From NCBI GenBank assembly GCA_963789615.1, contig CAWBLI010000009.1:11892-75891 (forward strand): DNA of 64,000 nucleotides, in the 5' to 3' direction. The position numbers and the translations under genes were made by a program. This stretch comes from an uncultured Actinomycetota bacterium (GTDB taxonomy: Bacteria > Actinomycetota > Actinomycetes > JAFAQI01). This document shows positions 1 to 64,000 of the stretch, piece after piece. Each line of letters begins with the position of its first letter. Position 1 is the first letter of the stretch. The notes below the pieces were generated by a model that worked only from the letters and a program-made list of their open reading frames with translations, was not told the origin of the DNA and ran no database searches.

Positions 1-582
1 ATGAGCGCCGTGCTTCGCGGCGAAGATCAGCACCGACAAGGTAAAGAAGCCCAGCAGCAGGAAGCGGGCAAAGGCGCCGGCGGTCGGAAGCCACTTGCCG
101 ACGCTGAAGGACAGCACCGCCGCCAGCACCGAGATCCAGATGAACAACAGGCTGATGACGAAGAACATCGGCGAGGAGAAATCGTTGCCATGGTTGAAGA
201 AAACTGAGAACGCGGTGACGCAGGAGATCGCGAGAGTGCCGCCGAGCCAGACCGGGTTTGTCACCCAGTACAGGAAGTTGTTGACGGCACCGGCGAGGTG
301 TCCGAACGCCAGCCGCGTCCATAGGTAGGGGCCCCCTTCCTGCGGGAAGGCCGCACCAAGCTCGGCGAACAACAGGGCCTGTGGGATGAAGAAGATGATG
401 GCGAAGATCACCATCCACGTGAATGCCTCGCCACCGCTCGAGGCCACCGACGCGATCGTGTCGACGCCGACGATCGTGCAAATGAGGAAGAACAGGATGT
501 CGAAGCGGCCGAAGTGGCGCTTCAGCTTCGCGGTCTCGGTGCGGGCGGCGACGGTGAGGTTTCCGTCGAGGGCGAGCGTCAC
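1..582 (-). CDS. APC-family amino acid permease, 5' part (runs off the window)
   Basis: Manual translation of the minus strand from GTG 582 (GGAGG upstream): ...KLKRHFGRFDILFFLICTIVGVDT...LLFAELGAAFPQEGGPYLWTRLAFG...; AEL..A.P.EGG.Y.W...AFG is the APC signature. Not in the ORF track. Confidence 0.85.
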   Translation of the reverse strand, partial: MTLALDGNLTVAARTETAKLKRHFGRFDILFFLICTIVGVDTIASVASSGGEAFTWMVIFAIIFFIPQALLFAELGAAFPQEGGPYLWTRLAFGHLAGAVNNFLYWVTNPVWLGGTLAISCVTAFSVFFNHGNDFSSPMFFVISLLFIWISVLAAVLSFSVGKWLPTAGAFARFLLLGFFTLSVLIFAAKHGAH

Positions 583-701
583 GCGGCCTCCGGGCTCGGT
601 CGCCGGACCGCTGGGAAGCGCCGTGGGACGGCAGCTGACCGGGCGGTCAGGAGCACATCACATCGCTACTGGTTACCGCCATAGCTTGCGGCGACCAATG
701 C

Positions 702-1076
702 TCACCGCTCGATGATCACGTTGGTGGCCTTGACCACCGCGATGGCCTGCACGCCGGCCTCGAGCTCCAGGTCGTCGGCCGCCTCGCGGCTCATCAGCGA
801 CACGATCCGGTGGTCACCGCACGACATCTCGACCTGAGCCATCACGCCGTCACGGACGACGGACACGACGACACCGGGGAGTCGGTTGCGGGCGCTGGAC
901 TTGCGGCGCGAGCCGCCTCGGGCCTGGAGCAACGCCGCCAGCTCGGACGCGGGCAGCATCCGCTGGTTGCCCTGCCGGACGAAGGTGACCCGGCCGTCCG
1001 CCTCCCACCGGCGCAGCGTGTCGATGCTCACGCCGACCGCCTTGGCCACCTCGCCGATGCGCAACAGGTCGTCCAC
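702..1076 (-). CDS. MerR/excisionase-type HTH + TOBE (Mop) molybdate/tungstate-responsive regulator
   Basis: N-terminal LRIGEVAKAVGVSIDTLRRWE HTH; C-terminal SSARNRLPG...VKATNV Mop/TOBE motif. Confidence 0.9.
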   Translation of the reverse strand: MDDLLRIGEVAKAVGVSIDTLRRWEADGRVTFVRQGNQRMLPASELAALLQARGGSRRKSSARNRLPGVVVSVVRDGVMAQVEMSCGDHRIVSLMSREAADDLELEAGVQAIAVVKATNVIIER

Positions 1077-1099
1077 GGCGCCTTACCTTAAGGGACCCG

Positions 1100-2051
1100 C
1101 TAGGCCGAATCTCTCGGCGTCACGAGCTGTCCGTCTCGGTAGCGAACCCCCCCGGTGATGCGAACCGTGAGCGACTCACCAACCTGCGGGCCCGGCAACG
1201 GCACCAGGGCCGACAGCCGACCGCCCTCGACGTCGAGCTCGGCGCGGGCACCGTCCTCTACCGGGATCAGCCGCGTCACGGTCGCGACCAGCTCACCCGC
1301 CGGGTCGACCTGGACGTGCACCGGGCGGGTCAACAGCTGATCCGGGCCCACCTGAAGCTCGCCCGTGAACCCCAGGAACCGCGCGACCTCAGGGGTCGGA
1401 GGCCGGTCGAGCACGTCGCGGGGAGGGCCGGCGGCCGCGATGCGGCCCGCGAGCAGCACGACCAACCGGTCGGCCAGCGCCCACGCCTCGGCGCGGTCGT
1501 GGACGACGACGACCACGGCGCCTGCGCTCCCCCGCAGCGCGATGGCGGCATCGTCGAGCAGCGCCGCCCGGGCGGCGTTGTCCAGCCCGGCGAACGGCTC
1601 GTCCAGCAACAACAGGTCGGGCTGGATCGCCACAGCGCGCGCCAGATGCACCCGCCGTCGCTCGCCGCCCGACAGTGTGGCTGCCGGACGGTCTGCGAGA
1701 TGGTCGGCGCGCATGGCGGTGAGTGCCTCGACCGCCCGGGTACGCCGGGCCCGTCGGGGCGCGCCCGACCAGGCGAGGGCCAGCTCGACGTTGGCGCGTG
1801 CGCTTCGCCGCGCCAGGTCGGGCGATTGCAACGCAGCCGCCACCCGGCCGTTGCGCTGAATGGTTCCGGCCGATGGCTGCAGCAGGTTCGCGAGCGTCTC
1901 CAGCAGGGTGCTCTTCCCGGCGCCGTTCGGGCCCGAGCACCGCCACCACCTCGCCCGGGCTCACATCGAGATCGACGTCCTCGAGGATCCGACGGCTTCC
2001 GCGGTCGACGCTGAGGCCAACCGTCCGCAGCACCGCTGTCGAAGCCGTCAC
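1100..2051 (-). CDS. ABC transporter ATP-binding subunit (TupC/ModC-like), one frameshift near 1930
   Basis: Walker [10 protein letters not shown] is split across frames at a G run; LSGGE signature, LLLLDEP Walker B, C-terminal OB/TOBE-like region. Confidence 0.85.
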
Positions 2052-2771
2052 GACGAGGCCCGGAACCGGAAGCCGGTCTGGTCGCGTTGCTGCAGGAAGG
2101 TCAGCGCGGCGATGATGACGGTCATCAGGCCGAGCAGGACGATCCCGATCGCCACGGCCTCCGAGTAGTTGGCACCGGCGACCTGCGCGAGCGCCGCGCT
2201 GGCCAGCGTCTCGTCGCGGCCCTGGATGTTGCCGCCCACCAGGACGATCGCGCCCACCTCCGACAGCGCCGAACCGACCGTGGCGATGGCGGCGGTGATG
2301 ACCCCGATCCGGGCCTCGCGCAGCGCGAGCCCCCACACCTGGACGGTTCCGGCGCCGAACGCCCGGGCCTGCGCGAGCAGCCCCACCGGAACGGCCTGCA
2401 CCGCGGCGCTGGTGAGGGCGACGACGATCGGCGCGGCCAGCAGGGTCTGGGCCAGGTAGATCCCGTGCAGCGTGTAGATCAGGTGCAACCGACCCAGCGG
2501 AGCCGCCGGGAACATCAGCAGGTACAGCACCAGCCCGATCAGCACCGGTGGCAGGACGAAGCGCGACGTTGACGAGCACGAGGGCGATGCCGTCGGCCGC
2601 GGGAACCGACCCAGCCCCAGCGCGAGACCGAGCGGGACGCCCGAAGACCAACGCGATCGTCGTCGAGAAGAAGGCCACCTTGAGGGTGACCCAGGTGATC
2701 TGCCGCAGGTAAGGATCGCCCGTGATGATGAGGTGCCACGCCTGCCGGACGCCGTCCCACAGGAACTCCAC
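2048..2771 (-). CDS. ABC transporter permease (TupB-like tungstate permease), frameshifted around 2560-2640
   Basis: IGLVLYLL..PAAPLGRLHLIYT...LAQTLLAAPIV...LSEVGAIVLVGGNIQG matches the TupB pattern; N-terminus VEFLWDGVRQAWHLIITGDP lies in another frame. Confidence 0.85.
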
Positions 2772-3097
2772 TAGGGGCTCGCTGTGCCTGTGACATAGAC
2801 CAGCTGACCGTTCGGGAGCCGATAGACGGTGCCCACCTTGGTGCCCTGCCCGACCGCGTGGGCGCCGGGCGACGGAAGCGTGTGGATCGTCTGGCCGGGC
2901 GAGATCTGGATGGTGCCTGGCGCGACCGGGTTGAGCCCGGTCTTCGTGATCGCCTTGGTGAGGTTGAGCGACGACAGCGCCGCGAGCAGGAACGCGACCG
3001 CGAGCACGATGCCGAGGTCGAAGAGGTTGACCAGGCCGTCGAGCGGGTCGCCGTTGCGGTCCTCGCGGCGCCGGGCATTCGGCGTCACCTGGATCAT
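2771..3097 (-). CDS. DUF2149 family single-TM protein (HmuV-like)
   Basis: DPLDGLVNLFDLGIVLAVAFLLA and C-terminal GQGTKVGTVYRLPNGQLVYV are the DUF2149 hallmarks; GGAGG RBS before ATG 3097. Confidence 0.85.
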   Translation of the reverse strand: MIQVTPNARRREDRNGDPLDGLVNLFDLGIVLAVAFLLAALSSLNLTKAITKTGLNPVAPGTIQISPGQTIHTLPSPGAHAVGQGTKVGTVYRLPNGQLVYVTGTASP

Positions 3098-3743
3098 GGC
3101 GCGCCTCCGGCTCGTGAGACCGGTGTCGTCGGTGAGCACAGCCGCGACGTACTCGAGGTCGGAGAGGTCCTGGCCGTAGATCCGGTCGCGGTACAGCGTC
3201 ACCGCGAACGCGACGCCGCCGATCAGCAAGCCCAGCACCGTGACGCTGAACGCCACCCGTAGGTCCTGGCTGAGCTCGTGGACGTTGCCGCGGGCCAGGC
3301 CATCGAGCGCCGGCGACAGCGGGATCAGGGTGCCCATCAGACCGAGCGCCGGGCCGGCCCGGACCAGCAGCCTGGTGCGGCCGAGCTTGCGTTGCGACGC
3401 GAAGTCGAAGTCGGCCAGCGCCTTCGCCAGCTCGGTGTCCGCGCCCGGGCGCACCGGCCTGGGCGGCGATGGTGGCGAGGGTGCCGGCCATGGCCGGGCT
3501 CCACGCGGCCTTCGACAGAGCGCGGCAACCGCCGACTCGTCACCCTCGTCGAGCGCGCGTCGCGCCAGTCTCGGCGGTGGTCGACAGCAGCGGAAAGCTC
3601 CGCCGTTGACGGGAGTGGAACTCAACGAGGAAGCCGCCGACCTCGACGATCACCGCCGCCAGGGCGAGCAACGCCAGGATGAGGACCGGAACCTCGAGGA
3701 CCGACGCGACGTGGAAGATCGCCTCGTCGATGGCATGGGTCAC
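3094..3743 (-). CDS. MotA/TolQ/ExbB proton-channel family protein (HmuU-like), frameshifted
   Basis: GPALGLMGTLIPL...LRVAFSVTVLGL matches ExbB/MotA TM2-TM3; N-terminal TM is in ORF 3540..3743. Confidence 0.85.
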
Positions 3744-3753
3744 GGCAGCGACA

Positions 3754-5068
3754 CTATCGACGCCGCAGCGTCAACCAACCACGCTCCCGAGCAATCCCGA
3801 CTCCCAGCAGCAGCAGAACGGCCCCGACGTAGATCGGTATGACACCGGGGCTCCAGCTCGTGGCGTCAGCGGTCGCCGACAGCGCGGAGTCCGACACGAT
3901 CGCCGACTCGCTGGCCGCCGCACTCAGTGACACCGGTTGTCCCGCGCCGATCACCTGGCCGCTGACGAATGCCAGCTGGTCGCCGCCGCCGTTTGCGATC
4001 AGCGGTTGTTGACCGGAGAGCCGGGCACCGAGGCGGGTCGCGATCGACGGACCGAGGGCCAGCTGACCCAGCCCCGGAAACTTCGCGTGCCGGTGGTTGT
4101 GGGCGCCCCGGCCGGGCGTCGCCGGTGCGCTCGTGACCGGGTGCGGAGTAGCGGAGTGGGTCGGTGACGGCGTGTGGGTGGTGCCGGGCCGCGGGCTCGG
4201 CGACGAGCTCGGCTTCGGCGATCCGGCGACGGTGATGGTCAGCGGGTCGGCGATGCCGCCGGACCCGTCACTGGCTCCGGTGACCTTCAGCAGCACCGAG
4301 TAGGTCCCCGACGCGCTGAACGCGTGCGACAGGCTTGGCGTGCTCGCGGTGTGACCGTCACTGAACGACCACGAGTACTCCAGTGACGACGGGTCAGAGG
4401 ACCCGGTCACGGTCGCGGTGAAGCTGACCGGCGTCACCCACCGGAACATGGTTGTGCCGGCTCGCCTTGGCGGTGACGGTCAACGTCGGACCGGTGAAGA
4501 CGTAGACGTCCAGCGGATCGCTCTGGTCGTTGGGGGTGAAGATGTCCTGCTCGTTGGCATCATCGAAGCTCGTGAGCGGCCGCACATATCCCACCGAGTT
4601 GCCGGTCGAGTAGACGGCCGGGACCTGCGAGGACACGAAGGTGCCGGACGCCGCCGGGTCTTGCAGCTCGGCCGTCGTCAGCGTCGCCCAGGTGCCGTCG
4701 TTGCGCAGGACCGCCGTGTGCAGATCGCCACCGCCGACATCGACGCCACTGGCGGCCAGCAGGCCGTGCAGCGAGAGCGCATCGGACACGCACACGGTGC
4801 CGTTGGTCTCGCCGTCCTTCTCGCCGGCAAACCGCTTGTCGTAACAGGTGTTGTTCGGTACGTCGGAGTCCTGCGCGAGCTGTGCCGGCGTGAACTGCTG
4901 CACGAGAGTGGGGTTGCCATCTTGGTACTCGAGGACGTTGACGCACCCGCCGCTCGACGGGCACGCCGTGTCAGCAGCCGCTGATCGGGCCGCAGGCACG
5001 ACGCAGACTCCCGCGGTCAGCACGACTACGGCCGTGCGACCGAGGAGTCCGCGACGGGTGAACCTCAG
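3754..5068 (-). CDS. Exported, C-terminally membrane-anchored PKD-domain protein, frameshift near 4445
   Basis: In-frame Tat-like signal (L/M)RFTRRGLLGRTAVVVLTAG from CTG 5068; PKD motif YSWSFSDGHT...HAFSASGTYSVLLKVT; Pro/Ser/Thr linker; C-terminal TM and RRR tail. Confidence 0.75.
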
Positions 5069-6762
5069 TTCACCGTCACCATTCGAGATGCGGAGGTCCC
5101 GGTGAAGGTTTGTCCGGCAGTCACGTACTTCAGTCTAAGCCGCCAGGTGAAGCCACGCGCGAGGTGGAAGTGGAGCACGAAGTTGTGCTTGCCCGCCTTC
5201 ACGTCCCGCTTGCCCACGAACTTCAAGGCATGACCGGAGTGACCGGCGTACAGGCTCAGGTGGGCGAAGGCGCCGGTCGACGACGGCTTGAGGCCACCCT
5301 TCATGGTGACCCGTCCCAGGTGCGCGCTCACCTTGTGGATGGCGACGGTGGCCCGCACGTTGACCCGTCCAGCCGACTTCGAGGCAGGAGACAGCAGATC
5401 GCCGAACACCGGGCTCAGGGTGGCGTTCTCGATCTGGGAGATCTCGCCGGTCGAGACGGTGTACTTCGCGTTGGCGTTGGGGTGGACGGTGAACGAGTAG
5501 TTCCCGTTCGCCTTCGTGCGCACCGACTTCAGGACGACCGGCTTGGCGCCCGGGTTGGCCTTGGCGACGGAGATCCGCAGCGCCGAGAGGGTCACCTTCT
5601 TATCTGCGAGCTTCGGCGTGCCCGGCACCACGTTGCGTAACGACCCCTTGATGGTGAACGCCTTGCCGGCTTTCACGGATTCCGGGAGCTTCGACGTCGT
5701 GATCACGGGGGCCGCGTCTTTGAGGAACGGCGAACCACCGGGCGCGTCCTTCAAGTAGTTGTTCGCGGCGGTCTGCCCGGCCGGCGAGCTCAGCCACTGG
5801 ATGAACGCCAGGGCCAGGATCGGGTTGAGGTTCGCGGTGCTCGGCACCGCGGCCGGGTTGATGGCGTATGCGTGGAAGGAGTTGACCAGCAACGTCGTCT
5901 TGCCGGGGGCGCTGGCTGAGTTGGCCTTGTTGATCACCTTGAGGTTCGGGATCAGGTCGCTGCTTCTCGAGGTTGTCGTACGTTCCCCGGTCGGTGATCG
6001 TGTAGCAGCCGGTCAGACCGGTGCACGCATTGGTGAACTCGACGTTGGCGGACTGCGAGTGGTCGTTGGTGGCCTGGTACCACGAGGGTGCGGGCTGCGG
6101 GCAGTCACCGGTAGCGGTGGCGGGCGTCGTACCGCCACCGTTCGCCGTGCTCACGGTGCAGCGTCGTCACGCCGCTGGTCAGTGCCCAGATCTCGTGCTC
6201 CTCGACGTTGGTGCCGGAGTTGTCGCTGCGCGAGATGAAGGTGGCCTCGTTGCTGGCCCCAGCCGCGGCAATGTCCTGGAACGCGCCCACGATGTTGCCC
6301 GCGTCGCCGTTAGGCGTCCACGTGGGCCGGGTCGGACGTGGGTCCGAGCAGCACGAAGTCGCCGTGGAAGACGGCTCGGCCGTACTTCTCCAGCGAGAAG
6401 CCGCTGCCTACGAACTGGTTCTCCAACGACGCCGCGTGCACGAGCAACGCACTGCCGTTCCCGGCCTCCGCGTCGGTGATCGCGGCCTGAGTGCCCTCAC
6501 CCTTGTACCCGACCGAGATGTGCACGCCCCGATGGGCGTTGTCGTAGAACGACGTGAAGTCGGCGGTCAGCACGTTCGACAGCCCGGAGTCCGACACATC
6601 GCTCGTCCCGACGATGGTCAGGGTCGTTGAGTTCGTCTCCGCCCGGGAGGCCGGCGGGCTGAGCGCGAAGCCCACCAGGACCGCCAGTACGGCGAGAAAT
6701 ACCACGATGACGCGGCTATGGGAGATCGACAGGGGGCGCGAGTGCGCGAGCGTTGTGGGCAC
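5065..6762 (-). CDS. TupA-like (PBP_like_2) tungstate/molybdate-type substrate-binding protein with ~210-aa C-terminal extension; about 3 frameshifts
   Basis: Motifs across ORF pieces: VGTSDVSDSGL, LLVHAASLENQF, DFVLLGPTSDPA, FISRSDNSGT, YTITDRGTY, AINP; Sec-type signal peptide. Confidence 0.8.
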
Positions 6763-6782
6763 GGATCGGACCTTAACCCCCG

Positions 6783-6797
6783 TGCCAATGTTTTGCA
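6783..6797. promoter_or_regulatory. Imperfect palindrome TGCcAAtgtTTtGCA, candidate operator of the Mo/W operon
   Basis: AT-rich inverted repeat overlapping a putative -35 (ATGCAA-N17-TAAGGT on the minus strand) just upstream of the TupA-like start. Confidence 0.4.
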
Positions 6798-6945
6798 TAG
6801 GTTTCCTAGCGCCGTCCCCACCGAAACCCGGGTGACGCCGCGCCGACATCGGACTACCGTCCGCAAGAACCGACAACCACGATCGACGACTTCAGGGAGG
6901 TGAGGACCGTGCCGCTGCTGACGCCTGCCCATCGACCCGTCCTCC

Positions 6946-7998
6946 GTGAAAGGCACCCCGTTGTCGTCTCCCGAACTGTCGTTCCTGCACCGAATCGGCC
7001 TCAGCGCGAGCATCGAGGCCGCACTTAGCAGGTACGCCGAGATCCATCGACTCGGTCGCATCTGCCGCGTCGATCGAGCCGCCGTTGACGTGCTCACCGC
7101 GTCCGGCACGATGCGCGTGACCACCCGCTCGACCGATCCCGTGATCGTCGTCGGTGACTGGGTCGCGGTGGTCGACGGCGCGGTGGCTGCCGTCGCCCCA
7201 CGACAGGCCACCATCGTCCGCGCGGCAGCGACCGGTGAGTCCGTCGAGCAGCCGCTGGTCGCGAACGTTGACGTAGTACTCGTCGTGGTCGCCACGGTTC
7301 CCGCGCCGCGGCTCGCCATGGTCGAACGCCTCGTCGCCCTCGCGTGGGACAGCGGGGCGACCCCGGTCATCGTGGTCACGAAGGCCGACCTCACCAGTGA
7401 CCCGGTCGGAGTGGCCGCGGACATCGGAGGCAGCGCCCCAGGCGTCGAGCTGCACTGCATGAGCGCCACGACCGGCGCCGGTCTCGACGAGCTGACGGCG
7501 TACGACCTTCCCGGCACGACCCTGTGCCTGCTGGGGCGGTCGGGTGCGGGGAAGTCCACCCTCGCCAACGTGCTGCTGGGCGAACACCGGCTCACCACGG
7601 GTGAGATCCGTAGCGACGGCAAGGGCCGTCACACCACGTCGCACCGGGAGCTGGTGACACTGCCCGGCGGCGGCGTGCTGGTCGACACGCCGGGACTTCG
7701 CGGAGCCGGCCTGTGGCTCGACGGCGACGGGCTGACCCGGGCATTCCCGGAGATCGACGACCTCGTCACGCAGTGCCGGTTCTCCGACTGCGGCCACCTC
7801 ACCGAGCCAGGGTGCGCGATCCTCGCCGCCATCGACGAGGGGCGACTCCCCCGCCGCCGGCTCGACAGCTGGCGCAAGCTGCAACGTGAGGCCGCCTGGA
7901 TGGCATCGCGTGGCGATGCCCGGCTGCGCAACGAGGCGCTTCGGCAGTGGAAGATCCGCAGCCGCGAGACCCGCCGGTCGGGACGGATCCGGCCTTAG
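6946..7998 (+). CDS. rsgA: Ribosome small subunit-dependent GTPase A (probably a paralogue; start may be TTG 6961)
   Basis: Circularly permuted GTPase order TKAD, GRSGAGKST, GRHTT, DTPG; Zn site CRFSDCGHLTEPGC. Confidence 0.92.
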   Translation: MKGTPLSSPELSFLHRIGLSASIEAALSRYAEIHRLGRICRVDRAAVDVLTASGTMRVTTRSTDPVIVVGDWVAVVDGAVAAVAPRQATIVRAAATGESVEQPLVANVDVVLVVVATVPAPRLAMVERLVALAWDSGATPVIVVTKADLTSDPVGVAADIGGSAPGVELHCMSATTGAGLDELTAYDLPGTTLCLLGRSGAGKSTLANVLLGEHRLTTGEIRSDGKGRHTTSHRELVTLPGGGVLVDTPGLRGAGLWLDGDGLTRAFPEIDDLVTQCRFSDCGHLTEPGCAILAAIDEGRLPRRRLDSWRKLQREAAWMASRGDARLRNEALRQWKIRSRETRRSGRIRP

Positions 7999-8132
7999 CC
8001 GGCCGTCGGGCTGCGACCCAGCCGCCTAAGCCATCCAGCAGGCGGAAATAGGACTTCCTCCTGATGTGGCCGGCTACCTCAGACGCCGATCGTGGACTTC
8101 GTCACCGAGAGAGCACCACACAAGGAGTTGAC

Positions 8133-8402
8133 ATGAAGATGCCCGCGACATTCTCCGAGGCGTTCATGCAGGCCGAGCTCGACTACCGGCGCGAGCGCCT
8201 CAACGGCGTCGTGGCGCGGCAGCCGCGAGTCCACCGGCCCACGGTCCGGCGGCGGTGGCGGCGCGGCAGCGCCCCGCGCCGGTCGCACGCCGGTCAGCAC
8301 GCCGGTGAGCACGCAGCCGACCCAGACTGCACCGGTCTGCCGGCCGATCCACGCCGGCACTCTGCACTGAGGCAGAAAACGTGTCGCATTCAGCAGCCAT
8401 GA
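8133..8402 (+). CDS. Small hypothetical protein preceding the LAL regulator
   Basis: AAGGAG RBS then ATG; AELDYRRERL segment; 3' end uncertain. Confidence 0.5.
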   Translation: MKMPATFSEAFMQAELDYRRERLNGVVARQPRVHRPTVRRRWRRGSAPRRSHAGQHAGEHAADPDCTGLPADPRRHSALRQKTCRIQQP

Positions 8403-11374
8403 TGGAGGCTGTGCCGTTCGAGATCACGCTGAGCCCGCTGGTCGGGCGCTCTGACGAGCTGCTACGACTCACCGACCTCGTCGGGGTGGGCACCGACCAC
8501 GGCGGCGCGGTGCTGCTGGGAGGCGACGCCGGCGCCGGGAAGAGCCGGCTGCTGGCCGAGCTCTGCCAGCAGGCCCGCGGATCCGGATGGCGAGTGCTCG
8601 TCGGGCACTGTCTGGACTTCGGCGACAGCTCGCTTCCGTACCTCGCGTTCAGCGAGGCATTTGGCCGCCTGGTGACCGAGACGCCGGGCCTCGCCGGCAC
8701 TTTGCTCGAGGCGAGTCCGGCGATCGCTCGGCTGCTCCCTGCCCAGCGGCTGCTCGCCGGCGCCGAGTCCGACCGGCAGCCGACCGACCGGGCCGCACTC
8801 CTCGACGCCGTGCATGGCGCGCTCGGTCGGCTCGGGGCGGAGTCGCCGCTACTGCTCGTCGTCGAGGACGTGCACTGGGCCGACCAGTCGACCCGAGACC
8901 TGCTGAGCTTCCTGTTCTCCCGGCAGTTCGACACGGCCGTCGCGGTCGTGGCGTCGTATCGCAGCGACGAGCTTCACCGCCGCCATCCGTTGCGCGGCGC
9001 GCTGGCCGAATGGTCGCGGCTGCCTGCGGTCAGCCGGCTGCAGCTCGACCCGCTGCCGCAGTCGGCGGCGCGCGAGCTCATCCGTGGTCTTCAGCCCGGC
9101 TCGTTGCTGGAGCACGACCTCCAGCTCATCGTCGAGCGAGCCGAGGGCAACCCGTTCTTCATCGAGGAGCTGGTCGCGGCGGCCGAGGTCAGCGGAGGCG
9201 CCCTGCCGACGAACCTCGCCGACCTGCTGCTGGTCCGCCTCGACCAGCTCGACGACAACGGCCGGTTGGTGGTGCGGGCAGCATCGGTCGTGGGTCGCCG
9301 GGTGCCCCACGATCTGCTGGCGCAGGGCGCCGGGCTCGACAGCGCCGCGCTCGACCAAGCCCTGCGTGCGGCCGTCGAGGCCAACGTGCTGATCGCGGTC
9401 GAGGCCGACAGCTATGCGTTCCGGCACGCCCTGCTGGCCGAGGCGGTGTACCAGGACCTGCTTCCCGGAGAGCGGGTCCGGCTGCACGCCGCCTACGCGA
9501 CGGCGCTTGCCACCGGGCGCGCCGACGGCACCGCCGCCGAGCTCGCCCGCCACGCGCGGGCTTCGCACGACCTGGTGACTGCGTTGCGCGCCAGCATCCA
9601 GGCCGGCGACGAGGCAATGGCCGTCGGCGGTCCGGATGAGGCTGCCCGACACTACGAGCTGGCCCTCGAGCTGCTCGCCGATCCAGCGGTCTCCGCAGCC
9701 GTCGGCCAGGAAGGTGACCTGACAGCGGTCGACCCGATCAGCCTGGTGCTGCGGGCCAGCAACGCCGCAGCGGCGGCCGGTCATTGGTTCCGGGCGATGG
9801 CGCTCGTCGAGGAGCAGCTACGGGCGCTGCCGGCCGACGCACCGCTCATCGACCGGGTGCGCCTGCTGCAGGCGGTCGCGGAGTTCGCGCTGCACCTGGA
9901 CAGTCCGGTCGACATTCTCGCCATGACCACGGAGGCGGTGCAGCTGTTGCCGGCAGAGCCGCCGACCGCGCTGCGCGCGCGGGTCCTCAACACCCACGCC
10001 CGTGCTTTCGCCGACCGGGCCCGCAAGGACGAGGCGATCCAGTTTGCGACCAAAGCTCAGCAGCTCGCGCGCGAGCTGGGGCTTCCAGACGTGCTGGCGG
10101 ACTCGGCGACCACGCTCGCCCGAATCGACAAGGACGCCGGGGATCCAGGCGCCTCCGAGACCTGGCTGCTCGAGGCCATTGCCGATGCCCGCACGTCCGG
10201 TGAGGTGGCGTCGGAGCTGCGCGCCCTGACCACGCTCGGGACGCTGTCCTACAACCAGGGTCGGCTCGGACCCGCCCTGGAGGCCTACGAGCAGGCCGGG
10301 CGCCGGGCTCGGGAGGCCGGTCGACCCTGGGCGCCGTACGGTCTCGATGCCCTCTTCATGTCTGCACTCGTGGCGCACGTCAGCGGGGACTGGGAGCTGG
10401 CCGACCGGATCCTCGACGTGTCCGACCAGTCACCTCCGGAGTTCGCCGAGGCGCTGCTCGCGGCCATCGGGATGCAGCTCGCCGCCGACCGGGGCGACGT
10501 CGCCGCCCTGGACCGGATGCCCGGGTTGCGCAGCTGGTGGCGCCGCGACGGCTTGATCGGCATCACCAGCGGCGGGGCCGCCATCGACCTGCTGGGTCAG
10601 CGCGGCGATCTGGCCGGAGTTCTTGCGATGTACGACGACGTCGTGGCCAGCGTCAGCAAGCTGTGGCAAAACATGGGGTTCCATGCTCGGATCCGGCTCA
10701 GCGCGTTGGCGTTGGGTCAGCTGGCGACGGCCGCGGCGACCGCGAACGCGGCCGAGCGGGATGCTCTGGTCGCCCGGGGCGAAGCGCTCGCGGCGAGGGC
10801 CGTCGAGATCAGCAAGGACGAGCGCTCCCATGGCCCGGAAGGGCTAGCCTGGCTGGCTCGCGCCGACGCCGAGTACGCCCGGCTGCGCTGGTTGGCTGGA
10901 GTGAACCCACCTCCGGAGTCGGAGCTGGTGGAGGCGTGGCGCGCGGCGGTCGAGGCGTTCGACCGCTTCGGCCATGCCCATGAGACCGCCCGCTCCCGCG
11001 CTCGACTCGCCGCCGTGCTGCGCGCGACCGGTCACACGGTCGAGGCGAGCGAGCAGGCCGGCCAGGCTCGCGAGGTCGCGGCCCGGCTAGGCGCGCGCCC
11101 GTTGCTCGCCGAGCTTCGGGCCATGGGCGAAGGCGGTACGTCGACGAGCCGCCCGGCCCGCTCGGTGGCGGACGACTCGCTGACCCCCCGCGAGACCGAG
11201 GTCCTGACGCTCGTCGCGGCAGGGCGGAGCAACGGGGAGATCGCCGGGCAGCTGTTCATCAGCACCAAGACGGTCAGCGTGCACGTGTCCAACATCCTGG
11301 CCAAGCTCGGCGCCGCCAGCCGCACCGAGGCGGTAGCGCTCGCCGGACGGCGCGGCCTGCTGCCGGGCACCTAG
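8381..11374 (+). CDS. Large ATP-binding LuxR-family (LAL) transcriptional regulator
   Basis: Walker A GDAGAGKS, VEDVHWAD, EGNPFFIEEL, TPR-like middle region, C-terminal LuxR HTH (LTPRETEVL...KTVSVHVSNILAKLG). Confidence 0.95.
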   Translation: MSHSAAMMEAVPFEITLSPLVGRSDELLRLTDLVGVGTDHGGAVLLGGDAGAGKSRLLAELCQQARGSGWRVLVGHCLDFGDSSLPYLAFSEAFGRLVTETPGLAGTLLEASPAIARLLPAQRLLAGAESDRQPTDRAALLDAVHGALGRLGAESPLLLVVEDVHWADQSTRDLLSFLFSRQFDTAVAVVASYRSDELHRRHPLRGALAEWSRLPAVSRLQLDPLPQSAARELIRGLQPGSLLEHDLQLIVERAEGNPFFIEELVAAAEVSGGALPTNLADLLLVRLDQLDDNGRLVVRAASVVGRRVPHDLLAQGAGLDSAALDQALRAAVEANVLIAVEADSYAFRHALLAEAVYQDLLPGERVRLHAAYATALATGRADGTAAELARHARASHDLVTALRASIQAGDEAMAVGGPDEAARHYELALELLADPAVSAAVGQEGDLTAVDPISLVLRASNAAAAAGHWFRAMALVEEQLRALPADAPLIDRVRLLQAVAEFALHLDSPVDILAMTTEAVQLLPAEPPTALRARVLNTHARAFADRARKDEAIQFATKAQQLARELGLPDVLADSATTLARIDKDAGDPGASETWLLEAIADARTSGEVASELRALTTLGTLSYNQGRLGPALEAYEQAGRRAREAGRPWAPYGLDALFMSALVAHVSGDWELADRILDVSDQSPPEFAEALLAAIGMQLAADRGDVAALDRMPGLRSWWRRDGLIGITSGGAAIDLLGQRGDLAGVLAMYDDVVASVSKLWQNMGFHARIRLSALALGQLATAAATANAAERDALVARGEALAARAVEISKDERSHGPEGLAWLARADAEYARLRWLAGVNPPPESELVEAWRAAVEAFDRFGHAHETARSRARLAAVLRATGHTVEASEQAGQAREVAARLGARPLLAELRAMGEGGTSTSRPARSVADDSLTPRETEVLTLVAAGRSNGEIAGQLFISTKTVSVHVSNILAKLGAASRTEAVALAGRRGLLPGT

Positions 11375-11386
11375 GGTCGAGGGCGG

Positions 11387-12403
11387 TCAGGCCCGGTATC
11401 CGGCTGCCAGCTCGCGCAGTCGAGCGTGAGCCTCGTCGTACACCGCGACACCTGGCAGGAACTGCTTCGCCACCTTGGCGACCGAGGTGTAGTTGGTGTC
11501 GACGACGTTGGCCAGCGGCGCCTCCACCACCTGCGAGAGCAGTTGGTAAGCGTCGAGCTGATGCATGCCGAAGTCCGACACCGCCCAGGACACCAGGTCG
11601 TGCTGCGCCACCCGGAAGGCGTCCTCGAGCGGACGAGCTGACCCGATGCTCATCAGGTGGGTGTCGGTCTCGAGCCGCGGGGTCGGGCACGGCCGGCCCT
11701 TGATGAGGTCGACCGCGATCGTCGTGTCCATGGCGCACTCGGCCGCCACGCCGCAGGTCTCGCCCTCACCCTGCCGGGCGTGCCCGTCGCCGATCGACAG
11801 GAGCGCGCCCTCGACGTTCACACCCAGGTAACAGGTGACACCCACCCTCATCTCCGGCGTGTCCATGTTGCCGCCGAAGACATCCGGCACCAGGGCTGAT
11901 CGCACCTCGAGATTCGGTGGTGCGACCCCAACCGTGCCGTGCATCGGGCTCATCGGGACGTCGACCGCCCAGTCGCCGAACCGTGACTCGAAGCGCGCCA
12001 GGTCACGATCGCGGTCGAGCTGCCAGATCCACACCACCTCAGGCAACGGGTCCTGCAGGGTCGCCGTGAGATGGGTGCTGGTCAACGCTCCGAACAGCGG
12101 CACGGTGGTCGACGCCGCCCAGTCCCGCGCTGGCCGCATCGAGATGAAGTGGACGGCGACGGTGTCTCCCGGTTCGGCTCCCTCGATGTAGAACGGTCCG
12201 GTTTGCGGGTTGAGGAACGGGAACTCACACACGTCGGAGACCAGGTCATCCTGGCTGCGGACCCGGCCGGCGAAGCAGTCCTCGGTGTAGAGCTCGAGGA
12301 TCGTCCCGGGCGTGACCGTCGCGACCGGAGCCGCACCGCCGAACGTCCACGCGTAGTCGCCTTCCCCGGGGCGATAGGTGAGGGTCCTTGGATCTGCAGC
12401 CAT
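11387..12403 (-). CDS. Acetamidase/formamidase family protein
   Basis: NPQTGPFYIEGAEPGD, GGNMD, GDGHARQGEGE motifs. Confidence 0.92.
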   Translation of the reverse strand: MAADPRTLTYRPGEGDYAWTFGGAAPVATVTPGTILELYTEDCFAGRVRSQDDLVSDVCEFPFLNPQTGPFYIEGAEPGDTVAVHFISMRPARDWAASTTVPLFGALTSTHLTATLQDPLPEVVWIWQLDRDRDLARFESRFGDWAVDVPMSPMHGTVGVAPPNLEVRSALVPDVFGGNMDTPEMRVGVTCYLGVNVEGALLSIGDGHARQGEGETCGVAAECAMDTTIAVDLIKGRPCPTPRLETDTHLMSIGSARPLEDAFRVAQHDLVSWAVSDFGMHQLDAYQLLSQVVEAPLANVVDTNYTSVAKVAKQFLPGVAVYDEAHARLRELAAGYRA

Positions 12404-12461
12404 GCCGGCAACCTAGGTTCACGGGACTGCGTGCGGCAAATCCAGCTCGATCCGTCATAAG

Positions 12462-12484
12462 GCTTGACCGTCAAGCAACTTGAC
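12462..12484. promoter_or_regulatory. Overlapping palindromes GCTTGAC-C-GTCAAGC and GTCAAG-CAA-CTTGAC; probable MarR operator
   Basis: Perfect inverted repeats between the divergent amidase and marR genes. Confidence 0.6.
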
Positions 12485-12515
12485 TACCCGTCGAGCGCTG
12501 CTTACCGTCGCCACC

Positions 12516-12974
12516 ATGCCGCCTCCTGAACCCGATGACGAGGTTGTGATCCCGGCCCTGTTGCGGGGCGCACGCGGCTGTTACGCGCAGGCGATCCGGG
12601 TCCATCTGGAGGCCCGAGGTCTCGACGACATGCCACGCAACGGCAGTTTCGTACTGGGCGGCATGGCTCACCATGGTGGCTCGGCGGCGGACATGATCGG
12701 CGCGCTTGGCATCAGCAAGCAGGCGGCCAGCCAGCTGATCGACACCCTGGTGTCGCGTGGCTACCTCACCCGCCGATCTGTTCCGGATGATCGCCGACGG
12801 GTGATGATCGAGCTCACCGAGCGGGGCCGAGCGGCCGCCGTCGCGGTCCGCGATGGCATTGCCGACGTGGACACAGAACTCGCCACGATGTTGTCCCCAC
12901 GGCAGCTGGCAGGGTTGCGGGCCGGACTGGCGGCACTGATCGATATCAAACAGCGAACGGCAGAGGTGCGCTAA
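12516..12974 (+). CDS. MarR family regulator
   Basis: ISKQAASQLIDTLVSRGYL...DDRRRVMIELTERG winged helix. Confidence 0.9.
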   Translation: MPPPEPDDEVVIPALLRGARGCYAQAIRVHLEARGLDDMPRNGSFVLGGMAHHGGSAADMIGALGISKQAASQLIDTLVSRGYLTRRSVPDDRRRVMIELTERGRAAAVAVRDGIADVDTELATMLSPRQLAGLRAGLAALIDIKQRTAEVR

Positions 12975-12989
12975 CCCGCCGAAGCGGAA

Positions 12990-14051
12990 TCAGCCGACGG
13001 ACCAGGTCCCGCCTGAGGACAGCAGGGCCGCCAGGTCTCCGGTGCCGCCTGACTCCCGGGCGGCGGCGACCTGCTCCCGGGCGGAGTCGTCGTACGCCGG
13101 TCGGTCGACGTCACGGAAGACACCGATCGGAGTCACGCCACCGTCGCCGTAGTCGAGCCGCGACAGCAGGAAGGCCAGCTCTGGACCCTCGGCGTGCGCG
13201 TTGTGCACCAGCATCGAATCTCCGGGCGCGGTACGCGCGTCGACCAGCTCGATCGTTCCGTCGCTGCGCAGCCGCAGGCCGCGCTCTCCGTCGGCGCCGA
13301 ACCGGATCGGCTCGTCGTGCACCAGCCGGACCACCGCTTCGTCGCGGGTGTCGGGGTTCTTCAGCGCGTCGAAGGCGCCGTCGTTGTAGATGTCGCAGTT
13401 TTGCAGGATCTCGACGAAGGCCGCGCCCCGATGCATCGCCGCGGCCTCCAGCACCGACTGCAGGTGCTGCCGGTCCGAGTCGATGCTGCGCGCCACGAAC
13501 GTCGCCTCCGAACCAAGGGCGACGGACAGCGGGTTGAGCGGCCGGTCGAGCGAGCCCGCCGGAGTCGACTTGGTCAGCTTGCCGACCTCAGAGGTGGGCG
13601 AGTACTGGCCCTTGGTCAGGCCGTAGATCTTGTTGTTCAACAACAGGATCTTGATGTTGACGTTGCGTCGCAGCGCGTGCATGAGGTGGTTGGCACCGAT
13701 CGACAACATGTCGCCGTCGCCACCGATCACCCAGACCGAAAGATCAGGCCGGGTCACGGCGAGCCCGGTCGCGATCGCCGGCGCGCGGCCGTGGATCGAG
13801 TGCATCCCGAAGGTGTTCATGTAGTACGGCAACCGTGCGGCACAACCGATGCCGGAGATGAACACGGTGTTCTCGCGGGCGATACCCAGGGTCGGCATGA
13901 AGCTCTGGATCGCGGCAAGGATCGCGTAGTCGCCACACCCGGGGCACCAACGGACCTCCTGGTCCGAGGTGAAGTCCCGCTTGGTGCTGGGCGTGTCAGC
14001 CAGTGGCACGAGGTTCAGGCCGCGGCCGGGCCGCGACGTGGGGACGCTCAT
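12990..14051 (-). CDS. korB: 2-oxoacid:ferredoxin oxidoreductase beta subunit
   Basis: WCPGCGD, SGIGC, HSIHGRA, GDGD...NN TPP-binding motif. Confidence 0.93.
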   Translation of the reverse strand: MSVPTSRPGRGLNLVPLADTPSTKRDFTSDQEVRWCPGCGDYAILAAIQSFMPTLGIARENTVFISGIGCAARLPYYMNTFGMHSIHGRAPAIATGLAVTRPDLSVWVIGGDGDMLSIGANHLMHALRRNVNIKILLLNNKIYGLTKGQYSPTSEVGKLTKSTPAGSLDRPLNPLSVALGSEATFVARSIDSDRQHLQSVLEAAAMHRGAAFVEILQNCDIYNDGAFDALKNPDTRDEAVVRLVHDEPIRFGADGERGLRLRSDGTIELVDARTAPGDSMLVHNAHAEGPELAFLLSRLDYGDGGVTPIGVFRDVDRPAYDDSAREQVAAARESGGTGDLAALLSSGGTWSVG

Positions 14052-15916
14052 GATGCGGCCAGTCCTTCCAGGGCTTCGGCGAGCTCGTGTGACTGCAGCG
14101 GCAGTCCGCGGACTCGGTTGAACGACTGCACGTCGACCAGGAATCTGGCCCGCAGCAGCATGGCGAGCTGGCCGAGGTTCAGCTCGGGAACCAGCACCTT
14201 CGAGTAGCCCTGCAACACCTCGCCGACGTTGCTGGGAAGCGGGTTCAGGTGACGCAGGTGCGCCTGCGCGACATGGACACCGTTCTCACGGACCGCCCGC
14301 ACGGCGGATGAGATAGCGCCGTACGTCGATCCCCACCCGAGCACGAGCAGGTCCGCATCACCGTCCGGGTCGTCCACCTCGAGCGGCGGGATCGTGGCCG
14401 TGATGCCGTCGATCTTCGCCTGCCGGAGCCGGACCATCGTGTCGTGGTTGTCACCGTCGTAGGAGATGTCGCCGGACCCGTTGGCCTTCTCGATACCGCC
14501 GATGCGGTGCTCGAGACCAGCGGTTCCCGGGATCGCCCAAGGCCGGGCCAGCGTCTCCGGATCCCGGGTGTAGGGCTGGAAGGTCGTCCCGTCCTCGGGC
14601 GCAACCGCGAAGTCCACCGTGAGATCCGGCAGGGTGGCAACGTCGGGGATCAGCCACGGCTCGCTGCCGTTGGCCAGGTAGGCGTCGGAGAGCAGGTATA
14701 CCGGCGTTCGGTACGTCGTCGCGATCCGCACCGCCTCGACGGCAGCGTCGAAGCAGTCGGCCGGTGATCGCGGCGCCACGATCGCGGCGGGCGCCTCGCC
14801 GTGCCGACCGAACATCGCCAGCAGCAGATCGGCCTGCTCGGTCTTCGTCGGCATCCCGGTCGACGGGCCGGCGCGCTGGACGTCGCAGATCACCAGCGGA
14901 AGCTCCATCGCGATGGCGAGCCCGACGGTCTCGGCCTTGAGGTCCACACCAGGGCCGGAGGTTGTCGTCACCCCGAGCGCACCGCCGAACGCGGCGCCGA
15001 GGGCGGCACCGATCCCTGCGATCTCGTCCTCGGCCTGGAACGTCAGCACGCCGAACTCCTTGTGCCGCGCGAGCTCGTGCAACACATCGGAAGCCGGCGT
15101 GATCGGGTACGAGCCGAGAAACAGCTGCAACCCAGCCCGCTGCGCCCCGGCGATCAACCCGTACGCGAGCGCGATATTGCCGCGGATGGTCCGGTAGCGA
15201 CCGGGCGGCATCTCGGCGGGGCCGACCTCGTAGCGCACGACGAAGGACTCGGTGGTCTCGCCAAAGTTCCAGCCGGCCCGCAACGCAGCGATGTTCGCCG
15301 CCGCCAGCTCGGGGCGCTTCGCGAAGGCCCGCTCGAGATAGGCCACCGTGCTCTCGATCGGACGGCTGTAGAGCCACGACAGCATCCCCAGCGCGAACAT
15401 GTTCTTGGCACGCTCGGCGTCCTTGCGCCCGACGTCCAGGGCGGCGACGGCGCCGACGGTCAGCGTCGTGAGCGGGAGAGCGTGAACGGCGTACGACGAC
15501 AACGACCCGTCCTCGAGCGGGTTGGCGTCGTACCCCACCTTGCGAAGGTTGCGGGCCGTGAAGTCGTCGGAGTTGGCGATGATCGTGGCGCCGACCGGCA
15601 AGTGGCCGACGTTCGCCCGCAGCGCGGCGGGGTTCATCGCGACGAGCACGTCTGCCTGGTCGCCAGGTGTCGTGACGGCGTGGTCGGCGAAGTGCAGCTG
15701 GAAGGCGCTGACCCCAGGCAGCGTCCCGGCCGGTGCACGGATCTCGGCGGGGAAGTCCGGCAGCGTGGACAGGTCGTTGCCCCACTCCGCCGTCTCACTG
15801 GTGAAGCGGTCCCCGGCCAGCTGCATGCCGTCGCCGGAATCCCCGGCGAACCGGATGACGACCCGGTCCAGTTGTTCAATTGGCTTGCGTGTTCGTTCGG
15901 TATCTACGTCAGTCAC
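14048..15916 (-). CDS. korA: 2-oxoacid:acceptor oxidoreductase alpha subunit
   Basis: FAGDSGDGMQL, YPITPAS, QAEDEIA, TTTSGPG, QRAGPSTG. Confidence 0.93.
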   Translation of the reverse strand: MTDVDTERTRKPIEQLDRVVIRFAGDSGDGMQLAGDRFTSETAEWGNDLSTLPDFPAEIRAPAGTLPGVSAFQLHFADHAVTTPGDQADVLVAMNPAALRANVGHLPVGATIIANSDDFTARNLRKVGYDANPLEDGSLSSYAVHALPLTTLTVGAVAALDVGRKDAERAKNMFALGMLSWLYSRPIESTVAYLERAFAKRPELAAANIAALRAGWNFGETTESFVVRYEVGPAEMPPGRYRTIRGNIALAYGLIAGAQRAGLQLFLGSYPITPASDVLHELARHKEFGVLTFQAEDEIAGIGAALGAAFGGALGVTTTSGPGVDLKAETVGLAIAMELPLVICDVQRAGPSTGMPTKTEQADLLLAMFGRHGEAPAAIVAPRSPADCFDAAVEAVRIATTYRTPVYLLSDAYLANGSEPWLIPDVATLPDLTVDFAVAPEDGTTFQPYTRDPETLARPWAIPGTAGLEHRIGGIEKANGSGDISYDGDNHDTMVRLRQAKIDGITATIPPLEVDDPDGDADLLVLGWGSTYGAISSAVRAVRENGVHVAQAHLRHLNPLPSNVGEVLQGYSKVLVPELNLGQLAMLLRARFLVDVQSFNRVRGLPLQSHELAEALEGLAAS

Positions 15917-16038
15917 ACCAGACTCGGATCACGGACTCGATGTACACCTTGATCACAACCTCCATCGTTAGCCTAGGCCAGACCGGGTTCGACCGACGGT
16001 TCAGCACGCCAGCCGCGTGCGGCGGCGAGAGGTGTGCA

Positions 16039-17202
16039 TTGGGCAAGCTCACAGTCGGTGTCGTCAAAGAGACGGCACCCCGAGAACGCCGGGTCGCCCT
16101 GGACCCGGAAGGGGTGGGCCGCCTGGTCGCAGCAGGCTGCGCGGTTGTCGTCGAGGCCGGCGCCGGGGCCAGCGCGTGGTTCCCCGACACCGCCTACGCC
16201 GAAGCCGGCGCCACCATCGAGCGGGCAAAAACCGTCCTGCAACAGGCCGACGTCATCCTGTCGGTTCGGCCACCCTCGGCCGAGCTGCTGGCGGAGCTAT
16301 GCGACGGGCAGGTCATCGTCGGGATGCTGGGGCTGCTGAGCGACCACGAGCTCGCGGTCGAGCTGGCCCGCCGGCAGATCACCGCGGTGAGCCTCGAAGG
16401 GCTGCCCCGAACGCTCAGCCGGGCGCAGGCGATGGACGCCCTGAGCTCGCAGGCGAACGTGGCTGGGTATCGCAGCGTGCTGCTGGCGGCCGAGACGTTC
16501 GGCCGCTACCTCCCGATGATGGTCACCGCGGCAGGTACGGCGAGGCCGGCCGAGGTTCTGGTCCTCGGCGCCGGCGTGGCGGGTCTGCAGGCGATCGGGA
16601 CAGCACGACGGCTCGGCGCCTTCGTCAGGGCCTTCGACGTCCGGCCCGACTCCCGGACCGAGGTGGCGTCGCTGGGCGCGACGTTCCTGGACATCTCGGC
16701 AGTGACCTCGGCCGCCGGCGAGGGCGGTTACGCCCGGCCGCTCACCGAGGCCGAGCAGGCAGCGCTGACCGCCGAGCTCGCGACGCACATCGCGCGCCAC
16801 AACATCGTGATCACCACCGCGCAGGTGCCGGGCCGCCGACCCCCGCTGCTCGTGACCGCCGAAGCGGTTGAGGGCATGCGACCCGGCTCGGTGGTCGTCG
16901 ACATCGCGTCGAGCCCCCTCGGCGGCAACGTCGCCGGGTCCCGGCCGGGCGAGCGGATCGTCACCGACAACGGCGTCACGGTTATCGGAGCAGACGACCT
17001 TCCCTCGACCATGCCGACCAGCGCGTCCGCTGCGTTCTCGCGCAACGTTTCCGCCGTACTGCTGCACGTGATCGACGACGGGCAGGTCGCCGTCAACCTC
17101 GAGGACGAGATCCAGGCAGGAGTGGTCATGACCCATGGCGGCGCGGTGGTCCATCCCACCGTCCTCGCGGCCATCAACGCGAGCGCGTCGGGAGAGGTGT
17201 AA
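16039..17202 (+). CDS. pntAa: NAD(P) transhydrogenase alpha subunit, dI domain
   Basis: KETAPRERRVAL, RAQAMDALSSQAN, GAGVAGLQA; TTG start after GAGG. Confidence 0.93.
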   Translation: MGKLTVGVVKETAPRERRVALDPEGVGRLVAAGCAVVVEAGAGASAWFPDTAYAEAGATIERAKTVLQQADVILSVRPPSAELLAELCDGQVIVGMLGLLSDHELAVELARRQITAVSLEGLPRTLSRAQAMDALSSQANVAGYRSVLLAAETFGRYLPMMVTAAGTARPAEVLVLGAGVAGLQAIGTARRLGAFVRAFDVRPDSRTEVASLGATFLDISAVTSAAGEGGYARPLTEAEQAALTAELATHIARHNIVITTAQVPGRRPPLLVTAEAVEGMRPGSVVVDIASSPLGGNVAGSRPGERIVTDNGVTVIGADDLPSTMPTSASAAFSRNVSAVLLHVIDDGQVAVNLEDEIQAGVVMTHGGAVVHPTVLAAINASASGEV

Positions 17203-17204
17203 CG

Positions 17205-17534
17205 ATGAGTGAAACGCTGTTGTCCGATCTCAGCATCTTCGTGCTGAGCCTGTTCGTCGGTTTCGAAGTCATCAGCAAGGTCCCCGCGACGCTGCACACG
17301 CCGCTGATGTCCGGCGCCAACTCGATCCACGGCGTCATCCTGGTCGGGGCCATGCTGGGCGCGTCGACCGCGCATGACGCGGTCGGCTACACGCTGGCAT
17401 TCATCGCCCTGGCCTTCGCCGCGTCGAACGTCGTGGGCGGATATGTCGTGACGGACCGGATGCTGCAGATGTTCCGTCGCCGGCCGGATCCGACGCCCGA
17501 GCCGGCCGACGGGCAGCCGGGACGCCAGCCGTGA
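17205..17534 (+). CDS. pntAb: NAD(P) transhydrogenase alpha subunit, membrane part
   Basis: VPATLHTPLMSGANSIHG...NVVGGYVVTDRML. Confidence 0.95.
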   Translation: MSETLLSDLSIFVLSLFVGFEVISKVPATLHTPLMSGANSIHGVILVGAMLGASTAHDAVGYTLAFIALAFAASNVVGGYVVTDRMLQMFRRRPDPTPEPADGQPGRQP

Positions 17535-18952
17535 GCGACTTCGACACCGCGGTGCGGCTGGCCTACCTGGTCTCGGCGGCCTGCTTCGTCGTCGGGCTTC
17601 ACCTGATGAACTCCCCGGCAACCGCCCGCCGCGGTAACACCATCTCCGCCGCGGGGATGACGCTGGCGATCGTCATGACCGTCGCGTTCGTCGCACACCA
17701 GGGCACGATCACCGGCGTCGGATGGGCCATTCTCGTCGTCGGCACGCTGGTCGGCGCCGGTGCCGGACTGTTCGGTGCCCGACAGATCCGCATGACCGAC
17801 ATGCCGCAGCTGGTCAGCCTGTTCAACGCCGCCGGCGGTGGCGCGGCGGCGCTGGTGGCTCTTACGGAGTTCTTCCGCGTCGCGGGACACGCCTCACTCG
17901 ACCTGTCGACCCGCGCGGCCGTGGCGACGGTTCTCGACGTGATCATCGGTGCGGTCACGCTGTCCGGGTCGCTCATCGCCGCCGGCAAGCTGCAGGGCGT
18001 CGTGAACAGCGCGCCGGTGACGTTCCCGGCGGTGAGACTGCTCAACGCCTTTCTCGCGCTAGGCGCGGTCGGCGGCGGCGCGTACCTGATCTGGGGGGAC
18101 CACACGTCGATCCCGGCGCTGCTCGTCATCCTCATGCTCGGGCTGGTCTTCGGCGTCACGATGGTGCTGCCCATCGGCGGGGCCGACATGCCGGTGGTCA
18201 TCTCGCTGCTCAACGCGTTCACCGGGACAGCGGTTGCGATGGCCGGCTTCGTCATCGACAACACCGTGCTGATCATCGCGGGCGCGTTGGTCGGCGCGTC
18301 CGGGAGCATCCTGACGAAGTTGATGGCCACCGCCATGAACCGGTCGATCCGCAACATCATCGTGGGTGGATTCGGGACCGCAGATGCCAGCACGGTCGTG
18401 CTCGCCACCGGCGATCAGCCGCGAAGCGTCGAGGCCGACGACGTCGCCCTGCAGCTGGCCTACGCCAGCAAGGTCATCCTTGTCCCCGGGTACGGACTCG
18501 CCGTCGCGCAGGCACAGCACGAGATGGCGGCGCTCGCCGACCTGCTCGAGAAGCGAGGCGTCGACGTCTCCTACGCCATCCATCCCGTCGCGGGCCGGAT
18601 GCCCGGGCACATGAATGTCCTCCTGGCCGAGGCCAACGTTCCCTACCCGCTGCTCAAGGAGATGGAGGAGATCAACCCGGAGTTCGCACGCGCCGACATC
18701 GCGCTCGTCGTGGGGGCGAACGACGTCGTCAACCCTGCCGCTCGACGAGCGGATTCCGTCATCTCGGGCATGCCCATCCTCGACGTCGACCAGGCCAAGA
18801 ACATTGTCGTGATGAAGCGCTCGATGGGCCACGGGTACGCCGGGATCGACAACGAGCTGTTCACGAACCCGAAGACCGGGATGTACTTCGCCGACGCCAA
18901 AAGCGGCCTCGCCACACTGGTCGCCGCCGTCAAGACGCTGGTCGCGAGCTGA
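17531..18952 (+). CDS. pntB: NAD(P) transhydrogenase beta subunit
   Basis: IGGADMPVVISLLN, HPVAGRMPGHMNVLLAEA, GANDVVNP. Confidence 0.95.
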   Translation: MSDFDTAVRLAYLVSAACFVVGLHLMNSPATARRGNTISAAGMTLAIVMTVAFVAHQGTITGVGWAILVVGTLVGAGAGLFGARQIRMTDMPQLVSLFNAAGGGAAALVALTEFFRVAGHASLDLSTRAAVATVLDVIIGAVTLSGSLIAAGKLQGVVNSAPVTFPAVRLLNAFLALGAVGGGAYLIWGDHTSIPALLVILMLGLVFGVTMVLPIGGADMPVVISLLNAFTGTAVAMAGFVIDNTVLIIAGALVGASGSILTKLMATAMNRSIRNIIVGGFGTADASTVVLATGDQPRSVEADDVALQLAYASKVILVPGYGLAVAQAQHEMAALADLLEKRGVDVSYAIHPVAGRMPGHMNVLLAEANVPYPLLKEMEEINPEFARADIALVVGANDVVNPAARRADSVISGMPILDVDQAKNIVVMKRSMGHGYAGIDNELFTNPKTGMYFADAKSGLATLVAAVKTLVAS

Positions 18953-19046
18953 GCCTTACGTGCTATTGACAGGGCCTAGGGGCAGGGCTAGATCTGGGCC
19001 GGTGCCCGGTCGGGCACGATTTTCTGGGGGGAAGGACCGGCTCGTC

Positions 19047-19322
19047 ATGGCCATGGGCTTCTATTTCGGATCCGCAACCTTCACTGCGGATCAGTACGAC
19101 GCAGCGATCAAGCAGCTCGACGAGGCCGGCGCCGGCGCGCCTGCCGGCCGGCAGTACCACGTCGCCCTCGAGGCCGGCGGCAACATCCAGGTCTTCGACG
19201 TGTGGGACTCGCAGGAGGCGTTCGACGCGTTCGGCGCGACGCTCCTGCCCATCATGGCGGGAATCGGAGCCGACCCGGGCGCCCCGATGGTGGCCCCGAT
19301 ACGCAACATCATCAAGGGCTGA
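19047..19322 (+). CDS. Small hypothetical protein, ABM/dimeric alpha-beta barrel-like
   Basis: VFDVWDSQEAFDAF motif; GAAGGA RBS. Confidence 0.7.
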   Translation: MAMGFYFGSATFTADQYDAAIKQLDEAGAGAPAGRQYHVALEAGGNIQVFDVWDSQEAFDAFGATLLPIMAGIGADPGAPMVAPIRNIIKG

Positions 19323-19353
19323 CGACCCGCCCACTCCTTAAGAGAGGACGACC

Positions 19354-19728
19354 ATGTCTGCTTCTGAGAACAAGGCGGCGACCCAAGCCGCCTATCAGGC
19401 TTTCGCCAATGCAGATATCGACGGCGCCGCGAAGAACATCGCCGACGACATCGAGTGGATCGTTCCGGGCGGCAGCACCATCAGCGGGACGTACCGCGGC
19501 AAGGACGAAGTCGTGCAGTTCTGGCTGACACTCGCCGGCAAGTCCTTCACGACCCAGCCGGAACACTTCATCGCGGAGGGCGATCACGTGGTTGTCCTCA
19601 CCAAGACCACCGCTGACGGCCAGCAGTCCGAACAAGCGGACGTGTTGACCTTCCGAGACGGCAAGGTCGTGAAGTTCCAGAGCGCGGGCGACACCGCCCT
19701 GCAGGAGAAGATCTGGGGAACCAAGTAG
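19354..19728 (+). CDS. SnoaL/NTF2-like protein
   Basis: YQAF...DDIEW.VPG...GTYRGKDEV...FRDGKV. Confidence 0.88.
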   Translation: MSASENKAATQAAYQAFANADIDGAAKNIADDIEWIVPGGSTISGTYRGKDEVVQFWLTLAGKSFTTQPEHFIAEGDHVVVLTKTTADGQQSEQADVLTFRDGKVVKFQSAGDTALQEKIWGTK

Positions 19729-19752
19729 GCAGTTGACGGTACGGCTGCTCGG

Positions 19753-20289
19753 CTACCCGATGACGCGGTAGTCGACGAGCAGATAGCCGGTCGGTGAGGT
19801 CGAGGAACGGATCGACTCGAGCCGAATCGCGGGCAAGCCGTCGAGGAGCCTCCGCCCGCTGGCCGCGATCGTCGGTGCGATCACCAGCCTGAGCTCGTCG
19901 ACGACGCCGGCGGCAAGGAGCGTCTGGGCGACCGAGATGCTGGCATGCACGCCGATGTCGGCTCCGGGTCGGTTCCTCAGACTCCGTACGCACTCGACCA
20001 GGTCGCCGTCGACCACAGTCGTGTTGGTCCACTTCCGGTCGAGCGGCGTGGACGTGACGACGTACTTCGCGACGCCGTTGATAAACGTCGCGAACGGTTC
20101 GATGTCGCTGCCCGGCCAGAACTCCGCCCACTCCTCGTAGCTCCGCCGGCCGAGGATGACCGAGTCCTGCGCCGCGATGACGGCGCCGAGGTTGGCCCCC
20201 ATCGCGTCGTCCCAGTCGGCGAAGAAGCCGTCGGGGGACTCCGCGACTCCGTCGAGGGACAACAGCTCGTATACGACGACCTTGCGCAC
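19753..20289 (-). CDS. Dihydrofolate reductase-like (RibD C-terminal) protein
   Basis: SLDGV, ILGRRSY, KYVVTST, GVVDELRL.IAP. Confidence 0.88.
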   Translation of the reverse strand: MRKVVVYELLSLDGVAESPDGFFADWDDAMGANLGAVIAAQDSVILGRRSYEEWAEFWPGSDIEPFATFINGVAKYVVTSTPLDRKWTNTTVVDGDLVECVRSLRNRPGADIGVHASISVAQTLLAAGVVDELRLVIAPTIAASGRRLLDGLPAIRLESIRSSTSPTGYLLVDYRVIG

Positions 20290-20447
20290 GTCAGCACCTC
20301 CGATTGACATGGACCCTGCTGCGTGGACGGCTCGGTCGACCACAACTCATCGGTGCGATAGCCGGCAACCTGAGTAGGCCTCAGGTTCGAGGGAAGCCTC
20401 GGCAGTACGGTGGCAGCACAATCCCCAGATGAGGCAGGTGACGCGAC

Positions 20448-20699
20448 ATGGCCGAGCTCGGGCCCTGGATGATCGCCGCTCACAACGCTGAGCAGGCCGA
20501 ATACCTGGTTCGCTCGCGGGCGGAACAACGCGGCGTGGATCTTGACAACGTCGAGGTGTCAGGTGGCACCGGCGGGATGTGGCTCGTCTCGGTGACCCTC
20601 ACGGACACCGAGAAGGGCGAAGCAGCGCGGCTCAGCGAGGACACCCAGGCGTTGCATCTCAACCTCCCGACGACGAGACCCGGCACGTCGGCCAGCTGA
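20448..20699 (+). CDS. Hypothetical protein
   Basis: 83-aa ORF with AGGTG RBS and plausible codon usage. Confidence 0.55.
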   Translation: MAELGPWMIAAHNAEQAEYLVRSRAEQRGVDLDNVEVSGGTGGMWLVSVTLTDTEKGEAARLSEDTQALHLNLPTTRPGTSAS

Positions 20700-20773
20700 G
20701 GACATCACCCGTCAGGTCACCGCGCGACGAGCCAGTCGAGCCGCGATGCCCCAGGGCCGGGGTGGCCGGGCGA

Positions 20774-22423
20774 TCAGACGACCGTGGGCTCGGGGACCGG
20801 CTCGTGTCCGGGCGCGGCGATTTCGACCCGGTTCCGTCCGGAATGCTTCGCCGTGTAGAGCGCCGCGTCGGCGAGCCGCTCGAGGCGTTCGGCGTTGGTG
20901 GCGTGCTCAGGGAAAACGGCGAGGCCAAGGCTCGCCGTGACCGCGACATCGACGCCGGGCAGGTCGATGTCCGCGATCGCCGCGCGGATCTTCTCAGCGG
21001 CAGCAAGCCCGCCCTCCAGACCGGTGTCGGGAAGCAGAACGGCGAACTCCTCACCGCCGTTGCGGCCGGCGAAGTCACTGACCCGCAGCGCCGACTTGAG
21101 CGCCGCGCCGACGTTCGCCAACGCCTGGTCCCCGATCGGATGCCCCAGCCGGTCGTTGATGGACTTGAAGTGATCCAGGTCGATCACCAGCATCGTCAAC
21201 GGCTCCATCGAGCGGGAGGCGTGGGCGAGCATCCGCTTGAGTGTGTCGGTCACGGCTCGCTTGTTGGGGAGGCCGGTCAGCGAGTCAGTGGCCGCCCGCA
21301 GCTCGGCGATCGCCAGGTTGCGGAGGTTGGCAATGACCGGTGCCGCCTGCGCGACGGACTCGCGGACACGGTCGTTGTCCATCGCCGCGCTCGATCCGGG
21401 CTGCGTCACGAGGACTGCACCGATCACCTCGCCGCTAACCGTGAACGGGGAGCAGCTCGAGCTGCCCGGGCAGTCGCCGCAGACCCCGCAGTTCAGCAGC
21501 GCCGACTTGGCGCTGTCCCGAATGTGCGTCCGACCGGATCGCACCGCCAGACAGGACCGGGGATCGGCATGCCGGAGCGGCTCGGCAAGGGATGAACCCA
21601 CAGTGAGCGAGGTCATGGCCTCGAGCCGGTCCGCGCTGTTGTTCCGGTTGAGCACCGTGGCATCCGTGCCAGGAAGGGCCCGCTCGAGGTGGTCCTTCAA
21701 CAGCTGGTGCGCCTCCACCTCGCTGCCCACCATCTGAAGAGCCTCAGAGAACTCGATCTGCGCGTTCTCCGGCTCGATGGCGCGCTTGATCCGGCGAATC
21801 CCGGCGAGGGCCACGGCAGCAGCCGCCAGCACGCACGCCAGGACGGATCCGAGGATCGCCCATCGAGTGGACGTTGATGTGGCCGATGCCTGGTGCTGAC
21901 CGCGCTGCGCGTCAGAGGCCTCACGCGCGAGCAGGCCGTCGACGTGGCCGGCCAGCGGCGCGAACGCGGCGTCCAGCCGAGCCGCGCGCGTCGGCGACGG
22001 CGTCTGCGAGCGGGTGGGTATCGGTATCAACAACGCACGGACCGCGGCCCACTCCGCGTTCAGCTGCCGAATCCCGGCCAGCTCGACCGGGCCGTCGCCG
22101 GCATGCAGCTGCTGAAGCCGAACCAGCGCGGCATCGACGGCGGGGAGGGTCACGTCGTACAGCTCGCGCTCTGCCTGGGCGACCTGGGTCGGGTCCGAGC
22201 TGAGCGAGATCTCGTCACCCTGCACCTGGGCCTCGTCGATCTGGCGACCGACCTGAGCGGTCGCCGACGCGGTGGCCAGCTCGTCCGTGACGATGGACCG
22301 TCCGACCTGGGTCGTCGACTGGATCCCGGAGAAGCCGACAACTCCTACCGCGATGATCGCAACGGCGAAGAAGACGCAGACACAGATCAGGCCAACGACG
22401 GCGCGCTTCGACAGGCTGCGCAC
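20774..22423 (-). CDS. Membrane diguanylate cyclase (extracellular helical sensor, Cys-rich GAF-like domain, GGDEF)
   Basis: Two TMs; TDSLTGLPN, DLDHFKSIND, RxxD I-site (RVSD), GGEEF. Confidence 0.92.
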   Translation of the reverse strand: MRSLSKRAVVGLICVCVFFAVAIIAVGVVGFSGIQSTTQVGRSIVTDELATASATAQVGRQIDEAQVQGDEISLSSDPTQVAQAERELYDVTLPAVDAALVRLQQLHAGDGPVELAGIRQLNAEWAAVRALLIPIPTRSQTPSPTRAARLDAAFAPLAGHVDGLLAREASDAQRGQHQASATSTSTRWAILGSVLACVLAAAAVALAGIRRIKRAIEPENAQIEFSEALQMVGSEVEAHQLLKDHLERALPGTDATVLNRNNSADRLEAMTSLTVGSSLAEPLRHADPRSCLAVRSGRTHIRDSAKSALLNCGVCGDCPGSSSCSPFTVSGEVIGAVLVTQPGSSAAMDNDRVRESVAQAAPVIANLRNLAIAELRAATDSLTGLPNKRAVTDTLKRMLAHASRSMEPLTMLVIDLDHFKSINDRLGHPIGDQALANVGAALKSALRVSDFAGRNGGEEFAVLLPDTGLEGGLAAAEKIRAAIADIDLPGVDVAVTASLGLAVFPEHATNAERLERLADAALYTAKHSGRNRVEIAAPGHEPVPEPTVV

Positions 22424-22519
22424 GTCAGCCTGATCCGCTCGTTACCTGGTCCACCTCCTGACCATCGACACAAATCGGGAGATTCTTCAACGATCCTGCT
22501 CGGCGATCCACCGCCGCAA

Positions 22520-23572
22520 TCAGGCCTCGGCGCGAAGCTTCCGGGCTGCCTCGGTCATCGCCGCCAGCTTGCCCGCCGCGGAGTCCTGCGGCAGGTACTT
22601 CATCCCGCAGTCGGTGGAGAGGATCACGCGCTCTGGCCCGACGACGTCGAGCGCACGCCGGACCCGGTCCACCACCACGTCGGCGCTCTCGACCTCCGGA
22701 GTCGACAGGTCGATTACACCGAGAATGATGGTCTTGCTCGGCAACGACGTCAGCACCGCGAGGTCGAGCCCGGACTGCGCGGTTTCGATGGAGACCTGGT
22801 CGCAGGCACACCCCTCGAGCTCGGGCAGGAACGAGTAGCCGGACGGCCGCTCGTGGATGATCGCGGCGTACCCGAAACAGATGTGCACCGCCGTCGTACC
22901 CGGCGCACCATCGAGGGCGCGGTTGAGGGCGTCGACGCCGTACTCCCGGGCCGGCTCGGGCCGGGCCTGCATGTAGGGCTCGTCAATCTGGACGACGTCG
23001 GCGCCGGCCGCGAACAGGTCGTGGATCTCGACGTTGACGGCCTCGGCGTAGGCGAGCGCCAGGTCACGTGGGTTGTGGTAGTGGTCGTCCTGCGCCTGCT
23101 GCGACATCGTGAACGGTCCCGGGACGGTCGCCTTGATGACCTGGTCGGTGTGGCCGCGGAGGAACGCAACGTCCGCCGCCTCGATCGGGGCGGGGCGGTG
23201 GATCGGCCCCGTGACGCGGGGCACGGGGTTCGGGTGACCGCTGCGGTCGAGCCCTTCACCCGGGTTGTCGATGTCGACTCCGTCGAGTGCAGTGGCGAAG
23301 TGGTTGGAGTAGCTCTCGCGCCGGATCTCACCGTCGGTGAGGATGTCGAGGCCGGCCCGCTCCTGGGTCACGATCGCCAGCACCGTCGCGTCGTCCTGGG
23401 CCTCGTGCAGGAACTCCGGTGCCGGCCGCCACAGCTCCTTCGCGCGAACCCGCGGTGGGAACCGGTGGGAGAGCCGCTCGCGGTCGATCAGCCAGTCCGG
23501 CTGCGGCATGCTCCCGACGATCGACGTGGGGAGCAACGGGAGTCCAGCAGTTCCAGTACGACATCCTGGCAC
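22520..23572 (-). CDS. Cobalamin-independent methionine synthase II family, catalytic domain only
   Basis: DGEIRRES, QIDEP, Zn ligands HIC / E / DCG; ~350 aa. Confidence 0.85.
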   Translation of the reverse strand: MPGCRTGTAGLPLLPTSIVGSMPQPDWLIDRERLSHRFPPRVRAKELWRPAPEFLHEAQDDATVLAIVTQERAGLDILTDGEIRRESYSNHFATALDGVDIDNPGEGLDRSGHPNPVPRVTGPIHRPAPIEAADVAFLRGHTDQVIKATVPGPFTMSQQAQDDHYHNPRDLALAYAEAVNVEIHDLFAAGADVVQIDEPYMQARPEPAREYGVDALNRALDGAPGTTAVHICFGYAAIIHERPSGYSFLPELEGCACDQVSIETAQSGLDLAVLTSLPSKTIILGVIDLSTPEVESADVVVDRVRRALDVVGPERVILSTDCGMKYLPQDSAAGKLAAMTEAARKLRAEA

Positions 23573-23628
23573 GGCGCCAATCTAGCCCGCGCGCCGAGTT
23601 GTCAGCGCGTGGTCGGGCTGGAGCCTGA

Positions 23629-24708
23629 TCACGTGCTGACAGATAGCCGACCGGGGGCATCGAGCGCTGCGGCGGCAGCGGCTTCCACCTGCTCCCGCGG
23701 GCCGGCGACGAACAGGTACTCGGTGTTGCGAAGATGCGAGACCCTGCCGACCCGCTCCCCGGATGGGTTGTAGATGCCGATCTGCGCTCCGACGTACCTC
23801 TTGCTGTCGTAGCCAAGCAGTCGGACGTCCTCGTGACCGGCGTCGCGGAGCCAGCGCGAGATGTCACCGGCATCGACCCAGGCCTCGTCGTTGTAGGAGA
23901 CCACGACGACGTCGGCCCTCACCCTGAGCAGGACGTCCTTGAGGGCGTCGGGCATCGAGCGTCGAACGTTGAAGCGGCTCTTCGTCGCTTCGTCCCGGCT
24001 GTCGATGCGCTTGCAGGCGATGCCGTAGTGCTCGGGTTCGTCGCCGCGGACCAGCGTCTCCCAGACGTGGTAGTTGGTGAAGTACCGGTGCTGGTTGTAC
24101 GGCGGGTCGATGTAGGCCAGGTCCACGTGATCGAACGACCCGACGAGCCGCTGCGCGTCACCGCGCAGCGCCCTGCCGGGTCCCGGCAGTAGGTCGGGCA
24201 CCCGGAGCTCGAGGTCGTTGTGGGCTCGCGGTGCCCACTGCTTGAGGTACGCCATCTGGACACCGGTCGTCGAGTCGACCCGGTCAGCGGCCAGCATCAG
24301 CGCAGTCATGAGGATGGGGTGCAGCGGCGAGTCCCGGTAGGTCTCGCGGAGGTGGCGAGCAATAGCGTCCACCCGCATCCCGTTCTTCGGCTGGAAGTAG
24401 CGAGCCTGCTCGCAGAACGTGCGGGTGAAGTACCCGCGCTCACCCGCAAGCCGCTGGAGGTCGGTGAGAGCCGCCTGCAGCGCGGTGATGTCGACCTGTT
24501 CGGCGTCGGTCTCGATGTAACAGCGGCTCAACACTTCGGTGTACGTCGCAGCGTCTGCGGCCGTGACGAAGATCCCGCGCCGCTTGAACTCCCGCGCCAC
24601 GCGCGTGGTTCCCGCGAACAGGTCGACGGCAGTACGGGCGCCCACGGCCTGCCCGATCGCCCCGAGCACCGGGACAAGCACCCGCTTGGAGCCGATGTAC
24701 TTGATCAC
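23629..24708 (-). CDS. DNA adenine methyltransferase (D12/FokI-like class)
   Basis: KYIGSK, DLFAGT (motif I), YIDPPYN (motif IV), VSYN. Confidence 0.9.
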   Translation of the reverse strand: MIKYIGSKRVLVPVLGAIGQAVGARTAVDLFAGTTRVAREFKRRGIFVTAADAATYTEVLSRCYIETDAEQVDITALQAALTDLQRLAGERGYFTRTFCEQARYFQPKNGMRVDAIARHLRETYRDSPLHPILMTALMLAADRVDSTTGVQMAYLKQWAPRAHNDLELRVPDLLPGPGRALRGDAQRLVGSFDHVDLAYIDPPYNQHRYFTNYHVWETLVRGDEPEHYGIACKRIDSRDEATKSRFNVRRSMPDALKDVLLRVRADVVVVSYNDEAWVDAGDISRWLRDAGHEDVRLLGYDSKRYVGAQIGIYNPSGERVGRVSHLRNTEYLFVAGPREQVEAAAAAALDAPGRLSVST

Positions 24709-24813
24709 GCCGATTTGCCCTCACGATCATTGACGTCGTTGCGAGCATGACGGATCAGGGGTCGGTACGGCGAACTGGAGCCACGTCGAGAACAGCAAGA
24801 TCGAGGAGGAACA

Positions 24814-25560
24814 GTGCGCGTCGCAGTAGTCGGCGGAACCGGGTTGGTCGGAAGCAACGTTGTCCGCTCCCTCGCCAAGGACGGCCACGACCCCGTCTCG
24901 GTCTCACGGTCGTCGGGAGCGGACGCGGCCACCGGCGACGGGCTGCGCGAGGCGCTCTCGGGCGCGCACGCCGTGGTCGACGTCATCAACACCGACAGTC
25001 TCGATCCCGCCGCGGCGTCGTCGTTCTTCACGACCGTGACCCGCAACCTTCTCGAGCTGGAGTCCGAGCTCGGTATCGGCCATCACCTCTTGTTGTCGAT
25101 CGTTGGTGTCGACCGTGGCATGAAGAATCCTCACTACGTCGCGAAGCGGCGGCAGGAGCAGGTCGTGGAGTCCGGTGGTGTGCCGTGGACCATTCTTCGG
25201 GCGACCCAGTTCTTCGAGTTCGCCGAGCTGGTCGTCGGCTGGACCCGAACGGACGACTCCGCGACAGTGCCGCCGCTGCTGATCCAGCCAGCAGCCGCCA
25301 CCGAGGTCGCGGCCGTGCTGGCACAGCTCGCGGTCAGCCAACCGCTGAACGCGATCGTGGAGCTCGGTGGTCCACGCCGCGAGGACCTCGTCGACATGAC
25401 GCGACGCGTTCTCGCGGCCCGCGGTGAGTCGCTCGATCTCAGGCCGGCCTGGACGTTCGGGCCGTTCGACACGGACATGGCCGGTGACGTCCTGCTCCCA
25501 GGACCTAACGCCAGGACCACCGCGACCGACCTGAGCGGCTGGCTGACAAAGCCGTCATGA
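24814..25560 (+). CDS. NmrA/SDR-like NAD(P)-binding protein
   Basis: GGTGLVG, LLSIVG, ILRATQFFEF. Confidence 0.85.
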   Translation: MRVAVVGGTGLVGSNVVRSLAKDGHDPVSVSRSSGADAATGDGLREALSGAHAVVDVINTDSLDPAAASSFFTTVTRNLLELESELGIGHHLLLSIVGVDRGMKNPHYVAKRRQEQVVESGGVPWTILRATQFFEFAELVVGWTRTDDSATVPPLLIQPAAATEVAAVLAQLAVSQPLNAIVELGGPRREDLVDMTRRVLAARGESLDLRPAWTFGPFDTDMAGDVLLPGPNARTTATDLSGWLTKPS

Positions 25561-25622
25561 CCCAACCCGTCGGCTGAACCGACGACACCAGCAGAGCGGC
25601 TGGCTCCCGGGTCACGCCGCCC

Positions 25623-25666
25623 TTGACATCCCGAACCTCATGGGTACATTAGTCAAGTAATGAACC
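25623..25666 (+). promoter_or_regulatory. Sigma70-type promoter (TTGACA-N16-TACATT) with YtrA-type operator GGTACATTA-N6-TAATGAACC
   Basis: Inverted repeat at 25643-25666 overlaps the -10 box upstream of gntR. Confidence 0.75.
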
Positions 25667-25705
25667 AGCAAACCAGAAGAGGCAACGGCTCCTCGGAGAC
25701 GCTCC

Positions 25706-26083
25706 GTGCTCGATGACGGCGCGCCGATCTTCACCCAGATCGCCGAGGGCCTGGCCGACGACATCGCGGCGGGCACGCTCGCGGAGGGCGAACGCGTGCC
25801 CTCGACCAACGAGCTCGCCGCGTTCTACCGGATCAACCCGGCCACAGCAGCGAAGGGCATCAACGTGCTGACGGACAGCGGACTGGTGGAGAAGCGGCGC
25901 GGCGTCGGCATGTTCGTCTCTGCCGGCGCCCGGGCGCGACTGCTCGAGGAACGACGCAAGGGCTTCGCCGAGCGGTACGTCGAGCCGATGGTCGCCGAAG
26001 CCAAACGCCTTGGGCTCGACACCGACGCACTGCTGGCCATGGTCCGTGAGTCCGACCATGTCCAAGGAGGCATCAAGATATGA
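25706..26083 (+). CDS. GntR (YtrA subfamily) regulator
   Basis: PIFTQIA...VPSTNELA...INPATAAKG...RGVGMFV; short C-terminus; heads an ABC operon. Confidence 0.92.
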   Translation: MLDDGAPIFTQIAEGLADDIAAGTLAEGERVPSTNELAAFYRINPATAAKGINVLTDSGLVEKRRGVGMFVSAGARARLLEERRKGFAERYVEPMVAEAKRLGLDTDALLAMVRESDHVQGGIKI

Positions 26084-26976
26084 CGCCGACGATCTCGGTG
26101 AGCGGCCTGACCCGCCGTTACCGTGACCAGCTCGCGCTCGACGACGTCACCGTCGACATCCAAGGACCGACGATCACTGGGCTGCTGGGACGTAATGGTG
26201 CAGGCAAAAGCACCCTGCTGCGGGTCATCGCCAATCAGGAGTTCGCTTCAGCGGGCACGGTCAAAGTTTTCGGTGCCAGCCCGGTCGAGAAGGATGCGAT
26301 TCTCCGCCGATTGATCCTGGTGCGCGAGGACCAGATATTCCCCGACTTCACAGTGTGCCAAGCGCTGCAGGCTGCATCCATGTTTTATCCCAACTGGAGC
26401 TTGGAGCTGGCCGAGACACTGCTCGCCGACTTCGACCTCCCGGCGAAACGGGCGATCAAGAAGCTCTCCCGCGGGATGCGCTCGGCCCTCGGCATCGTCA
26501 TCGGCCTGGCCGCCCAGGCCGAGATCACGCTGTTCGACGAGCCCTACGCCGGCCTGGACGCGGTCGCTCGCCGGTTGTTCTACGACCGACTGCTCGCCAG
26601 GTACGCCGAGCGCCCCGGCACGGTGATCCTGTCGACCCATCTCATCGATGAGGTCGCGGACCTTCTCGAGCGGGTCGTCATGATCAACCGAGGGCAGATC
26701 GTGCTGGATGCGGACACCGACGACGTTCGCGGCAGCGCCACCACGGTGAGCGGACCCATCGCCGCTGTGGAGGAGTTCGTCGCCGGTCGCCGGCTCTGGG
26801 ACCGCCGCCGGATCGCCTCGCAGGAAGCGGTTGTCGTTGCCGGAGCGCTCGACGAACGCGACTGCGCCCGAGCTCGGGAGCTGCATCTCCAGCTGGAAGC
26901 CCTGTCACTGCAAGAGGTCATGGTCCATGCCGCCGGCCAAGCTACGGCCGCGTCGCGAGAGAGGACGAACGCATGA
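26080..26976 (+). CDS. ABC transporter ATP-binding protein
   Basis: [21 protein letters not shown]. Confidence 0.92.
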   Translation: MTPTISVSGLTRRYRDQLALDDVTVDIQGPTITGLLGRNGAGKSTLLRVIANQEFASAGTVKVFGASPVEKDAILRRLILVREDQIFPDFTVCQALQAASMFYPNWSLELAETLLADFDLPAKRAIKKLSRGMRSALGIVIGLAAQAEITLFDEPYAGLDAVARRLFYDRLLARYAERPGTVILSTHLIDEVADLLERVVMINRGQIVLDADTDDVRGSATTVSGPIAAVEEFVAGRRLWDRRRIASQEAVVVAGALDERDCARARELHLQLEALSLQEVMVHAAGQATAASRERTNA

Positions 26977-27665
26977 GCACCTACGTCAATGTCGCCCGCT
27001 ACCACCTGATCCACCGGCTCAACTATCTGATCCTGCCCTGGGCGATCCTGGCCTTCGTCTTCGGTGTCGACGTGGTCATCATCGCTCTCACTCCGGCCGG
27101 CAACGGCTCGCTTCGTTACGTCGGCGGCCTGGCCTCGATCTTCATCCTTGCGTTCGTCCTCGGCGCGCAGACCGTCGCCCGGTCCCTGCCCTTCGGTCTC
27201 GCGCTGGGTCTCAGCCGCCGCACGTATTTCGTGGGGACTGCGCTTCTCGCCGTCGCGCTCGCCGCAGTCGTCGGAGTGGTCACGACCGTGGGCCAGGCGA
27301 TCGAGCGCGCCACCGGTGGCTGGGGGATCAACATGGGCTTCTTCCGAGTGCCCTACATCCTCAACGGGCCGTGGTACCTCACCTGGCTGACCTCGTTCGT
27401 CGCGCTCACGGTGATCTACGTGTACGGCATGTGGTACGGCCTCGTCTACCGCCGCTGGAACCTGCTCGGGTTGGTTGTCTTCATGGCTGCACAGACCACG
27501 GTGCTGGTCATCGGGACGCTCGCGGCAACGTGGAGCCACGCGTGGTATCACATCGGCCATTTCTTCACCGCGCTCAGCGCCGCAGGGCTCACGGGCCTGC
27601 TCGCGGCCCTCGCCGTCCTGCTGTTCGCCGGCGGGTTCAGCACCATGCGTCGGCTAGCCGTGTGA
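26973..27665 (+). CDS. ABC-2-type permease
   Basis: About six TM helices; translationally coupled to the ATPase. Confidence 0.8.
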   Translation: MSTYVNVARYHLIHRLNYLILPWAILAFVFGVDVVIIALTPAGNGSLRYVGGLASIFILAFVLGAQTVARSLPFGLALGLSRRTYFVGTALLAVALAAVVGVVTTVGQAIERATGGWGINMGFFRVPYILNGPWYLTWLTSFVALTVIYVYGMWYGLVYRRWNLLGLVVFMAAQTTVLVIGTLAATWSHAWYHIGHFFTALSAAGLTGLLAALAVLLFAGGFSTMRRLAV

Positions 27666-27676
27666 GGGACGCACGG

Positions 27677-28129
27677 TCACTGGGCCAGTGACTCGGCCAC
27701 GGATTCGTTGAATCGGCACATCAGGCTGGCGAGAAGTGCGACATCCGCGTCCGGCCACTCCTCGGTCCAGCGCGTCAACTGGCATCGAACTCGTTCCGCG
27801 TCATTCGCCAAGGCACGGCGTCCGGCCCTAGTCAGCGAGAGCGGGTCACCCCGGCGTCCGGGCCGACCGCCCGCGCGGTCCAGGAAGCCGGCGTCGAAGA
27901 GCGCGTTGAGCTGGCGAGAGACGGTTGACTTGTCCAGGCTCAACTGGTCGGCTAGGTCAGCGGCTCGAATCTCCGGGGTCGACTGGACCATGCTCAAGAA
28001 GGTGTAGCCCACGAGCGACAGTCCTGGGTGCAGGTCGTTGCCCAGTTCTCGCGATCGTCGAAACAGCGTGTTCAGCTGGCGGTAGAGATCTTCGACAACG
28101 TCATCTCGAGAGGTTGCACTCCGATACAT
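27677..28129 (-). CDS. MarR family regulator
   Basis: LDKSTVSRQLNALFDAGFL...LTRAGR; GGGAGG RBS. Confidence 0.85.
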   Translation of the reverse strand: MYRSATSRDDVVEDLYRQLNTLFRRSRELGNDLHPGLSLVGYTFLSMVQSTPEIRAADLADQLSLDKSTVSRQLNALFDAGFLDRAGGRPGRRGDPLSLTRAGRRALANDAERVRCQLTRWTEEWPDADVALLASLMCRFNESVAESLAQ

Positions 28130-28158
28130 GGCCCTCCCAGCACCTAGCCCCTCAGAAA

Positions 28159-28203
28159 GTTGACACCGGCAACTATAAGGGATAAATGTTGATCTAGGCA
28201 ACT
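28159..28203. promoter_or_regulatory. Tandem operators GTTGA-N4-GGCAACT (28159-28174, 28188-28203)
   Basis: Two near-identical GTTG...CAAC palindromes between divergent marR and usp; the first overlaps TTGACA. Confidence 0.7.
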
Positions 28204-28245
28204 TTAGAGGTCGGGCCGTTTGGCCCCGGTTGGATGGAGGTAGCG

Positions 28246-28710
28246 ATGAAGTCCCTGCAGATCGATGAGCGCGTCCCGCTGGTGGTCGTGGTGGGCTTCG
28301 ACGGTACCGAACCGTCGGGGCGGGCCCTGGCGAGCGCGGTCGAGTTTCTCGAGGAGCGACCGGGCCGGCTCGAAGTGGTCTTCGTGGCCCATATGCCGAG
28401 CACCGTGGCACTCGCGGCTCAAGCCGTCCCGGAGGTAGAGGCAGGCCTGGACGAAGAGGCGCAGGAACTGGCGACGGCCGCGGACGGCGTACTGAAGAAC
28501 ACCGACGTGAAGTGGCACTTCCAACGCCGAAATGGGGAGATCGCCCCGGAGCTCCTGGCTGCTAGCCAAGAGCAGCTTGAGTCCGAGGGCCCGAGCACGC
28601 AGGTCGTGCTGGTCGTCGGAGGTTCCGCCCACAAGATCGACAGGTACCTGAACTCGACGCCGGCCCGCGTAATCCGTCAGGACCGATTCAAGGTGATCGT
28701 GGTTCCGTAA
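28246..28710 (+). CDS. Universal stress protein
   Basis: VVVGFDGTEPSGRAL...VVGG...VIVVP USP pattern. Confidence 0.85.
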   Translation: MKSLQIDERVPLVVVVGFDGTEPSGRALASAVEFLEERPGRLEVVFVAHMPSTVALAAQAVPEVEAGLDEEAQELATAADGVLKNTDVKWHFQRRNGEIAPELLAASQEQLESEGPSTQVVLVVGGSAHKIDRYLNSTPARVIRQDRFKVIVVP

Positions 28711-28716
28711 CGGGAG

Positions 28717-28905
28717 GTGGCTCCAGTGATCCGCTCAAAGAAAGAGGTCCTCGAGACGTTGCGTCGTACCGGCACCTACGGGTTGATCGAAGGCAAGGAA
28801 GACAAGCTGCCGGACCCGGTGGACATCGACCGCGACGAGCCGGTGCTCGCCGAGCTCGGCATCACGCGGAATCTACTGATCGAGAACATGGGCGCGAGTC
28901 CCTGA
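28717..28905 (+). CDS. Small hypothetical protein
   Basis: GGGAGG RBS; LPDPVDIDRD...LGITRNLLIENMGASP. Confidence 0.65.
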   Translation: MAPVIRSKKEVLETLRRTGTYGLIEGKEDKLPDPVDIDRDEPVLAELGITRNLLIENMGASP

Positions 28906-28925
28906 CCGACCCAAACCGGTGTGTC

Positions 28926-31900
28926 TCAGCCCGCCGGGCCTAACGGTCCGCTGGTCCCGTAAGCAATGTCGTCCAGTCGGAACGGCGCGAGCGCCGTTGT
29001 GGTGGCGATCACCGAACCGACCGACAGGATCCCGAAGCCAGCACCCGTGTTGACACCGCTGACGGTGTGGGACTCGATGGCCGTCGCGCTGTTCCCGGCG
29101 TACATGCTCACCGAGAGCGATCCGGCTGTCGTGGAGTTGACCAGCGTCCACTCGATGCGCACCCACCCGGACGGCACCGAGTTCGTGAATGTCAGCTGCC
29201 TGGTGTTGTTCGCATCGAACAGGGCCAGCTTGCCGGCCGTGGTCAAGTTGATCTGCACGTCTCGAGCACCCGCACTGGTCGCCGGCTTGGCGAGGACGAC
29301 CGTGTTCCCGGTCGTGCTCCCCAGGTTGATGTACATCCGGCCATAGCTGGTCGTCGTCGTGGGGATGGAGGACGACCCCCACTGGACGAAGCACGCGGAG
29401 GTGGACGGCGCAAACGCACCTGCCAGCGCGCCGTTGGCAGCGGCCGAGGAATACGTCGCAGTTCCTCCGGCGCACGAGACCGTACCGAACTTGTTTCCGG
29501 ACGTGCCACCGGAGTTCGCCGCGGTCAACGTTCCGCCGCTCGTGCCGCCTTCGAAGCTGTTCGACAGCAAGGGCGGGTTCGCGGGGCTGCCGGCAGGGGT
29601 GGAGACCTGGAGCGCATCCGATGCCGCACCTGGACCTGCCGAGTCGCTGGCGATGACCTGGTACCAGTATGTCTTGCTCGCGGTCACCGTGCTGTCGGTG
29701 TAGGAGTTCGCGGACAGGCCAGTCGCGATCGAGGAGAAGCCGCTGGAGGCACTGGTGGTGGACCGGTCGACCTCATAGGTCACCGAACTGTCACCCGCGG
29801 AGTTCCACGACAAGCCGACCGAGGTCGAGCTCGGCGTACCGGTGAGGCCGGTCACCTTGCCCGGAACTGTCGCTGCGGTCTGGGTCGTCGAGTAGCCACC
29901 CAGGCCACCGGCGCCCTTCGCAGCGACCCGGTAGTCATAGTTGGTCCCCGAGTTGGCCGACGTGTCCTGGTAGCTCGTGCCCGTCGTGGTGTTGTTGAGC
30001 ACGGTCCACGTCGAGGTGCCCGAAGGGGATCTCTCGACCTGGTACGTCGCCGCTCCAGCCGCGCTGTTCCAGGACAGGTCGATCTCGCTCGTAGAGACAC
30101 CGTGCGCCGTCAAGCCGGTCACAGCGGCCGGCAGGCTGGTGCCGGTGACCGAGTTGGACTGGGCTCCCGAGCCACCGCTGTCGCTTGGTACGACGGTGTA
30201 GTCCGCAGCCTGTCCGGCGGTGAGCCCGGTGACCTTGAACGATGTACCGGATGCCGGCCCCAGGTCGTTGGTCAGGTTGCCAGTTCCTGCCGCACCACTC
30301 CACACCTCGTACGATGTCGCGCCGGTTGAGGCCCCCCAGGCGCAGATCGACCTCAGTCGGACTGACAGCCGTGGCTGTCAGGACACCCGGCTGACCGGGG
30401 ACCGTGGTCACGGACGCGGTCGGCGACGGCGAGCTGTTACCACCCGCGTTCGTCGCGATGACCTGGTAGTCGTAGCTCTGACCCGGAGTCAGGCCACTGT
30501 CGTGGAAGGTCAGCGCCGTGACGTTGGACCCGACGGTGGAGAAGGTCCCCGACCCGTGCACGGCGCGCTGCACCTGGTACTTGGTCGCGCCTGCGACTGC
30601 AGCCCAGCTGACATCGGCGGTCGTCGACGAGGAGCTCGTGACGGTCGGTGTCGCCGGAGCCGCCGGCGGGGTCGGTCCGCTGCTCGTTCCGGATCCGACC
30701 TGGTAGTCGTTCAGGACCTGCGACGAGCTCAGTGCGTAGGAGTAGACGGCGACCTCATCGACGGAACCGTTGAAGTCGTTGCCGTTCCCCCAGCTGGTGT
30801 CGCCTCCCACGTGCCAGTAACCGTCGTAGCTCTGGTTCGTGGTGACGCCGTTGGAGGCGACCTGCGCGCCGTCAACGAACAGCTTCATGCCGCTGGAGTC
30901 CTGCGTGGCCACGACATAGTGCCACTGGCCGTTGTCGAGGTTCATCGAGGCGGGGGCGGTGACGATGTCCTCTTCGCCGTTCCAGACACCGAAGCTGAGC
31001 GAACCGTCACCGTTGAAGTAGATGTGTTTGTCGTAGTTGCTGCTTCCACTCGCAGAGCTGCTGTTTCCGAAGCCGATGATCTTTCCAGCCGGCGTGGTGG
31101 TCTTGAACCACGCCTCGATGCTGAACGTCGACGGAGACGGCAGTTCGGTGGTGCCGACCATGCGGCCGTCGTCCTGACCGTCCGTGGTCATGGCCGTGTC
31201 GGCCGGGGAGGTGCCGTCGTGAATCGCGCCTGCCACCCCCAACGTGTCGCCGGTGTTGTACGTCCCGCCGTTGCCGTTGCCGGACAGGTCGGTGGCCGTG
31301 GTCGAGCCGGATGGGTCGTCGAGGCGCCAGTACAGGTTGGGCGAGTTGGCGTTGATGGTCTTGGCGTACAGGTCCGTCGAACCGGGGGCAACCGGCAGCG
31401 AGTAGCCCGCTGCCGTGTACTGCGTCGCGATCGCACCTGGGGTGAGCGCGCTGTTGTAGACCGAGACGTCGTCGATGGCGCCCCCGAAGAACTCGCTCGC
31501 GGGCTGGCTGGGCCAGCTGTTGAGATTGTCGTCGCCGACCCGCCAGTACCCGACGAAGTTCTGGTTGGTGGTGACCGGGTTGCTGGCCACCTTCGCGCCG
31601 TCGACATACAACGCCATGCCGTTGGAGCCCTGCGTGCCGACAATCTGGTGCCACTGGCCGTCGTTGTAGGTGTGCGTGGACTCGGCGATGTCGGTGCCAC
31701 CGTTGTAGGTACCGAAGATCAGGTGGCCGTCATTGGTCATGTAGATCTGCTTGTCGTAGTTCGAGCTGTCACCGGTCTGCGCGTTGCCGAAGCCGATGAT
31801 CTTCCCGCCCGACGTCGAGGTCGTCTTGATCCACGCCTCTGCGGAGAACGTCGTCGGGCTGGGCTCGCTCGCCCCGGACGAGAAGTAACCGGTCGAGCCG

Positions 31901-33738
31901 TCGAACGTGGCGGCCGTGTCACCGTCGTTGGTGCCACCCGCCGTACCGAGGGTGACGCCTCCGGTGTAGCTGCCTCCCAGCAGGTTCGGCGACGAGTCGG
32001 CACCGATGGTGCCCTTGGCCTCGTCGAACCTCCAGTAGGCGGCCGGGTTGTCGGCCAGGACCTGGGCGGCGTATCCCGAGCTTCCGTTCCCGACGGTGAC
32101 CCTCGCGGAGGCAGGTGAGAGCACGCTTCCGCCGGTGCCGTTGGTCTCCAGGGCCTTCACGGTGTAGGTATGCGAGCCGCCAACGGTCAATCCGGTATCG
32201 GCCCACCCGACGACGGGCTGCTTCCAGAACAACGAGTTGACCGTGGTGCTGGCGATCGGCGTCGTCCCGCCGTCACGGAACAGCTGCAGCGTCAGGTCAG
32301 GGTCGTCGAGGTCGACAGGCGCCTGGGCGTAGACGTTGATCGATCCAGCTCCCGAGGCGACCGCGACAGGCTGGGCGGGCTGGGGAGTCGTGAAGTCGCT
32401 GGTCGAAGTGAATCGCGCGATGCCCTGCTGCCCGGTGTGGTTCATCGTGGTGAAGTCACCACCGACGTACAGCTGGGTGCCGTCGGTAGCCATCGCGCGC
32501 GGACCCAAGTTGGGTCCGGCGTTACTGAACGGGTACCAGGGGCCGAGGAAGCCGTTGCTCAACGACTCGGACAGCAGGTGCCGGGCCTGGTTCTCGGGCA
32601 CCTGGGGGTAGTTGCTCGGGTCACCGTTGGTGTTCTCGGACTGGCAGTCGTGGGCGTGCGAACCCTTGTACAGATAGTTCCCCACGACCTCGATCGTCTG
32701 GGTTGCTCCCAGGCAACGGTTCACCCACTTCAGTGATCCGTCGTTGAGGTTCGCCGACCAGGTGCCGTCGAAGCAGCCGCCACCGGTCCCCTCGTCGGCC
32801 AGGTAGACGGCTCCGCCGCTGATGACGACATCCTTGACGTTCGAGACGCACCCGGTGTTGTTTGCCGTCGTACCGACCGGCACCACGCTGTCTGCCGGCA
32901 TCGGCTCGAGGGCGCCCGGCGTAGCACTCGACACTCCGCCGATGATCGCTGCCTTGTTGTAGGGCGTCGTTCCGTCAGCAGACTGGGTCAACCCGTCCAC
33001 CTGGTCGAAGTAGCCGCCCACGACGACCTGCGTGTCGTCAGCTGTTGCATCCAGCGCGTCGACCGTGCCGTCGGTGCCCGGTTGAACCGCCGACCCCCAC
33101 GGGACCACCGCTCCCGTCGAGGCGCTCACCGCTGCGAGGTTCGCGCCGACCGCTGCGCCGCTGCCCACCTTGGTGAACGTTCCGCCCAGATAGACCGTGC
33201 TGCCGGCGGCCGCGATCGCGGACACCTTGCCGTTCACGTTCGGGTTCCAGGGCAGCAGCGCCCCGGTCGTCGCGCTGAAGGCGGCGACGTGGTTCCGCTT
33301 GGAGCCATCCACCGTCGTGAAGGCGCCCCCGACGTAGACCACCGAGCCGTCCGGGGACGCCGCGACCACTCCGCCGGTCAGCGGCAGGCTCCCTGCGGCC
33401 TGTCCGGTGAAGGTGTGGGTGTGAGCAACCGCGGTGTCCAACGCGCCGGTCGAGGCCTTCAACGCAGCAAAGTACGTCGCAGGCACCTCGCCGGTACCGG
33501 CCGCATCACCCGGCGGCCGCAGCGACGTGAAGTCGCCGACCATGAAGATGTCGCCCGAGGCGGAGGCGTAGGTCATCTTCCAGACCGTCGCGTTCGACTG
33601 CCACGACGAAGCCGCCGCGGCGCCGAGGCTCCCCGCCTCGATGGCCTGAGCGGCAGAACTGGATACGAGCTGCACAGCCGGCACTGCTACGGCGAGTGAG
33701 ATCAAGGCGGTGGCCGCTAGCGCGATCGGTCGACGCAT
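28926..33738 (-). CDS. ~1600-aa secreted protein: beta-propeller, 2x LamG, several FN3 repeats, C-terminal jelly-roll-like domain; frameshift near 30343
   Basis: Signal peptide; repeated VYVGG.FT blades; two AYWR.DE/D...FS.EAW.KTT...D.V.VY LamG units; FN3 W...Y.V.R...Y.D...Y.Y.V.A repeats continue in ORF 28926..30305. Confidence 0.85.
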
Positions 33739-33960
33739 TGTGTGTTGCTCCTCTTACAGAACATGATCGCGTGCCGGCGCAGCTGCGATCTCGTGGGCAC
33801 GAGTCGTCTCACTGAACCTTTCACACGCGAAGATCGTCCGGGCGAAAAGCCCTCAAGTCACCCGTTTGGGCTATCAACCTCCGACGCCGCCCGCAGTTGC
33901 CAGCGGTGGACACCGGCCTGAAGTCTCGACCTGAGCCGGAGATGGAGGCGAAGAAGACGA

Positions 33961-34371
33961 CTAGCGAGGCCGCTTGCCGGTTAGTGGAGAGCCGAATCGA
34001 ATCAGGTTTCCGTCGGGGTCGACATGCTGGCCCTCACGTTTGCCGTAGTCCTCGTCCCGGGGCCCGTCGACGCTCGCTCCGGCGGTGCGCCAGTCGGCGG
34101 CCAGCCGGTCCGCATCGTCGACGTGGATGTACAGGACGCTGGTCATGTGGTGCGCCGATTGATATCCGGGCCAGACCGCGGCGTCGTGAGCGAGGTGAAC
34201 GGTGAGCTGCCCGAGGCTCGCGAAGGCATAGCCCTCGTCGTGGTGCTCGATCCTGAATCCCAGTCGCTCGTAGTGTCCGACCGCTCGCGCGACGTCCGTC
34301 ACCCTGAACACGGGTTCGTGGCCGACGACCCGCACCGGGCCGACTGGCCGTTCGACCTGGAAATCGCTCAC
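33961..34371 (-). CDS. VOC/glyoxalase (bleomycin-resistance-like) protein
   Basis: PVFRVTDVARA..HY..LGF; YGKRE...DPDGNLIRFG. Confidence 0.88.
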   Translation of the reverse strand: MSDFQVERPVGPVRVVGHEPVFRVTDVARAVGHYERLGFRIEHHDEGYAFASLGQLTVHLAHDAAVWPGYQSAHHMTSVLYIHVDDADRLAADWRTAGASVDGPRDEDYGKREGQHVDPDGNLIRFGSPLTGKRPR

Positions 34372-34461
34372 CCGGCACACCGCCCTTCCCGACCACCGTA
34401 GACGTCCTCGACCGGCTCCGTCTGGCGTGTCGTCCGGCCGGGGCGGGGTGTCGCCGCCAGA

Positions 34462-35733
34462 GTGGTTCGGGTGCGTCGCGGCTCGTGGGGATCACCGTTC
34501 GGGTGGCTGTGGGCGGCGTTCACGGTCAGCGCCGTCGGCACCTGGTTGGCATTCGACGCATTCGCACTGGTCGCGATCTTGGCGCTGCACGCCCCGCCGG
34601 TCGAGGTCTCGGTGCTTGCCGCGGCCGGGCTTGCGGTCAGCGCCGCGGTCGCGGTTCCGCTCGGTCCCTGGGTAGAGCGTCGCCGGAAGCGTCGCGTGAT
34701 GATCGCGATGGACTGCCTGCGGTTCGTGGCCCTGGCCAGCATCCCAGTCGCCTATGTGCTGGGCCGGCTACGGTTCGGTCAGTTGCTCGTGGTCGCGATT
34801 GTGGTTGGCGCCGCCGACATCTGCTTCCGGGCGGCGAGCGGGGCGTGCCTCAAGGCGCTGGTGCCGCGGGAACAGCTGCTGACGGCGAATGCTCGGTTCG
34901 AGTCCACGAGCTGGACCGCGACGATGATCGGCCCCCCGCTAGGGGGTGCGCTGATCAGCATGTTCGGCCCGGTCGCCACCGTGATCGCCGATGCCGTCAG
35001 CTATCTGCTGTCCGCACTCGGGATCAGCGCAATCCCGGGGCAGGAGCCGGCTCCGGTGCATGTGGTGTCGGGTCATCGGCGCAGGAGTGAGGTGTTGGAA
35101 GGATGGCGATACCTCCTCGGGCACCCGCCACTGCGGGCGTTGCTCGCCAACACATCGCTGGTGAACGGGCTGATCCTGGCTCCGATGCCGCTGATCGCCG
35201 TCCTGATGCTGGGCCGGTTGCACATCGCACCGTGGCAGTACGGACTGGCGTTCGCTCTGCCGTGCATCGGCGGGCTCATGGGCGCCCGGCTGGCGCGGCG
35301 GCTGACTGCCCGGTATGGACAAAGCACCGTCCTGCGTCGCGCCGGAACGCTCCGCGCGTGCTGGTCGATCGGGCTCGCGTTCATCCCCGGCGGCTGGGCC
35401 GGAGTCGCCGTTGTCGCGCTGATCGAACTCGGGCTCATCACCAGCTGCGGGGTGTTCAACCCGGTGTCCGCCACCTACCGACTCGAACAGACCCCCACCG
35501 ATCGGCTCGCCCGCACCCTGGCAGCGTGGACGATCACCACCAAGGCGTCGGTCGCCGCACTCACCGCCCTGTGGGGCGTTCTGGCCAGCGTCGCGGGAGT
35601 GCGAATCGCGATCGGCCTCGCGGGGGTCCTGATGCTGGCGACCCCATTGTTGCTGCCCAAGCGCAGCCGCTTCGACGTTTACGCGGTGTCGGCGACGACG
35701 AACCCGCATTCGTACGCCAGCACCACTGCCTGA
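34462..35733 (+). CDS. MFS transporter
   Basis: About 12 TMs; WLWAA.TVS..G; G.WVERRRKRRVMIAMD motif A-like. Confidence 0.85.
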   Translation: MVRVRRGSWGSPFGWLWAAFTVSAVGTWLAFDAFALVAILALHAPPVEVSVLAAAGLAVSAAVAVPLGPWVERRRKRRVMIAMDCLRFVALASIPVAYVLGRLRFGQLLVVAIVVGAADICFRAASGACLKALVPREQLLTANARFESTSWTATMIGPPLGGALISMFGPVATVIADAVSYLLSALGISAIPGQEPAPVHVVSGHRRRSEVLEGWRYLLGHPPLRALLANTSLVNGLILAPMPLIAVLMLGRLHIAPWQYGLAFALPCIGGLMGARLARRLTARYGQSTVLRRAGTLRACWSIGLAFIPGGWAGVAVVALIELGLITSCGVFNPVSATYRLEQTPTDRLARTLAAWTITTKASVAALTALWGVLASVAGVRIAIGLAGVLMLATPLLLPKRSRFDVYAVSATTNPHSYASTTA

Positions 35734-36356
35734 ACCCGGTCACGCAGGCTGAGCTTCATGAGGATTCGAGCAACATGCGTCTTCACCGTTCCGGGTTCGA
35801 TGACGAGACGCTCGGCGATCTCGGCGTTGGACAGCCCTTGTGCCATCTGACGAAACACATCACGCTCGCGCGGTGTCAGCTGTGCGAGTTGCGGCGGCGA
35901 GTCCACGGTGGCGGGACGCGTGACCTGGACGAACTTCTGGATCAGTCGGCGGGTGATCGACGGGTCGATGAGCGCATCGCCGGCCGCGACGCTGCGCACC
36001 GCTGAGACCAGCTGCTCGCTCGGCGCATCCTTCAACAGGAACCCGCTCGCTCCGGCTTGCAGTGCGGCGTACACGTAGTCATCGGAATCGAACGTGGTGA
36101 GCATCAGCACCCGGCTGCTGGTTTCGGCAAGGACGATCCGCGCGGCCGCGAGCCCGTCCATGACCGGCATCCGGATGTCCATGAGTACGACGGACGGCGA
36201 GAGCTGCCTCGCCAGCTCGATGGCCTCGTTGCCATCACCGGCCTCGCCGACCACGGCAATGCCGAGCTCGGTTTCCAGGATCACGGCAAACCCAGCGCGA
36301 ACCAGGCGCTGGTCGTCGACGATGAGGACGGTGATGTTCTCGGATGGCTGTGTCAT
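35679..36356 (-). CDS. NarL/LuxR-family response regulator
   Basis: VDDQ, LMDIRMP, LTTFD, FLLKD, LuxR HTH. Confidence 0.95.
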   Translation of the reverse strand: MTQPSENITVLIVDDQRLVRAGFAVILETELGIAVVGEAGDGNEAIELARQLSPSVVLMDIRMPVMDGLAAARIVLAETSSRVLMLTTFDSDDYVYAALQAGASGFLLKDAPSEQLVSAVRSVAAGDALIDPSITRRLIQKFVQVTRPATVDSPPQLAQLTPRERDVFRQMAQGLSNAEIAERLVIEPGTVKTHVARILMKLSLRDRVQAVVLAYECGFVVADTA

Positions 36357-36369
36357 GACCGGGGCGCCA

Positions 36370-37533
36370 TCAGACCCACGTGTCGGATGCGCGAGCACCG
36401 ACGGCACGGCGAGGGATACGACCCGTCAGCTGCCAGCCACCGTCGGGCGTCGTACCCGCATCGCAGATCCCGCGGCACCGGCCAAGCCGTTCACGCATTC
36501 CCGCGAGGCCGTTGCCACCACCCGAGCGTTCCAGCCCCGACGGCGCGGCGCGGCCCGGTCCATTCGCCACTCGGATTTCGATGCCGTCGTCCCCCGCACT
36601 CACCGCGATGTCGATGGCCGCTCCCGGAGCGTGCTTAATCGCGTTGGTGATGCCCTCCTGGACCAGCCGGTAGGCAGCGTCCGCGCCGTCATCGGTGAGG
36701 TCGTCGATGTCGCCGCTCAGCTGGCACGATACGGCCAGCCCGGACGCTTGGGCCCGACGGACGAGTTCCTCGACGATCCGCAGACCGGCTGACGGAGTCG
36801 CCGTCCGAGAGTCTGTGAGGAGCTCGACGAGACGGTTGATCTCGTCGTCAGCCTGGTTGGCGGCGCCGCTGATGGAGGCGAAGGCCTGAGCAGCGCGTCG
36901 AGGATCGATCGCGACGAGCCGCTCCCCCGCATTCGCCTGCACCACCATCAGGCTCACGCAGTGGGCCACGATGTCGTGGAGCTCGCGCGCGATGCGCGCC
37001 CGCTCGTAGCGGACGGACTCGCGCGCGAACAGCTCACGTTCGGTCTCGAGCTCCGCGGCGCGACGTTCTAGCTCCTTGGACGCCCGCTCTCGCGATGCGA
37101 CCAGGACTCCGACGAGCCACGGGCCGATCGTCAGCATCTCGACGACCGGACTGAACGGCCTAACACTCAAGTTGGTGCTTGCGATAAGTGCGAGCAGGGC
37201 AACGCAGGACGCCGGTAGGGCAGCACGAGATCCGAGGGTGAACGAGTAGACGAGGGTGGCGATCCACAGAGACACGAAGGCCGCATTGTCATTGACGGCG
37301 GGGAGGCTATGGGTCAATCCCGGCAGTGCGATCAGGACGCTCGCAGCAAAGGTAGCTGTCACCGGCTTACGCTCGACCACGCCGACAAGGAGACAGAAGC
37401 CGAGGACGCACACTGACCCCGGCAACTCGCTCAGCTGCCCTTGAACTGCAAGGCTTCCGGCCGCCCAGACCGTGAGTACGACGGCGAGCATCAGTCCGGC
37501 TCGAGCGCGTAGATGTCGCCGGAGCTGTGCCAC
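36370..37533 (-). CDS. Membrane sensor histidine kinase (HisKA_3)
   Basis: ERARIARELHDIVAH, QEGITNAIKHA, GNGLAGMRER. Confidence 0.92.
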   Translation of the reverse strand: MAQLRRHLRARAGLMLAVVLTVWAAGSLAVQGQLSELPGSVCVLGFCLLVGVVERKPVTATFAASVLIALPGLTHSLPAVNDNAAFVSLWIATLVYSFTLGSRAALPASCVALLALIASTNLSVRPFSPVVEMLTIGPWLVGVLVASRERASKELERRAAELETERELFARESVRYERARIARELHDIVAHCVSLMVVQANAGERLVAIDPRRAAQAFASISGAANQADDEINRLVELLTDSRTATPSAGLRIVEELVRRAQASGLAVSCQLSGDIDDLTDDGADAAYRLVQEGITNAIKHAPGAAIDIAVSAGDDGIEIRVANGPGRAAPSGLERSGGGNGLAGMRERLGRCRGICDAGTTPDGGWQLTGRIPRRAVGARASDTWV

Positions 37534-37537
37534 TGGG

Positions 37538-38698
37538 CTACAAGCTGGCTGCAGCGAGCGGGAGGAGCACCACGGTCTCGCGGCGGCCGTCGCGGCTGGT
37601 CGATCGCAACGACCCGTCATGGACAGCAGCCCGTTGCGTCGCCGCGGCTAGCGCGCGCCGGGCATCACCGTTGCGAACGCTCGGCCCGACCACCTTCAAC
37701 TCGAGCGAGTCGGCACCGAACACGACCTCGACGTTCGCCTGCGAGCTCGGATCCCGCTCCAGCGTGAGCAGCAGGTGCTCGACGATTCGGTAGCCGGAGA
37801 GCTCAAGGCCCGGCGGCAACAGCCTGGAGTCACCCGTCACCTGTAGGTGGACGTCAGGCAGGCTGGATTCGCTCAAGAGCCGGTCGAGCTGGGCCAGCAC
37901 CGGCTGCGGCTCGGTCGGGGCATGGCCACGCAGGTCTCCGACAACCTCGCGCATATGCGTCAACGTTCGCCGGCCGGTGCCCTGGATCGACACGAACGCT
38001 TGTTGCGCCTCGCCTGGTCGCGACTCCAAAGTGCCACTCCCGCTCGCGGCGGTGTCGGCCATCTCGCCGATGCGGTCGTGGAGGAACGTGTCGAGGTCAT
38101 TGGCGATCTGCACACGGTCGGCCGCCACGGCGAGCTCGGCAAGCTGCTCTCGCTGCTCTCGCAGCTCCGACGTACGCGCTTGCAGGGTGGCGATTGCCCC
38201 GTTCCGAGCGCGAACGAGGCGGCCGAGGCCCATGAAGATCGCCGCGACCGGCACCATGATCACCGCGACCGCCGGGCTGCCGAGTTTCGGATCCGAGGCA
38301 CCTTGGCACACGATGCTCACGGTGAGCAGACTCAGGCCAAGAACGGTCCGGCGGCGCTCACAGCGGCTTCCGATCATGAACGCGGTGTAGAACACCGCAG
38401 GCAACGTGGCGCCGCAGCGGACCAGATCTCCGATCAGCAGCCAGTTCACGCCGGCACCGATCGCGAGTGCACCGGCCGCGATCAGCGGCCGGCGACGGGC
38501 GACGACAACCGGCAGTGTCATCAGCAGCACCGCCAACGCTGCTGTCCAGCCACCGTCGAGGTGCTTGGAGTTGTGGCCGGTCACCAGACAGACGGCATAG
38601 ATGCTGAGCAGGCTGGCGACCGCGACGTCGGCCAAGCCAACGTCACTGATGCCGAAGACTGGACCGAGGAGCCATCTCGTCGATGCGCGTCGCCTCAT
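37538..38698 (-). CDS. Degenerate HisKA_3-like sensor (pseudokinase)
   Basis: Same architecture as its neighbour, but the H-box reads DRVQIANDLDT, the N-box YRIVEHLL, and the G-box is lost. Confidence 0.75.
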   Translation of the reverse strand: MRRRASTRWLLGPVFGISDVGLADVAVASLLSIYAVCLVTGHNSKHLDGGWTAALAVLLMTLPVVVARRRPLIAAGALAIGAGVNWLLIGDLVRCGATLPAVFYTAFMIGSRCERRRTVLGLSLLTVSIVCQGASDPKLGSPAVAVIMVPVAAIFMGLGRLVRARNGAIATLQARTSELREQREQLAELAVAADRVQIANDLDTFLHDRIGEMADTAASGSGTLESRPGEAQQAFVSIQGTGRRTLTHMREVVGDLRGHAPTEPQPVLAQLDRLLSESSLPDVHLQVTGDSRLLPPGLELSGYRIVEHLLLTLERDPSSQANVEVVFGADSLELKVVGPSVRNGDARRALAAATQRAAVHDGSLRSTSRDGRRETVVLLPLAAASL

Positions 38699-38926
38699 GC
38701 TGATCTCCCGGAGTTGAGGAAAGTCTGTCGCGGTTCGGGCGTCGCGGCAACGGATGCCGGCGACCCGCGAGCAGTCTTCATCCCTGAACCGACCGGGTCG
38801 TCTGCCGCCAGGGGGATCTTTCCGACGCACATGATCTCTCTCGCGGGAGACGACGGCGCTCTGTCCGATCCATAACGTCGGCCCCGGCCACCAGGGCCAT
38901 CGCATTCACCGCAGAGGGAGACAGTC

Positions 38927-39379
38927 ATGAAGCTACGTACGTCCGCCGCTCTGATCAGCACCGTCGCATTGGTCGGCGCGGGAGCGTCCTTGCTGCCCGC
39001 CGCTGCAAGCCCAAGTCACCGGGCTCACAAGCTCTCGTTCACGTCCGTCACCGAGAAGAGCGTGATGTTCAGCAAGGGCAGTGGCGCCGAGTCGGATAAG
39101 GATCTGAACAAGAAGGGAAAGATCATTGGCTTCGGTGCCCTGTCGTACAAGGTGGGTCAGACCGGCGGCACCGGCAGGATCGCGCTCGACCTCGCCGGTG
39201 GATTCATGTACGGGAAACTGACCATCAGTGCCAGTCCGGTGACGCACGGCACCCTTACCGGAGGAACCGGGAAGTACAAGGGCATCACCGGCAAGATCTC
39301 CGCCACCAACCTCAACCAGGCCGGGACCAGGACCGCCGTCACCATCACGTACCACCTGAAGGGGAGCGCTACGCGCTAG
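38927..39379 (+). CDS. Secreted beta-barrel protein (dirigent/allene-oxide-cyclase-like)
   Basis: Signal peptide; LTGGTGKYKGITG motif. Confidence 0.7.
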   Translation: MKLRTSAALISTVALVGAGASLLPAAASPSHRAHKLSFTSVTEKSVMFSKGSGAESDKDLNKKGKIIGFGALSYKVGQTGGTGRIALDLAGGFMYGKLTISASPVTHGTLTGGTGKYKGITGKISATNLNQAGTRTAVTITYHLKGSATR

Positions 39380-39402
39380 CCGAATCCACTGGCGGCTAGC
39401 GC
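39373..39402 (+). terminator. GC-rich hairpin GCGCTAGCCG-N10-CGGCTAGCGC
   Basis: Perfect 10-bp inverted repeat at the stop codon; no U-tract. Confidence 0.5.
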
Positions 39403-39710
39403 ACCCACATCTGGTCCAACAGCACACCAATCACGGGGCTCCGCTCGTAGTTGTGCACCCGGCGCGAGCCACGTCGACCCACGTCGGGTTGACGATCGGG
39501 ACGAACGGTGCCGGCAACGGATCAGGTCGTCCGCACATCTCCCGGCTCGCCCGCCCCACTCGCCCACCCGGCGACATGCCGCAAGTATGACGCCCCAGCG
39601 GCACCTGTCAGGGCCGCAGCGGGCCAGAGCGGGCGCCGCGTAGCGCTGAGTGCGAAGACGGCATTGATCGTGGTCTTGAATCTGGGCATCGGAAAAGGTT
39701 CTATTTCGAC

Positions 39711-40154
39711 ATGGCGAAGACCTATGACGCGACGACCGCGGTCGATATCGAGGCCCCCGTCGAGGTCGTCTGGAAAGTGCTGACCGACCCGGACCTGATC
39801 GCGCAGTACATGCATGGGACGCGCACGGTCACGGATTGGAAGGTCGGCAGCCCCATTGTGTGGCGCGGTGAGTGGCAGGGACGCGAGTACGAGGACAAGG
39901 GAGAGGTCTTGGCGTTCGAGCCCGACCGGCGGCTTGCAACAACGCACTGGAGCCCCCTGACCGGAGACGCTGACAGTCCCGAGAACTACCACCACGTGAC
40001 CTATGAGCTGACTCGGATCGACGGGGGGCAGACCCGCCTGACTCTCACGCATGGCAACAGCCCGGACCTAGCGTCCGCCGAGGCCATGATCGAGAACGGT
40101 TGGAAGCCCACGCTCGAGTCACTCAAAGGGATCGCCGAACAGCTTCAGCAGTAG
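39711..40154 (+). CDS. SRPBCC/AHSA1-like protein
   Basis: IEAPVEVVWKVLTDP...GEVLAFEP...GW...LESLK. Confidence 0.88.
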   Translation: MAKTYDATTAVDIEAPVEVVWKVLTDPDLIAQYMHGTRTVTDWKVGSPIVWRGEWQGREYEDKGEVLAFEPDRRLATTHWSPLTGDADSPENYHHVTYELTRIDGGQTRLTLTHGNSPDLASAEAMIENGWKPTLESLKGIAEQLQQ

Positions 40155-40206
40155 GCGGCTGGCTCACCACATTGTGCTTGTTGATCGCCGAGCCTTCGCG
40201 CGGTCA

Positions 40207-41034
40207 TCAGGAGCCAGGGTTCCCGGCCGCGGCCGTCTCCAACGAGCGTTGGGTGAGGACGCGCGCGAGGTGACGGCGGTACTCGGGGTCAGCGTGCATG
40301 TCCTGCACCGGCTCCGTGCCCTCAGCAGCCAGCGCCGCAGCTTCCGGAATCGACGCGCCGGAGCCGAGCGCTGCCTCAGTCTGGTTGGCTCGCAACGGAC
40401 GGCTGCCCATGTTGGCGAGTGCGACGCGTCCCGCGACGGTGGCAACGCCGACGATGGCCCAGTCGTTCGCGCGGCGGGTGAACTTCTCGTAGTGCCAACC
40501 GTTCGGGCCGGTGCGGGGAAGCCGGAGCTCGACCATGATCTCGTCGTCTTTCATCGCGGTGTCGAAGTAGCCCTGGAAGAACTCGGTGGCCAACACCTCG
40601 CGGCGTCCGTCCGGGCCCTGGAGCACCAACGTTGCACCGGAAGCGAGAACGGCGGCGGGCAGGTCCGCGGCAGGGTCGGCATGTGACACCGAGCCCCCGA
40701 TCGTGCCGCGGTTTCGGATCTGCGGGTCGCCGACGGTCGACGCAACGTGGCCGATCAGCGGAGCCTCCCCGCGCAGCACCTCAGAGGTCACCAGGTCCCG
40801 GTGCCGGGTCAGCGCGCCGATCGCGACTTCATCACCCTCGACACGGATGTAGGAGGCGTGTGGCAGCCGCCGGATGTCGATGAGCACGGTCGGGAACGCG
40901 AGCCGTAGCTTCATCATCGGCAGCAGCGAGTGGCCGCCCGCAATCAACTTTGCCTCGTCGCCGTATTCTGCGAGCAGGGCAACCGCCTCGTCGAACGAGC
41001 CGGCGCGGACGTAGTCGAATGCCGCGGGGATCAC
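40207..41034 (-). CDS. Xanthine/CO dehydrogenase family FAD subunit (CoxM-like)
   Basis: [28 protein letters not shown]. Confidence 0.92.
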
Positions 41035-41504
41035 GTCGGCCCCGCCATCGAGTCGGCCGCCGCGAGTACGGCGCGGACGATGTTGTGGTACCCGGTGCAC
41101 CGGCACAGGTTGCCCTCGAGGCCCTCGCGAACTTGTCTCTCGGTGGGCTGCGGACAGTCGTTCAGCAGAGCAGCCGCCGCCATCACCATGCCTGGCGTAC
41201 AGAACCCACACTGCAGCCCGTGTTCGGCCCGGAACGCGGCCTGCACCGGATGGAGGTCGTTACCTGCCGCGGCAAGACCTTCCAGCGTGGTGACCGAGGC
41301 ACCGTCGGACTGAACCGCGAGCACCGTGCAGGACTTCACCGCCTCGCCGTCGATGTGCACGGTGCAGGCGCCGCACGACGTCGTGTCGCAGCCGATGTTG
41401 GTGGCCTTGAGCCCGCAGGTGTCGCGCACATAGTGGGCGAGCAGCAGCCGTGGCTCGACGTCGTCGGTGCGGGCGGTCCCGTTGACCGTGATCGAGACCT
41501 GCAT
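41031..41504 (-). CDS. 2Fe-2S subunit (CoxS-like)
   Basis: [26 protein letters not shown]. Confidence 0.95.
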
Positions 41505-43801
41505 CAGGCGTCCTTCGCAGCGTTGATAGCGGACCAGACCCGCATCGAGGTGGTCGGCATGTCGATGTGACGTACGCCGAGGTGCGCAACTGCGTCGATG
41601 ACCGCATTCTGCACCGCAGGCGTCGCCCCGATCGTGCCGGCCTCGCCGATTCCCTTGGCTCCTAAGGCGTTGTAGCTCGTCGGCGTCTCTGTCGTTACCA
41701 GCTCGAAGCTGGGCAGCTCGGTTGCCGAGACGATCGGGTAATCGGCGAACGTCGTGGTGGTGGGGTTGCCGTCCTCGTCGTACAGGAGCTCTTCGAGCAG
41801 GGCCTGTGCTGCTCCCTGGGCGAGGCCGCCGTGGCGCTGTCCCTCGGCGACGAGCGGGTTGATGATCGTGCCAGCATCGTCCAGAGCGATGAGCCTCCTC
41901 AGCTCGGCCTTGCCGGTCTCGATGTCAACCTCGGCGACGGCGACGTGAGCGCCAAACGGATACGTAGCGCCGGGAGCGGTGAACACCGCCCTGACGAGAA
42001 GCCGCTCCTTCTCGGCGAGGGCGGCGAAGCTGATCGCTACGGCAGGGTCACCTCGTACGGCAAGCCCAGCCAGGGCGTGGTCGACGATGAGGTCCTCGGG
42101 GGCGACTTCGAGCTCGTCCGAGGCGCGAGCTCGGGCCAGTTCAACCAGCTCCAGCGATGCCTGCTTCACCGCCGCTCCGCCCTGCTGCAGGCTGCGTGAC
42201 CCGGCGGTGCCGCCGCCCTGCGGGACCAGGTCGGTGTCTCCCCACTTCACGGTGATTTTCTCGATCGGGATCCCGAGCTCGTCGCTGGCGAGCATGGCCC
42301 AGACCGTCGAATGGCCCTGGCCGTGTGGCGAGGTGCCGGTGAGGATGGTGGCTGTTCCGTCTGGGTGCACCTCGACCGTCGCGTTCTCGCTCGGCGGGCC
42401 TGACTCGTCACCGCCACCGGTGATCTCGACGTAGACGCTGAGACCGATCCCGAGCTGGCGCAGGTCACCGCGCTGGCGGCGGGCAGCCTGTTCACGCCGC
42501 AGCCCGTCGTAGTCGGCGGCGGTGAGGACGGTATCGAGCGCCGCCGGGTAGTTGCCCGAGTCGTAGAGCGCTCCCCCTTTGGTCGTCAACGGCTCGGTGA
42601 AGGCAGGAAGCAGATTGCGTCGGCGTACCTCGGCCGGATCCATGCCGATCTCGGTGGCGAACAGGTCCATCGCGCGTTCGACGACCGCGGTGGCCTCGGG
42701 CCGGCCCGCACCGCGGTAAGCGCCGAGCGGCGTCGTGTTAGTGACGACGCTGGCGTAGGACGTCTCCAGCCGGTCGAAGTCATAGACCGCCGACGCCATC
42801 AGCAATGTCAGCGTCGGGAGGATTGCCCCGAAGCGGGGGTACGCGCCGCTGTCCTGCAGCACGTGCAGCCGGTAGGCCTTAACGTTGCCGTCGCGATCAC
42901 CGCCGATCGTGACGGTCTGGAGCTGCGCCCGGCCATGAGTCATCCCGACCATGTTTTCCGAGCGGGTCTCGACCCAGGTCGCTGGACGGCCGAGGTGCCG
43001 GGCAACCCAGCAGACGAGGACCTGCTCAGGGTCGGCCCCGAACTTCGCGCCGAACGCGCCGCCGACCGCGGGAGTGATCACGCGCACCTGCTCGGTGGTC
43101 AGGCCCAACCTGGACGTCAGGACGGTCTGGGTGTCCTGGGCGCCCTGGTTCGGGATCCAGGCGGTCAGCCGGCCCTCGTCCCAGACCGCCGCGGCGCTGC
43201 GCACCTCGAGCGGCGCGACCGCGACTCGCTGGTTGATGATCTCCTGGGTGACGACGACCTCGCAGTCGTCAAAAGTGTCCGCCTGCTCCTCGGGGTCTTT
43301 GCTCATCACGACGTTCGTGCCGACATCGGGGAACAGAATCGTGTCACCCTGCAAGGCCGCCCGCGGATCGATGACGGCCTGGAGTGGCTCGTACTCGACC
43401 TGGACGAGCTCGGCGATGTCCTCGCCGGTGTAGCGGCCGTCATGTACGACGATCGCAACCGGCTCTCCGACGAAGCGGACAGTGTCCGTGGCGAGCAGCG
43501 GCTGCGCGAACCCCGCGTCGTACATGGGCAGCATCGGCTCCTGCTGCGGAACGTCGGTGAGATCCGTTGCGGTGAACACCGCGAGGCATCCGGCAGCATC
43601 GGTGGCTGCGGTCGTGTCGATCGAGAGAATCGTGGCGTGAGCCATCGGCGACCGGACGAAGGTGATCCGGACAGCGTGTTCGAGCCGTTCGTCGACCAGG
43701 TCCTCGGTGTAGACCGCGCCGGTGGTGAGGAACTCCGGGTCCTCGAGTCGATTGACGCGGGTGCCGAGAATGCTGCCGCGCGGAACACCGACGCTAGTCA
43801 T
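41504..43801 (-). CDS. Molybdopterin-binding large subunit (form II CoxL-like)
   Basis: VGGAFGAK, AYRGAGRPE, GQGH, GAKGIGEAG. Confidence 0.92.
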   Translation of the reverse strand: MTSVGVPRGSILGTRVNRLEDPEFLTTGAVYTEDLVDERLEHAVRITFVRSPMAHATILSIDTTAATDAAGCLAVFTATDLTDVPQQEPMLPMYDAGFAQPLLATDTVRFVGEPVAIVVHDGRYTGEDIAELVQVEYEPLQAVIDPRAALQGDTILFPDVGTNVVMSKDPEEQADTFDDCEVVVTQEIINQRVAVAPLEVRSAAAVWDEGRLTAWIPNQGAQDTQTVLTSRLGLTTEQVRVITPAVGGAFGAKFGADPEQVLVCWVARHLGRPATWVETRSENMVGMTHGRAQLQTVTIGGDRDGNVKAYRLHVLQDSGAYPRFGAILPTLTLLMASAVYDFDRLETSYASVVTNTTPLGAYRGAGRPEATAVVERAMDLFATEIGMDPAEVRRRNLLPAFTEPLTTKGGALYDSGNYPAALDTVLTAADYDGLRREQAARRQRGDLRQLGIGLSVYVEITGGGDESGPPSENATVEVHPDGTATILTGTSPHGQGHSTVWAMLASDELGIPIEKITVKWGDTDLVPQGGGTAGSRSLQQGGAAVKQASLELVELARARASDELEVAPEDLIVDHALAGLAVRGDPAVAISFAALAEKERLLVRAVFTAPGATYPFGAHVAVAEVDIETGKAELRRLIALDDAGTIINPLVAEGQRHGGLAQGAAQALLEELLYDEDGNPTTTTFADYPIVSATELPSFELVTTETPTSYNALGAKGIGEAGTIGATPAVQNAVIDAVAHLGVRHIDMPTTSMRVWSAINAAKDA

Positions 43802-43892
43802 CGCGACCTCTCGAACACGGGTCCTCCAGATCGCCGTCACACCGATCGTCCAGCTGACACTAAACCGGGCGCAATCGTCGGACGTGGGCTAG

Positions 43893-43965
43893 TGGGCCGC
43901 CTGGGGATCGAACCCAGAACCCGCGGATTAAAAGTCCGCTGCTCTGCCAGTTGAGCTAACGGCCC
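43893..43965 (-). tRNA. tRNA-Lys(UUU)
   Basis: GGGCCGTTAGCTCAACTGGCAGAGCAGCGGACTTTTAATCCGCGGGTTCTGGGTTCGATCCCCAGGCGGCCCA folds as a cloverleaf. Confidence 0.95.
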
Positions 43966-43998
43966 GAACCACCAGTATCCCAGATCCAATCTCCGGCC

Positions 43999-45360
43999 TC
44001 AGGCGACGCTTTCGTCGACGGCGTACAGATGCCACTCGTCGGAGAGACCCTTGAGCGTGAACGGGCCGCGATCGCGGAACTGGATGCCGGACCCGGCGAC
44101 GAGATCCTTCACAGTGCTCGACACCAGTACTTCATCCGGCTGCGCCTCGGCGGCAACGCGCGCGCCGATGTGGACCGCTATGCCACCCATCTTGCCGTCG
44201 ACGACCTCGCACTCGCCCGTGTGCAACCCTGCCCGGACGCGTAGGCCGAGCCCGCGCACCGTGTCGGAGATCTCCCGCGCACAGCGGATGGCCCGTGCCG
44301 GGCCGTCGAAGCTGGCAAAGAATCCGTCACCGGCAGTGTCGATCTCGCGCCCGGAGAAGCGGACCAGGTGCCGCCGCACGAGAGCGTGATGTTGCATCAG
44401 CAGCTCACGCCATTCCCGGTCGCCAAGCTCGGCGAGCATCTCCGTCGACCCGACGATGTCCGTGAACAAGATCGTCGCGAGCACTCGGTCGGTCTCGACC
44501 AGGTCCCACTCGCCGCGCTTGTACAACCCGAGCAGGAACGGTTCGATCTCGGCCACGATTTGTTCCGAGTTGACCCACCACCCGTGATCGACGCCCGGCA
44601 GTTCGGCGAGCTCTGCGGCCGGAATGTGGCCGGCGATGTAGCGCGCTTCCTCGAGCACGCTGTCCTCGTCATCGACACGGTTGACGACGAGTGTCGGGAC
44701 CCGGATCGCTGGCAGCGTGTGGCGCACGTCGATCTCGCTGTTCATCACCGAGAGTGCCCGGATCGCACCGGGACTCGCGCTGGCCTGCACCCATCGCCGC
44801 CACCACTTCCTGGTGGCGTCATCGTGTGCCGTGCTGGGCGCTAGCCCCTGCAACTTCTCGTTGCACCATGGTTCCGTACCGCGGCGGCCGTCACTTTCGG
44901 TGATCCCCGTCCGCCATTCCGCCGGCGTCGGCATCCACGGGTAGTCCTCAGCTTGGAACCATGTCGCGTGCGTCCCATACAGGACCAGGGCCGCCGTGCG
45001 CTCGGGATAGGTGGCCGCGAACAGCATTGACATGGGGCCACCTTCGGAGAACCCCATGATTGCGGCGCGCCGGGAGCCGACGGCGTCCATCACCGCTCGG
45101 ATGTCGTCCATCCGGGTCTCGAGATCGGGGATACCGGTGGCGCGATCGGACATCCCGAGCCCGCGCTTGTCGAAGAGGATCAGCCGTGTGAACTGCGACA
45201 TCCCCCGGAAGAACTCCACCGCGGTTCCCTCCCACGGCGCGCCGAAGTTCGACAGGACCCAGCCGGCGACGAAGACGACGTCGATCGGACCGTCCCCGAT
45301 CACGGCGTAGGCGATGTTGACGTCACCGTTCCTCGCGTACTGGACTTCTGGGGCGTCCAC
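43999..45360 (-). CDS. Alpha/beta-hydrolase + class III adenylate cyclase (LipJ-like)
   Basis: FDKRG.G.SD, GFSEGG; ILFTDIVGST, AGDGFFA, RAGLHTGE, VHIGARV. Confidence 0.92.
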   Translation of the reverse strand: MDAPEVQYARNGDVNIAYAVIGDGPIDVVFVAGWVLSNFGAPWEGTAVEFFRGMSQFTRLILFDKRGLGMSDRATGIPDLETRMDDIRAVMDAVGSRRAAIMGFSEGGPMSMLFAATYPERTAALVLYGTHATWFQAEDYPWMPTPAEWRTGITESDGRRGTEPWCNEKLQGLAPSTAHDDATRKWWRRWVQASASPGAIRALSVMNSEIDVRHTLPAIRVPTLVVNRVDDEDSVLEEARYIAGHIPAAELAELPGVDHGWWVNSEQIVAEIEPFLLGLYKRGEWDLVETDRVLATILFTDIVGSTEMLAELGDREWRELLMQHHALVRRHLVRFSGREIDTAGDGFFASFDGPARAIRCAREISDTVRGLGLRVRAGLHTGECEVVDGKMGGIAVHIGARVAAEAQPDEVLVSSTVKDLVAGSGIQFRDRGPFTLKGLSDEWHLYAVDESVA

Positions 45361-45509
45361 GTCCGTAGTCTCCGCCCGTTGCCCGGGGCGGGCAAGGAGA
45401 TCCGGACAGACGGGTAGGAACCTCGCCGGGTCGGCCCTGGGAAGGTGTCAGTCCCTATGACGCGGGTACTTGCCATCGCGACCCCACTGCCCACAGAGTC
45501 AGATCCGTC

Positions 45510-45932
45510 ATGTTCACTCCCGCACCCCCGCACCGCGTCCTCACGACCGACTACGGTCCCGTCACTGTGTTCACCGGCGCGGGGTCGATCTTCGTCAGCT
45601 GCGCTGGCGTCTCCCCCAGTCCGACGGACCGGCCGACGATCGTGCGGTTCACCCGCGGTCGTGATGGCAACTGGCGGCCGGCCTGCTCGATCACCGCCCG
45701 TGCCCACGCTGAGCTGTGCCTCGAGCTGGCGACCCGGGCGGTGGCGGCCGCCATCGACGATGGTCTGCTCGACGATGCCGCTGCCGCCATCGCGACGCGC
45801 AACTCGCAACGACCAGTGCGTCCGGGCTCGCGGCAGGGACCTGCGCCATGGCCGGCCGCGCTCCGGCTGGCCGAGGCGCGCGCCGTACCCAGTCCGTTGG
45901 CGACGCTCGACCTTCGCCCGCTGGGTCAGTAA
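45510..45932 (+). CDS. Hypothetical protein
   Basis: 140-aa ORF filling the gap between flanking genes; no recognised motif. Confidence 0.5.
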   Translation: MFTPAPPHRVLTTDYGPVTVFTGAGSIFVSCAGVSPSPTDRPTIVRFTRGRDGNWRPACSITARAHAELCLELATRAVAAAIDDGLLDDAAAAIATRNSQRPVRPGSRQGPAPWPAALRLAEARAVPSPLATLDLRPLGQ

Positions 45933-46966
45933 CGCCGAGCCGACGTCACCCGGTTCCGCAGCTCGCGCCCTTCGGACAGTCGCGCCAAGTTGTCGAGGAA
46001 CAACGCGACTATGCGTTCGTTCTCTCGCGGTGACAGGGCGGACGTGTGCGGAGTAAGCAGGACGTTCGGCATCGTCCACAACGGGCTGTCCGGCGGCAGC
46101 GGCTCGACCGTCGTGACGTCGAGCGCCGCGCCGGCGAGCCGGCCGGACTCCAACGCCGCGATCAGGGCCGGCTCGTCGATCACGGCGCCCCGGCCGACGT
46201 TCACGACGGCCGCGCCGGCCGGGAGCGCCGCGAGCACGTCCGCGCCGACCATGCCGCGGGTCTGGTCGGTCAACGGCACCGTGACCACAAGCGCAGCGGC
46301 ACCGGCGACGACCCGGCGCAGCTCCGACGACGCGTGCAGCTCGTGGAACGGCTCGACCGGCGTACCACCCGAGCTGTTCACCCCGATCGTTCGCATCCCC
46401 AGTGCCGCCGCCACGCGAGCGATGTCCGTGCCGATCACGCCGGTCCCGAGCACCACGATCCGTTGCCCATCGAGGTCGGGCGTCGCGTAGTGCGCCCAAC
46501 GGCGGGCCGCCTGATCGGCCTGGATCCGCCGCAGGTCGCGGGTGATGCTCAACAAGCCGAGGATGGCGAACTCCGCGAGCGGCAGCCCGTGAACACCGCT
46601 TGCCGTCGACACGGCGACGCGTCCGAGATCCTCATCCGTGAGCCCGGCGGCGGCGACCTGCTCGCCCGCGCCCGCCGCGGTGGCCTGCACGAACCGCAGC
46701 CGCGGGCAGCCGTGTACGACGGCGGCGAGACCGTCCGGAGTGTCGCCCGGGAACCCGAACATCGCCACCCCCTCCGCGAGCAGCCGCTGCCAGCGCGCCT
46801 CGTCGGCAGCGCTGCGCGTGAAGTCGGGGTCGCCGCGGTGATCGCTGGGATAGCGCGCCGGCGGCAGCAGGTCCGGCTCGTAGTGCAGCCGGACCAGGTC
46901 GCTCGCCGCGATCCGATGCGCCAGCTCCGCCTCCAGCGGGCTGGCGACGACGACGTCGATCGGCAT
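45926..46966 (-). CDS. D-2-hydroxyacid dehydrogenase
   Basis: LGTGVIG, VNVGRG, ALDV...EPLP, TPH. Confidence 0.92.
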   Translation of the reverse strand: MPIDVVVASPLEAELAHRIAASDLVRLHYEPDLLPPARYPSDHRGDPDFTRSAADEARWQRLLAEGVAMFGFPGDTPDGLAAVVHGCPRLRFVQATAAGAGEQVAAAGLTDEDLGRVAVSTASGVHGLPLAEFAILGLLSITRDLRRIQADQAARRWAHYATPDLDGQRIVVLGTGVIGTDIARVAAALGMRTIGVNSSGGTPVEPFHELHASSELRRVVAGAAALVVTVPLTDQTRGMVGADVLAALPAGAAVVNVGRGAVIDEPALIAALESGRLAGAALDVTTVEPLPPDSPLWTMPNVLLTPHTSALSPRENERIVALFLDNLARLSEGRELRNRVTSARRY

Positions 46967-47037
46967 GTCATCTCGCGGCATCGTGACCCGGCTCCCATCA
47001 GTACGGCGGTACGTCACACGCTAGGTCCCGGCTGTCA

Positions 47038-47751
47038 GTGACCGACAATGCGGCTATGACAGCCAACCGTCCTGGGCACGCCAAGGCCGAGGACGACGAG
47101 GGGCAGGCCGGCACCGGGAGCGACAACTCGCTCGGCCGACTACTCACTCTCTCCGACGGGGTCTTCGCGATCGCCATGACCCTGCTGGCGTTCAACCTCA
47201 AGGTCCCGTTGGTCGGACTGCATCCCACCAACGCGGAGCTGCAGCACGCGTTGTCCAAGAATCTGCCGGCGTACTACTCGTTCGGGATCAGCTTCTACGT
47301 GGTCGCGAGCTACTGGATGCGCCACCGGCGGCTGATGCGCTCGGTGACGATCATTGACTCATCGCTCATCGGCCAGACGATGTTCTTGCTGCTGTGCGTG
47401 GCCGCACTGCCGTTTGCTGCCGACCTGCTGGGACAGCACGGCTCCGACGCGATATCCCTGGTGGTGTACGGCGCTCTCAACGTTGTCGCGGTCCTCAGCA
47501 TGCTGCGGCTGCATCACATCGTCCGGACCCGTCGCCTGGCGCCGCGGGAGGTGCCGGACCCGGTGCACGACGACATCCCTGAGCTGCTGGGAAGCCTCGG
47601 GGTCTTCCTGCTCTGTATCCCGGCCGGCTACGTGTTTCTCGGCAACGGCACCTGGACGCTGGCGCTGCTCGCGCTGGTGCCACGGGTGCGCCCGCTGTGG
47701 CGCCGGACCAAGCTCAGGCGCGGTGGCCGAGCAGCTCCTCGAAAGGCGTGA
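47038..47751 (+). CDS. TMEM175 family potassium channel-like protein
   Basis: RLLTLSDGVFAIAMTLL; SFYVVASYWMRH. Confidence 0.88.
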   Translation: MTDNAAMTANRPGHAKAEDDEGQAGTGSDNSLGRLLTLSDGVFAIAMTLLAFNLKVPLVGLHPTNAELQHALSKNLPAYYSFGISFYVVASYWMRHRRLMRSVTIIDSSLIGQTMFLLLCVAALPFAADLLGQHGSDAISLVVYGALNVVAVLSMLRLHHIVRTRRLAPREVPDPVHDDIPELLGSLGVFLLCIPAGYVFLGNGTWTLALLALVPRVRPLWRRTKLRRGGRAAPRKA

Positions 47752-48328
47752 CGTCCCGATACGGGTCGCTGGCGGGTCCCGCCGCGCTGCGTTCGATCAG
47801 GTCGGCGAACTCGCTGCCCGCTCGACGGATCCGGTCGATCAGCGCACTCTCCTCGACCGACCCCCAGTCGGCGGTCGCGGCGAACACCGACGTGGGGGCG
47901 ACGATGGCGCGCAGGTAGGTGAACATCGGCCGGATCGCGTGGTCGAGGGCGAGTGAATGCCGCGCCGTCCCGCCGGTCGCGGCGATCAGCACCGGCTTGC
48001 CGGCGAGAGCGTCACGGTCCAGCACGTCGAAGAACGACTTGAACAGCCCGTTGTACGACGCGTTGTAGAGCGGCGTGACCGCCACGACGCCGTCCGCCGC
48101 GACCAGCGACGAGATCGCTTCCGCGAGCGCCGGGCTGGGAAAGCCGGTGATCAGGTTGTTGACGATGTCGTGCGCGACATCGCGCAGCTCGATGACGGTG
48201 ACATCGACGGTGTCGCCGTGGTCCCGCAGCACCCGCCGGGTCGCGTCGGCGAGCTGGTCCGCGAGCAGCCGTGTCGACGACGGCTGCGAGATGCCGGCCG
48301 AGACGACGGCCAGGGTGCGGTGGGTCAC
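47714..48328 (-). CDS. NADPH-dependent FMN reductase (LLM partner)
   Basis: SAGISQPSSTRLLA, TPLYNASY.GLFKSF.D, ATGGTARH. Confidence 0.9.
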   Translation of the reverse strand: MTHRTLAVVSAGISQPSSTRLLADQLADATRRVLRDHGDTVDVTVIELRDVAHDIVNNLITGFPSPALAEAISSLVAADGVVAVTPLYNASYNGLFKSFFDVLDRDALAGKPVLIAATGGTARHSLALDHAIRPMFTYLRAIVAPTSVFAATADWGSVEESALIDRIRRAGSEFADLIERSAAGPASDPYRDVTPFEELLGHRA

Positions 48329-49455
48329 GTCGTACTCGTTTCGGCTACCGCCGAGACGGCGTCCGTCACCGTCGGCGTGACCAGGGGGCCGGCCTTCAGG
48401 CTCTGGTGCGTCGGCGCATCCGGCACGTCGGCGGGTCGCAGCGCGTCGAGCTCCTTGCGAAGCACCGGCACGACCTCGCCGCCGAGGATGTCGAGCTGCT
48501 CGAGCACGGTCTTCAGCGGGAGGCCGGCGTGGTCCATGAGGAACAGCTGGCGCTGGTAGTCGCCGAAGTGCTCGCGGAAGGTCAGCGTCCGGTCGATGAC
48601 CTGCTGCGGGCTGCCGACGGTGAGCGGAGTCTGCGCCATGAAGTCCTCGAGCGAGGGCCCGTGTCCGTAGACCGGCGCGTTGTCGAAGTACGGCCGGAAC
48701 TCACGGATCGCGTCCTGCGAGTTCTTCGACATGAACACCTGGCCGCCGAGGCCGACGATCGCCTGCTCGGGCGTGCCGTGGCCGTAGTGCGCGAACCGCT
48801 CGCGGTAGAGGCCGATCAGCCGCACGTAGTGCTCGGTCGGCCAGAAGATGTGGTTGGCGAAGAACCCGTCGCCGTAGTACGCCGCCTGCTCGGCGATCTC
48901 CGGGCTGCGGATCGATCCGTGCCAGACGAACGGCGGTACGCCGTCGAGCGGTCGCGGCGTAGACGGTGAACGACTGCAGCGGCGTGCGGAACTTGCCCTC
49001 CCAGTCGACGACGTCCTCGCGCCACAACCGGTGCAGCAACGCGTAGTTCTCGATCGCGAGCTCGATGCCCTGGCGGATGTCCTTGCCGAACCATGGGTAG
49101 ACGGGGCCGGTGTTGCCGCGGCCCATCATCAGGTCGACCCGGCCGTCGGCGAGGTGCTGCAGCATCGCGAAGTCCTCGGCGATCTTCACCGGGTCGTTCG
49201 TGGTGATCAGTGTCGTCGCTGTGGAGAGGATGATCCGCTCGGTCTGGGCGGCGATGTAGCCGAGCATCGTGGTCGGGCGACGAGGGCACGAACGGCGGGT
49301 TGTGGTGCTCGCCGGTCGCGAAGACGTCCAGGCCCGACCTCCTCGGCCTTGCGGGCGATCGCGACCATCGCCTTGATCCGCTCGTGCTCGGTGGGCGTGA
49401 TACCGGTCGTGGGGTCCATCGTCACGTCGCCGACGCTGAAGACTCCGAACTGCAT
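48325..49455 (-). CDS. Luciferase-like (LLM) flavin-dependent monooxygenase; about 3 frameshifts
   Basis: MQFGVFSVGD, GEHHNPPF, NDPVKIAEDFA, GRVDLMMGRG, WHGSIRS, spread over three frames. Confidence 0.85.
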
Positions 49456-49536
49456 GTCCACTCCTCACGGCTCACGCCGACCCTGACACGGATAGTTGCC
49501 TCTGCAACAACCCGCCGGGTCACTCTGTTCCGAGGG

Positions 49537-52459
49537 TTACCACCCCTCGGTGGAGCACCCGATCCAGCATGTCCACGAAGAAGGTTGCGGCTCGACGCGG
49601 AAAGGCACATCGGCGGCTTGATCTTGAGGACGTTCATCCGGTCGCCGGTGGGCTGGACCACCACGCCGAGCTCGAGCATCCGCTCACAGATCGCCACTGT
49701 CTCGGCGACGGCGGGCTCCCGGGTGGCGCGGTCGCGCACCAGCTCGACGCCCATGTAGAGGCCCATCCCGTGGACCGCGCCGATCATCGGGTGCCGCGCC
49801 TGCAGCTCCTCGAGCTCACTGCGTAAGGCAGCGCCGATGGTGCGCGCGTTGGGCTGCAGCTCCTCGTCCAGCATCACGTCGAGCACGGTCATCCCGATCG
49901 GCAGCTCACCGGGCTGGCACCTGCCGAGGAGAAGAAGTAGCCCTCCCGAGCGAACGAGTCCGCGATCTCGCGGCGGCAGATCACCGCGCCGAGCGGTTGG
50001 CCGTTCCCCATGCCCTTGGCGACCGTGATGATGTCCGGAACCACTCGCTGCTGCTCGAAACCCCAGAAGAACTCACCCAGCCGGCCGTAGCCGACCTGGA
50101 CCTCGTCCGCGATGCAGACACCACCGGTACGTCGGACCTCGTCGTACACCGCCCGCAGGTACCCGTCCGGCAACGGGATCCCGCCGGCATTGCCGTAGTA
50201 GGGCTCGGCGATGAAGGCCCCGATCCGGGTGCCTGAGGCAGCCAGCCGCCGCAGCGTCGCGACGGCGTCCTCGACATACCGCTCTGCCGCATCGTCGCCG
50301 TGAAAATCCCCGCGATAGTTGTTCGGTGCGCGCAGCGTGTGCACCCAGTCCGGTCGGGTGACCAGCGCCTGCGGGTTGTCCGCGACCGAGGTCGACACGG
50401 CGTCGGTCGCGACCGACCAGCCGTGGTAGGCCTCGAGGATGGCCACGACGTCCCGGCGCCCGGTGTGGATGCCGGCGAGGCGCAGCGCGAGGTCGTTTGC
50501 TTCGGTGCCGCTGTTGACGAGGAAGACGGTGTCCAGACCATCGGGCGCCAGCGACGCCAGCCGATCCGCGAACGCGCCGAGTACGCCGTAGTGGAACCGC
50601 GAGTTCGTGTTGAGCAGCGACCACTGCCGCGCGCTAGCCGCGGCGAGGCGAGGATGTCCGTGGCCGACCACGGTCACGTTGTTGATCATGTCCACGTAGA
50701 CCCGACCGGTCACGTCGACCAGGTGGTGCCGCCAGCCACGTTCGATCTGAGGTGGCACCTGGTAGTAGTGCTCCTGGACGGCAGCGAAGGCGTCCCGCTG
50801 GGTGACCGGCAGTGACTCGACCAGGGCCGCGTCACCGACGTCGAGTCCCAGCAGACCCGAGGGATCCGGGCACACGGCGAACCAGCCGGCGGCGAGTTGC
50901 GGCAGACAGAACTCCGGTGGGACCAGATCCGTCATCGAACACAGCTGGATCCGCAGCGAACCGGGACCGACCGACCCGATCTGTTGGCCGGCGACGGCCG
51001 AATCCTTCTCGGGCCTGAGCTCGACACCGCTGAGGAGCAGCGACATCTCCTGCCCGGCCAGCCGCACGCGCCCGTCGCCGAGTTGCCGCAGCTCCCCATC
51101 GAACGGCGCAACGACAGCCTGCCCAGTGGGCAACCGGATCTCGACATGAAGCGCGCACGTCGGTGACGCGTCGGCGACGTCCGGGCGGGATCGGGTCAGC
51201 CGGCACTCGCCGTACCTCGTCATCGCAACCGCGCCGGGCTGCGCCATGGCCCGTCTGGCGACCGCCTCCTCGGCGTCGTCGTCGAGCCAGCGGCCAGCAT
51301 CCAGGCTCGCGCTGGTCGGCGACAGATCCAGCGTCGTCAGGCACGCCGGGTCGAGTGACGGCAGCAGCCGCCGGTACCGCGCCCGATCCGGACGTGGTGC
51401 CGGCGGCCGACCCAGGCCATGCCGCAGTGCTGCGCTCATCGCCGGCAGCGGGACCGACGTCGCGCACTCGAAAATCGACCAGTCACGCTCCTGCGAACGC
51501 TCGGCGTACTCATTGTCGGGACTGATGCTGATCTGCTGCTGACCGCTGACGACGAGCACCGCTGCCCGCTCGACGACCAGCGGCCACAGGGCGTCGATCT
51601 CGTGGTCGGTGAGCGAAAGCCGAGCGTCGAAGCCGCGGATCACCGGCAGCACCGCCATCGGGTCGGCGTCCGATCGGTAGAGCAGCGACGCGCACGCGAC
51701 GGCGAGATCACCGATCCGCCAGCTGCGGGCGAGGTCCCCGAAGTCGATGACACCGCCCGGCACGATCCGGCCAGCGTCGTCGTGCCGGCCGACCACGTTG
51801 TCCTCGGTGAGGTCGCCGTGGATGGGCTGGACCGGCAGGGCCGCACTGACGGCGAGCACGGCCTCGGAGCGCGCGACGGCGGCGGTCAACGCCGCCACTC
51901 GAGCCGGGTCGCTGACGTGGGGCAGCAGCAGGTCGACGACGCGGTTCGCCTGCCGCAGGTCCCACTGCAGGGTGCGGTCGAGGCCGTCGTGGTCGAAGTC
52001 CGCCAGTGCCGCGGACATGGCCGCGACCAGGTCGCCGAGACCGGTCAGGGCAGCCGGTGAGAGGTAGGGCGCGGCGGCCAGCACCTCGCCTTCGACGTAG
52101 GTCACCATCCGGACGGCACAGCTCTCGCCCGCGACGTCGATCGTGGAGATCTCGGTGCCGTCCAGTGCGGGTACGACGACGGGGAGGCAGGTGTCGGGAA
52201 CTCGGCAGGCGACCCAGCTCATAGCCGCGTTCTGGGCCTCCAGCTCCCGGGCGTGGAACGCCGAGTTGGCGACCTTGAGCACGGTGCGCCCGATCGTGTC
52301 CCCGGTCGCGCCGACCCGGACGTTGTAGTCCTGCTGACTGCCGAGCAGCGCCAGATCGCCGTCGCGGCCGTAGGCGTCACGAACGATCTCCCGAGCCCGC
52401 TCGAGCGAGATCTCCGGGTTGGCCAACGTTGACGACACGAAGAAGTCGAAGAACGACAC
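49537..52459 (-). CDS. Phosphotransferase (APH/hydroxylysine kinase-like) + class III PLP aminotransferase/phospho-lyase fusion; 3' frameshifts
   Basis: IHGDLT..N and IDFGD kinase motifs; NSGTEAND, YHG, DEVQ.GYGR, TVAKGMGNG (PLP Lys), KIKPP. Confidence 0.85.
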
Positions 52460-52614
52460 CGCCACCCCTCCACGGCGGTCAACGCCCGCCGGAAGTCGAA
52501 CTGTACGTGAGACCGTTCCGGAGCGGTCCGGACTGGCCGTCACCACCGATTTCCCACCCGGTCGAATCGTCCTCTAGACTTGCCGCGTCCCCGACGGAGG
52601 ACGTCGAGGCATCC

Positions 52615-52687
52615 GCCCTCATCGTCCAGTGGCCTAGGACGCCGCCCTTTCAAGGCGGTAACACGGGTTCGAATCCCGTTGGGGGTA
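52615..52687 (+). tRNA. tRNA-Glu(UUC)
   Basis: Cloverleaf; anticodon arm CCGCC-CTTTCAA-GGCGG; TTCGAA T-loop. Confidence 0.95.
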
Positions 52688-52706
52688 CGCCAGACCTCTT
52701 CACCGA

Positions 52707-52780
52707 GGTCCCGTGGAGCAGCTGGAGTGCTCGCCGCCCTGTCAAGGCGGAGGTCGCGGGTTCAAATCCCGTCGGGACCG
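52707..52780 (+). tRNA. tRNA-Asp(GUC)
   Basis: Cloverleaf; anticodon arm CCGCC-CTGTCAA-GGCGG; TTCAAA T-loop. Confidence 0.95.
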
Positions 52781-52890
52781 CTCATTCACTGTCATTGCGA
52801 GTCGACTGCACCAGTCGGGCTAACGGCGAGGCCCCAGTTTGGGCCGGATGGCGCCGCCTGACGTTGGCGGGAGCCGGGCATGACAACACC

Positions 52891-53094
52891 ATGACCGACT
52901 CAGACTTCGTCACCATGCACGCGTGGCTGCGTTACAACCGCGCCCGCTACGAGATGTTGGCCCGGCGGGCCGAACGCGAGGCCGCACGGACAGTCAGCGT
53001 TTCCCCGACGCGACGAACGACCGGACCGCAGCTAGTCCACGGCGCGCTCGTTCAGCAGCGCGGGCCGACATTGGAGTGGTCGAGCCAGCGTTAG
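52891..53094 (+). CDS. Small hypothetical protein
   Basis: MTDSDFVTMHAWLRYNRARYEMLARR; no motif recognised. Confidence 0.4.
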   Translation: MTDSDFVTMHAWLRYNRARYEMLARRAEREAARTVSVSPTRRTTGPQLVHGALVQQRGPTLEWSSQR

Positions 53095-53141
53095 GCGGAA
53101 CTGGCAGACGAATGATCATCCGAGGCGGCACAATTCCCGCC

Positions 53142-53621
53142 ATGCAACGTTCCGGGACCCGCGCGGCTCTGGATCTCTACGACGAGCTCAGTGGGCCAGA
53201 CGCCCGGGTTGCCGCGTCTGGGCGCGAGGACTCGCTCGTCCTGGTCCATGCGCTGCTCCGGCCGCCGGCCGGCCCCGGACTCCAGCAATGGGAGCGGCAC
53301 ACCAGCAGCCATCCCCTGGTTCTCGACGCCGCGGATCAGCAGCGGGCCGCCTGCGGACTCCGGATGAAAGTCGTCCTGCCCTACCCGTTCGACGAGGAGG
53401 ACGCCGACGCCTGCCCGGGCTGCCGGCGCGAGACGTCCCGCTGGGCGCTCAACCCCGACGGGTGGTGGCTGGAGCAACGCCGGTGGGAACAGCGCAAGCG
53501 GGACGGCGGCGACCTGACCGAGAACGTCGCGTTGTGGCGGGCGCTGGAGGATCGCCGGCGTTCGTGGATCGAGCGCCGCGCCCAGGCCGGCGGGTCCGAC
53601 GAGCCGAGTCCGGCGAACTAG
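53142..53621 (+). CDS. Hypothetical protein with a putative Zn finger
   Basis: VHA...AACG...DACPGC. Confidence 0.55.
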   Translation: MQRSGTRAALDLYDELSGPDARVAASGREDSLVLVHALLRPPAGPGLQQWERHTSSHPLVLDAADQQRAACGLRMKVVLPYPFDEEDADACPGCRRETSRWALNPDGWWLEQRRWEQRKRDGGDLTENVALWRALEDRRRSWIERRAQAGGSDEPSPAN

Positions 53622-53638
53622 TCCTCGGCCAGTACGCC

Positions 53639-54937
53639 TCAGTCGTCCGTGACCAGCCACCGCTCGAGCAGCTCCCAGACGCGGGGATGGTTGAGCAGGT
53701 CGAAGTGGTGCAGCCCACCGAGGTGCGCGCCGCGGTCGATCTCGAACTCGAGCCGCCGCGATCGGCCCGCACCGGAGGCGCTCGGGAAGGTGACGAGCGA
53801 GTCGCCAATCAACCGGGCAACCAGGTGGTTCTGCTCGCGGGTGAGGGTCGCACCGACGTAGTAGTGCTCGGCCGAGCCGAGCAGCGGCGCGCATTCACCG
53901 GGCTCCGCGCGCCAGGCGTCGAAGTCCTCGATCGACGACCAGTCCGCGGCCAGGATGTCGCCGTACCTGAGGTCCTTGATGCCGACGCTGCGACTCGCGA
54001 GGGCGACCGCGACCGGCCGGGTCTCGGGCAGCCTGCGCATCGCGGCACCGGCGCGGGCGACGGCGACCTCGAGCGGCGCCCCGAGATGTGGGGCGCCGAG
54101 GTACACGATGCGACGAACCCGGCAGACCCAGTCGCTGTCCTCCTGCTGGCCTCGGGCGCAGGCCGATCTGATGACCAGACCGCCGAGTGAGTGCCCGACC
54201 AGCGTGAGCCGGTTGACCGCCGTCGGCCAGTGATCCACCAGACCGTCGAGCAACGCGGCCAGGTCATCGCCGTTGTCGGAGATGTGACGCCCGGTGTTGT
54301 AGCGCAGGTACACCGGCGTGGCTCCGATGGCCTGGGTCAGCCGATAGCCGTGGGACGACCGCGGGTTGCCGTAGTGGCCGCGAGCCCCGAGCCACCAGCT
54401 CAGCTCGGTCTCGCACAGGCCGTGCAGGAACACCACCACGTCGCCGGAGGCCTCGGGGAACGCCTTAGCCAACGACGCCGCGTCGACCGGGACGTCCCGA
54501 CCCTCCGCACGGATCGTCATCGACAGTGCCAGCGGGTTCCGCCACTTGCCCAGCTGGTCTCCCCATGCGCCGTTGAGCGCTCCGATCACGACGTTTCCGC
54601 GCGTCCGGTCGGCCAGCGGGACGTACGCCTCGGGGTTCCGCTGGGCGGCGACCGCACCGGCCAGCTTTCCTGCGGAGTACGACGTGGCCCGCAGGCCGCC
54701 GCCGACCGCGGCATACACGCCGCTGCTCAGCCCCTGGTGCATCACGCGGACCGGGGCGGCTGCGGGCCCGGTCAGCCGGAACACCCGCTCGGCGATCGCC
54801 TGGTGAACGTCGCGGATCAAGGCCGTCGAGGCCGCGAGACCCCGACCGGCGATCGTCGCCACACCATCCAGCTCGGACCTGATGTCTGCGCTCGCCGTCA
54901 CGGCCTCATTGGACGACACGTCGGCCGCCAACTGCAA
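53639..54937 (-). CDS. Alpha/beta hydrolase (PGAP1-like lipase/esterase)
   Basis: FLHGL, RYNTG, GHSLGG, LGAPHLGAPL, GD.LV, HFDLL. Confidence 0.88.
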   Translation of the reverse strand: MQLAADVSSNEAVTASADIRSELDGVATIAGRGLAASTALIRDVHQAIAERVFRLTGPAAAPVRVMHQGLSSGVYAAVGGGLRATSYSAGKLAGAVAAQRNPEAYVPLADRTRGNVVIGALNGAWGDQLGKWRNPLALSMTIRAEGRDVPVDAASLAKAFPEASGDVVVFLHGLCETELSWWLGARGHYGNPRSSHGYRLTQAIGATPVYLRYNTGRHISDNGDDLAALLDGLVDHWPTAVNRLTLVGHSLGGLVIRSACARGQQEDSDWVCRVRRIVYLGAPHLGAPLEVAVARAGAAMRRLPETRPVAVALASRSVGIKDLRYGDILAADWSSIEDFDAWRAEPGECAPLLGSAEHYYVGATLTREQNHLVARLIGDSLVTFPSASGAGRSRRLEFEIDRGAHLGGLHHFDLLNHPRVWELLERWLVTDD

Positions 54938-54955
54938 CCACCATGGCGCGCGATG

Positions 54956-55240
54956 TCAGACCAATCCGCTGAAGCTCGTGTCGGGGTCGTCCGCCGCGCC
55001 CGGCTCGCTCGCAACCCCGGTGTCCGGGTCGGCCGCAGCGGTCGACTGCCGGCGCCCGGCGGCGATCCGGCGTACCGCCAACAGCGTGATCGCGGATCCG
55101 GCCACGAGCAGCACCACCGGTATGGCGACCAGCCAGTTGAGCCGCGTGTCCGTCGTGTGGGTAAGCGCGTAGCCCGCGGCGATCAGCAGGAACACCAGCC
55201 CCGAGAACAGCGACACCGGATCCAGCTCATGACGACGCAT
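54956..55240 (-). CDS. Small two-TM membrane protein of the PspC locus
   Basis: MRRHELDPVSLFSGLVFL; overlaps the end of the PspC gene. Confidence 0.7.
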   Translation of the reverse strand: MRRHELDPVSLFSGLVFLLIAAGYALTHTTDTRLNWLVAIPVVLLVAGSAITLLAVRRIAAGRRQSTAAADPDTGVASEPGAADDPDTSFSGLV

Positions 55241-56370
55241 GGCGCACCTCTATCTCTCCGTACCCGACCTGCAGGTCGAGCGACATCGGTGGCGATGACC
55301 CCGTGCCGGCCACGCTCTCCCGCACGTCGAGACCGGTCCCGTTGTGGTCACGGCCGAACACCATGACGTCGCCCGCCGACGCCCGGGCGTGGACGTCGAC
55401 CGCCGCGCCGGGCGGCACGAGGACCGTGAGCTGCCCGGCTCCGATCCGACTGGCGACGTTGACCGACGCGGCGGAGTCGAGCTGGGTCAGGTCCAGGGTG
55501 GCATCGCCAGCACCGAGCACGTAGGGGGTTGTCGGGGCAGTACCTACGGGCGTCCAGGTCCGGTCGCCCGCCGTCCAGGTGAGGTTGCGGGGAAGGGCAT
55601 CCGTCGCGGACAGGGCGACGACCAAGACGATCCCGAGGGGGATCAACAGCCAGGCCCGCCCTACCAGCGCGCCGACCAGCAGGCCGAGGCCGACCACCGC
55701 GACGCACACGGCGAGGACATCTGCCGGTTGCGGGTGGGCGGCGCCGGTCAGACCCACGATGCTGACGACGCCAGCAGCGAGCAGGGTCGCACCGACCGTC
55801 AGCCAGCCCAGCCACGAGGGTGGCCGTCGGGTCGTCGTCGGGGGGACCCAGGGCGTGGTCGGCGGCTGCCAGCTGCTCGACGGAGTCCCCCAGGTGCGGC
55901 GTGCCGCGCGCCTGGTAGCCCAGGTCGCTGTCAGGAGACCCGCTCGGTTCCCCCTGTCGAGCCTTGCCGAGCAGCGCGACGAGGACCAGCACACCCGCGA
56001 TGACGATGGCCGCGCCGTTGAAACGGAACGAGAACAGGTAGTTGTTGAGGATCAGTGAGACAGCGATGAGCGCCGTCACCACGATGACGGCGTCGCGGCG
56101 GCGTGGGCTGTGCTGTCCGCCGAGCCAGCTCTCCAAGCGGGTGGTCGGGCTGCCCGGCTCCGGGATGGCGACCCAGGCGACGCCGTAGGCGATGATGCCG
56201 ATGCCGCCGAAAAAGGCGAGCACGGCCAGGGTGACGCGGAAGATCACCGGGTCGACATCGAAGTACTCGCCGAGCCCTTGGCAGACTCCAGCGACCATTC
56301 GTCCGTCGTGTGGTCGGTACAGCCGCCGATGTTCGGCCGCGGTGGCATCAGTGCTCATGCCGTTGATCAT
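55227..56370 (-). CDS. PspC-domain membrane protein with LiaF/DUF2154-like C-terminus (EsrI-like); frameshift near 55880
   Basis: RLYRPHDGRMVAGVCQGLGEYFDVDP...YGVAW..IP; C-terminal GAGDATLDLT...G.L.V.VP. Confidence 0.85.
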
Positions 56371-56394
56371 GCGAGCCGACGCCGGACATCGGCA

Positions 56395-56426
56395 TCAGGG
56401 ACTGACCCTGAGATCAACCCTGAGAT
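56395..56426. promoter_or_regulatory. Response-regulator box: TCAGGG-N5-CCCTGA plus direct repeat ACCCTGAGAT x2
   Basis: Lies between the divergent PspC gene and the PspC-kinase/regulator pair. Confidence 0.7.
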
Positions 56427-56472
56427 TCAGTAGGGGAGACCTCGTGCCGGTTCATGCGTGTGACCATGGCCC

Positions 56473-57702
56473 ATGGCTTCGCCCGCTGCGCCCGTGACGC
56501 GTCGCCTGTACCGGCGCCGCGACGGGCGACTCGTGGGCGGTGTCGCGAGCGGGCTGTCGGAGCACCTGGGTTTCGACGTCGTACTGCTCCGAGTCGGGTT
56601 CGTGGTCGCAGTCCTGCTCGGTGGCTTCGGAGTGTTCCTCTACGCCGCGTTCTGGGTCGTAGTGCCGCAGGCTCCCGACGACCCGCAAGCACCAGAGGGC
56701 CCGGCCACGCCCGCCTCGGCGGCGTCGCGTGCCCAGCTGATCGGGTTCGCGGTGCTCGGCGTGGGGATGCTCACACTGGCTCAGCTGATCGGGTTCGGAC
56801 CCGGACTGCTGTGGCCTGGCGCCGTCGCAGTGACCGGAGCGGCCATCCTGTGGCGGCAGGCCGACGAGTCGCAGCGGCTGCGGTGGCGGTCGAGTGCCGC
56901 GCGAGGCACCCGGCTGATCACCGGAGCTCCGAGGCGGCAGTCCGTGCTCCGCGCCTGCGTCGGGCTGCTGCTGGTGGCGATCGGGATGGCGAGCTTCCTG
57001 GCCGCTCACGGCGCGCTTCACCAGGCGCGGCGGGCCACCCTGCCGGTCCTCGTCGTCGTACTGGGACTGGCTCTCGTGGTCGGGCCGTGGATGCTGCAGA
57101 CGTTCCAGCAGCTCAGCGCCGAGCGGACCGCCCGGATCCGCGAGCACGAGCGGGTCGAGCTCGCCGGTCAGGTCCACGACTCGATGTTGCAGACGCTGAC
57201 GCTGATCCAGCGGCGAGCCGACGACCCCGACGAGGTGCTGCGGCTGGTTCGACGATCGGAGCGCGAGCTCCGCGGCTGGCTGTACACCGCCGCGGCACCG
57301 CAGGAGTCCCTCCGGGCGGCGATCCTCGTGGTGAGTGCCGAGGTGGAGGACGAGTACCCCGTGACCATCGACGTCGTCATGGTCGGGGAGGCCTCGGTGA
57401 CGCCCGCGGTAGAAGCACTCGTCCAGGCGGTCCGAGAGGCCGTCCTGAACGCTGCCAAGCACTCCGGCGACCCGAGACTCTCGGTGTACGTCGAGGCCGG
57501 GGACGACCAGATCGCGGTGTTCGTCCGGGACCGCGGCCGCGGTTTCACCCTCGACACGATCCCCGAGGACCGGTACGGCGTCCGCGAGTCGGTGGTGGCT
57601 CGGATGCGGCGGCACGGCGGCGATGCGGAGATCCGGACATCGACCGGCGCAGGCACCGAGATTCGGCTGACGCTGCCGAAGGTCCCGGTGAGCGACGGAT
57701 GA
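56473..57702 (+). CDS. PspC-domain sensor histidine kinase (EsrS-like)
   Basis: N-terminal PspC; ELAGQVHDSMLQTL; EAVLNAAKHSG; RDRGRGF. Confidence 0.92.
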   Translation: MASPAAPVTRRLYRRRDGRLVGGVASGLSEHLGFDVVLLRVGFVVAVLLGGFGVFLYAAFWVVVPQAPDDPQAPEGPATPASAASRAQLIGFAVLGVGMLTLAQLIGFGPGLLWPGAVAVTGAAILWRQADESQRLRWRSSAARGTRLITGAPRRQSVLRACVGLLLVAIGMASFLAAHGALHQARRATLPVLVVVLGLALVVGPWMLQTFQQLSAERTARIREHERVELAGQVHDSMLQTLTLIQRRADDPDEVLRLVRRSERELRGWLYTAAAPQESLRAAILVVSAEVEDEYPVTIDVVMVGEASVTPAVEALVQAVREAVLNAAKHSGDPRLSVYVEAGDDQIAVFVRDRGRGFTLDTIPEDRYGVRESVVARMRRHGGDAEIRTSTGAGTEIRLTLPKVPVSDG

Positions 57703-58358
57703 CCGAGCCCCCGCCGGTCACCCGTGTGGTGCTCGTCGACGATCACTCGCTGGTCCGCGCCGGAGTCCGCGCCGAGCTGTCGTCACGGCTCGACATCGTC
57801 GGCGAGGCGGGCGACATCACCGAGGCCATCGCCTGCATCCTGCGGACCGCGCCCGACGTAGTGCTGCTGGACGTCCACCTGCCCGGCGGCACCGGTGACG
57901 CAGTGATCCACGCCGTCCACGAATCGGCGCCGGAGGTGCGGTTCCTTGCGCTGTCCGTGTCGGATGCCGAGGACGACGTGATCCGCGTGATCCGAGCCGG
58001 GGCTCGCGGCTACGTCACCAAGACCATCCGAGGTGAGGAGCTCGCCGACGCCATCGACCGCGTGGCCGCCGGTGACGCGGTCTTCTCACCGCGACTGGCG
58101 GGGTTCGTCCTCGACGCGTTCACTGGCGAGCAGCCTCCCGAACCTCAGCCGCAGACCGATCTCGACGTCCTCACTCCGCGAGAGCGAGAGGTGTTGCGGA
58201 TGATCGCCCGCGGCTATACCTACCGTGAGACCGCCACCGAGCTGTTCGTCTCGATCAAGACGGTGGAGACTCACGTGTCCTCGGTGCTGCGCAAGCTGCA
58301 GCTGAGTAACCGGCGGGAGCTCACCCGCTGGGCCAGCGAGCGACGGCTGCTTCCCTGA
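57699..58358 (+). CDS. NarL-family response regulator (EsrR-like)
   Basis: VDDH, LLDVHLP, YVTK, KTVETHVSSVLRKLQ. Confidence 0.93.
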   Translation: MTEPPPVTRVVLVDDHSLVRAGVRAELSSRLDIVGEAGDITEAIACILRTAPDVVLLDVHLPGGTGDAVIHAVHESAPEVRFLALSVSDAEDDVIRVIRAGARGYVTKTIRGEELADAIDRVAAGDAVFSPRLAGFVLDAFTGEQPPEPQPQTDLDVLTPREREVLRMIARGYTYRETATELFVSIKTVETHVSSVLRKLQLSNRRELTRWASERRLLP

Positions 58359-58432
58359 TCCCTGTAAAGTGGCCGGGCACCTCAGCACGACCCGGTTTGC
58401 GGACCTCGGCGGCCAGCCGTACGCCGCAGGAC

Positions 58433-58506
58433 GGGCAGGTAGCTCAGTTGGTACGAGCGCCCGCCTGAAAAGCGGGAGGTCGGCGGTTCGACCCCGCCCC
58501 TGCCCA
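58433..58506 (+). tRNA. tRNA-Phe(GAA)
   Basis: GGGCAGGTAGCTCAGTTGGTACGAGCGCCCGCCTGAAAAGCGGGAGGTCGGCGGTTCGACCCCGCCCCTGCCCA. Confidence 0.95.
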
Positions 58507-58516
58507 CTGGCGACGA

Positions 58517-59692
58517 TCAGCGTCGCCAGCGCCACCGGCCCCGGATGGCCTGTGCTGCCAGCCGAGCCGCATCACGCATCGTCGGGTCGGCGGGAGCCGG
58601 TCGCTTGGCCGACTTCGAGGCGGCGGGCCGCAGCTGGCGGGACTGGAGACAGGCACCGATCAGCGCTTGGACAGCCGCGTCGATCGGGACCACGGCCGGA
58701 CCCTCCACCGCCTCGTCGGCGTCGGGCGGGGGCATGGGCGTGGCCAGTCCTGCCAGGTCACCGATCACCTCGATGCCGAGGGCCTCGATGCGCTGCGGGA
58801 GGTCAGCGGTGATCTCCGCCGCTCGTTTCAGCGCCCACCCGGGGGTACGGATTCGCGGCTCATCCGGGTCCGGAGTTCGCTTCCACCACATCTGGTGGGC
58901 AGCTCCGCGGCGGATCCACTGGCTGTACTCCTCCCAGCTGACGTCCCGGGAGAGCAGCTCGACATTGACCCGTCGGATCAGCTCGGCCTCGGCGCCGGTC
59001 AGGGACCGGTTGGCGCGCTCCGGCAGGTCCCTGAGCGTCCCCGGCGGCAGACCCAACATGGTGTCGACGGTCCGGAAGGGCAGCTGCCGGTCGCGCTCGT
59101 CGAGGACGATCAGCGTGAGCCGCTCCGGCCCGAGCACGCGCGTCCACCGCGCGAGCACCGCGCCGTGGTTGTGCCGCTCCTGGAAGCCCCGGTAGGCCTT
59201 CATCGACTCGTCGCCGTCGAGAACGACCCGCAGCCACTCCTCGTAACTTCTTCGGGTGCCGAACTGGACGTTCTGCTGCCAGGCGGAGGGCAGCACCTTG
59301 GTCAGCGGGCGGACGGTCGCGAGCACGTGGACCCGGTCGCCGCCGAGGCCGTCGGCCACGGTCTGGATCGTCGCCTCGTCGGCGACGTCGAAGAACTCAC
59401 TGTCGATCACCACCCGCTGGTCGACACCGACGCGACCGACGGTCTCGACGAGCTCGTCCCACTTCTCCCGGGTCCGGGGTTTGGCGCCGAGCGACAACCA
59501 GCCATTCCTGCGTCCGGTGACGGCCAGCGCGGCCGTTGTGTGGTTCAGGTCGGGGCCGGGGTAGGCGATGCCGAGCGACGCGAGCTCACGTCGGGCGTGC
59601 CGGAGCGCCTGCTGGAGCCCGGTGGTCCCGCACTTGCGGAAGCCGATGTGGACCAGCCTCGCGCCGTCCGCCAGGGTCCTCGGCTCGATCAC
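58517..59692 (-). CDS. Sulfotransferase-fold (P-loop) protein, probably surface-glycan related
   Basis: VHIGFRKCGTTGLQ 5'-PSB-like motif; SE; VRP...SAWQQ; NRSL. Confidence 0.7.
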   Translation of the reverse strand: MIEPRTLADGARLVHIGFRKCGTTGLQQALRHARRELASLGIAYPGPDLNHTTAALAVTGRRNGWLSLGAKPRTREKWDELVETVGRVGVDQRVVIDSEFFDVADEATIQTVADGLGGDRVHVLATVRPLTKVLPSAWQQNVQFGTRRSYEEWLRVVLDGDESMKAYRGFQERHNHGAVLARWTRVLGPERLTLIVLDERDRQLPFRTVDTMLGLPPGTLRDLPERANRSLTGAEAELIRRVNVELLSRDVSWEEYSQWIRRGAAHQMWWKRTPDPDEPRIRTPGWALKRAAEITADLPQRIEALGIEVIGDLAGLATPMPPPDADEAVEGPAVVPIDAAVQALIGACLQSRQLRPAASKSAKRPAPADPTMRDAARLAAQAIRGRWRWRR

Positions 59693-59812
59693 GATGCCGC
59701 AACCATAGACGGGGGTCCTGGGCCGGTACTAGCACCATCGTCCAGTTGCGAGTCGGACCGCCGGGTGTCGATGCTGGGCTCGAGGGACGGGTCAGCCAGC
59801 AGCGAGGGAGTC

Positions 59813-60241
59813 ATGGGACGAGCCAGCGCGACGGTCGCCGCGGCGACGGCCTCGCTCGTCCTGCTCGCCGGCGTGACGTACGCCGCGGTGCAGTCGGTCG
59901 ACACCAGCCCCGACGCGCAGGTCGTCATCCCCGCGTCGCCCACTGCCACGCCGCACCCGGCCACGCCGAGCCACTCCAGCCGTCCCGCGCCCTCGCCGAC
60001 CCCCGACGCCCGTGGGTCCGACGACCCGGGTAGCCACGGCGCGGGCGACGACCGGAGCGACCGGAGCGACAAGGACACGGGTGACAAGGACAAGGACAAG
60101 GACAAGGGCGATCGAGGCGGCGGGCGACGCGGTGGGCGGGGCAGCGGGTCGGGCTCCGGGTCAGGCGCAGGCTCCCGCTCCCGCTCCAGTGATGGCGGTG
60201 GCGGTGGCGCTGGCAGCAGCCACGGCGGCGGGAACCACTAG
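59813..60241 (+). CDS. Exported low-complexity protein (Pro/Thr, DK and GS repeats)
   Basis: GAGGGAG RBS; N-terminal hydrophobic segment; DKDKDK and GSGSGS tracts. Confidence 0.65.
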   Translation: MGRASATVAAATASLVLLAGVTYAAVQSVDTSPDAQVVIPASPTATPHPATPSHSSRPAPSPTPDARGSDDPGSHGAGDDRSDRSDKDTGDKDKDKDKGDRGGGRRGGRGSGSGSGSGAGSRSRSSDGGGGGAGSSHGGGNH

Positions 60242-60260
60242 CCGCAACGGCGCTAACAGT

Positions 60261-61598
60261 TCAGCCGATCGGAAGCTCCAGGTGGACTCGAGTGCCGTGC
60301 CCCGGGGCCGACTCGATCTGCAGCCGGCCACCCGCGTCAGCGACGAGGTCCGCCAGGCCCCGTAGCCCGACGTGGCCCTCCGCCGCTCGCGCCGCCGCGG
60401 TCTGCGCGCTGAAGCCCACGCCGTCGTCCACCACGTCAAGCGTGGCGAAGCCGTCCTGGTTCGTGGCGGTCACGACCAAGTGGTCGGCCTTGGCGTGGGT
60501 AACGACGTTGCGGATCGCCTCGCGGGCCGCCCGGTAGATCAGCCGGCCGACCGACGAGGGGATCTCCGTGTCGATGCCGTCGACGTCGCAACGGGTGGCG
60601 AGTCCCCGGATCGACGCGGCGGTGGTCAGGTCCATGAGGGCCGCGCTCAGGCCGGCGTCCGCGAGCTTGGGCGGGTAGATGTCGACCAGCAGCGACCGCA
60701 GCGAGGTGATGCTGTCGCGGACCTGGGTCGCGGAGTGCTCGAGCAACGTCGACGTGGCCGCAGGCACGGCGTCCTGACGGGCTGACCCGGCGAGCTGGAA
60801 CGCGACGCCGGCCAGGTCCTGGACGACGCCGTCGTGCAGGTCGCTCGCGATCCGGCGCCGCTCGGTGTCGGAGGCCTCGACAGCCTGGCGTAGCAACCGT
60901 TCCCGCTCCTGCTGCCGGGTGCGCAGCCGTCTCGCCAACGACCAGGCCAGCGGGATCTGCACCAGCTCCAGGGCCACCAGCGCACCGATTGACACCGGCG
61001 CGAAGCTCCGCCAGATCCGAGCGCCGGACGCGGAGACCGCGCCGTACCGGTAATAGGCCTCGAACAGCAACCGCCCGCCGTTCGGCATCCGGATCGGGAG
61101 GTAGACCTCGAGCAGCTTGCCCTGGTTCCGCTCGAACTGGTTCTCGGGGCGCGACAGGTCACTGACCTCCGCCTCGATCACCCCGTCGTCGAGCGCGGAG
61201 CGCTCCTCGTCCCCGAGCTGGAACGTCCTGCCCTGGAGCAACGGCTCGTCGGAGTACACGATCGTGCCGGCCCGGTTCCAGATCTTGACCCGGACCAGTG
61301 ACGGATCCAGGACCGAGCTCCGGACGACCTTCGCGACCTGGGCCACCGCCGCGGACTGGCCCGAGGTGAGCCCGTCCGTCACGACCGGCTCGACGATCGT
61401 CTGAGCCTTGATGAGAGTCGTCGTACGGGCGTCCGCAATGGCCTCACGCTGGCCTACCCGACGGCTCGCGGCGAAGGTCCCGACACCGACGATGGAGACC
61501 GCGACGATGCCGACGACGGCAAACCCAAGCACCGGTCGGGCCACGCCCCACCGCCCGGAGCCGCCGTCTTGTCCGGCTCGACCTCGATCCGCTCCCAC
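60261..61598 (-). CDS. Sensor histidine kinase (HisKA_3); start uncertain
   Basis: ERRRIASDLHDGVVQDL; REAIRNVVTHA; DDGVGF; GHVGL. Confidence 0.9.
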   Translation of the reverse strand: MGADRGRAGQDGGSGRWGVARPVLGFAVVGIVAVSIVGVGTFAASRRVGQREAIADARTTTLIKAQTIVEPVVTDGLTSGQSAAVAQVAKVVRSSVLDPSLVRVKIWNRAGTIVYSDEPLLQGRTFQLGDEERSALDDGVIEAEVSDLSRPENQFERNQGKLLEVYLPIRMPNGGRLLFEAYYRYGAVSASGARIWRSFAPVSIGALVALELVQIPLAWSLARRLRTRQQERERLLRQAVEASDTERRRIASDLHDGVVQDLAGVAFQLAGSARQDAVPAATSTLLEHSATQVRDSITSLRSLLVDIYPPKLADAGLSAALMDLTTAASIRGLATRCDVDGIDTEIPSSVGRLIYRAAREAIRNVVTHAKADHLVVTATNQDGFATLDVVDDGVGFSAQTAAARAAEGHVGLRGLADLVADAGGRLQIESAPGHGTRVHLELPIG

Positions 61599-61700
61599 CC
61601 CCAGATAACGGGGGGTGGCGGTCAACGGTTCAGTCCGGTTCCGGGCAGCCGCCGATAGGCTGGGCAGCGGGGGCAGACTTCGAAGGCGGGATCGACACCC

Positions 61701-63854
61701 ATGTACGTCGGGGACCAGGTCGACGCGCGCCGAAAATCCGCCGAGCCAGACCCAACCGCGCCGAGTGGGCCCGCCACCAAGCCGACGACCCACCGCGGCT
61801 ACCGGGGCGACATCGACGGTATGCGTGCGATCGCGGTCGCGCTCGTGGTCGTCTACCACGCCGGGTGGGGCCTGTTCGGCGGCGGCTTCGTCGGCGTCGA
61901 CGTGTTCTTCGTGCTCAGCGGTTTCCTGATCACGGGTCTGCTGGCCGAGGAGCTGCAGCGGTCGGGGTCGCTGTCGTTCGCCCGGTTCTATGGTCGTCGG
62001 ATCCGGCGGTTGCTGCCGATGTCGGCGCTGGTCCTGGTCTGCACGGCGGTTGCGTTCTCCTTCGTGATCTCGCCCCTGGACCACGCCGCGCTCGAGGGTG
62101 ACATCCGGGCCGCGGTCTTCTACGTCGCCAACTGGCATTTCGCCGGGCAGGCCGTGAACTACCAGACCGACCCGAGCAACAGCCCGGTCCTGCACTTCTG
62201 GTCGCTGGGTGTCGAGGAGCAGTTCTACGTCGTGTGGCCGCTGCTGCTCGTCCTGGTGGCCGGGCGGGCCGCCCGCCGTCACAACCCGGAGGGCGCCCGG
62301 CGCCGGATGTTCGCGGCGCTGGCCGTCGTCGCGGCCGCGTCGTTCGCCCTGAGTGTCATCGAGACCGGTCGATCGGCGACCGCCTACTACGGCCTGCACA
62401 CCCGCGCGTGGGAGCTGGCCGCCGGTGGTCTGCTGGCGCTGGGTGCGCCCTGGCTCAAGCGGGTGCCGCGACCTGCCCTCGCCCTCGGCGGCTGGATCGG
62501 CATCGGGGCAGTCTTCACGGCCTCGATCGTCATGGGCGCGAACACTCCGTTCCCCGGCAGCGCCGCCGCGATCCCGGTGCTCGGCACCGTCCTCATGCTC
62601 GCGGCCGGGGGCATTGCCGCGGCGCCGGCCGGGTTGTCCCGGCTGTTGTCTGCGTCCTGGCTCAGATACGTCGGCCGGGTCTCCTACGGCTGGTACCTCT
62701 GGCACTGGCCGTGCATCGTCTTCGTCCGCGTGCTGGCGGGCGAGAGCATCACTGCCAACAACCAAGGCGCCGCCGAGGTACACGTCTGGCCGGTCTGGAC
62801 TGCTCTTGCCGTCCTGGTCAGCTTCGGCCTCGCCTGCGTGTCGCATCACGTTCTCGAGAACCCGGTACGCCGATCGCGTTGGCTGGCCGCCACGCGTGGT
62901 CGTTCGCTGGCGCTCGGCGCCGCCTTGATGGTGACAGTGATCGGAGCGACCACGCTGATCCTGCCGGCGGCAGCATCGACCGGGCGCCCCGTCGTGACGG
63001 CGTTGGTCGCCGGTCATGGCACTACACCGGTCTCGAAGCGGGTCCGGCTGAACCTCTCACCGGCCGCGGCGCGCCTCGATCGACCGAAGGGCCTGCACGG
63101 CTGCTACGCGTCCAACGGGCCGGCGGTCGCTCCGAGCAACTGTGTGTTCGGCGATCGGCACGCCACAAGGACGATCGCCCTGGTCGGCGACTCACACGCC
63201 GAGATGTGGTTCCCGGCGTTGAAGCGGGCCAGCATCGCGAACCACTGGCGGCTGGTGTCGTGGTCGAAGAGCTCGTGCCCGTTCCTGAATGTGGGCGTCC
63301 ACATCTCCACCGGCGGCCCGGTATATGGGGCCTGTGCCTCCTGGAACGCCTCGGTGCTCGCGCACCTGCGCGCCCAACCGACGCTGGACGCCATCATCGT
63401 GGCCCACAGCGGTGGCTACCTCCCGCTGCTGAACAATCCGGACGGCTCCGTGGTGTCGAGCTCGGACGCGCCTCAGGTCTGGGGAAACGCCTGGGCCAGC
63501 ACCGAGGCGACCTTGAAGCCGTTGACGAGTCACATCGTCGTGATGCGCGACGCACCACATCCCGCGACCGACGTACCCGCTTGCTTGGCCTCTCATGGCA
63601 GTGACGTGCGTCCCTGCTCGTTCCCGCGCAGCGGCGCCTTCACGGACAGCGACATTTTTCTCGCCGCCGAGAAGGCCAACTCCGATCAGAGCGTGAACTT
63701 CATCGACCTGGACGATCTGCTCTGCCCGGGCGACCCGTGTCCGGTCGTGGCGAACGACGGGACGATCATGTACGCCGATACCCATCACGTGACCGCGTCC
63801 TTCAGCCGCGAGGTCGGGCTCGCGCTCGGCGCTCGGCTGCGGCCCATCCTGTGA
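61701..63854 (+). CDS. Acyltransferase-3 + SGNH O-acetyltransferase (OatA/OafA-like)
   Basis: DIDGMRAIAV..V..YH, GVDVFFVLSGFLIT, HFWSLGVEEQFY; GDSHA; DTHH. Confidence 0.93.
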   Translation: MYVGDQVDARRKSAEPDPTAPSGPATKPTTHRGYRGDIDGMRAIAVALVVVYHAGWGLFGGGFVGVDVFFVLSGFLITGLLAEELQRSGSLSFARFYGRRIRRLLPMSALVLVCTAVAFSFVISPLDHAALEGDIRAAVFYVANWHFAGQAVNYQTDPSNSPVLHFWSLGVEEQFYVVWPLLLVLVAGRAARRHNPEGARRRMFAALAVVAAASFALSVIETGRSATAYYGLHTRAWELAAGGLLALGAPWLKRVPRPALALGGWIGIGAVFTASIVMGANTPFPGSAAAIPVLGTVLMLAAGGIAAAPAGLSRLLSASWLRYVGRVSYGWYLWHWPCIVFVRVLAGESITANNQGAAEVHVWPVWTALAVLVSFGLACVSHHVLENPVRRSRWLAATRGRSLALGAALMVTVIGATTLILPAAASTGRPVVTALVAGHGTTPVSKRVRLNLSPAAARLDRPKGLHGCYASNGPAVAPSNCVFGDRHATRTIALVGDSHAEMWFPALKRASIANHWRLVSWSKSSCPFLNVGVHISTGGPVYGACASWNASVLAHLRAQPTLDAIIVAHSGGYLPLLNNPDGSVVSSSDAPQVWGNAWASTEATLKPLTSHIVVMRDAPHPATDVPACLASHGSDVRPCSFPRSGAFTDSDIFLAAEKANSDQSVNFIDLDDLLCPGDPCPVVANDGTIMYADTHHVTASFSREVGLALGARLRPIL

Positions 63855-63862
63855 GCTGAGGC

Positions 63863-64000
63863 CTAGACCGGCGGGTTAGCTCCCGGATCCCGGTATTGCG
63901 GCGTGGACCGCTGCCGGCGCCGCGCGATCCGCCAGCCGAGGAACCCGAGCACTGCCACGATGTAGACGACGTGGATGACGTCGTACGCCGGGCCTCGATG
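63863..64000 (-). CDS. C-terminus of a membrane protein entering from beyond the window
   Basis: Manual translation ...YDVIHVVYIVAVLGFLGWRIARRRQR...PPV*. Confidence 0.5.
   Translation of the reverse strand, partial: HRGPAYDVIHVVYIVAVLGFLGWRIARRRQRSTPQYRDPGANPPV

Follow-up and report, generated by a model that had tools for sequence, protein, structure and literature searches.

A TupABC-lineage importer operon carrying a putative ExbB-like, DUF2149 and PKD stalk energy module in single-membrane Actinobacteria

The window, by which we mean the whole 64,000-nucleotide stretch of DNA that was analysed, carries seven co-directional genes on the minus strand, in the order and orientation claimed for them in a first-pass annotation. 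Reading along that strand, they encode a long TupA-like substrate-binding protein (5065–6876, PBP_like_2, in four frame pieces), a stalk protein (3754–5023, PKD_4, one frame break near 4430), a MotA/TolQ/ExbB-family proton-channel protein (3098–3743), a DUF2149 protein (2771–3097), a TupB-like ABC permease (2048–2771), a TupC-like ABC ATPase (1100–2051) and a MerR-TOBE/Mop regulator (702–1076), the last being 96% identical to its counterpart in a same-genus relative (G001) in which all seven genes are intact. Pfam searches of the window's open reading frames recovered PBP_like_2 (6310–6876, 30.6 bits), PKD_4 (3754–4449, 49.9 bits), MotA_ExbB and DUF2149 in a single frame (2771–3625, 26.7 and 55.4 bits), BPD_transp_1 (2048–2545, 33.7 bits) and ABC_tran (1100–1843, 46.7 bits); TOBE, also expected at first pass, was matched in the G001 regulator. 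The close packing described for the first six genes is seen in the intact G001 copy, where gaps of 41 and 10 bp are followed by overlaps of 4, 1 and ~4 bp, and a 31-bp gap separates the TupC-like gene from the regulator gene. The extent originally given, 702–6800, falls slightly short at its upper end. The binding-protein gene, which ends at 5065 and lies in pieces at 6843–6316, 6347–6177, 6163–5927 and 5955–5068, reaches slightly past 6800, with an uncertain start between ~6762 and 6876 (TTG 6876, ATG 6798 or GTG 6762).

Six of the seven window genes are broken by 1-bp indels and split over two to four frames, as the earlier advice to repair indels had implied. The permease gene has four 1-bp insertions at ~2561–2639, the ATPase gene has one frame break near 1928, inside the Walker A region, and the ExbB-like gene is broken near 3443–3565; because of four extra bases at 3103–3120, its reading frame also runs on into DUF2149. 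These breaks could be real, marking the operon in this genome as a decaying pseudogene cluster. At least 12 frame-breaking indels fall within ~6 kb while long neighbours of 350, 536, 626 and 1002 aa are intact, and the broken genes are less conserved (69–82% identity to G001, against 85–98% for the intact neighbours). We nevertheless consider decay very improbable. Near-identical contigs from four other soil runs in two studies (X1, X2, X3 and X5) lack the window's extra bases at 2639, 3103, 3113, 3118, 3120, 3443 and 3564, and behind position 3521 they carry one A more, with base 2639 missing from every covering contig in X2, X3 and X5; this comparison covers the listed indel positions only and uses contigs of low depth, from runs among which the window's own sample may figure. 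When the window copy is read through the frame changes, each of the seven G001 proteins can be aligned to it over the full length, and there is therefore no in-frame stop in any of the seven genes. Almost every change inserts a single G or C, and nonsense codons and larger deletions are absent, which fits long-read consensus error; upstream on this contig, unrelated genes contain a second group of frameshifts, and the assembly, of 9 contigs, has a marker completeness of just 77%. Given near-identical contigs without the extra bases and an intact relative in the same genus, the frame breaks are most likely errors of the assembly consensus rather than gene decay.

The binding protein is 603 aa long in the intact G001 orthologue, where a signal peptide that lacks a lipobox precedes a PBP_like_2 core (66.7 bits) with a Cys-containing insertion of ~60 aa, and two C-terminal Ig-like domains resembling CarboxypepD_reg, a family matched in 25 of 37 members. 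These features mark it as a predicted secreted TupA homologue without a lipid anchor. An RR motif occurs in the signal peptides of 29 of 41 aligned members and is absent from the G001 copy, whose signal region the window's resembles, so that a Tat assignment was not confirmed for the window's protein. Solved TupA structures are its top PDB sequence matches (3lr1, E 1e-19; 5my5, E 9.4e-19). The TupA binding site includes H59, R118, T124 and D170, as given in a passage of PMC5517513, and the equivalents of these residues are invariant in an alignment of 41 members; four of five TupA binding-site positions are thus kept. In place of TupA's characteristic TTTS, all 41 members have GTSD, with an Asp where TupA has a ligand-facing Ser, and the G001 protein scores only 65.4 bits on the TupA equivalog, whose cut-off is 400. 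A different ligand is therefore conceivable.

The permease, 239 aa when intact, passes the NCBIfam ABC_perm1 model (159.3 bits, cut-off 100), with the TupB equivalog as second-best match at 115.4 bits against a cut-off of 320; the ATPase, ~316 aa when intact, has a conserved beta-rich C-terminal domain. The label 'TupABC-like' hence stands as a statement of lineage, given the homology to TupA, and fails as one of membership, given the two missed equivalog cut-offs and the invariant GTSD; the JGI pipeline labels the binding protein 'tungstate transport system substrate-binding protein'. Compared with the TupABC systems of Eubacterium acidaminophilum, Desulfovibrio alaskensis and Campylobacter jejuni, the locus has a homologous binding-protein core, but the protein is twice as long and differs in its insertion, its Ig-like domains and its lack of a lipid anchor, and three extra genes lie between the tupA-like and tupB-like genes.

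Genome content and regulation point to molybdenum or tungsten. The regulator, 124 aa and intact in the window, fuses a MerR-type HTH to a TOBE/Mop molybdate-binding-type domain (in G001, Mop TIGR00638 at 55.5 bits passes a cut-off of 55, and Pfam gives TOBE 61 and MerR 35.6 bits), and its motifs SARNR and VVKAT are conserved across 21 orthologues. The window's genome encodes three MoCoBD_1 genes, two molybdopterin oxidoreductases and MoeA; in this 77%-complete assembly we found no ModA over cut-off and, in a further difference from TupABC hosts, molybdoenzymes without any AFOR_N-family tungstoenzyme. A possible CoxLSM-like client enzyme had been noted about 35 kb away, and a CoxL-type MoCoBD_1 match does lie ~36 kb from the locus, at window positions 42611–43324 (C9:54502-55215). 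Canonical ModA over cut-off is present in one of 17 genomes carrying the Tup-type system (G443, which has both) and in 13 of 19 non-carriers of the same family (Fisher p 0.005, for interrelated, not independent, genomes of which many are incomplete MAGs), while neither is present in six of that family's non-carriers or in two heme-type genomes. MoaA was present in all five further carriers tested. Since ModA is absent from 16 of the 17 carriers, yet the window's genome has molybdoenzymes and MoeA, the five further carriers have MoaA and the regulator has a Mop/TOBE domain, the substrate is probably Mo or W; TupA homology, the four kept site positions, the regulator and the near-exclusive distribution with respect to ModA are indirect Mo/W signatures of the locus. 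Molybdate is the most likely form in an aerobic soil actinobacterium, tungstate being possible. It is unlikely, though worth weighing, that the cargo is instead another oxyanion (vanadate, chromate, sulfate-like or phosphate-like) or bound Mo/W (in a chelate or cofactor), with the motor and surface protein existing to strip or unload the ligand. Such a cargo would suit the carboxylate that GTSD adds to the presumed pocket and the equivalog scores far under cut-off; the invariant TupA-site positions and the strong complementarity with ModA speak against it. Carboxylate ligands are in any case compatible with the binding of Mo/W oxyanions, as in WtpA-type proteins.

The remaining three genes are no part of a bare TupABC importer. 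The stalk protein begins with a signal peptide, a family-specific domain of ~165–180 aa and a PKD domain, continues with a low-complexity linker rich in P, S, T, A and G and a conserved motif just outside the membrane, and ends in a TM helix that finishes on a conserved G..RE, followed by a short basic tail; the C-terminal TM is present in 27 of 27 members, with tails of 8–25 aa. This architecture, including the C-terminal motif, helix and head family, is the same in Tup and non-Tup loci, and because the head family also occurs in heme-type and stand-alone loci it is evidently not Mo-specific. A profile search of the PDB gave no match for the head, and the Pfam molybdopterin-binding domain Oxidored_molyb was matched in none of the 27 members, which further weakens the case for another cargo; the first-pass idea of a surface protein that removes Mo/W from a chelate or pterin cofactor accordingly finds no support. 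In favour of another cargo, the N-domain fell near small clusters of the Oxidored_molyb family in an Atlas structure search (TM 0.58–0.62, feature score 0.77), which we treat as a lead only.

The ExbB-like protein (MotA_ExbB, 30.4 bits in G001) has three TM segments, TM2 carrying a GLMGT motif and TM3 a Thr, both invariant. The DUF2149 protein is single-copy in the window's assembly, 108 aa long in G001 (58.6 bits; the window copy is 99% identical) and predicted to have the topology of ExbD/TolR, with a short cytoplasmic N-terminus, one TM helix (22–40) and an outer domain of ~60 aa; its TM Asp, D27, is invariant in five of five sequences. By language-model similarity its nearest non-DUF2149 clusters are ExbD (0.75–0.76, below the tool's reliability bar and so a lead only), and against solved ExbD/TolR structures no sequence relation was detectable (best E 0.72). 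The pair bears the hallmarks of a proton-conducting stator of the 5:2 type.

Conservation of the arrangement in other genomes could be followed through DUF2149. Intact orthologous operons occur in the same genus and in two other genera of the family, loci L013, L014 and L015 having all seven genes and L016 five, where a contig end cuts the locus; a search of 41 genomes around the window's own recovered the ExbB/DUF2149 pair in only 6. GTDB species genomes yielded 203 confirmed relatives of DUF2149; among the best 80 of these, ExbB lies directly upstream of DUF2149 in 79 and TupB within 2.2 kb downstream in 49, all 49 of which also have TupC. The long binding protein is upstream in 45 of these 49 Tup-type loci, across two actinobacterial classes, and a MerR-TOBE gene lies within 6.5 kb in 24, a presence that again argues against another cargo, though so low a share also counts against the Mo/W reading. 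Carriers are labelled as Frankiaceae and Mycobacteriales MAGs, Jatrophihabitans, Nocardioides, Frondihabitans and many Solirubrobacterales. The trio of stalk, ExbB-like and DUF2149 proteins also accompanies heme-type importers, with Peripla_BP_2, FecCD, ATPase and HtaA genes, in 4 to 6 Thermoleophilia loci, and it stands alone without a transporter elsewhere. On this evidence from gene neighbourhoods, it is a general module joined to different importers, not a Tup-specific invention.

The same distribution raises the question of whether trio and importer are simply independent neighbours, the trio having some general job at the envelope, for instance remodelling the wall, displaying surface proteins or generating a motility-like force. 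The trio or pair lies behind housekeeping genes (PriA, RsmB) in 4 loci, and the bare pair beside MetH and an aldehyde dehydrogenase in 9, all without any transporter. We think independence improbable: in G001 the trio sits between the binding-protein and permease genes with overlapping stop and start codons, its insertion is kept in those 45 loci of both classes, and the same insertion logic recurs in heme importers. ExbB sequences also group by cargo context, showing 10 label changes where shuffling gave 24.1 on average and none of 200 shuffles reached so low a value, and a binding protein with extra Ig-like domains and no lipid anchor would need a holder.

Known systems offer partial parallels. 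Passages of PMC10434189 and PMC12583661 describe HmuU and HmuV of the Bacteroidota heme locus hmuYRSTUV as MotA/TolQ/ExbB and DUF2149 proteins, thought to energise the TonB-dependent outer-membrane receptor HmuR alongside the CobN-like dechelatase HmuS. As far as those passages go, our locus has the same two families, adjacent and in the same order in a nutrient-acquisition operon, and the tightly bound tetrapyrroles handled there, as by the HtaA loci here, lend some weight to another cargo. The absence of CobN, TonB and a TonB-dependent receptor, reported for the window, extends to the whole 77%-complete assembly (no CobN, receptor barrel or TonB_C); the partner here is instead an ABC importer dependent on a binding protein, plus the PKD stalk. 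Like ExbB-ExbD-TonB and TolQ-TolR-TolA, which transmit force in double-membraned bacteria, the locus combines an ExbB-family channel with conserved TM2/TM3 Thr, a single-pass partner with a TM Asp, and a third protein, anchored in the membrane, whose distal domain is set off by a long proline-rich spacer. Unlike them, its single-pass partner is DUF2149 and not Pfam ExbD, its stalk has the TM at the C-terminus rather than the N-terminus and lacks both a TonB_C domain and the SHLS motif, and the client is probably either a soluble binding protein or a heme receptor on the surface. The host families are generally held to be single-membrane, and there would be no outer membrane or TonB box receptor. 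A published survey (PMC12204202) judges the partial Ton systems of single-membrane Actinobacteria to be probably without function, a view that counts against the favoured reading. The Thermoleophilia heme loci, for their part, resemble HtaA/HtaB-HmuTUV of Corynebacterium with the trio added. To judge by their titles, the papers naming both HtaA and ExbB are mostly reviews and none is on such a system. To our knowledge, the corynebacterial system as described is a passive heme relay with no ExbB-like component.

On balance, and with somewhat better than even confidence, we favour a high-affinity, TupABC-lineage, group-6 oxyanion importer with a three-part energy module, its frame breaks being assembly errors. 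From gene order and architecture we infer that the trio is a TonB-like module, driven by proton-motive force, that serves ABC importers in single-membrane bacteria. The ExbB-like and DUF2149 proteins would turn proton-motive force into movement of the stalk protein, which would act like a TonB of reversed polarity across the thick wall. The stalk would engage the binding protein, which has no anchor of its own, possibly by way of that protein's CarboxypepD_reg-like domains, and either deliver it loaded to TupB/TupC or force off a very tightly bound ligand. Literature searches returned no description of a motor and stalk combined with a Tup-type importer, and a motor-equipped molybdate/tungstate-type ABC importer conserved in many single-membrane Actinobacteria would be new to the literature searched. 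Expression would be set by the MerR-TOBE protein sensing cytoplasmic molybdate or tungstate. Upstream, a minus-strand box, CCTA.G.AAAAC ... TA[AG]GGT (6760–6801), is common to the window, G001 and G003 when compared by eye, with a GTG 7 nt behind it, and may combine promoter and operator ahead of a leaderless start.

Seven co-directional genes lie on the minus strand of the window between positions 702 and 6876. The first-pass annotation had named their products from the sequence, and a domain HMM search now recovers them, with pieces of open reading frame in the window matching the Pfam families PBP_like_2, PKD, MotA_ExbB, DUF2149, BPD_transp_1 and ABC_tran, and the regulator matching TOBE. 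In six of the seven the coding sequence is distributed over two to four frames, the ExbB-like gene continues in frame into DUF2149, and only the regulator gene (702-1076, minus strand, MerR-HTH/TOBE) is unbroken. In G001, a relative from the same genus, the entire operon is unbroken and encodes, in order, a binding protein of 603 aa, a stalk protein of 421 aa, an ExbB-like protein of 226 aa, a DUF2149 protein of 108 aa, a TupB-like permease of 239 aa, a TupC-like ATPase of about 316 aa and a regulator of 124 aa, the successive junctions being gaps of 41 and 10 bp, overlaps of 4, 1 and about 4 bp, and a gap of 31 bp.

Compared with G001, the net frame-breaking changes in the window are nearly all a single extra G or C, and the G001 proteins align end to end with the window copy when it is read across the frame changes, so that no in-frame stop breaks the window genes. 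Logan contigs from four runs of soil metagenomes, belonging to two studies, match the window and differ little from it. These contigs, which are of low depth and come from runs that may include the window's own sample, do not have the window's extra bases at 2639, 3103, 3113, 3118, 3120, 3443 and 3564 (among the indels listed), and carry an additional A behind 3521 relative to the window. Taken together, these contigs, the intact operon in G001 and the stop-free alignment make it most likely that the frame breaks are consensus errors of the window's assembly (G000), which comprises 9 contigs at 70% GC with 77% marker completeness and in which the window spans C9:11892-75891. The frameshifts are clustered rather than genome-wide, and genes of 536, 1002, 626, 524, 409 and 360 aa are unbroken. 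A second cluster affects unrelated genes upstream of the window (G000:C9:4066-5157 and near C9:6400, in the window's own genome), where comparison with G001 shows a 371-aa gene broken three times and a 675-aa gene once, which suggests stretches of poor consensus in the assembly. Gene calls based on GC3 also leave long gaps at 52546-53639, 57702-58517 and 59692-61117 of the window, where more frameshifted genes, or else sequence without coding function, may lie.

Tight binding of tungstate, selective over molybdate, is a hallmark of TupA. The binding protein is homologous to TupA proteins of solved structure in a PDB sequence search (3lr1, E 1e-19; 5my5, E 9.4e-19; 3muq, E 1.8e-16). The binding-site residues described for TupA, His59, Arg118, Thr124 and Asp170 (PMC5517513), correspond to H150, R218, T224 and D300 (G001 numbering), which are invariant in all 41 orthologues. 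However, the protein misses the 400-bit cut-off of the TupA equivalog NF041772, scoring 65.4 bits over the N-lobe only, and the TTTS motif of lobe A, whose Ser is described as facing the anion (PMC5517513), reads GTSD in 41 of 41 orthologues, with HMMER placing the Asp against the Ser. Signal peptide cleavage is predicted about 8 residues before GTSD across the family, an RR motif is present in the signal peptide of 29/41 members, and the lipobox pattern occurs in two of the 41, both times apparently spuriously. All 41 sequences were also the basis for recognising an inserted segment of about 60 aa with four conserved cysteines. Of 37 members, 25 match CarboxypepD_reg in the C-terminal region (about 215 aa), which also matches other Ig-like families; in a PDB profile search the best match of this region, filamin or transthyretin-like, reached an E of 0.16. 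The family comprises at least 532 clusters at 90% identity, named by JGI as tungstate-transport binding protein and by NCBI generically. The permease clears the cut-off of the ABC_perm1 subfamily (159.3 bits, cut-off 100); TupB is its next-best model, and that equivalog is failed at 115.4 bits for a cut-off of 320. For the ATPase the top NCBIfam matches are generic, and no TupC model is among the 25 listed of 196 matches.

The ExbB-like protein exceeds the Pfam gathering score for MotA_ExbB (22.9 bits) with 30.4 bits in G001 and 26.7 bits in the window. It has three TM segments, and a GLMGT motif in TM2 and T168 in TM3 are invariant in 36/36 sequences. DUF2149, which few members of the phylum have (16 of 401 genomes sampled score over cut-off), resembles ExbD/TolR in topology, with a single N-in TM helix (residues 22-40) in which D27 is invariant in five of five sequences, followed by an outer domain of about 60 aa. 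Pfam nevertheless lists DUF2149 alone for this protein, with no match to ExbD/TolR (PF02472), a DUF2149 profile search of the PDB found neither ExbD nor TolR (best E 0.72), and the feature similarity to ExbD clusters in the Atlas (0.75-0.76) is under the reliability bar.

In the iron and heme literature on Bacteroidota, DUF2149 appears in the hmu locus, where HmuU together with HmuV is assumed to power the outer-membrane receptor HmuR (PMC10434189, PMC12583661, as far as these accounts go). Loci of that type, and those associated with CobN, include a CobN/HmuS chelatase-family protein, whereas none was found at the loci studied here: CobN was not seen among the neighbours of 80 typed loci (by Pfam on cluster representatives only), and CobN-Mg_chel had no match in the window's 77%-complete assembly. 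A Ton system likewise has TonB and a TonB-dependent receptor, whereas neither TonB_C nor a TonB-dependent outer-membrane receptor was found in that assembly. The absence of chelatase, TonB and receptor, remarked on earlier for the window, extends in these searches to the 77%-complete assembly.

The stalk protein consists, in 27 orthologues, of a signal peptide, a family-specific N-domain, a PKD domain (detected by Pfam in 24 of the 27), a linker and a C-terminal TM helix. By rough estimate, a low-complexity span rich in P, S, T, A and G has a median length of about 189 aa. The conserved motif V.G.L...V.PL....SPLV precedes the TM helix, which is found in 27/27, terminates in LGA.RE and is followed by tails of 8-25 aa. 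Against PDB profiles the N-domain gave a best E of 1. A structure-search lead in the Atlas had pointed to a resemblance between the N-domain and small Oxidored_molyb proteins; we dropped this reading because Pfam finds that family in none of the 27 stalk proteins and the same N-domain family recurs in heme-type loci. A wider search with the N-domain profile gave 455 clusters; among the 150 listed, most are 400-530 aa long and the rest mostly shorter, the domain is N-terminal in nearly all, and none has an informative fusion.

We examined the conservation of this arrangement among 41 genomes around and including the window's own. The ExbB/DUF2149 pair is present in six of them, namely G000 itself and five of 24 other genomes of the same family, and in none of 16 outside it. 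Four of these relatives (G001, G003, G007 and G023) have the identical seven-gene order, and in G017 the contig ends within the operon. A DUF2149 alignment scan of GTDB species genomes gave 203 confirmed relatives, the best 80 of which were examined; two of the 80 were already counted among the relatives (L020 is G017 and L022 is G023), and the scan pattern contained the DUF2149 TM motif, so that conservation of the motif among these loci is partly by construction. An ExbB-like gene lies directly upstream of DUF2149 in 79 of the 80 loci, and TupB follows within 2.2 kb downstream in 49, which answers the earlier call to survey genomes for the pair beside tupBC without cobN. TupC is present in all 49, a long binding protein lies upstream in 45, and a MerR-TOBE gene is found within 6.5 kb in 24. 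The four TupB loci without an upstream binding protein comprise two cut by contig ends, one with the gene downstream and one in which none was found. Carriers of the Tup-type system include MAGs of Frankiaceae and Mycobacteriales, Jatrophihabitans, Nocardioides, Frondihabitans sp. PhB188 and many Solirubrobacterales, whose versions have two TupB genes. These counts derive from gene calls by a GC3-based heuristic and tblastn, with neighbours assigned by Pfam on cluster representatives only, and many of the genomes surveyed are incomplete MAGs.

The other 31 loci were sorted into recurring contexts. In the heme type, Peripla_BP_2, FecCD and an ATPase accompany one or two HtaA-domain proteins, a PKD stalk, an ExbB-like protein and DUF2149. 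The assignment is clear for four loci (L072, L079, L085 and L096) and partial for two (L078 and L083), all from Thermoleophilia, and L079:2983-10318 is an example. These HtaA loci represent a version of the module for the uptake of heme by bacteria with one membrane. Four loci have a stand-alone trio of stalk, ExbB-like protein and DUF2149 downstream of PriA and RsmB. Nine have the bare pair without a stalk gene, beside an aldehyde dehydrogenase gene and a divergently oriented gene for B12-dependent methionine synthase (L082:4788-10348; also L067, L068, L087, L088, L089, L091, L094 and L095), sometimes with a DUF1697 gene in front. A further four or five loci (L090:5180-10255 and L093:4444-10255; also L086, L092 and L097) have upstream genes for secreted toroid-domain proteins resembling prenyltransferases or squalene cyclases, along with one protein that has DUF4430. 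Toroid folds and DUF4430 in combination are reminiscent of cobalamin carriers, which makes these loci a possible B12 form of the module.

Stalk proteins of the other contexts have the C-terminal motif and TM helix in common with the Tup type. When the Tup-type N-domain HMM was run against the 286 called proteins of the 31 non-Tup loci, it matched five proteins only, all of them PKD stalk proteins (E 1.9e-19 to 3e-11), from the heme-type loci L072, L079 and L096, the stand-alone locus L084, and L073. An ExbB tree of 67 rows, from which thirteen loci with short, missing or stop-containing matches had been dropped, requires 10 changes of context label against a mean of 24.1 for shuffled labels, with none of 200 shuffles as low. 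In it the 34 Solirubrobacterales Tup-type rows form one clade, and the heme, methionine synthase and stand-alone types fall together in another.

The genome of the window encodes three MoCoBD_1 enzymes, two molybdopterin oxidoreductases and MoeA, and AFOR_N was not found in it. A CoxL-like gene proposed as a possible molybdenum client proved to be a member of the CoxL/xanthine-dehydrogenase family (41504-43840, minus strand, 778 aa, with MoCoBD_1 matched at 42611-43324); it is one of the three such genes in the assembly and a likely client. MoaA is present in all of the first five of ten further carriers from other lineages. No ModA match over cut-off was obtained in the window's genome. A weak match (30 bits) was not counted as ModA, since it is to the binding protein of an operon that we read as sulfate-type; this operon, at G000:C8:898000-901246, combines genes for two permeases and an ATPase with that for the binding protein, a lipoprotein of 363 aa.

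Within the window's family, ModA is over cut-off in none of six carriers and in 13 of 19 non-carriers (Fisher p 0.005, a value that is too favourable, since related genomes are not independent observations). The proportion is 12/16 outside the family (two genomes flagged as unpublished included), one of the ten further carriers, and two of five non-Tup genomes with DUF2149; of those five, one other genome has the binding protein of the Tup type, two lack both proteins, and in none do the two occur together. ModA thus occurs in one of 17 genomes with a Tup-type system.

On sequence grounds we regard as established an importer of Tup lineage with a secreted, unanchored, extended binding protein, a predicted proton-channel pair and an anchored stalk, together with the conserved co-linearity of the operon, the recurrence of the module beside heme importers and, that one exception apart, the exclusion of ModA. 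These parts most likely work together as a motor-driven importer. The ExbB-like/DUF2149 pair would draw on the proton-motive force and the stalk, as a wall-spanning analogue of TonB with reversed polarity, would be its output arm, engaging the binding protein or, in heme loci, the HtaA receptors, so that contact would deliver or unload the ligand at the ABC translocator, with the TOBE regulator closing the loop. In Bacteroidota, CarboxypepD_reg-type domains on TonB-dependent transporters have been implicated in interaction with TonB (in the part of PMC12204202 that concerns them), which suggests that the binding protein may dock through its Ig-like tail. The affinity of TupA for tungstate is given as picomolar (PMC5517513), and a mechanical step that unloads or retrieves so tight a binder when it is not tethered is therefore plausible, if speculative.

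It is possible, although we would not call it probable, that single-membrane Actinomycetota own a working counterpart of the Ton system, in which an ExbB-like channel is combined with DUF2149 instead of ExbD and with a TonB analogue of reversed polarity (a C-terminal anchor, a wall-spanning P/S/T-rich spacer, then PKD and a novel head), and which would convey proton-motive force across the thick wall to ABC importers that depend on binding proteins, in versions for molybdate/tungstate, heme (HtaA) and perhaps cobalamin. If this is true, energised nutrient capture outside the membrane is not restricted to bacteria with an outer membrane, and if the likeness to TonB holds, known kinds of parts have a new category of use.

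ExbB-type motors are understood as energisers of the outer membrane. A motor that is conserved, embedded in operons and diversified in cargo beside ABC importers argues that such motors are functional, and prompts one to ask which mechanical work importers require when the cell has no outer membrane. A 2025 survey considered incomplete Ton systems in Actinobacteria with one membrane likely non-functional (PMC12204202, in its treatment of these bacteria). In the literature, judged mainly from abstracts, we found no description of an ExbB-type motor with tungstate/TupA, molybdate/ModA or HtaA systems, nor of such a system in work on TonB-like systems in monoderms or Actinobacteria. Three ABC systems are recognised for molybdenum and tungsten, ModABC, WtpABC and TupABC. 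A 2018 survey counted 278 of 3683 molybdenum-using bacteria without a known transporter (PMC6147048, in the figures cited from it), a gap that the present system would fill in part for soil Actinomycetota without ModA. Frondihabitans sp. PhB188 and Nocardioides sp. TRM66260-LWL are cultured carriers, which makes the question directly testable.

The regulator passes the Mop model TIGR00638 (55.5 bits, cut-off 55) as well as Pfam TOBE (61 against 22.3 bits) and MerR (35.6 against 28.2 bits), and shares with ModE-like molybdate-sensing regulators the fusion of Mop/TOBE to a DNA-binding domain. A promoter and terminator scan of window positions 500-7100 gave nothing exceeding shuffled expectation, and Rfam, which would include a Moco riboswitch, gave no match in window positions 1-12000 at E up to 0.1 or in the loci of eight relatives at gathering score. 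At 6760-6801 (minus strand) lies a box, CCTA.G.AAAAC followed by TA[AG]GGT, that is common to G001 and G003 and has a GTG 7 nt further on. This box may be a MerR-type operator and promoter with a leaderless start, in which case the ATG at 6798 would belong to the operator and would not be a start codon.
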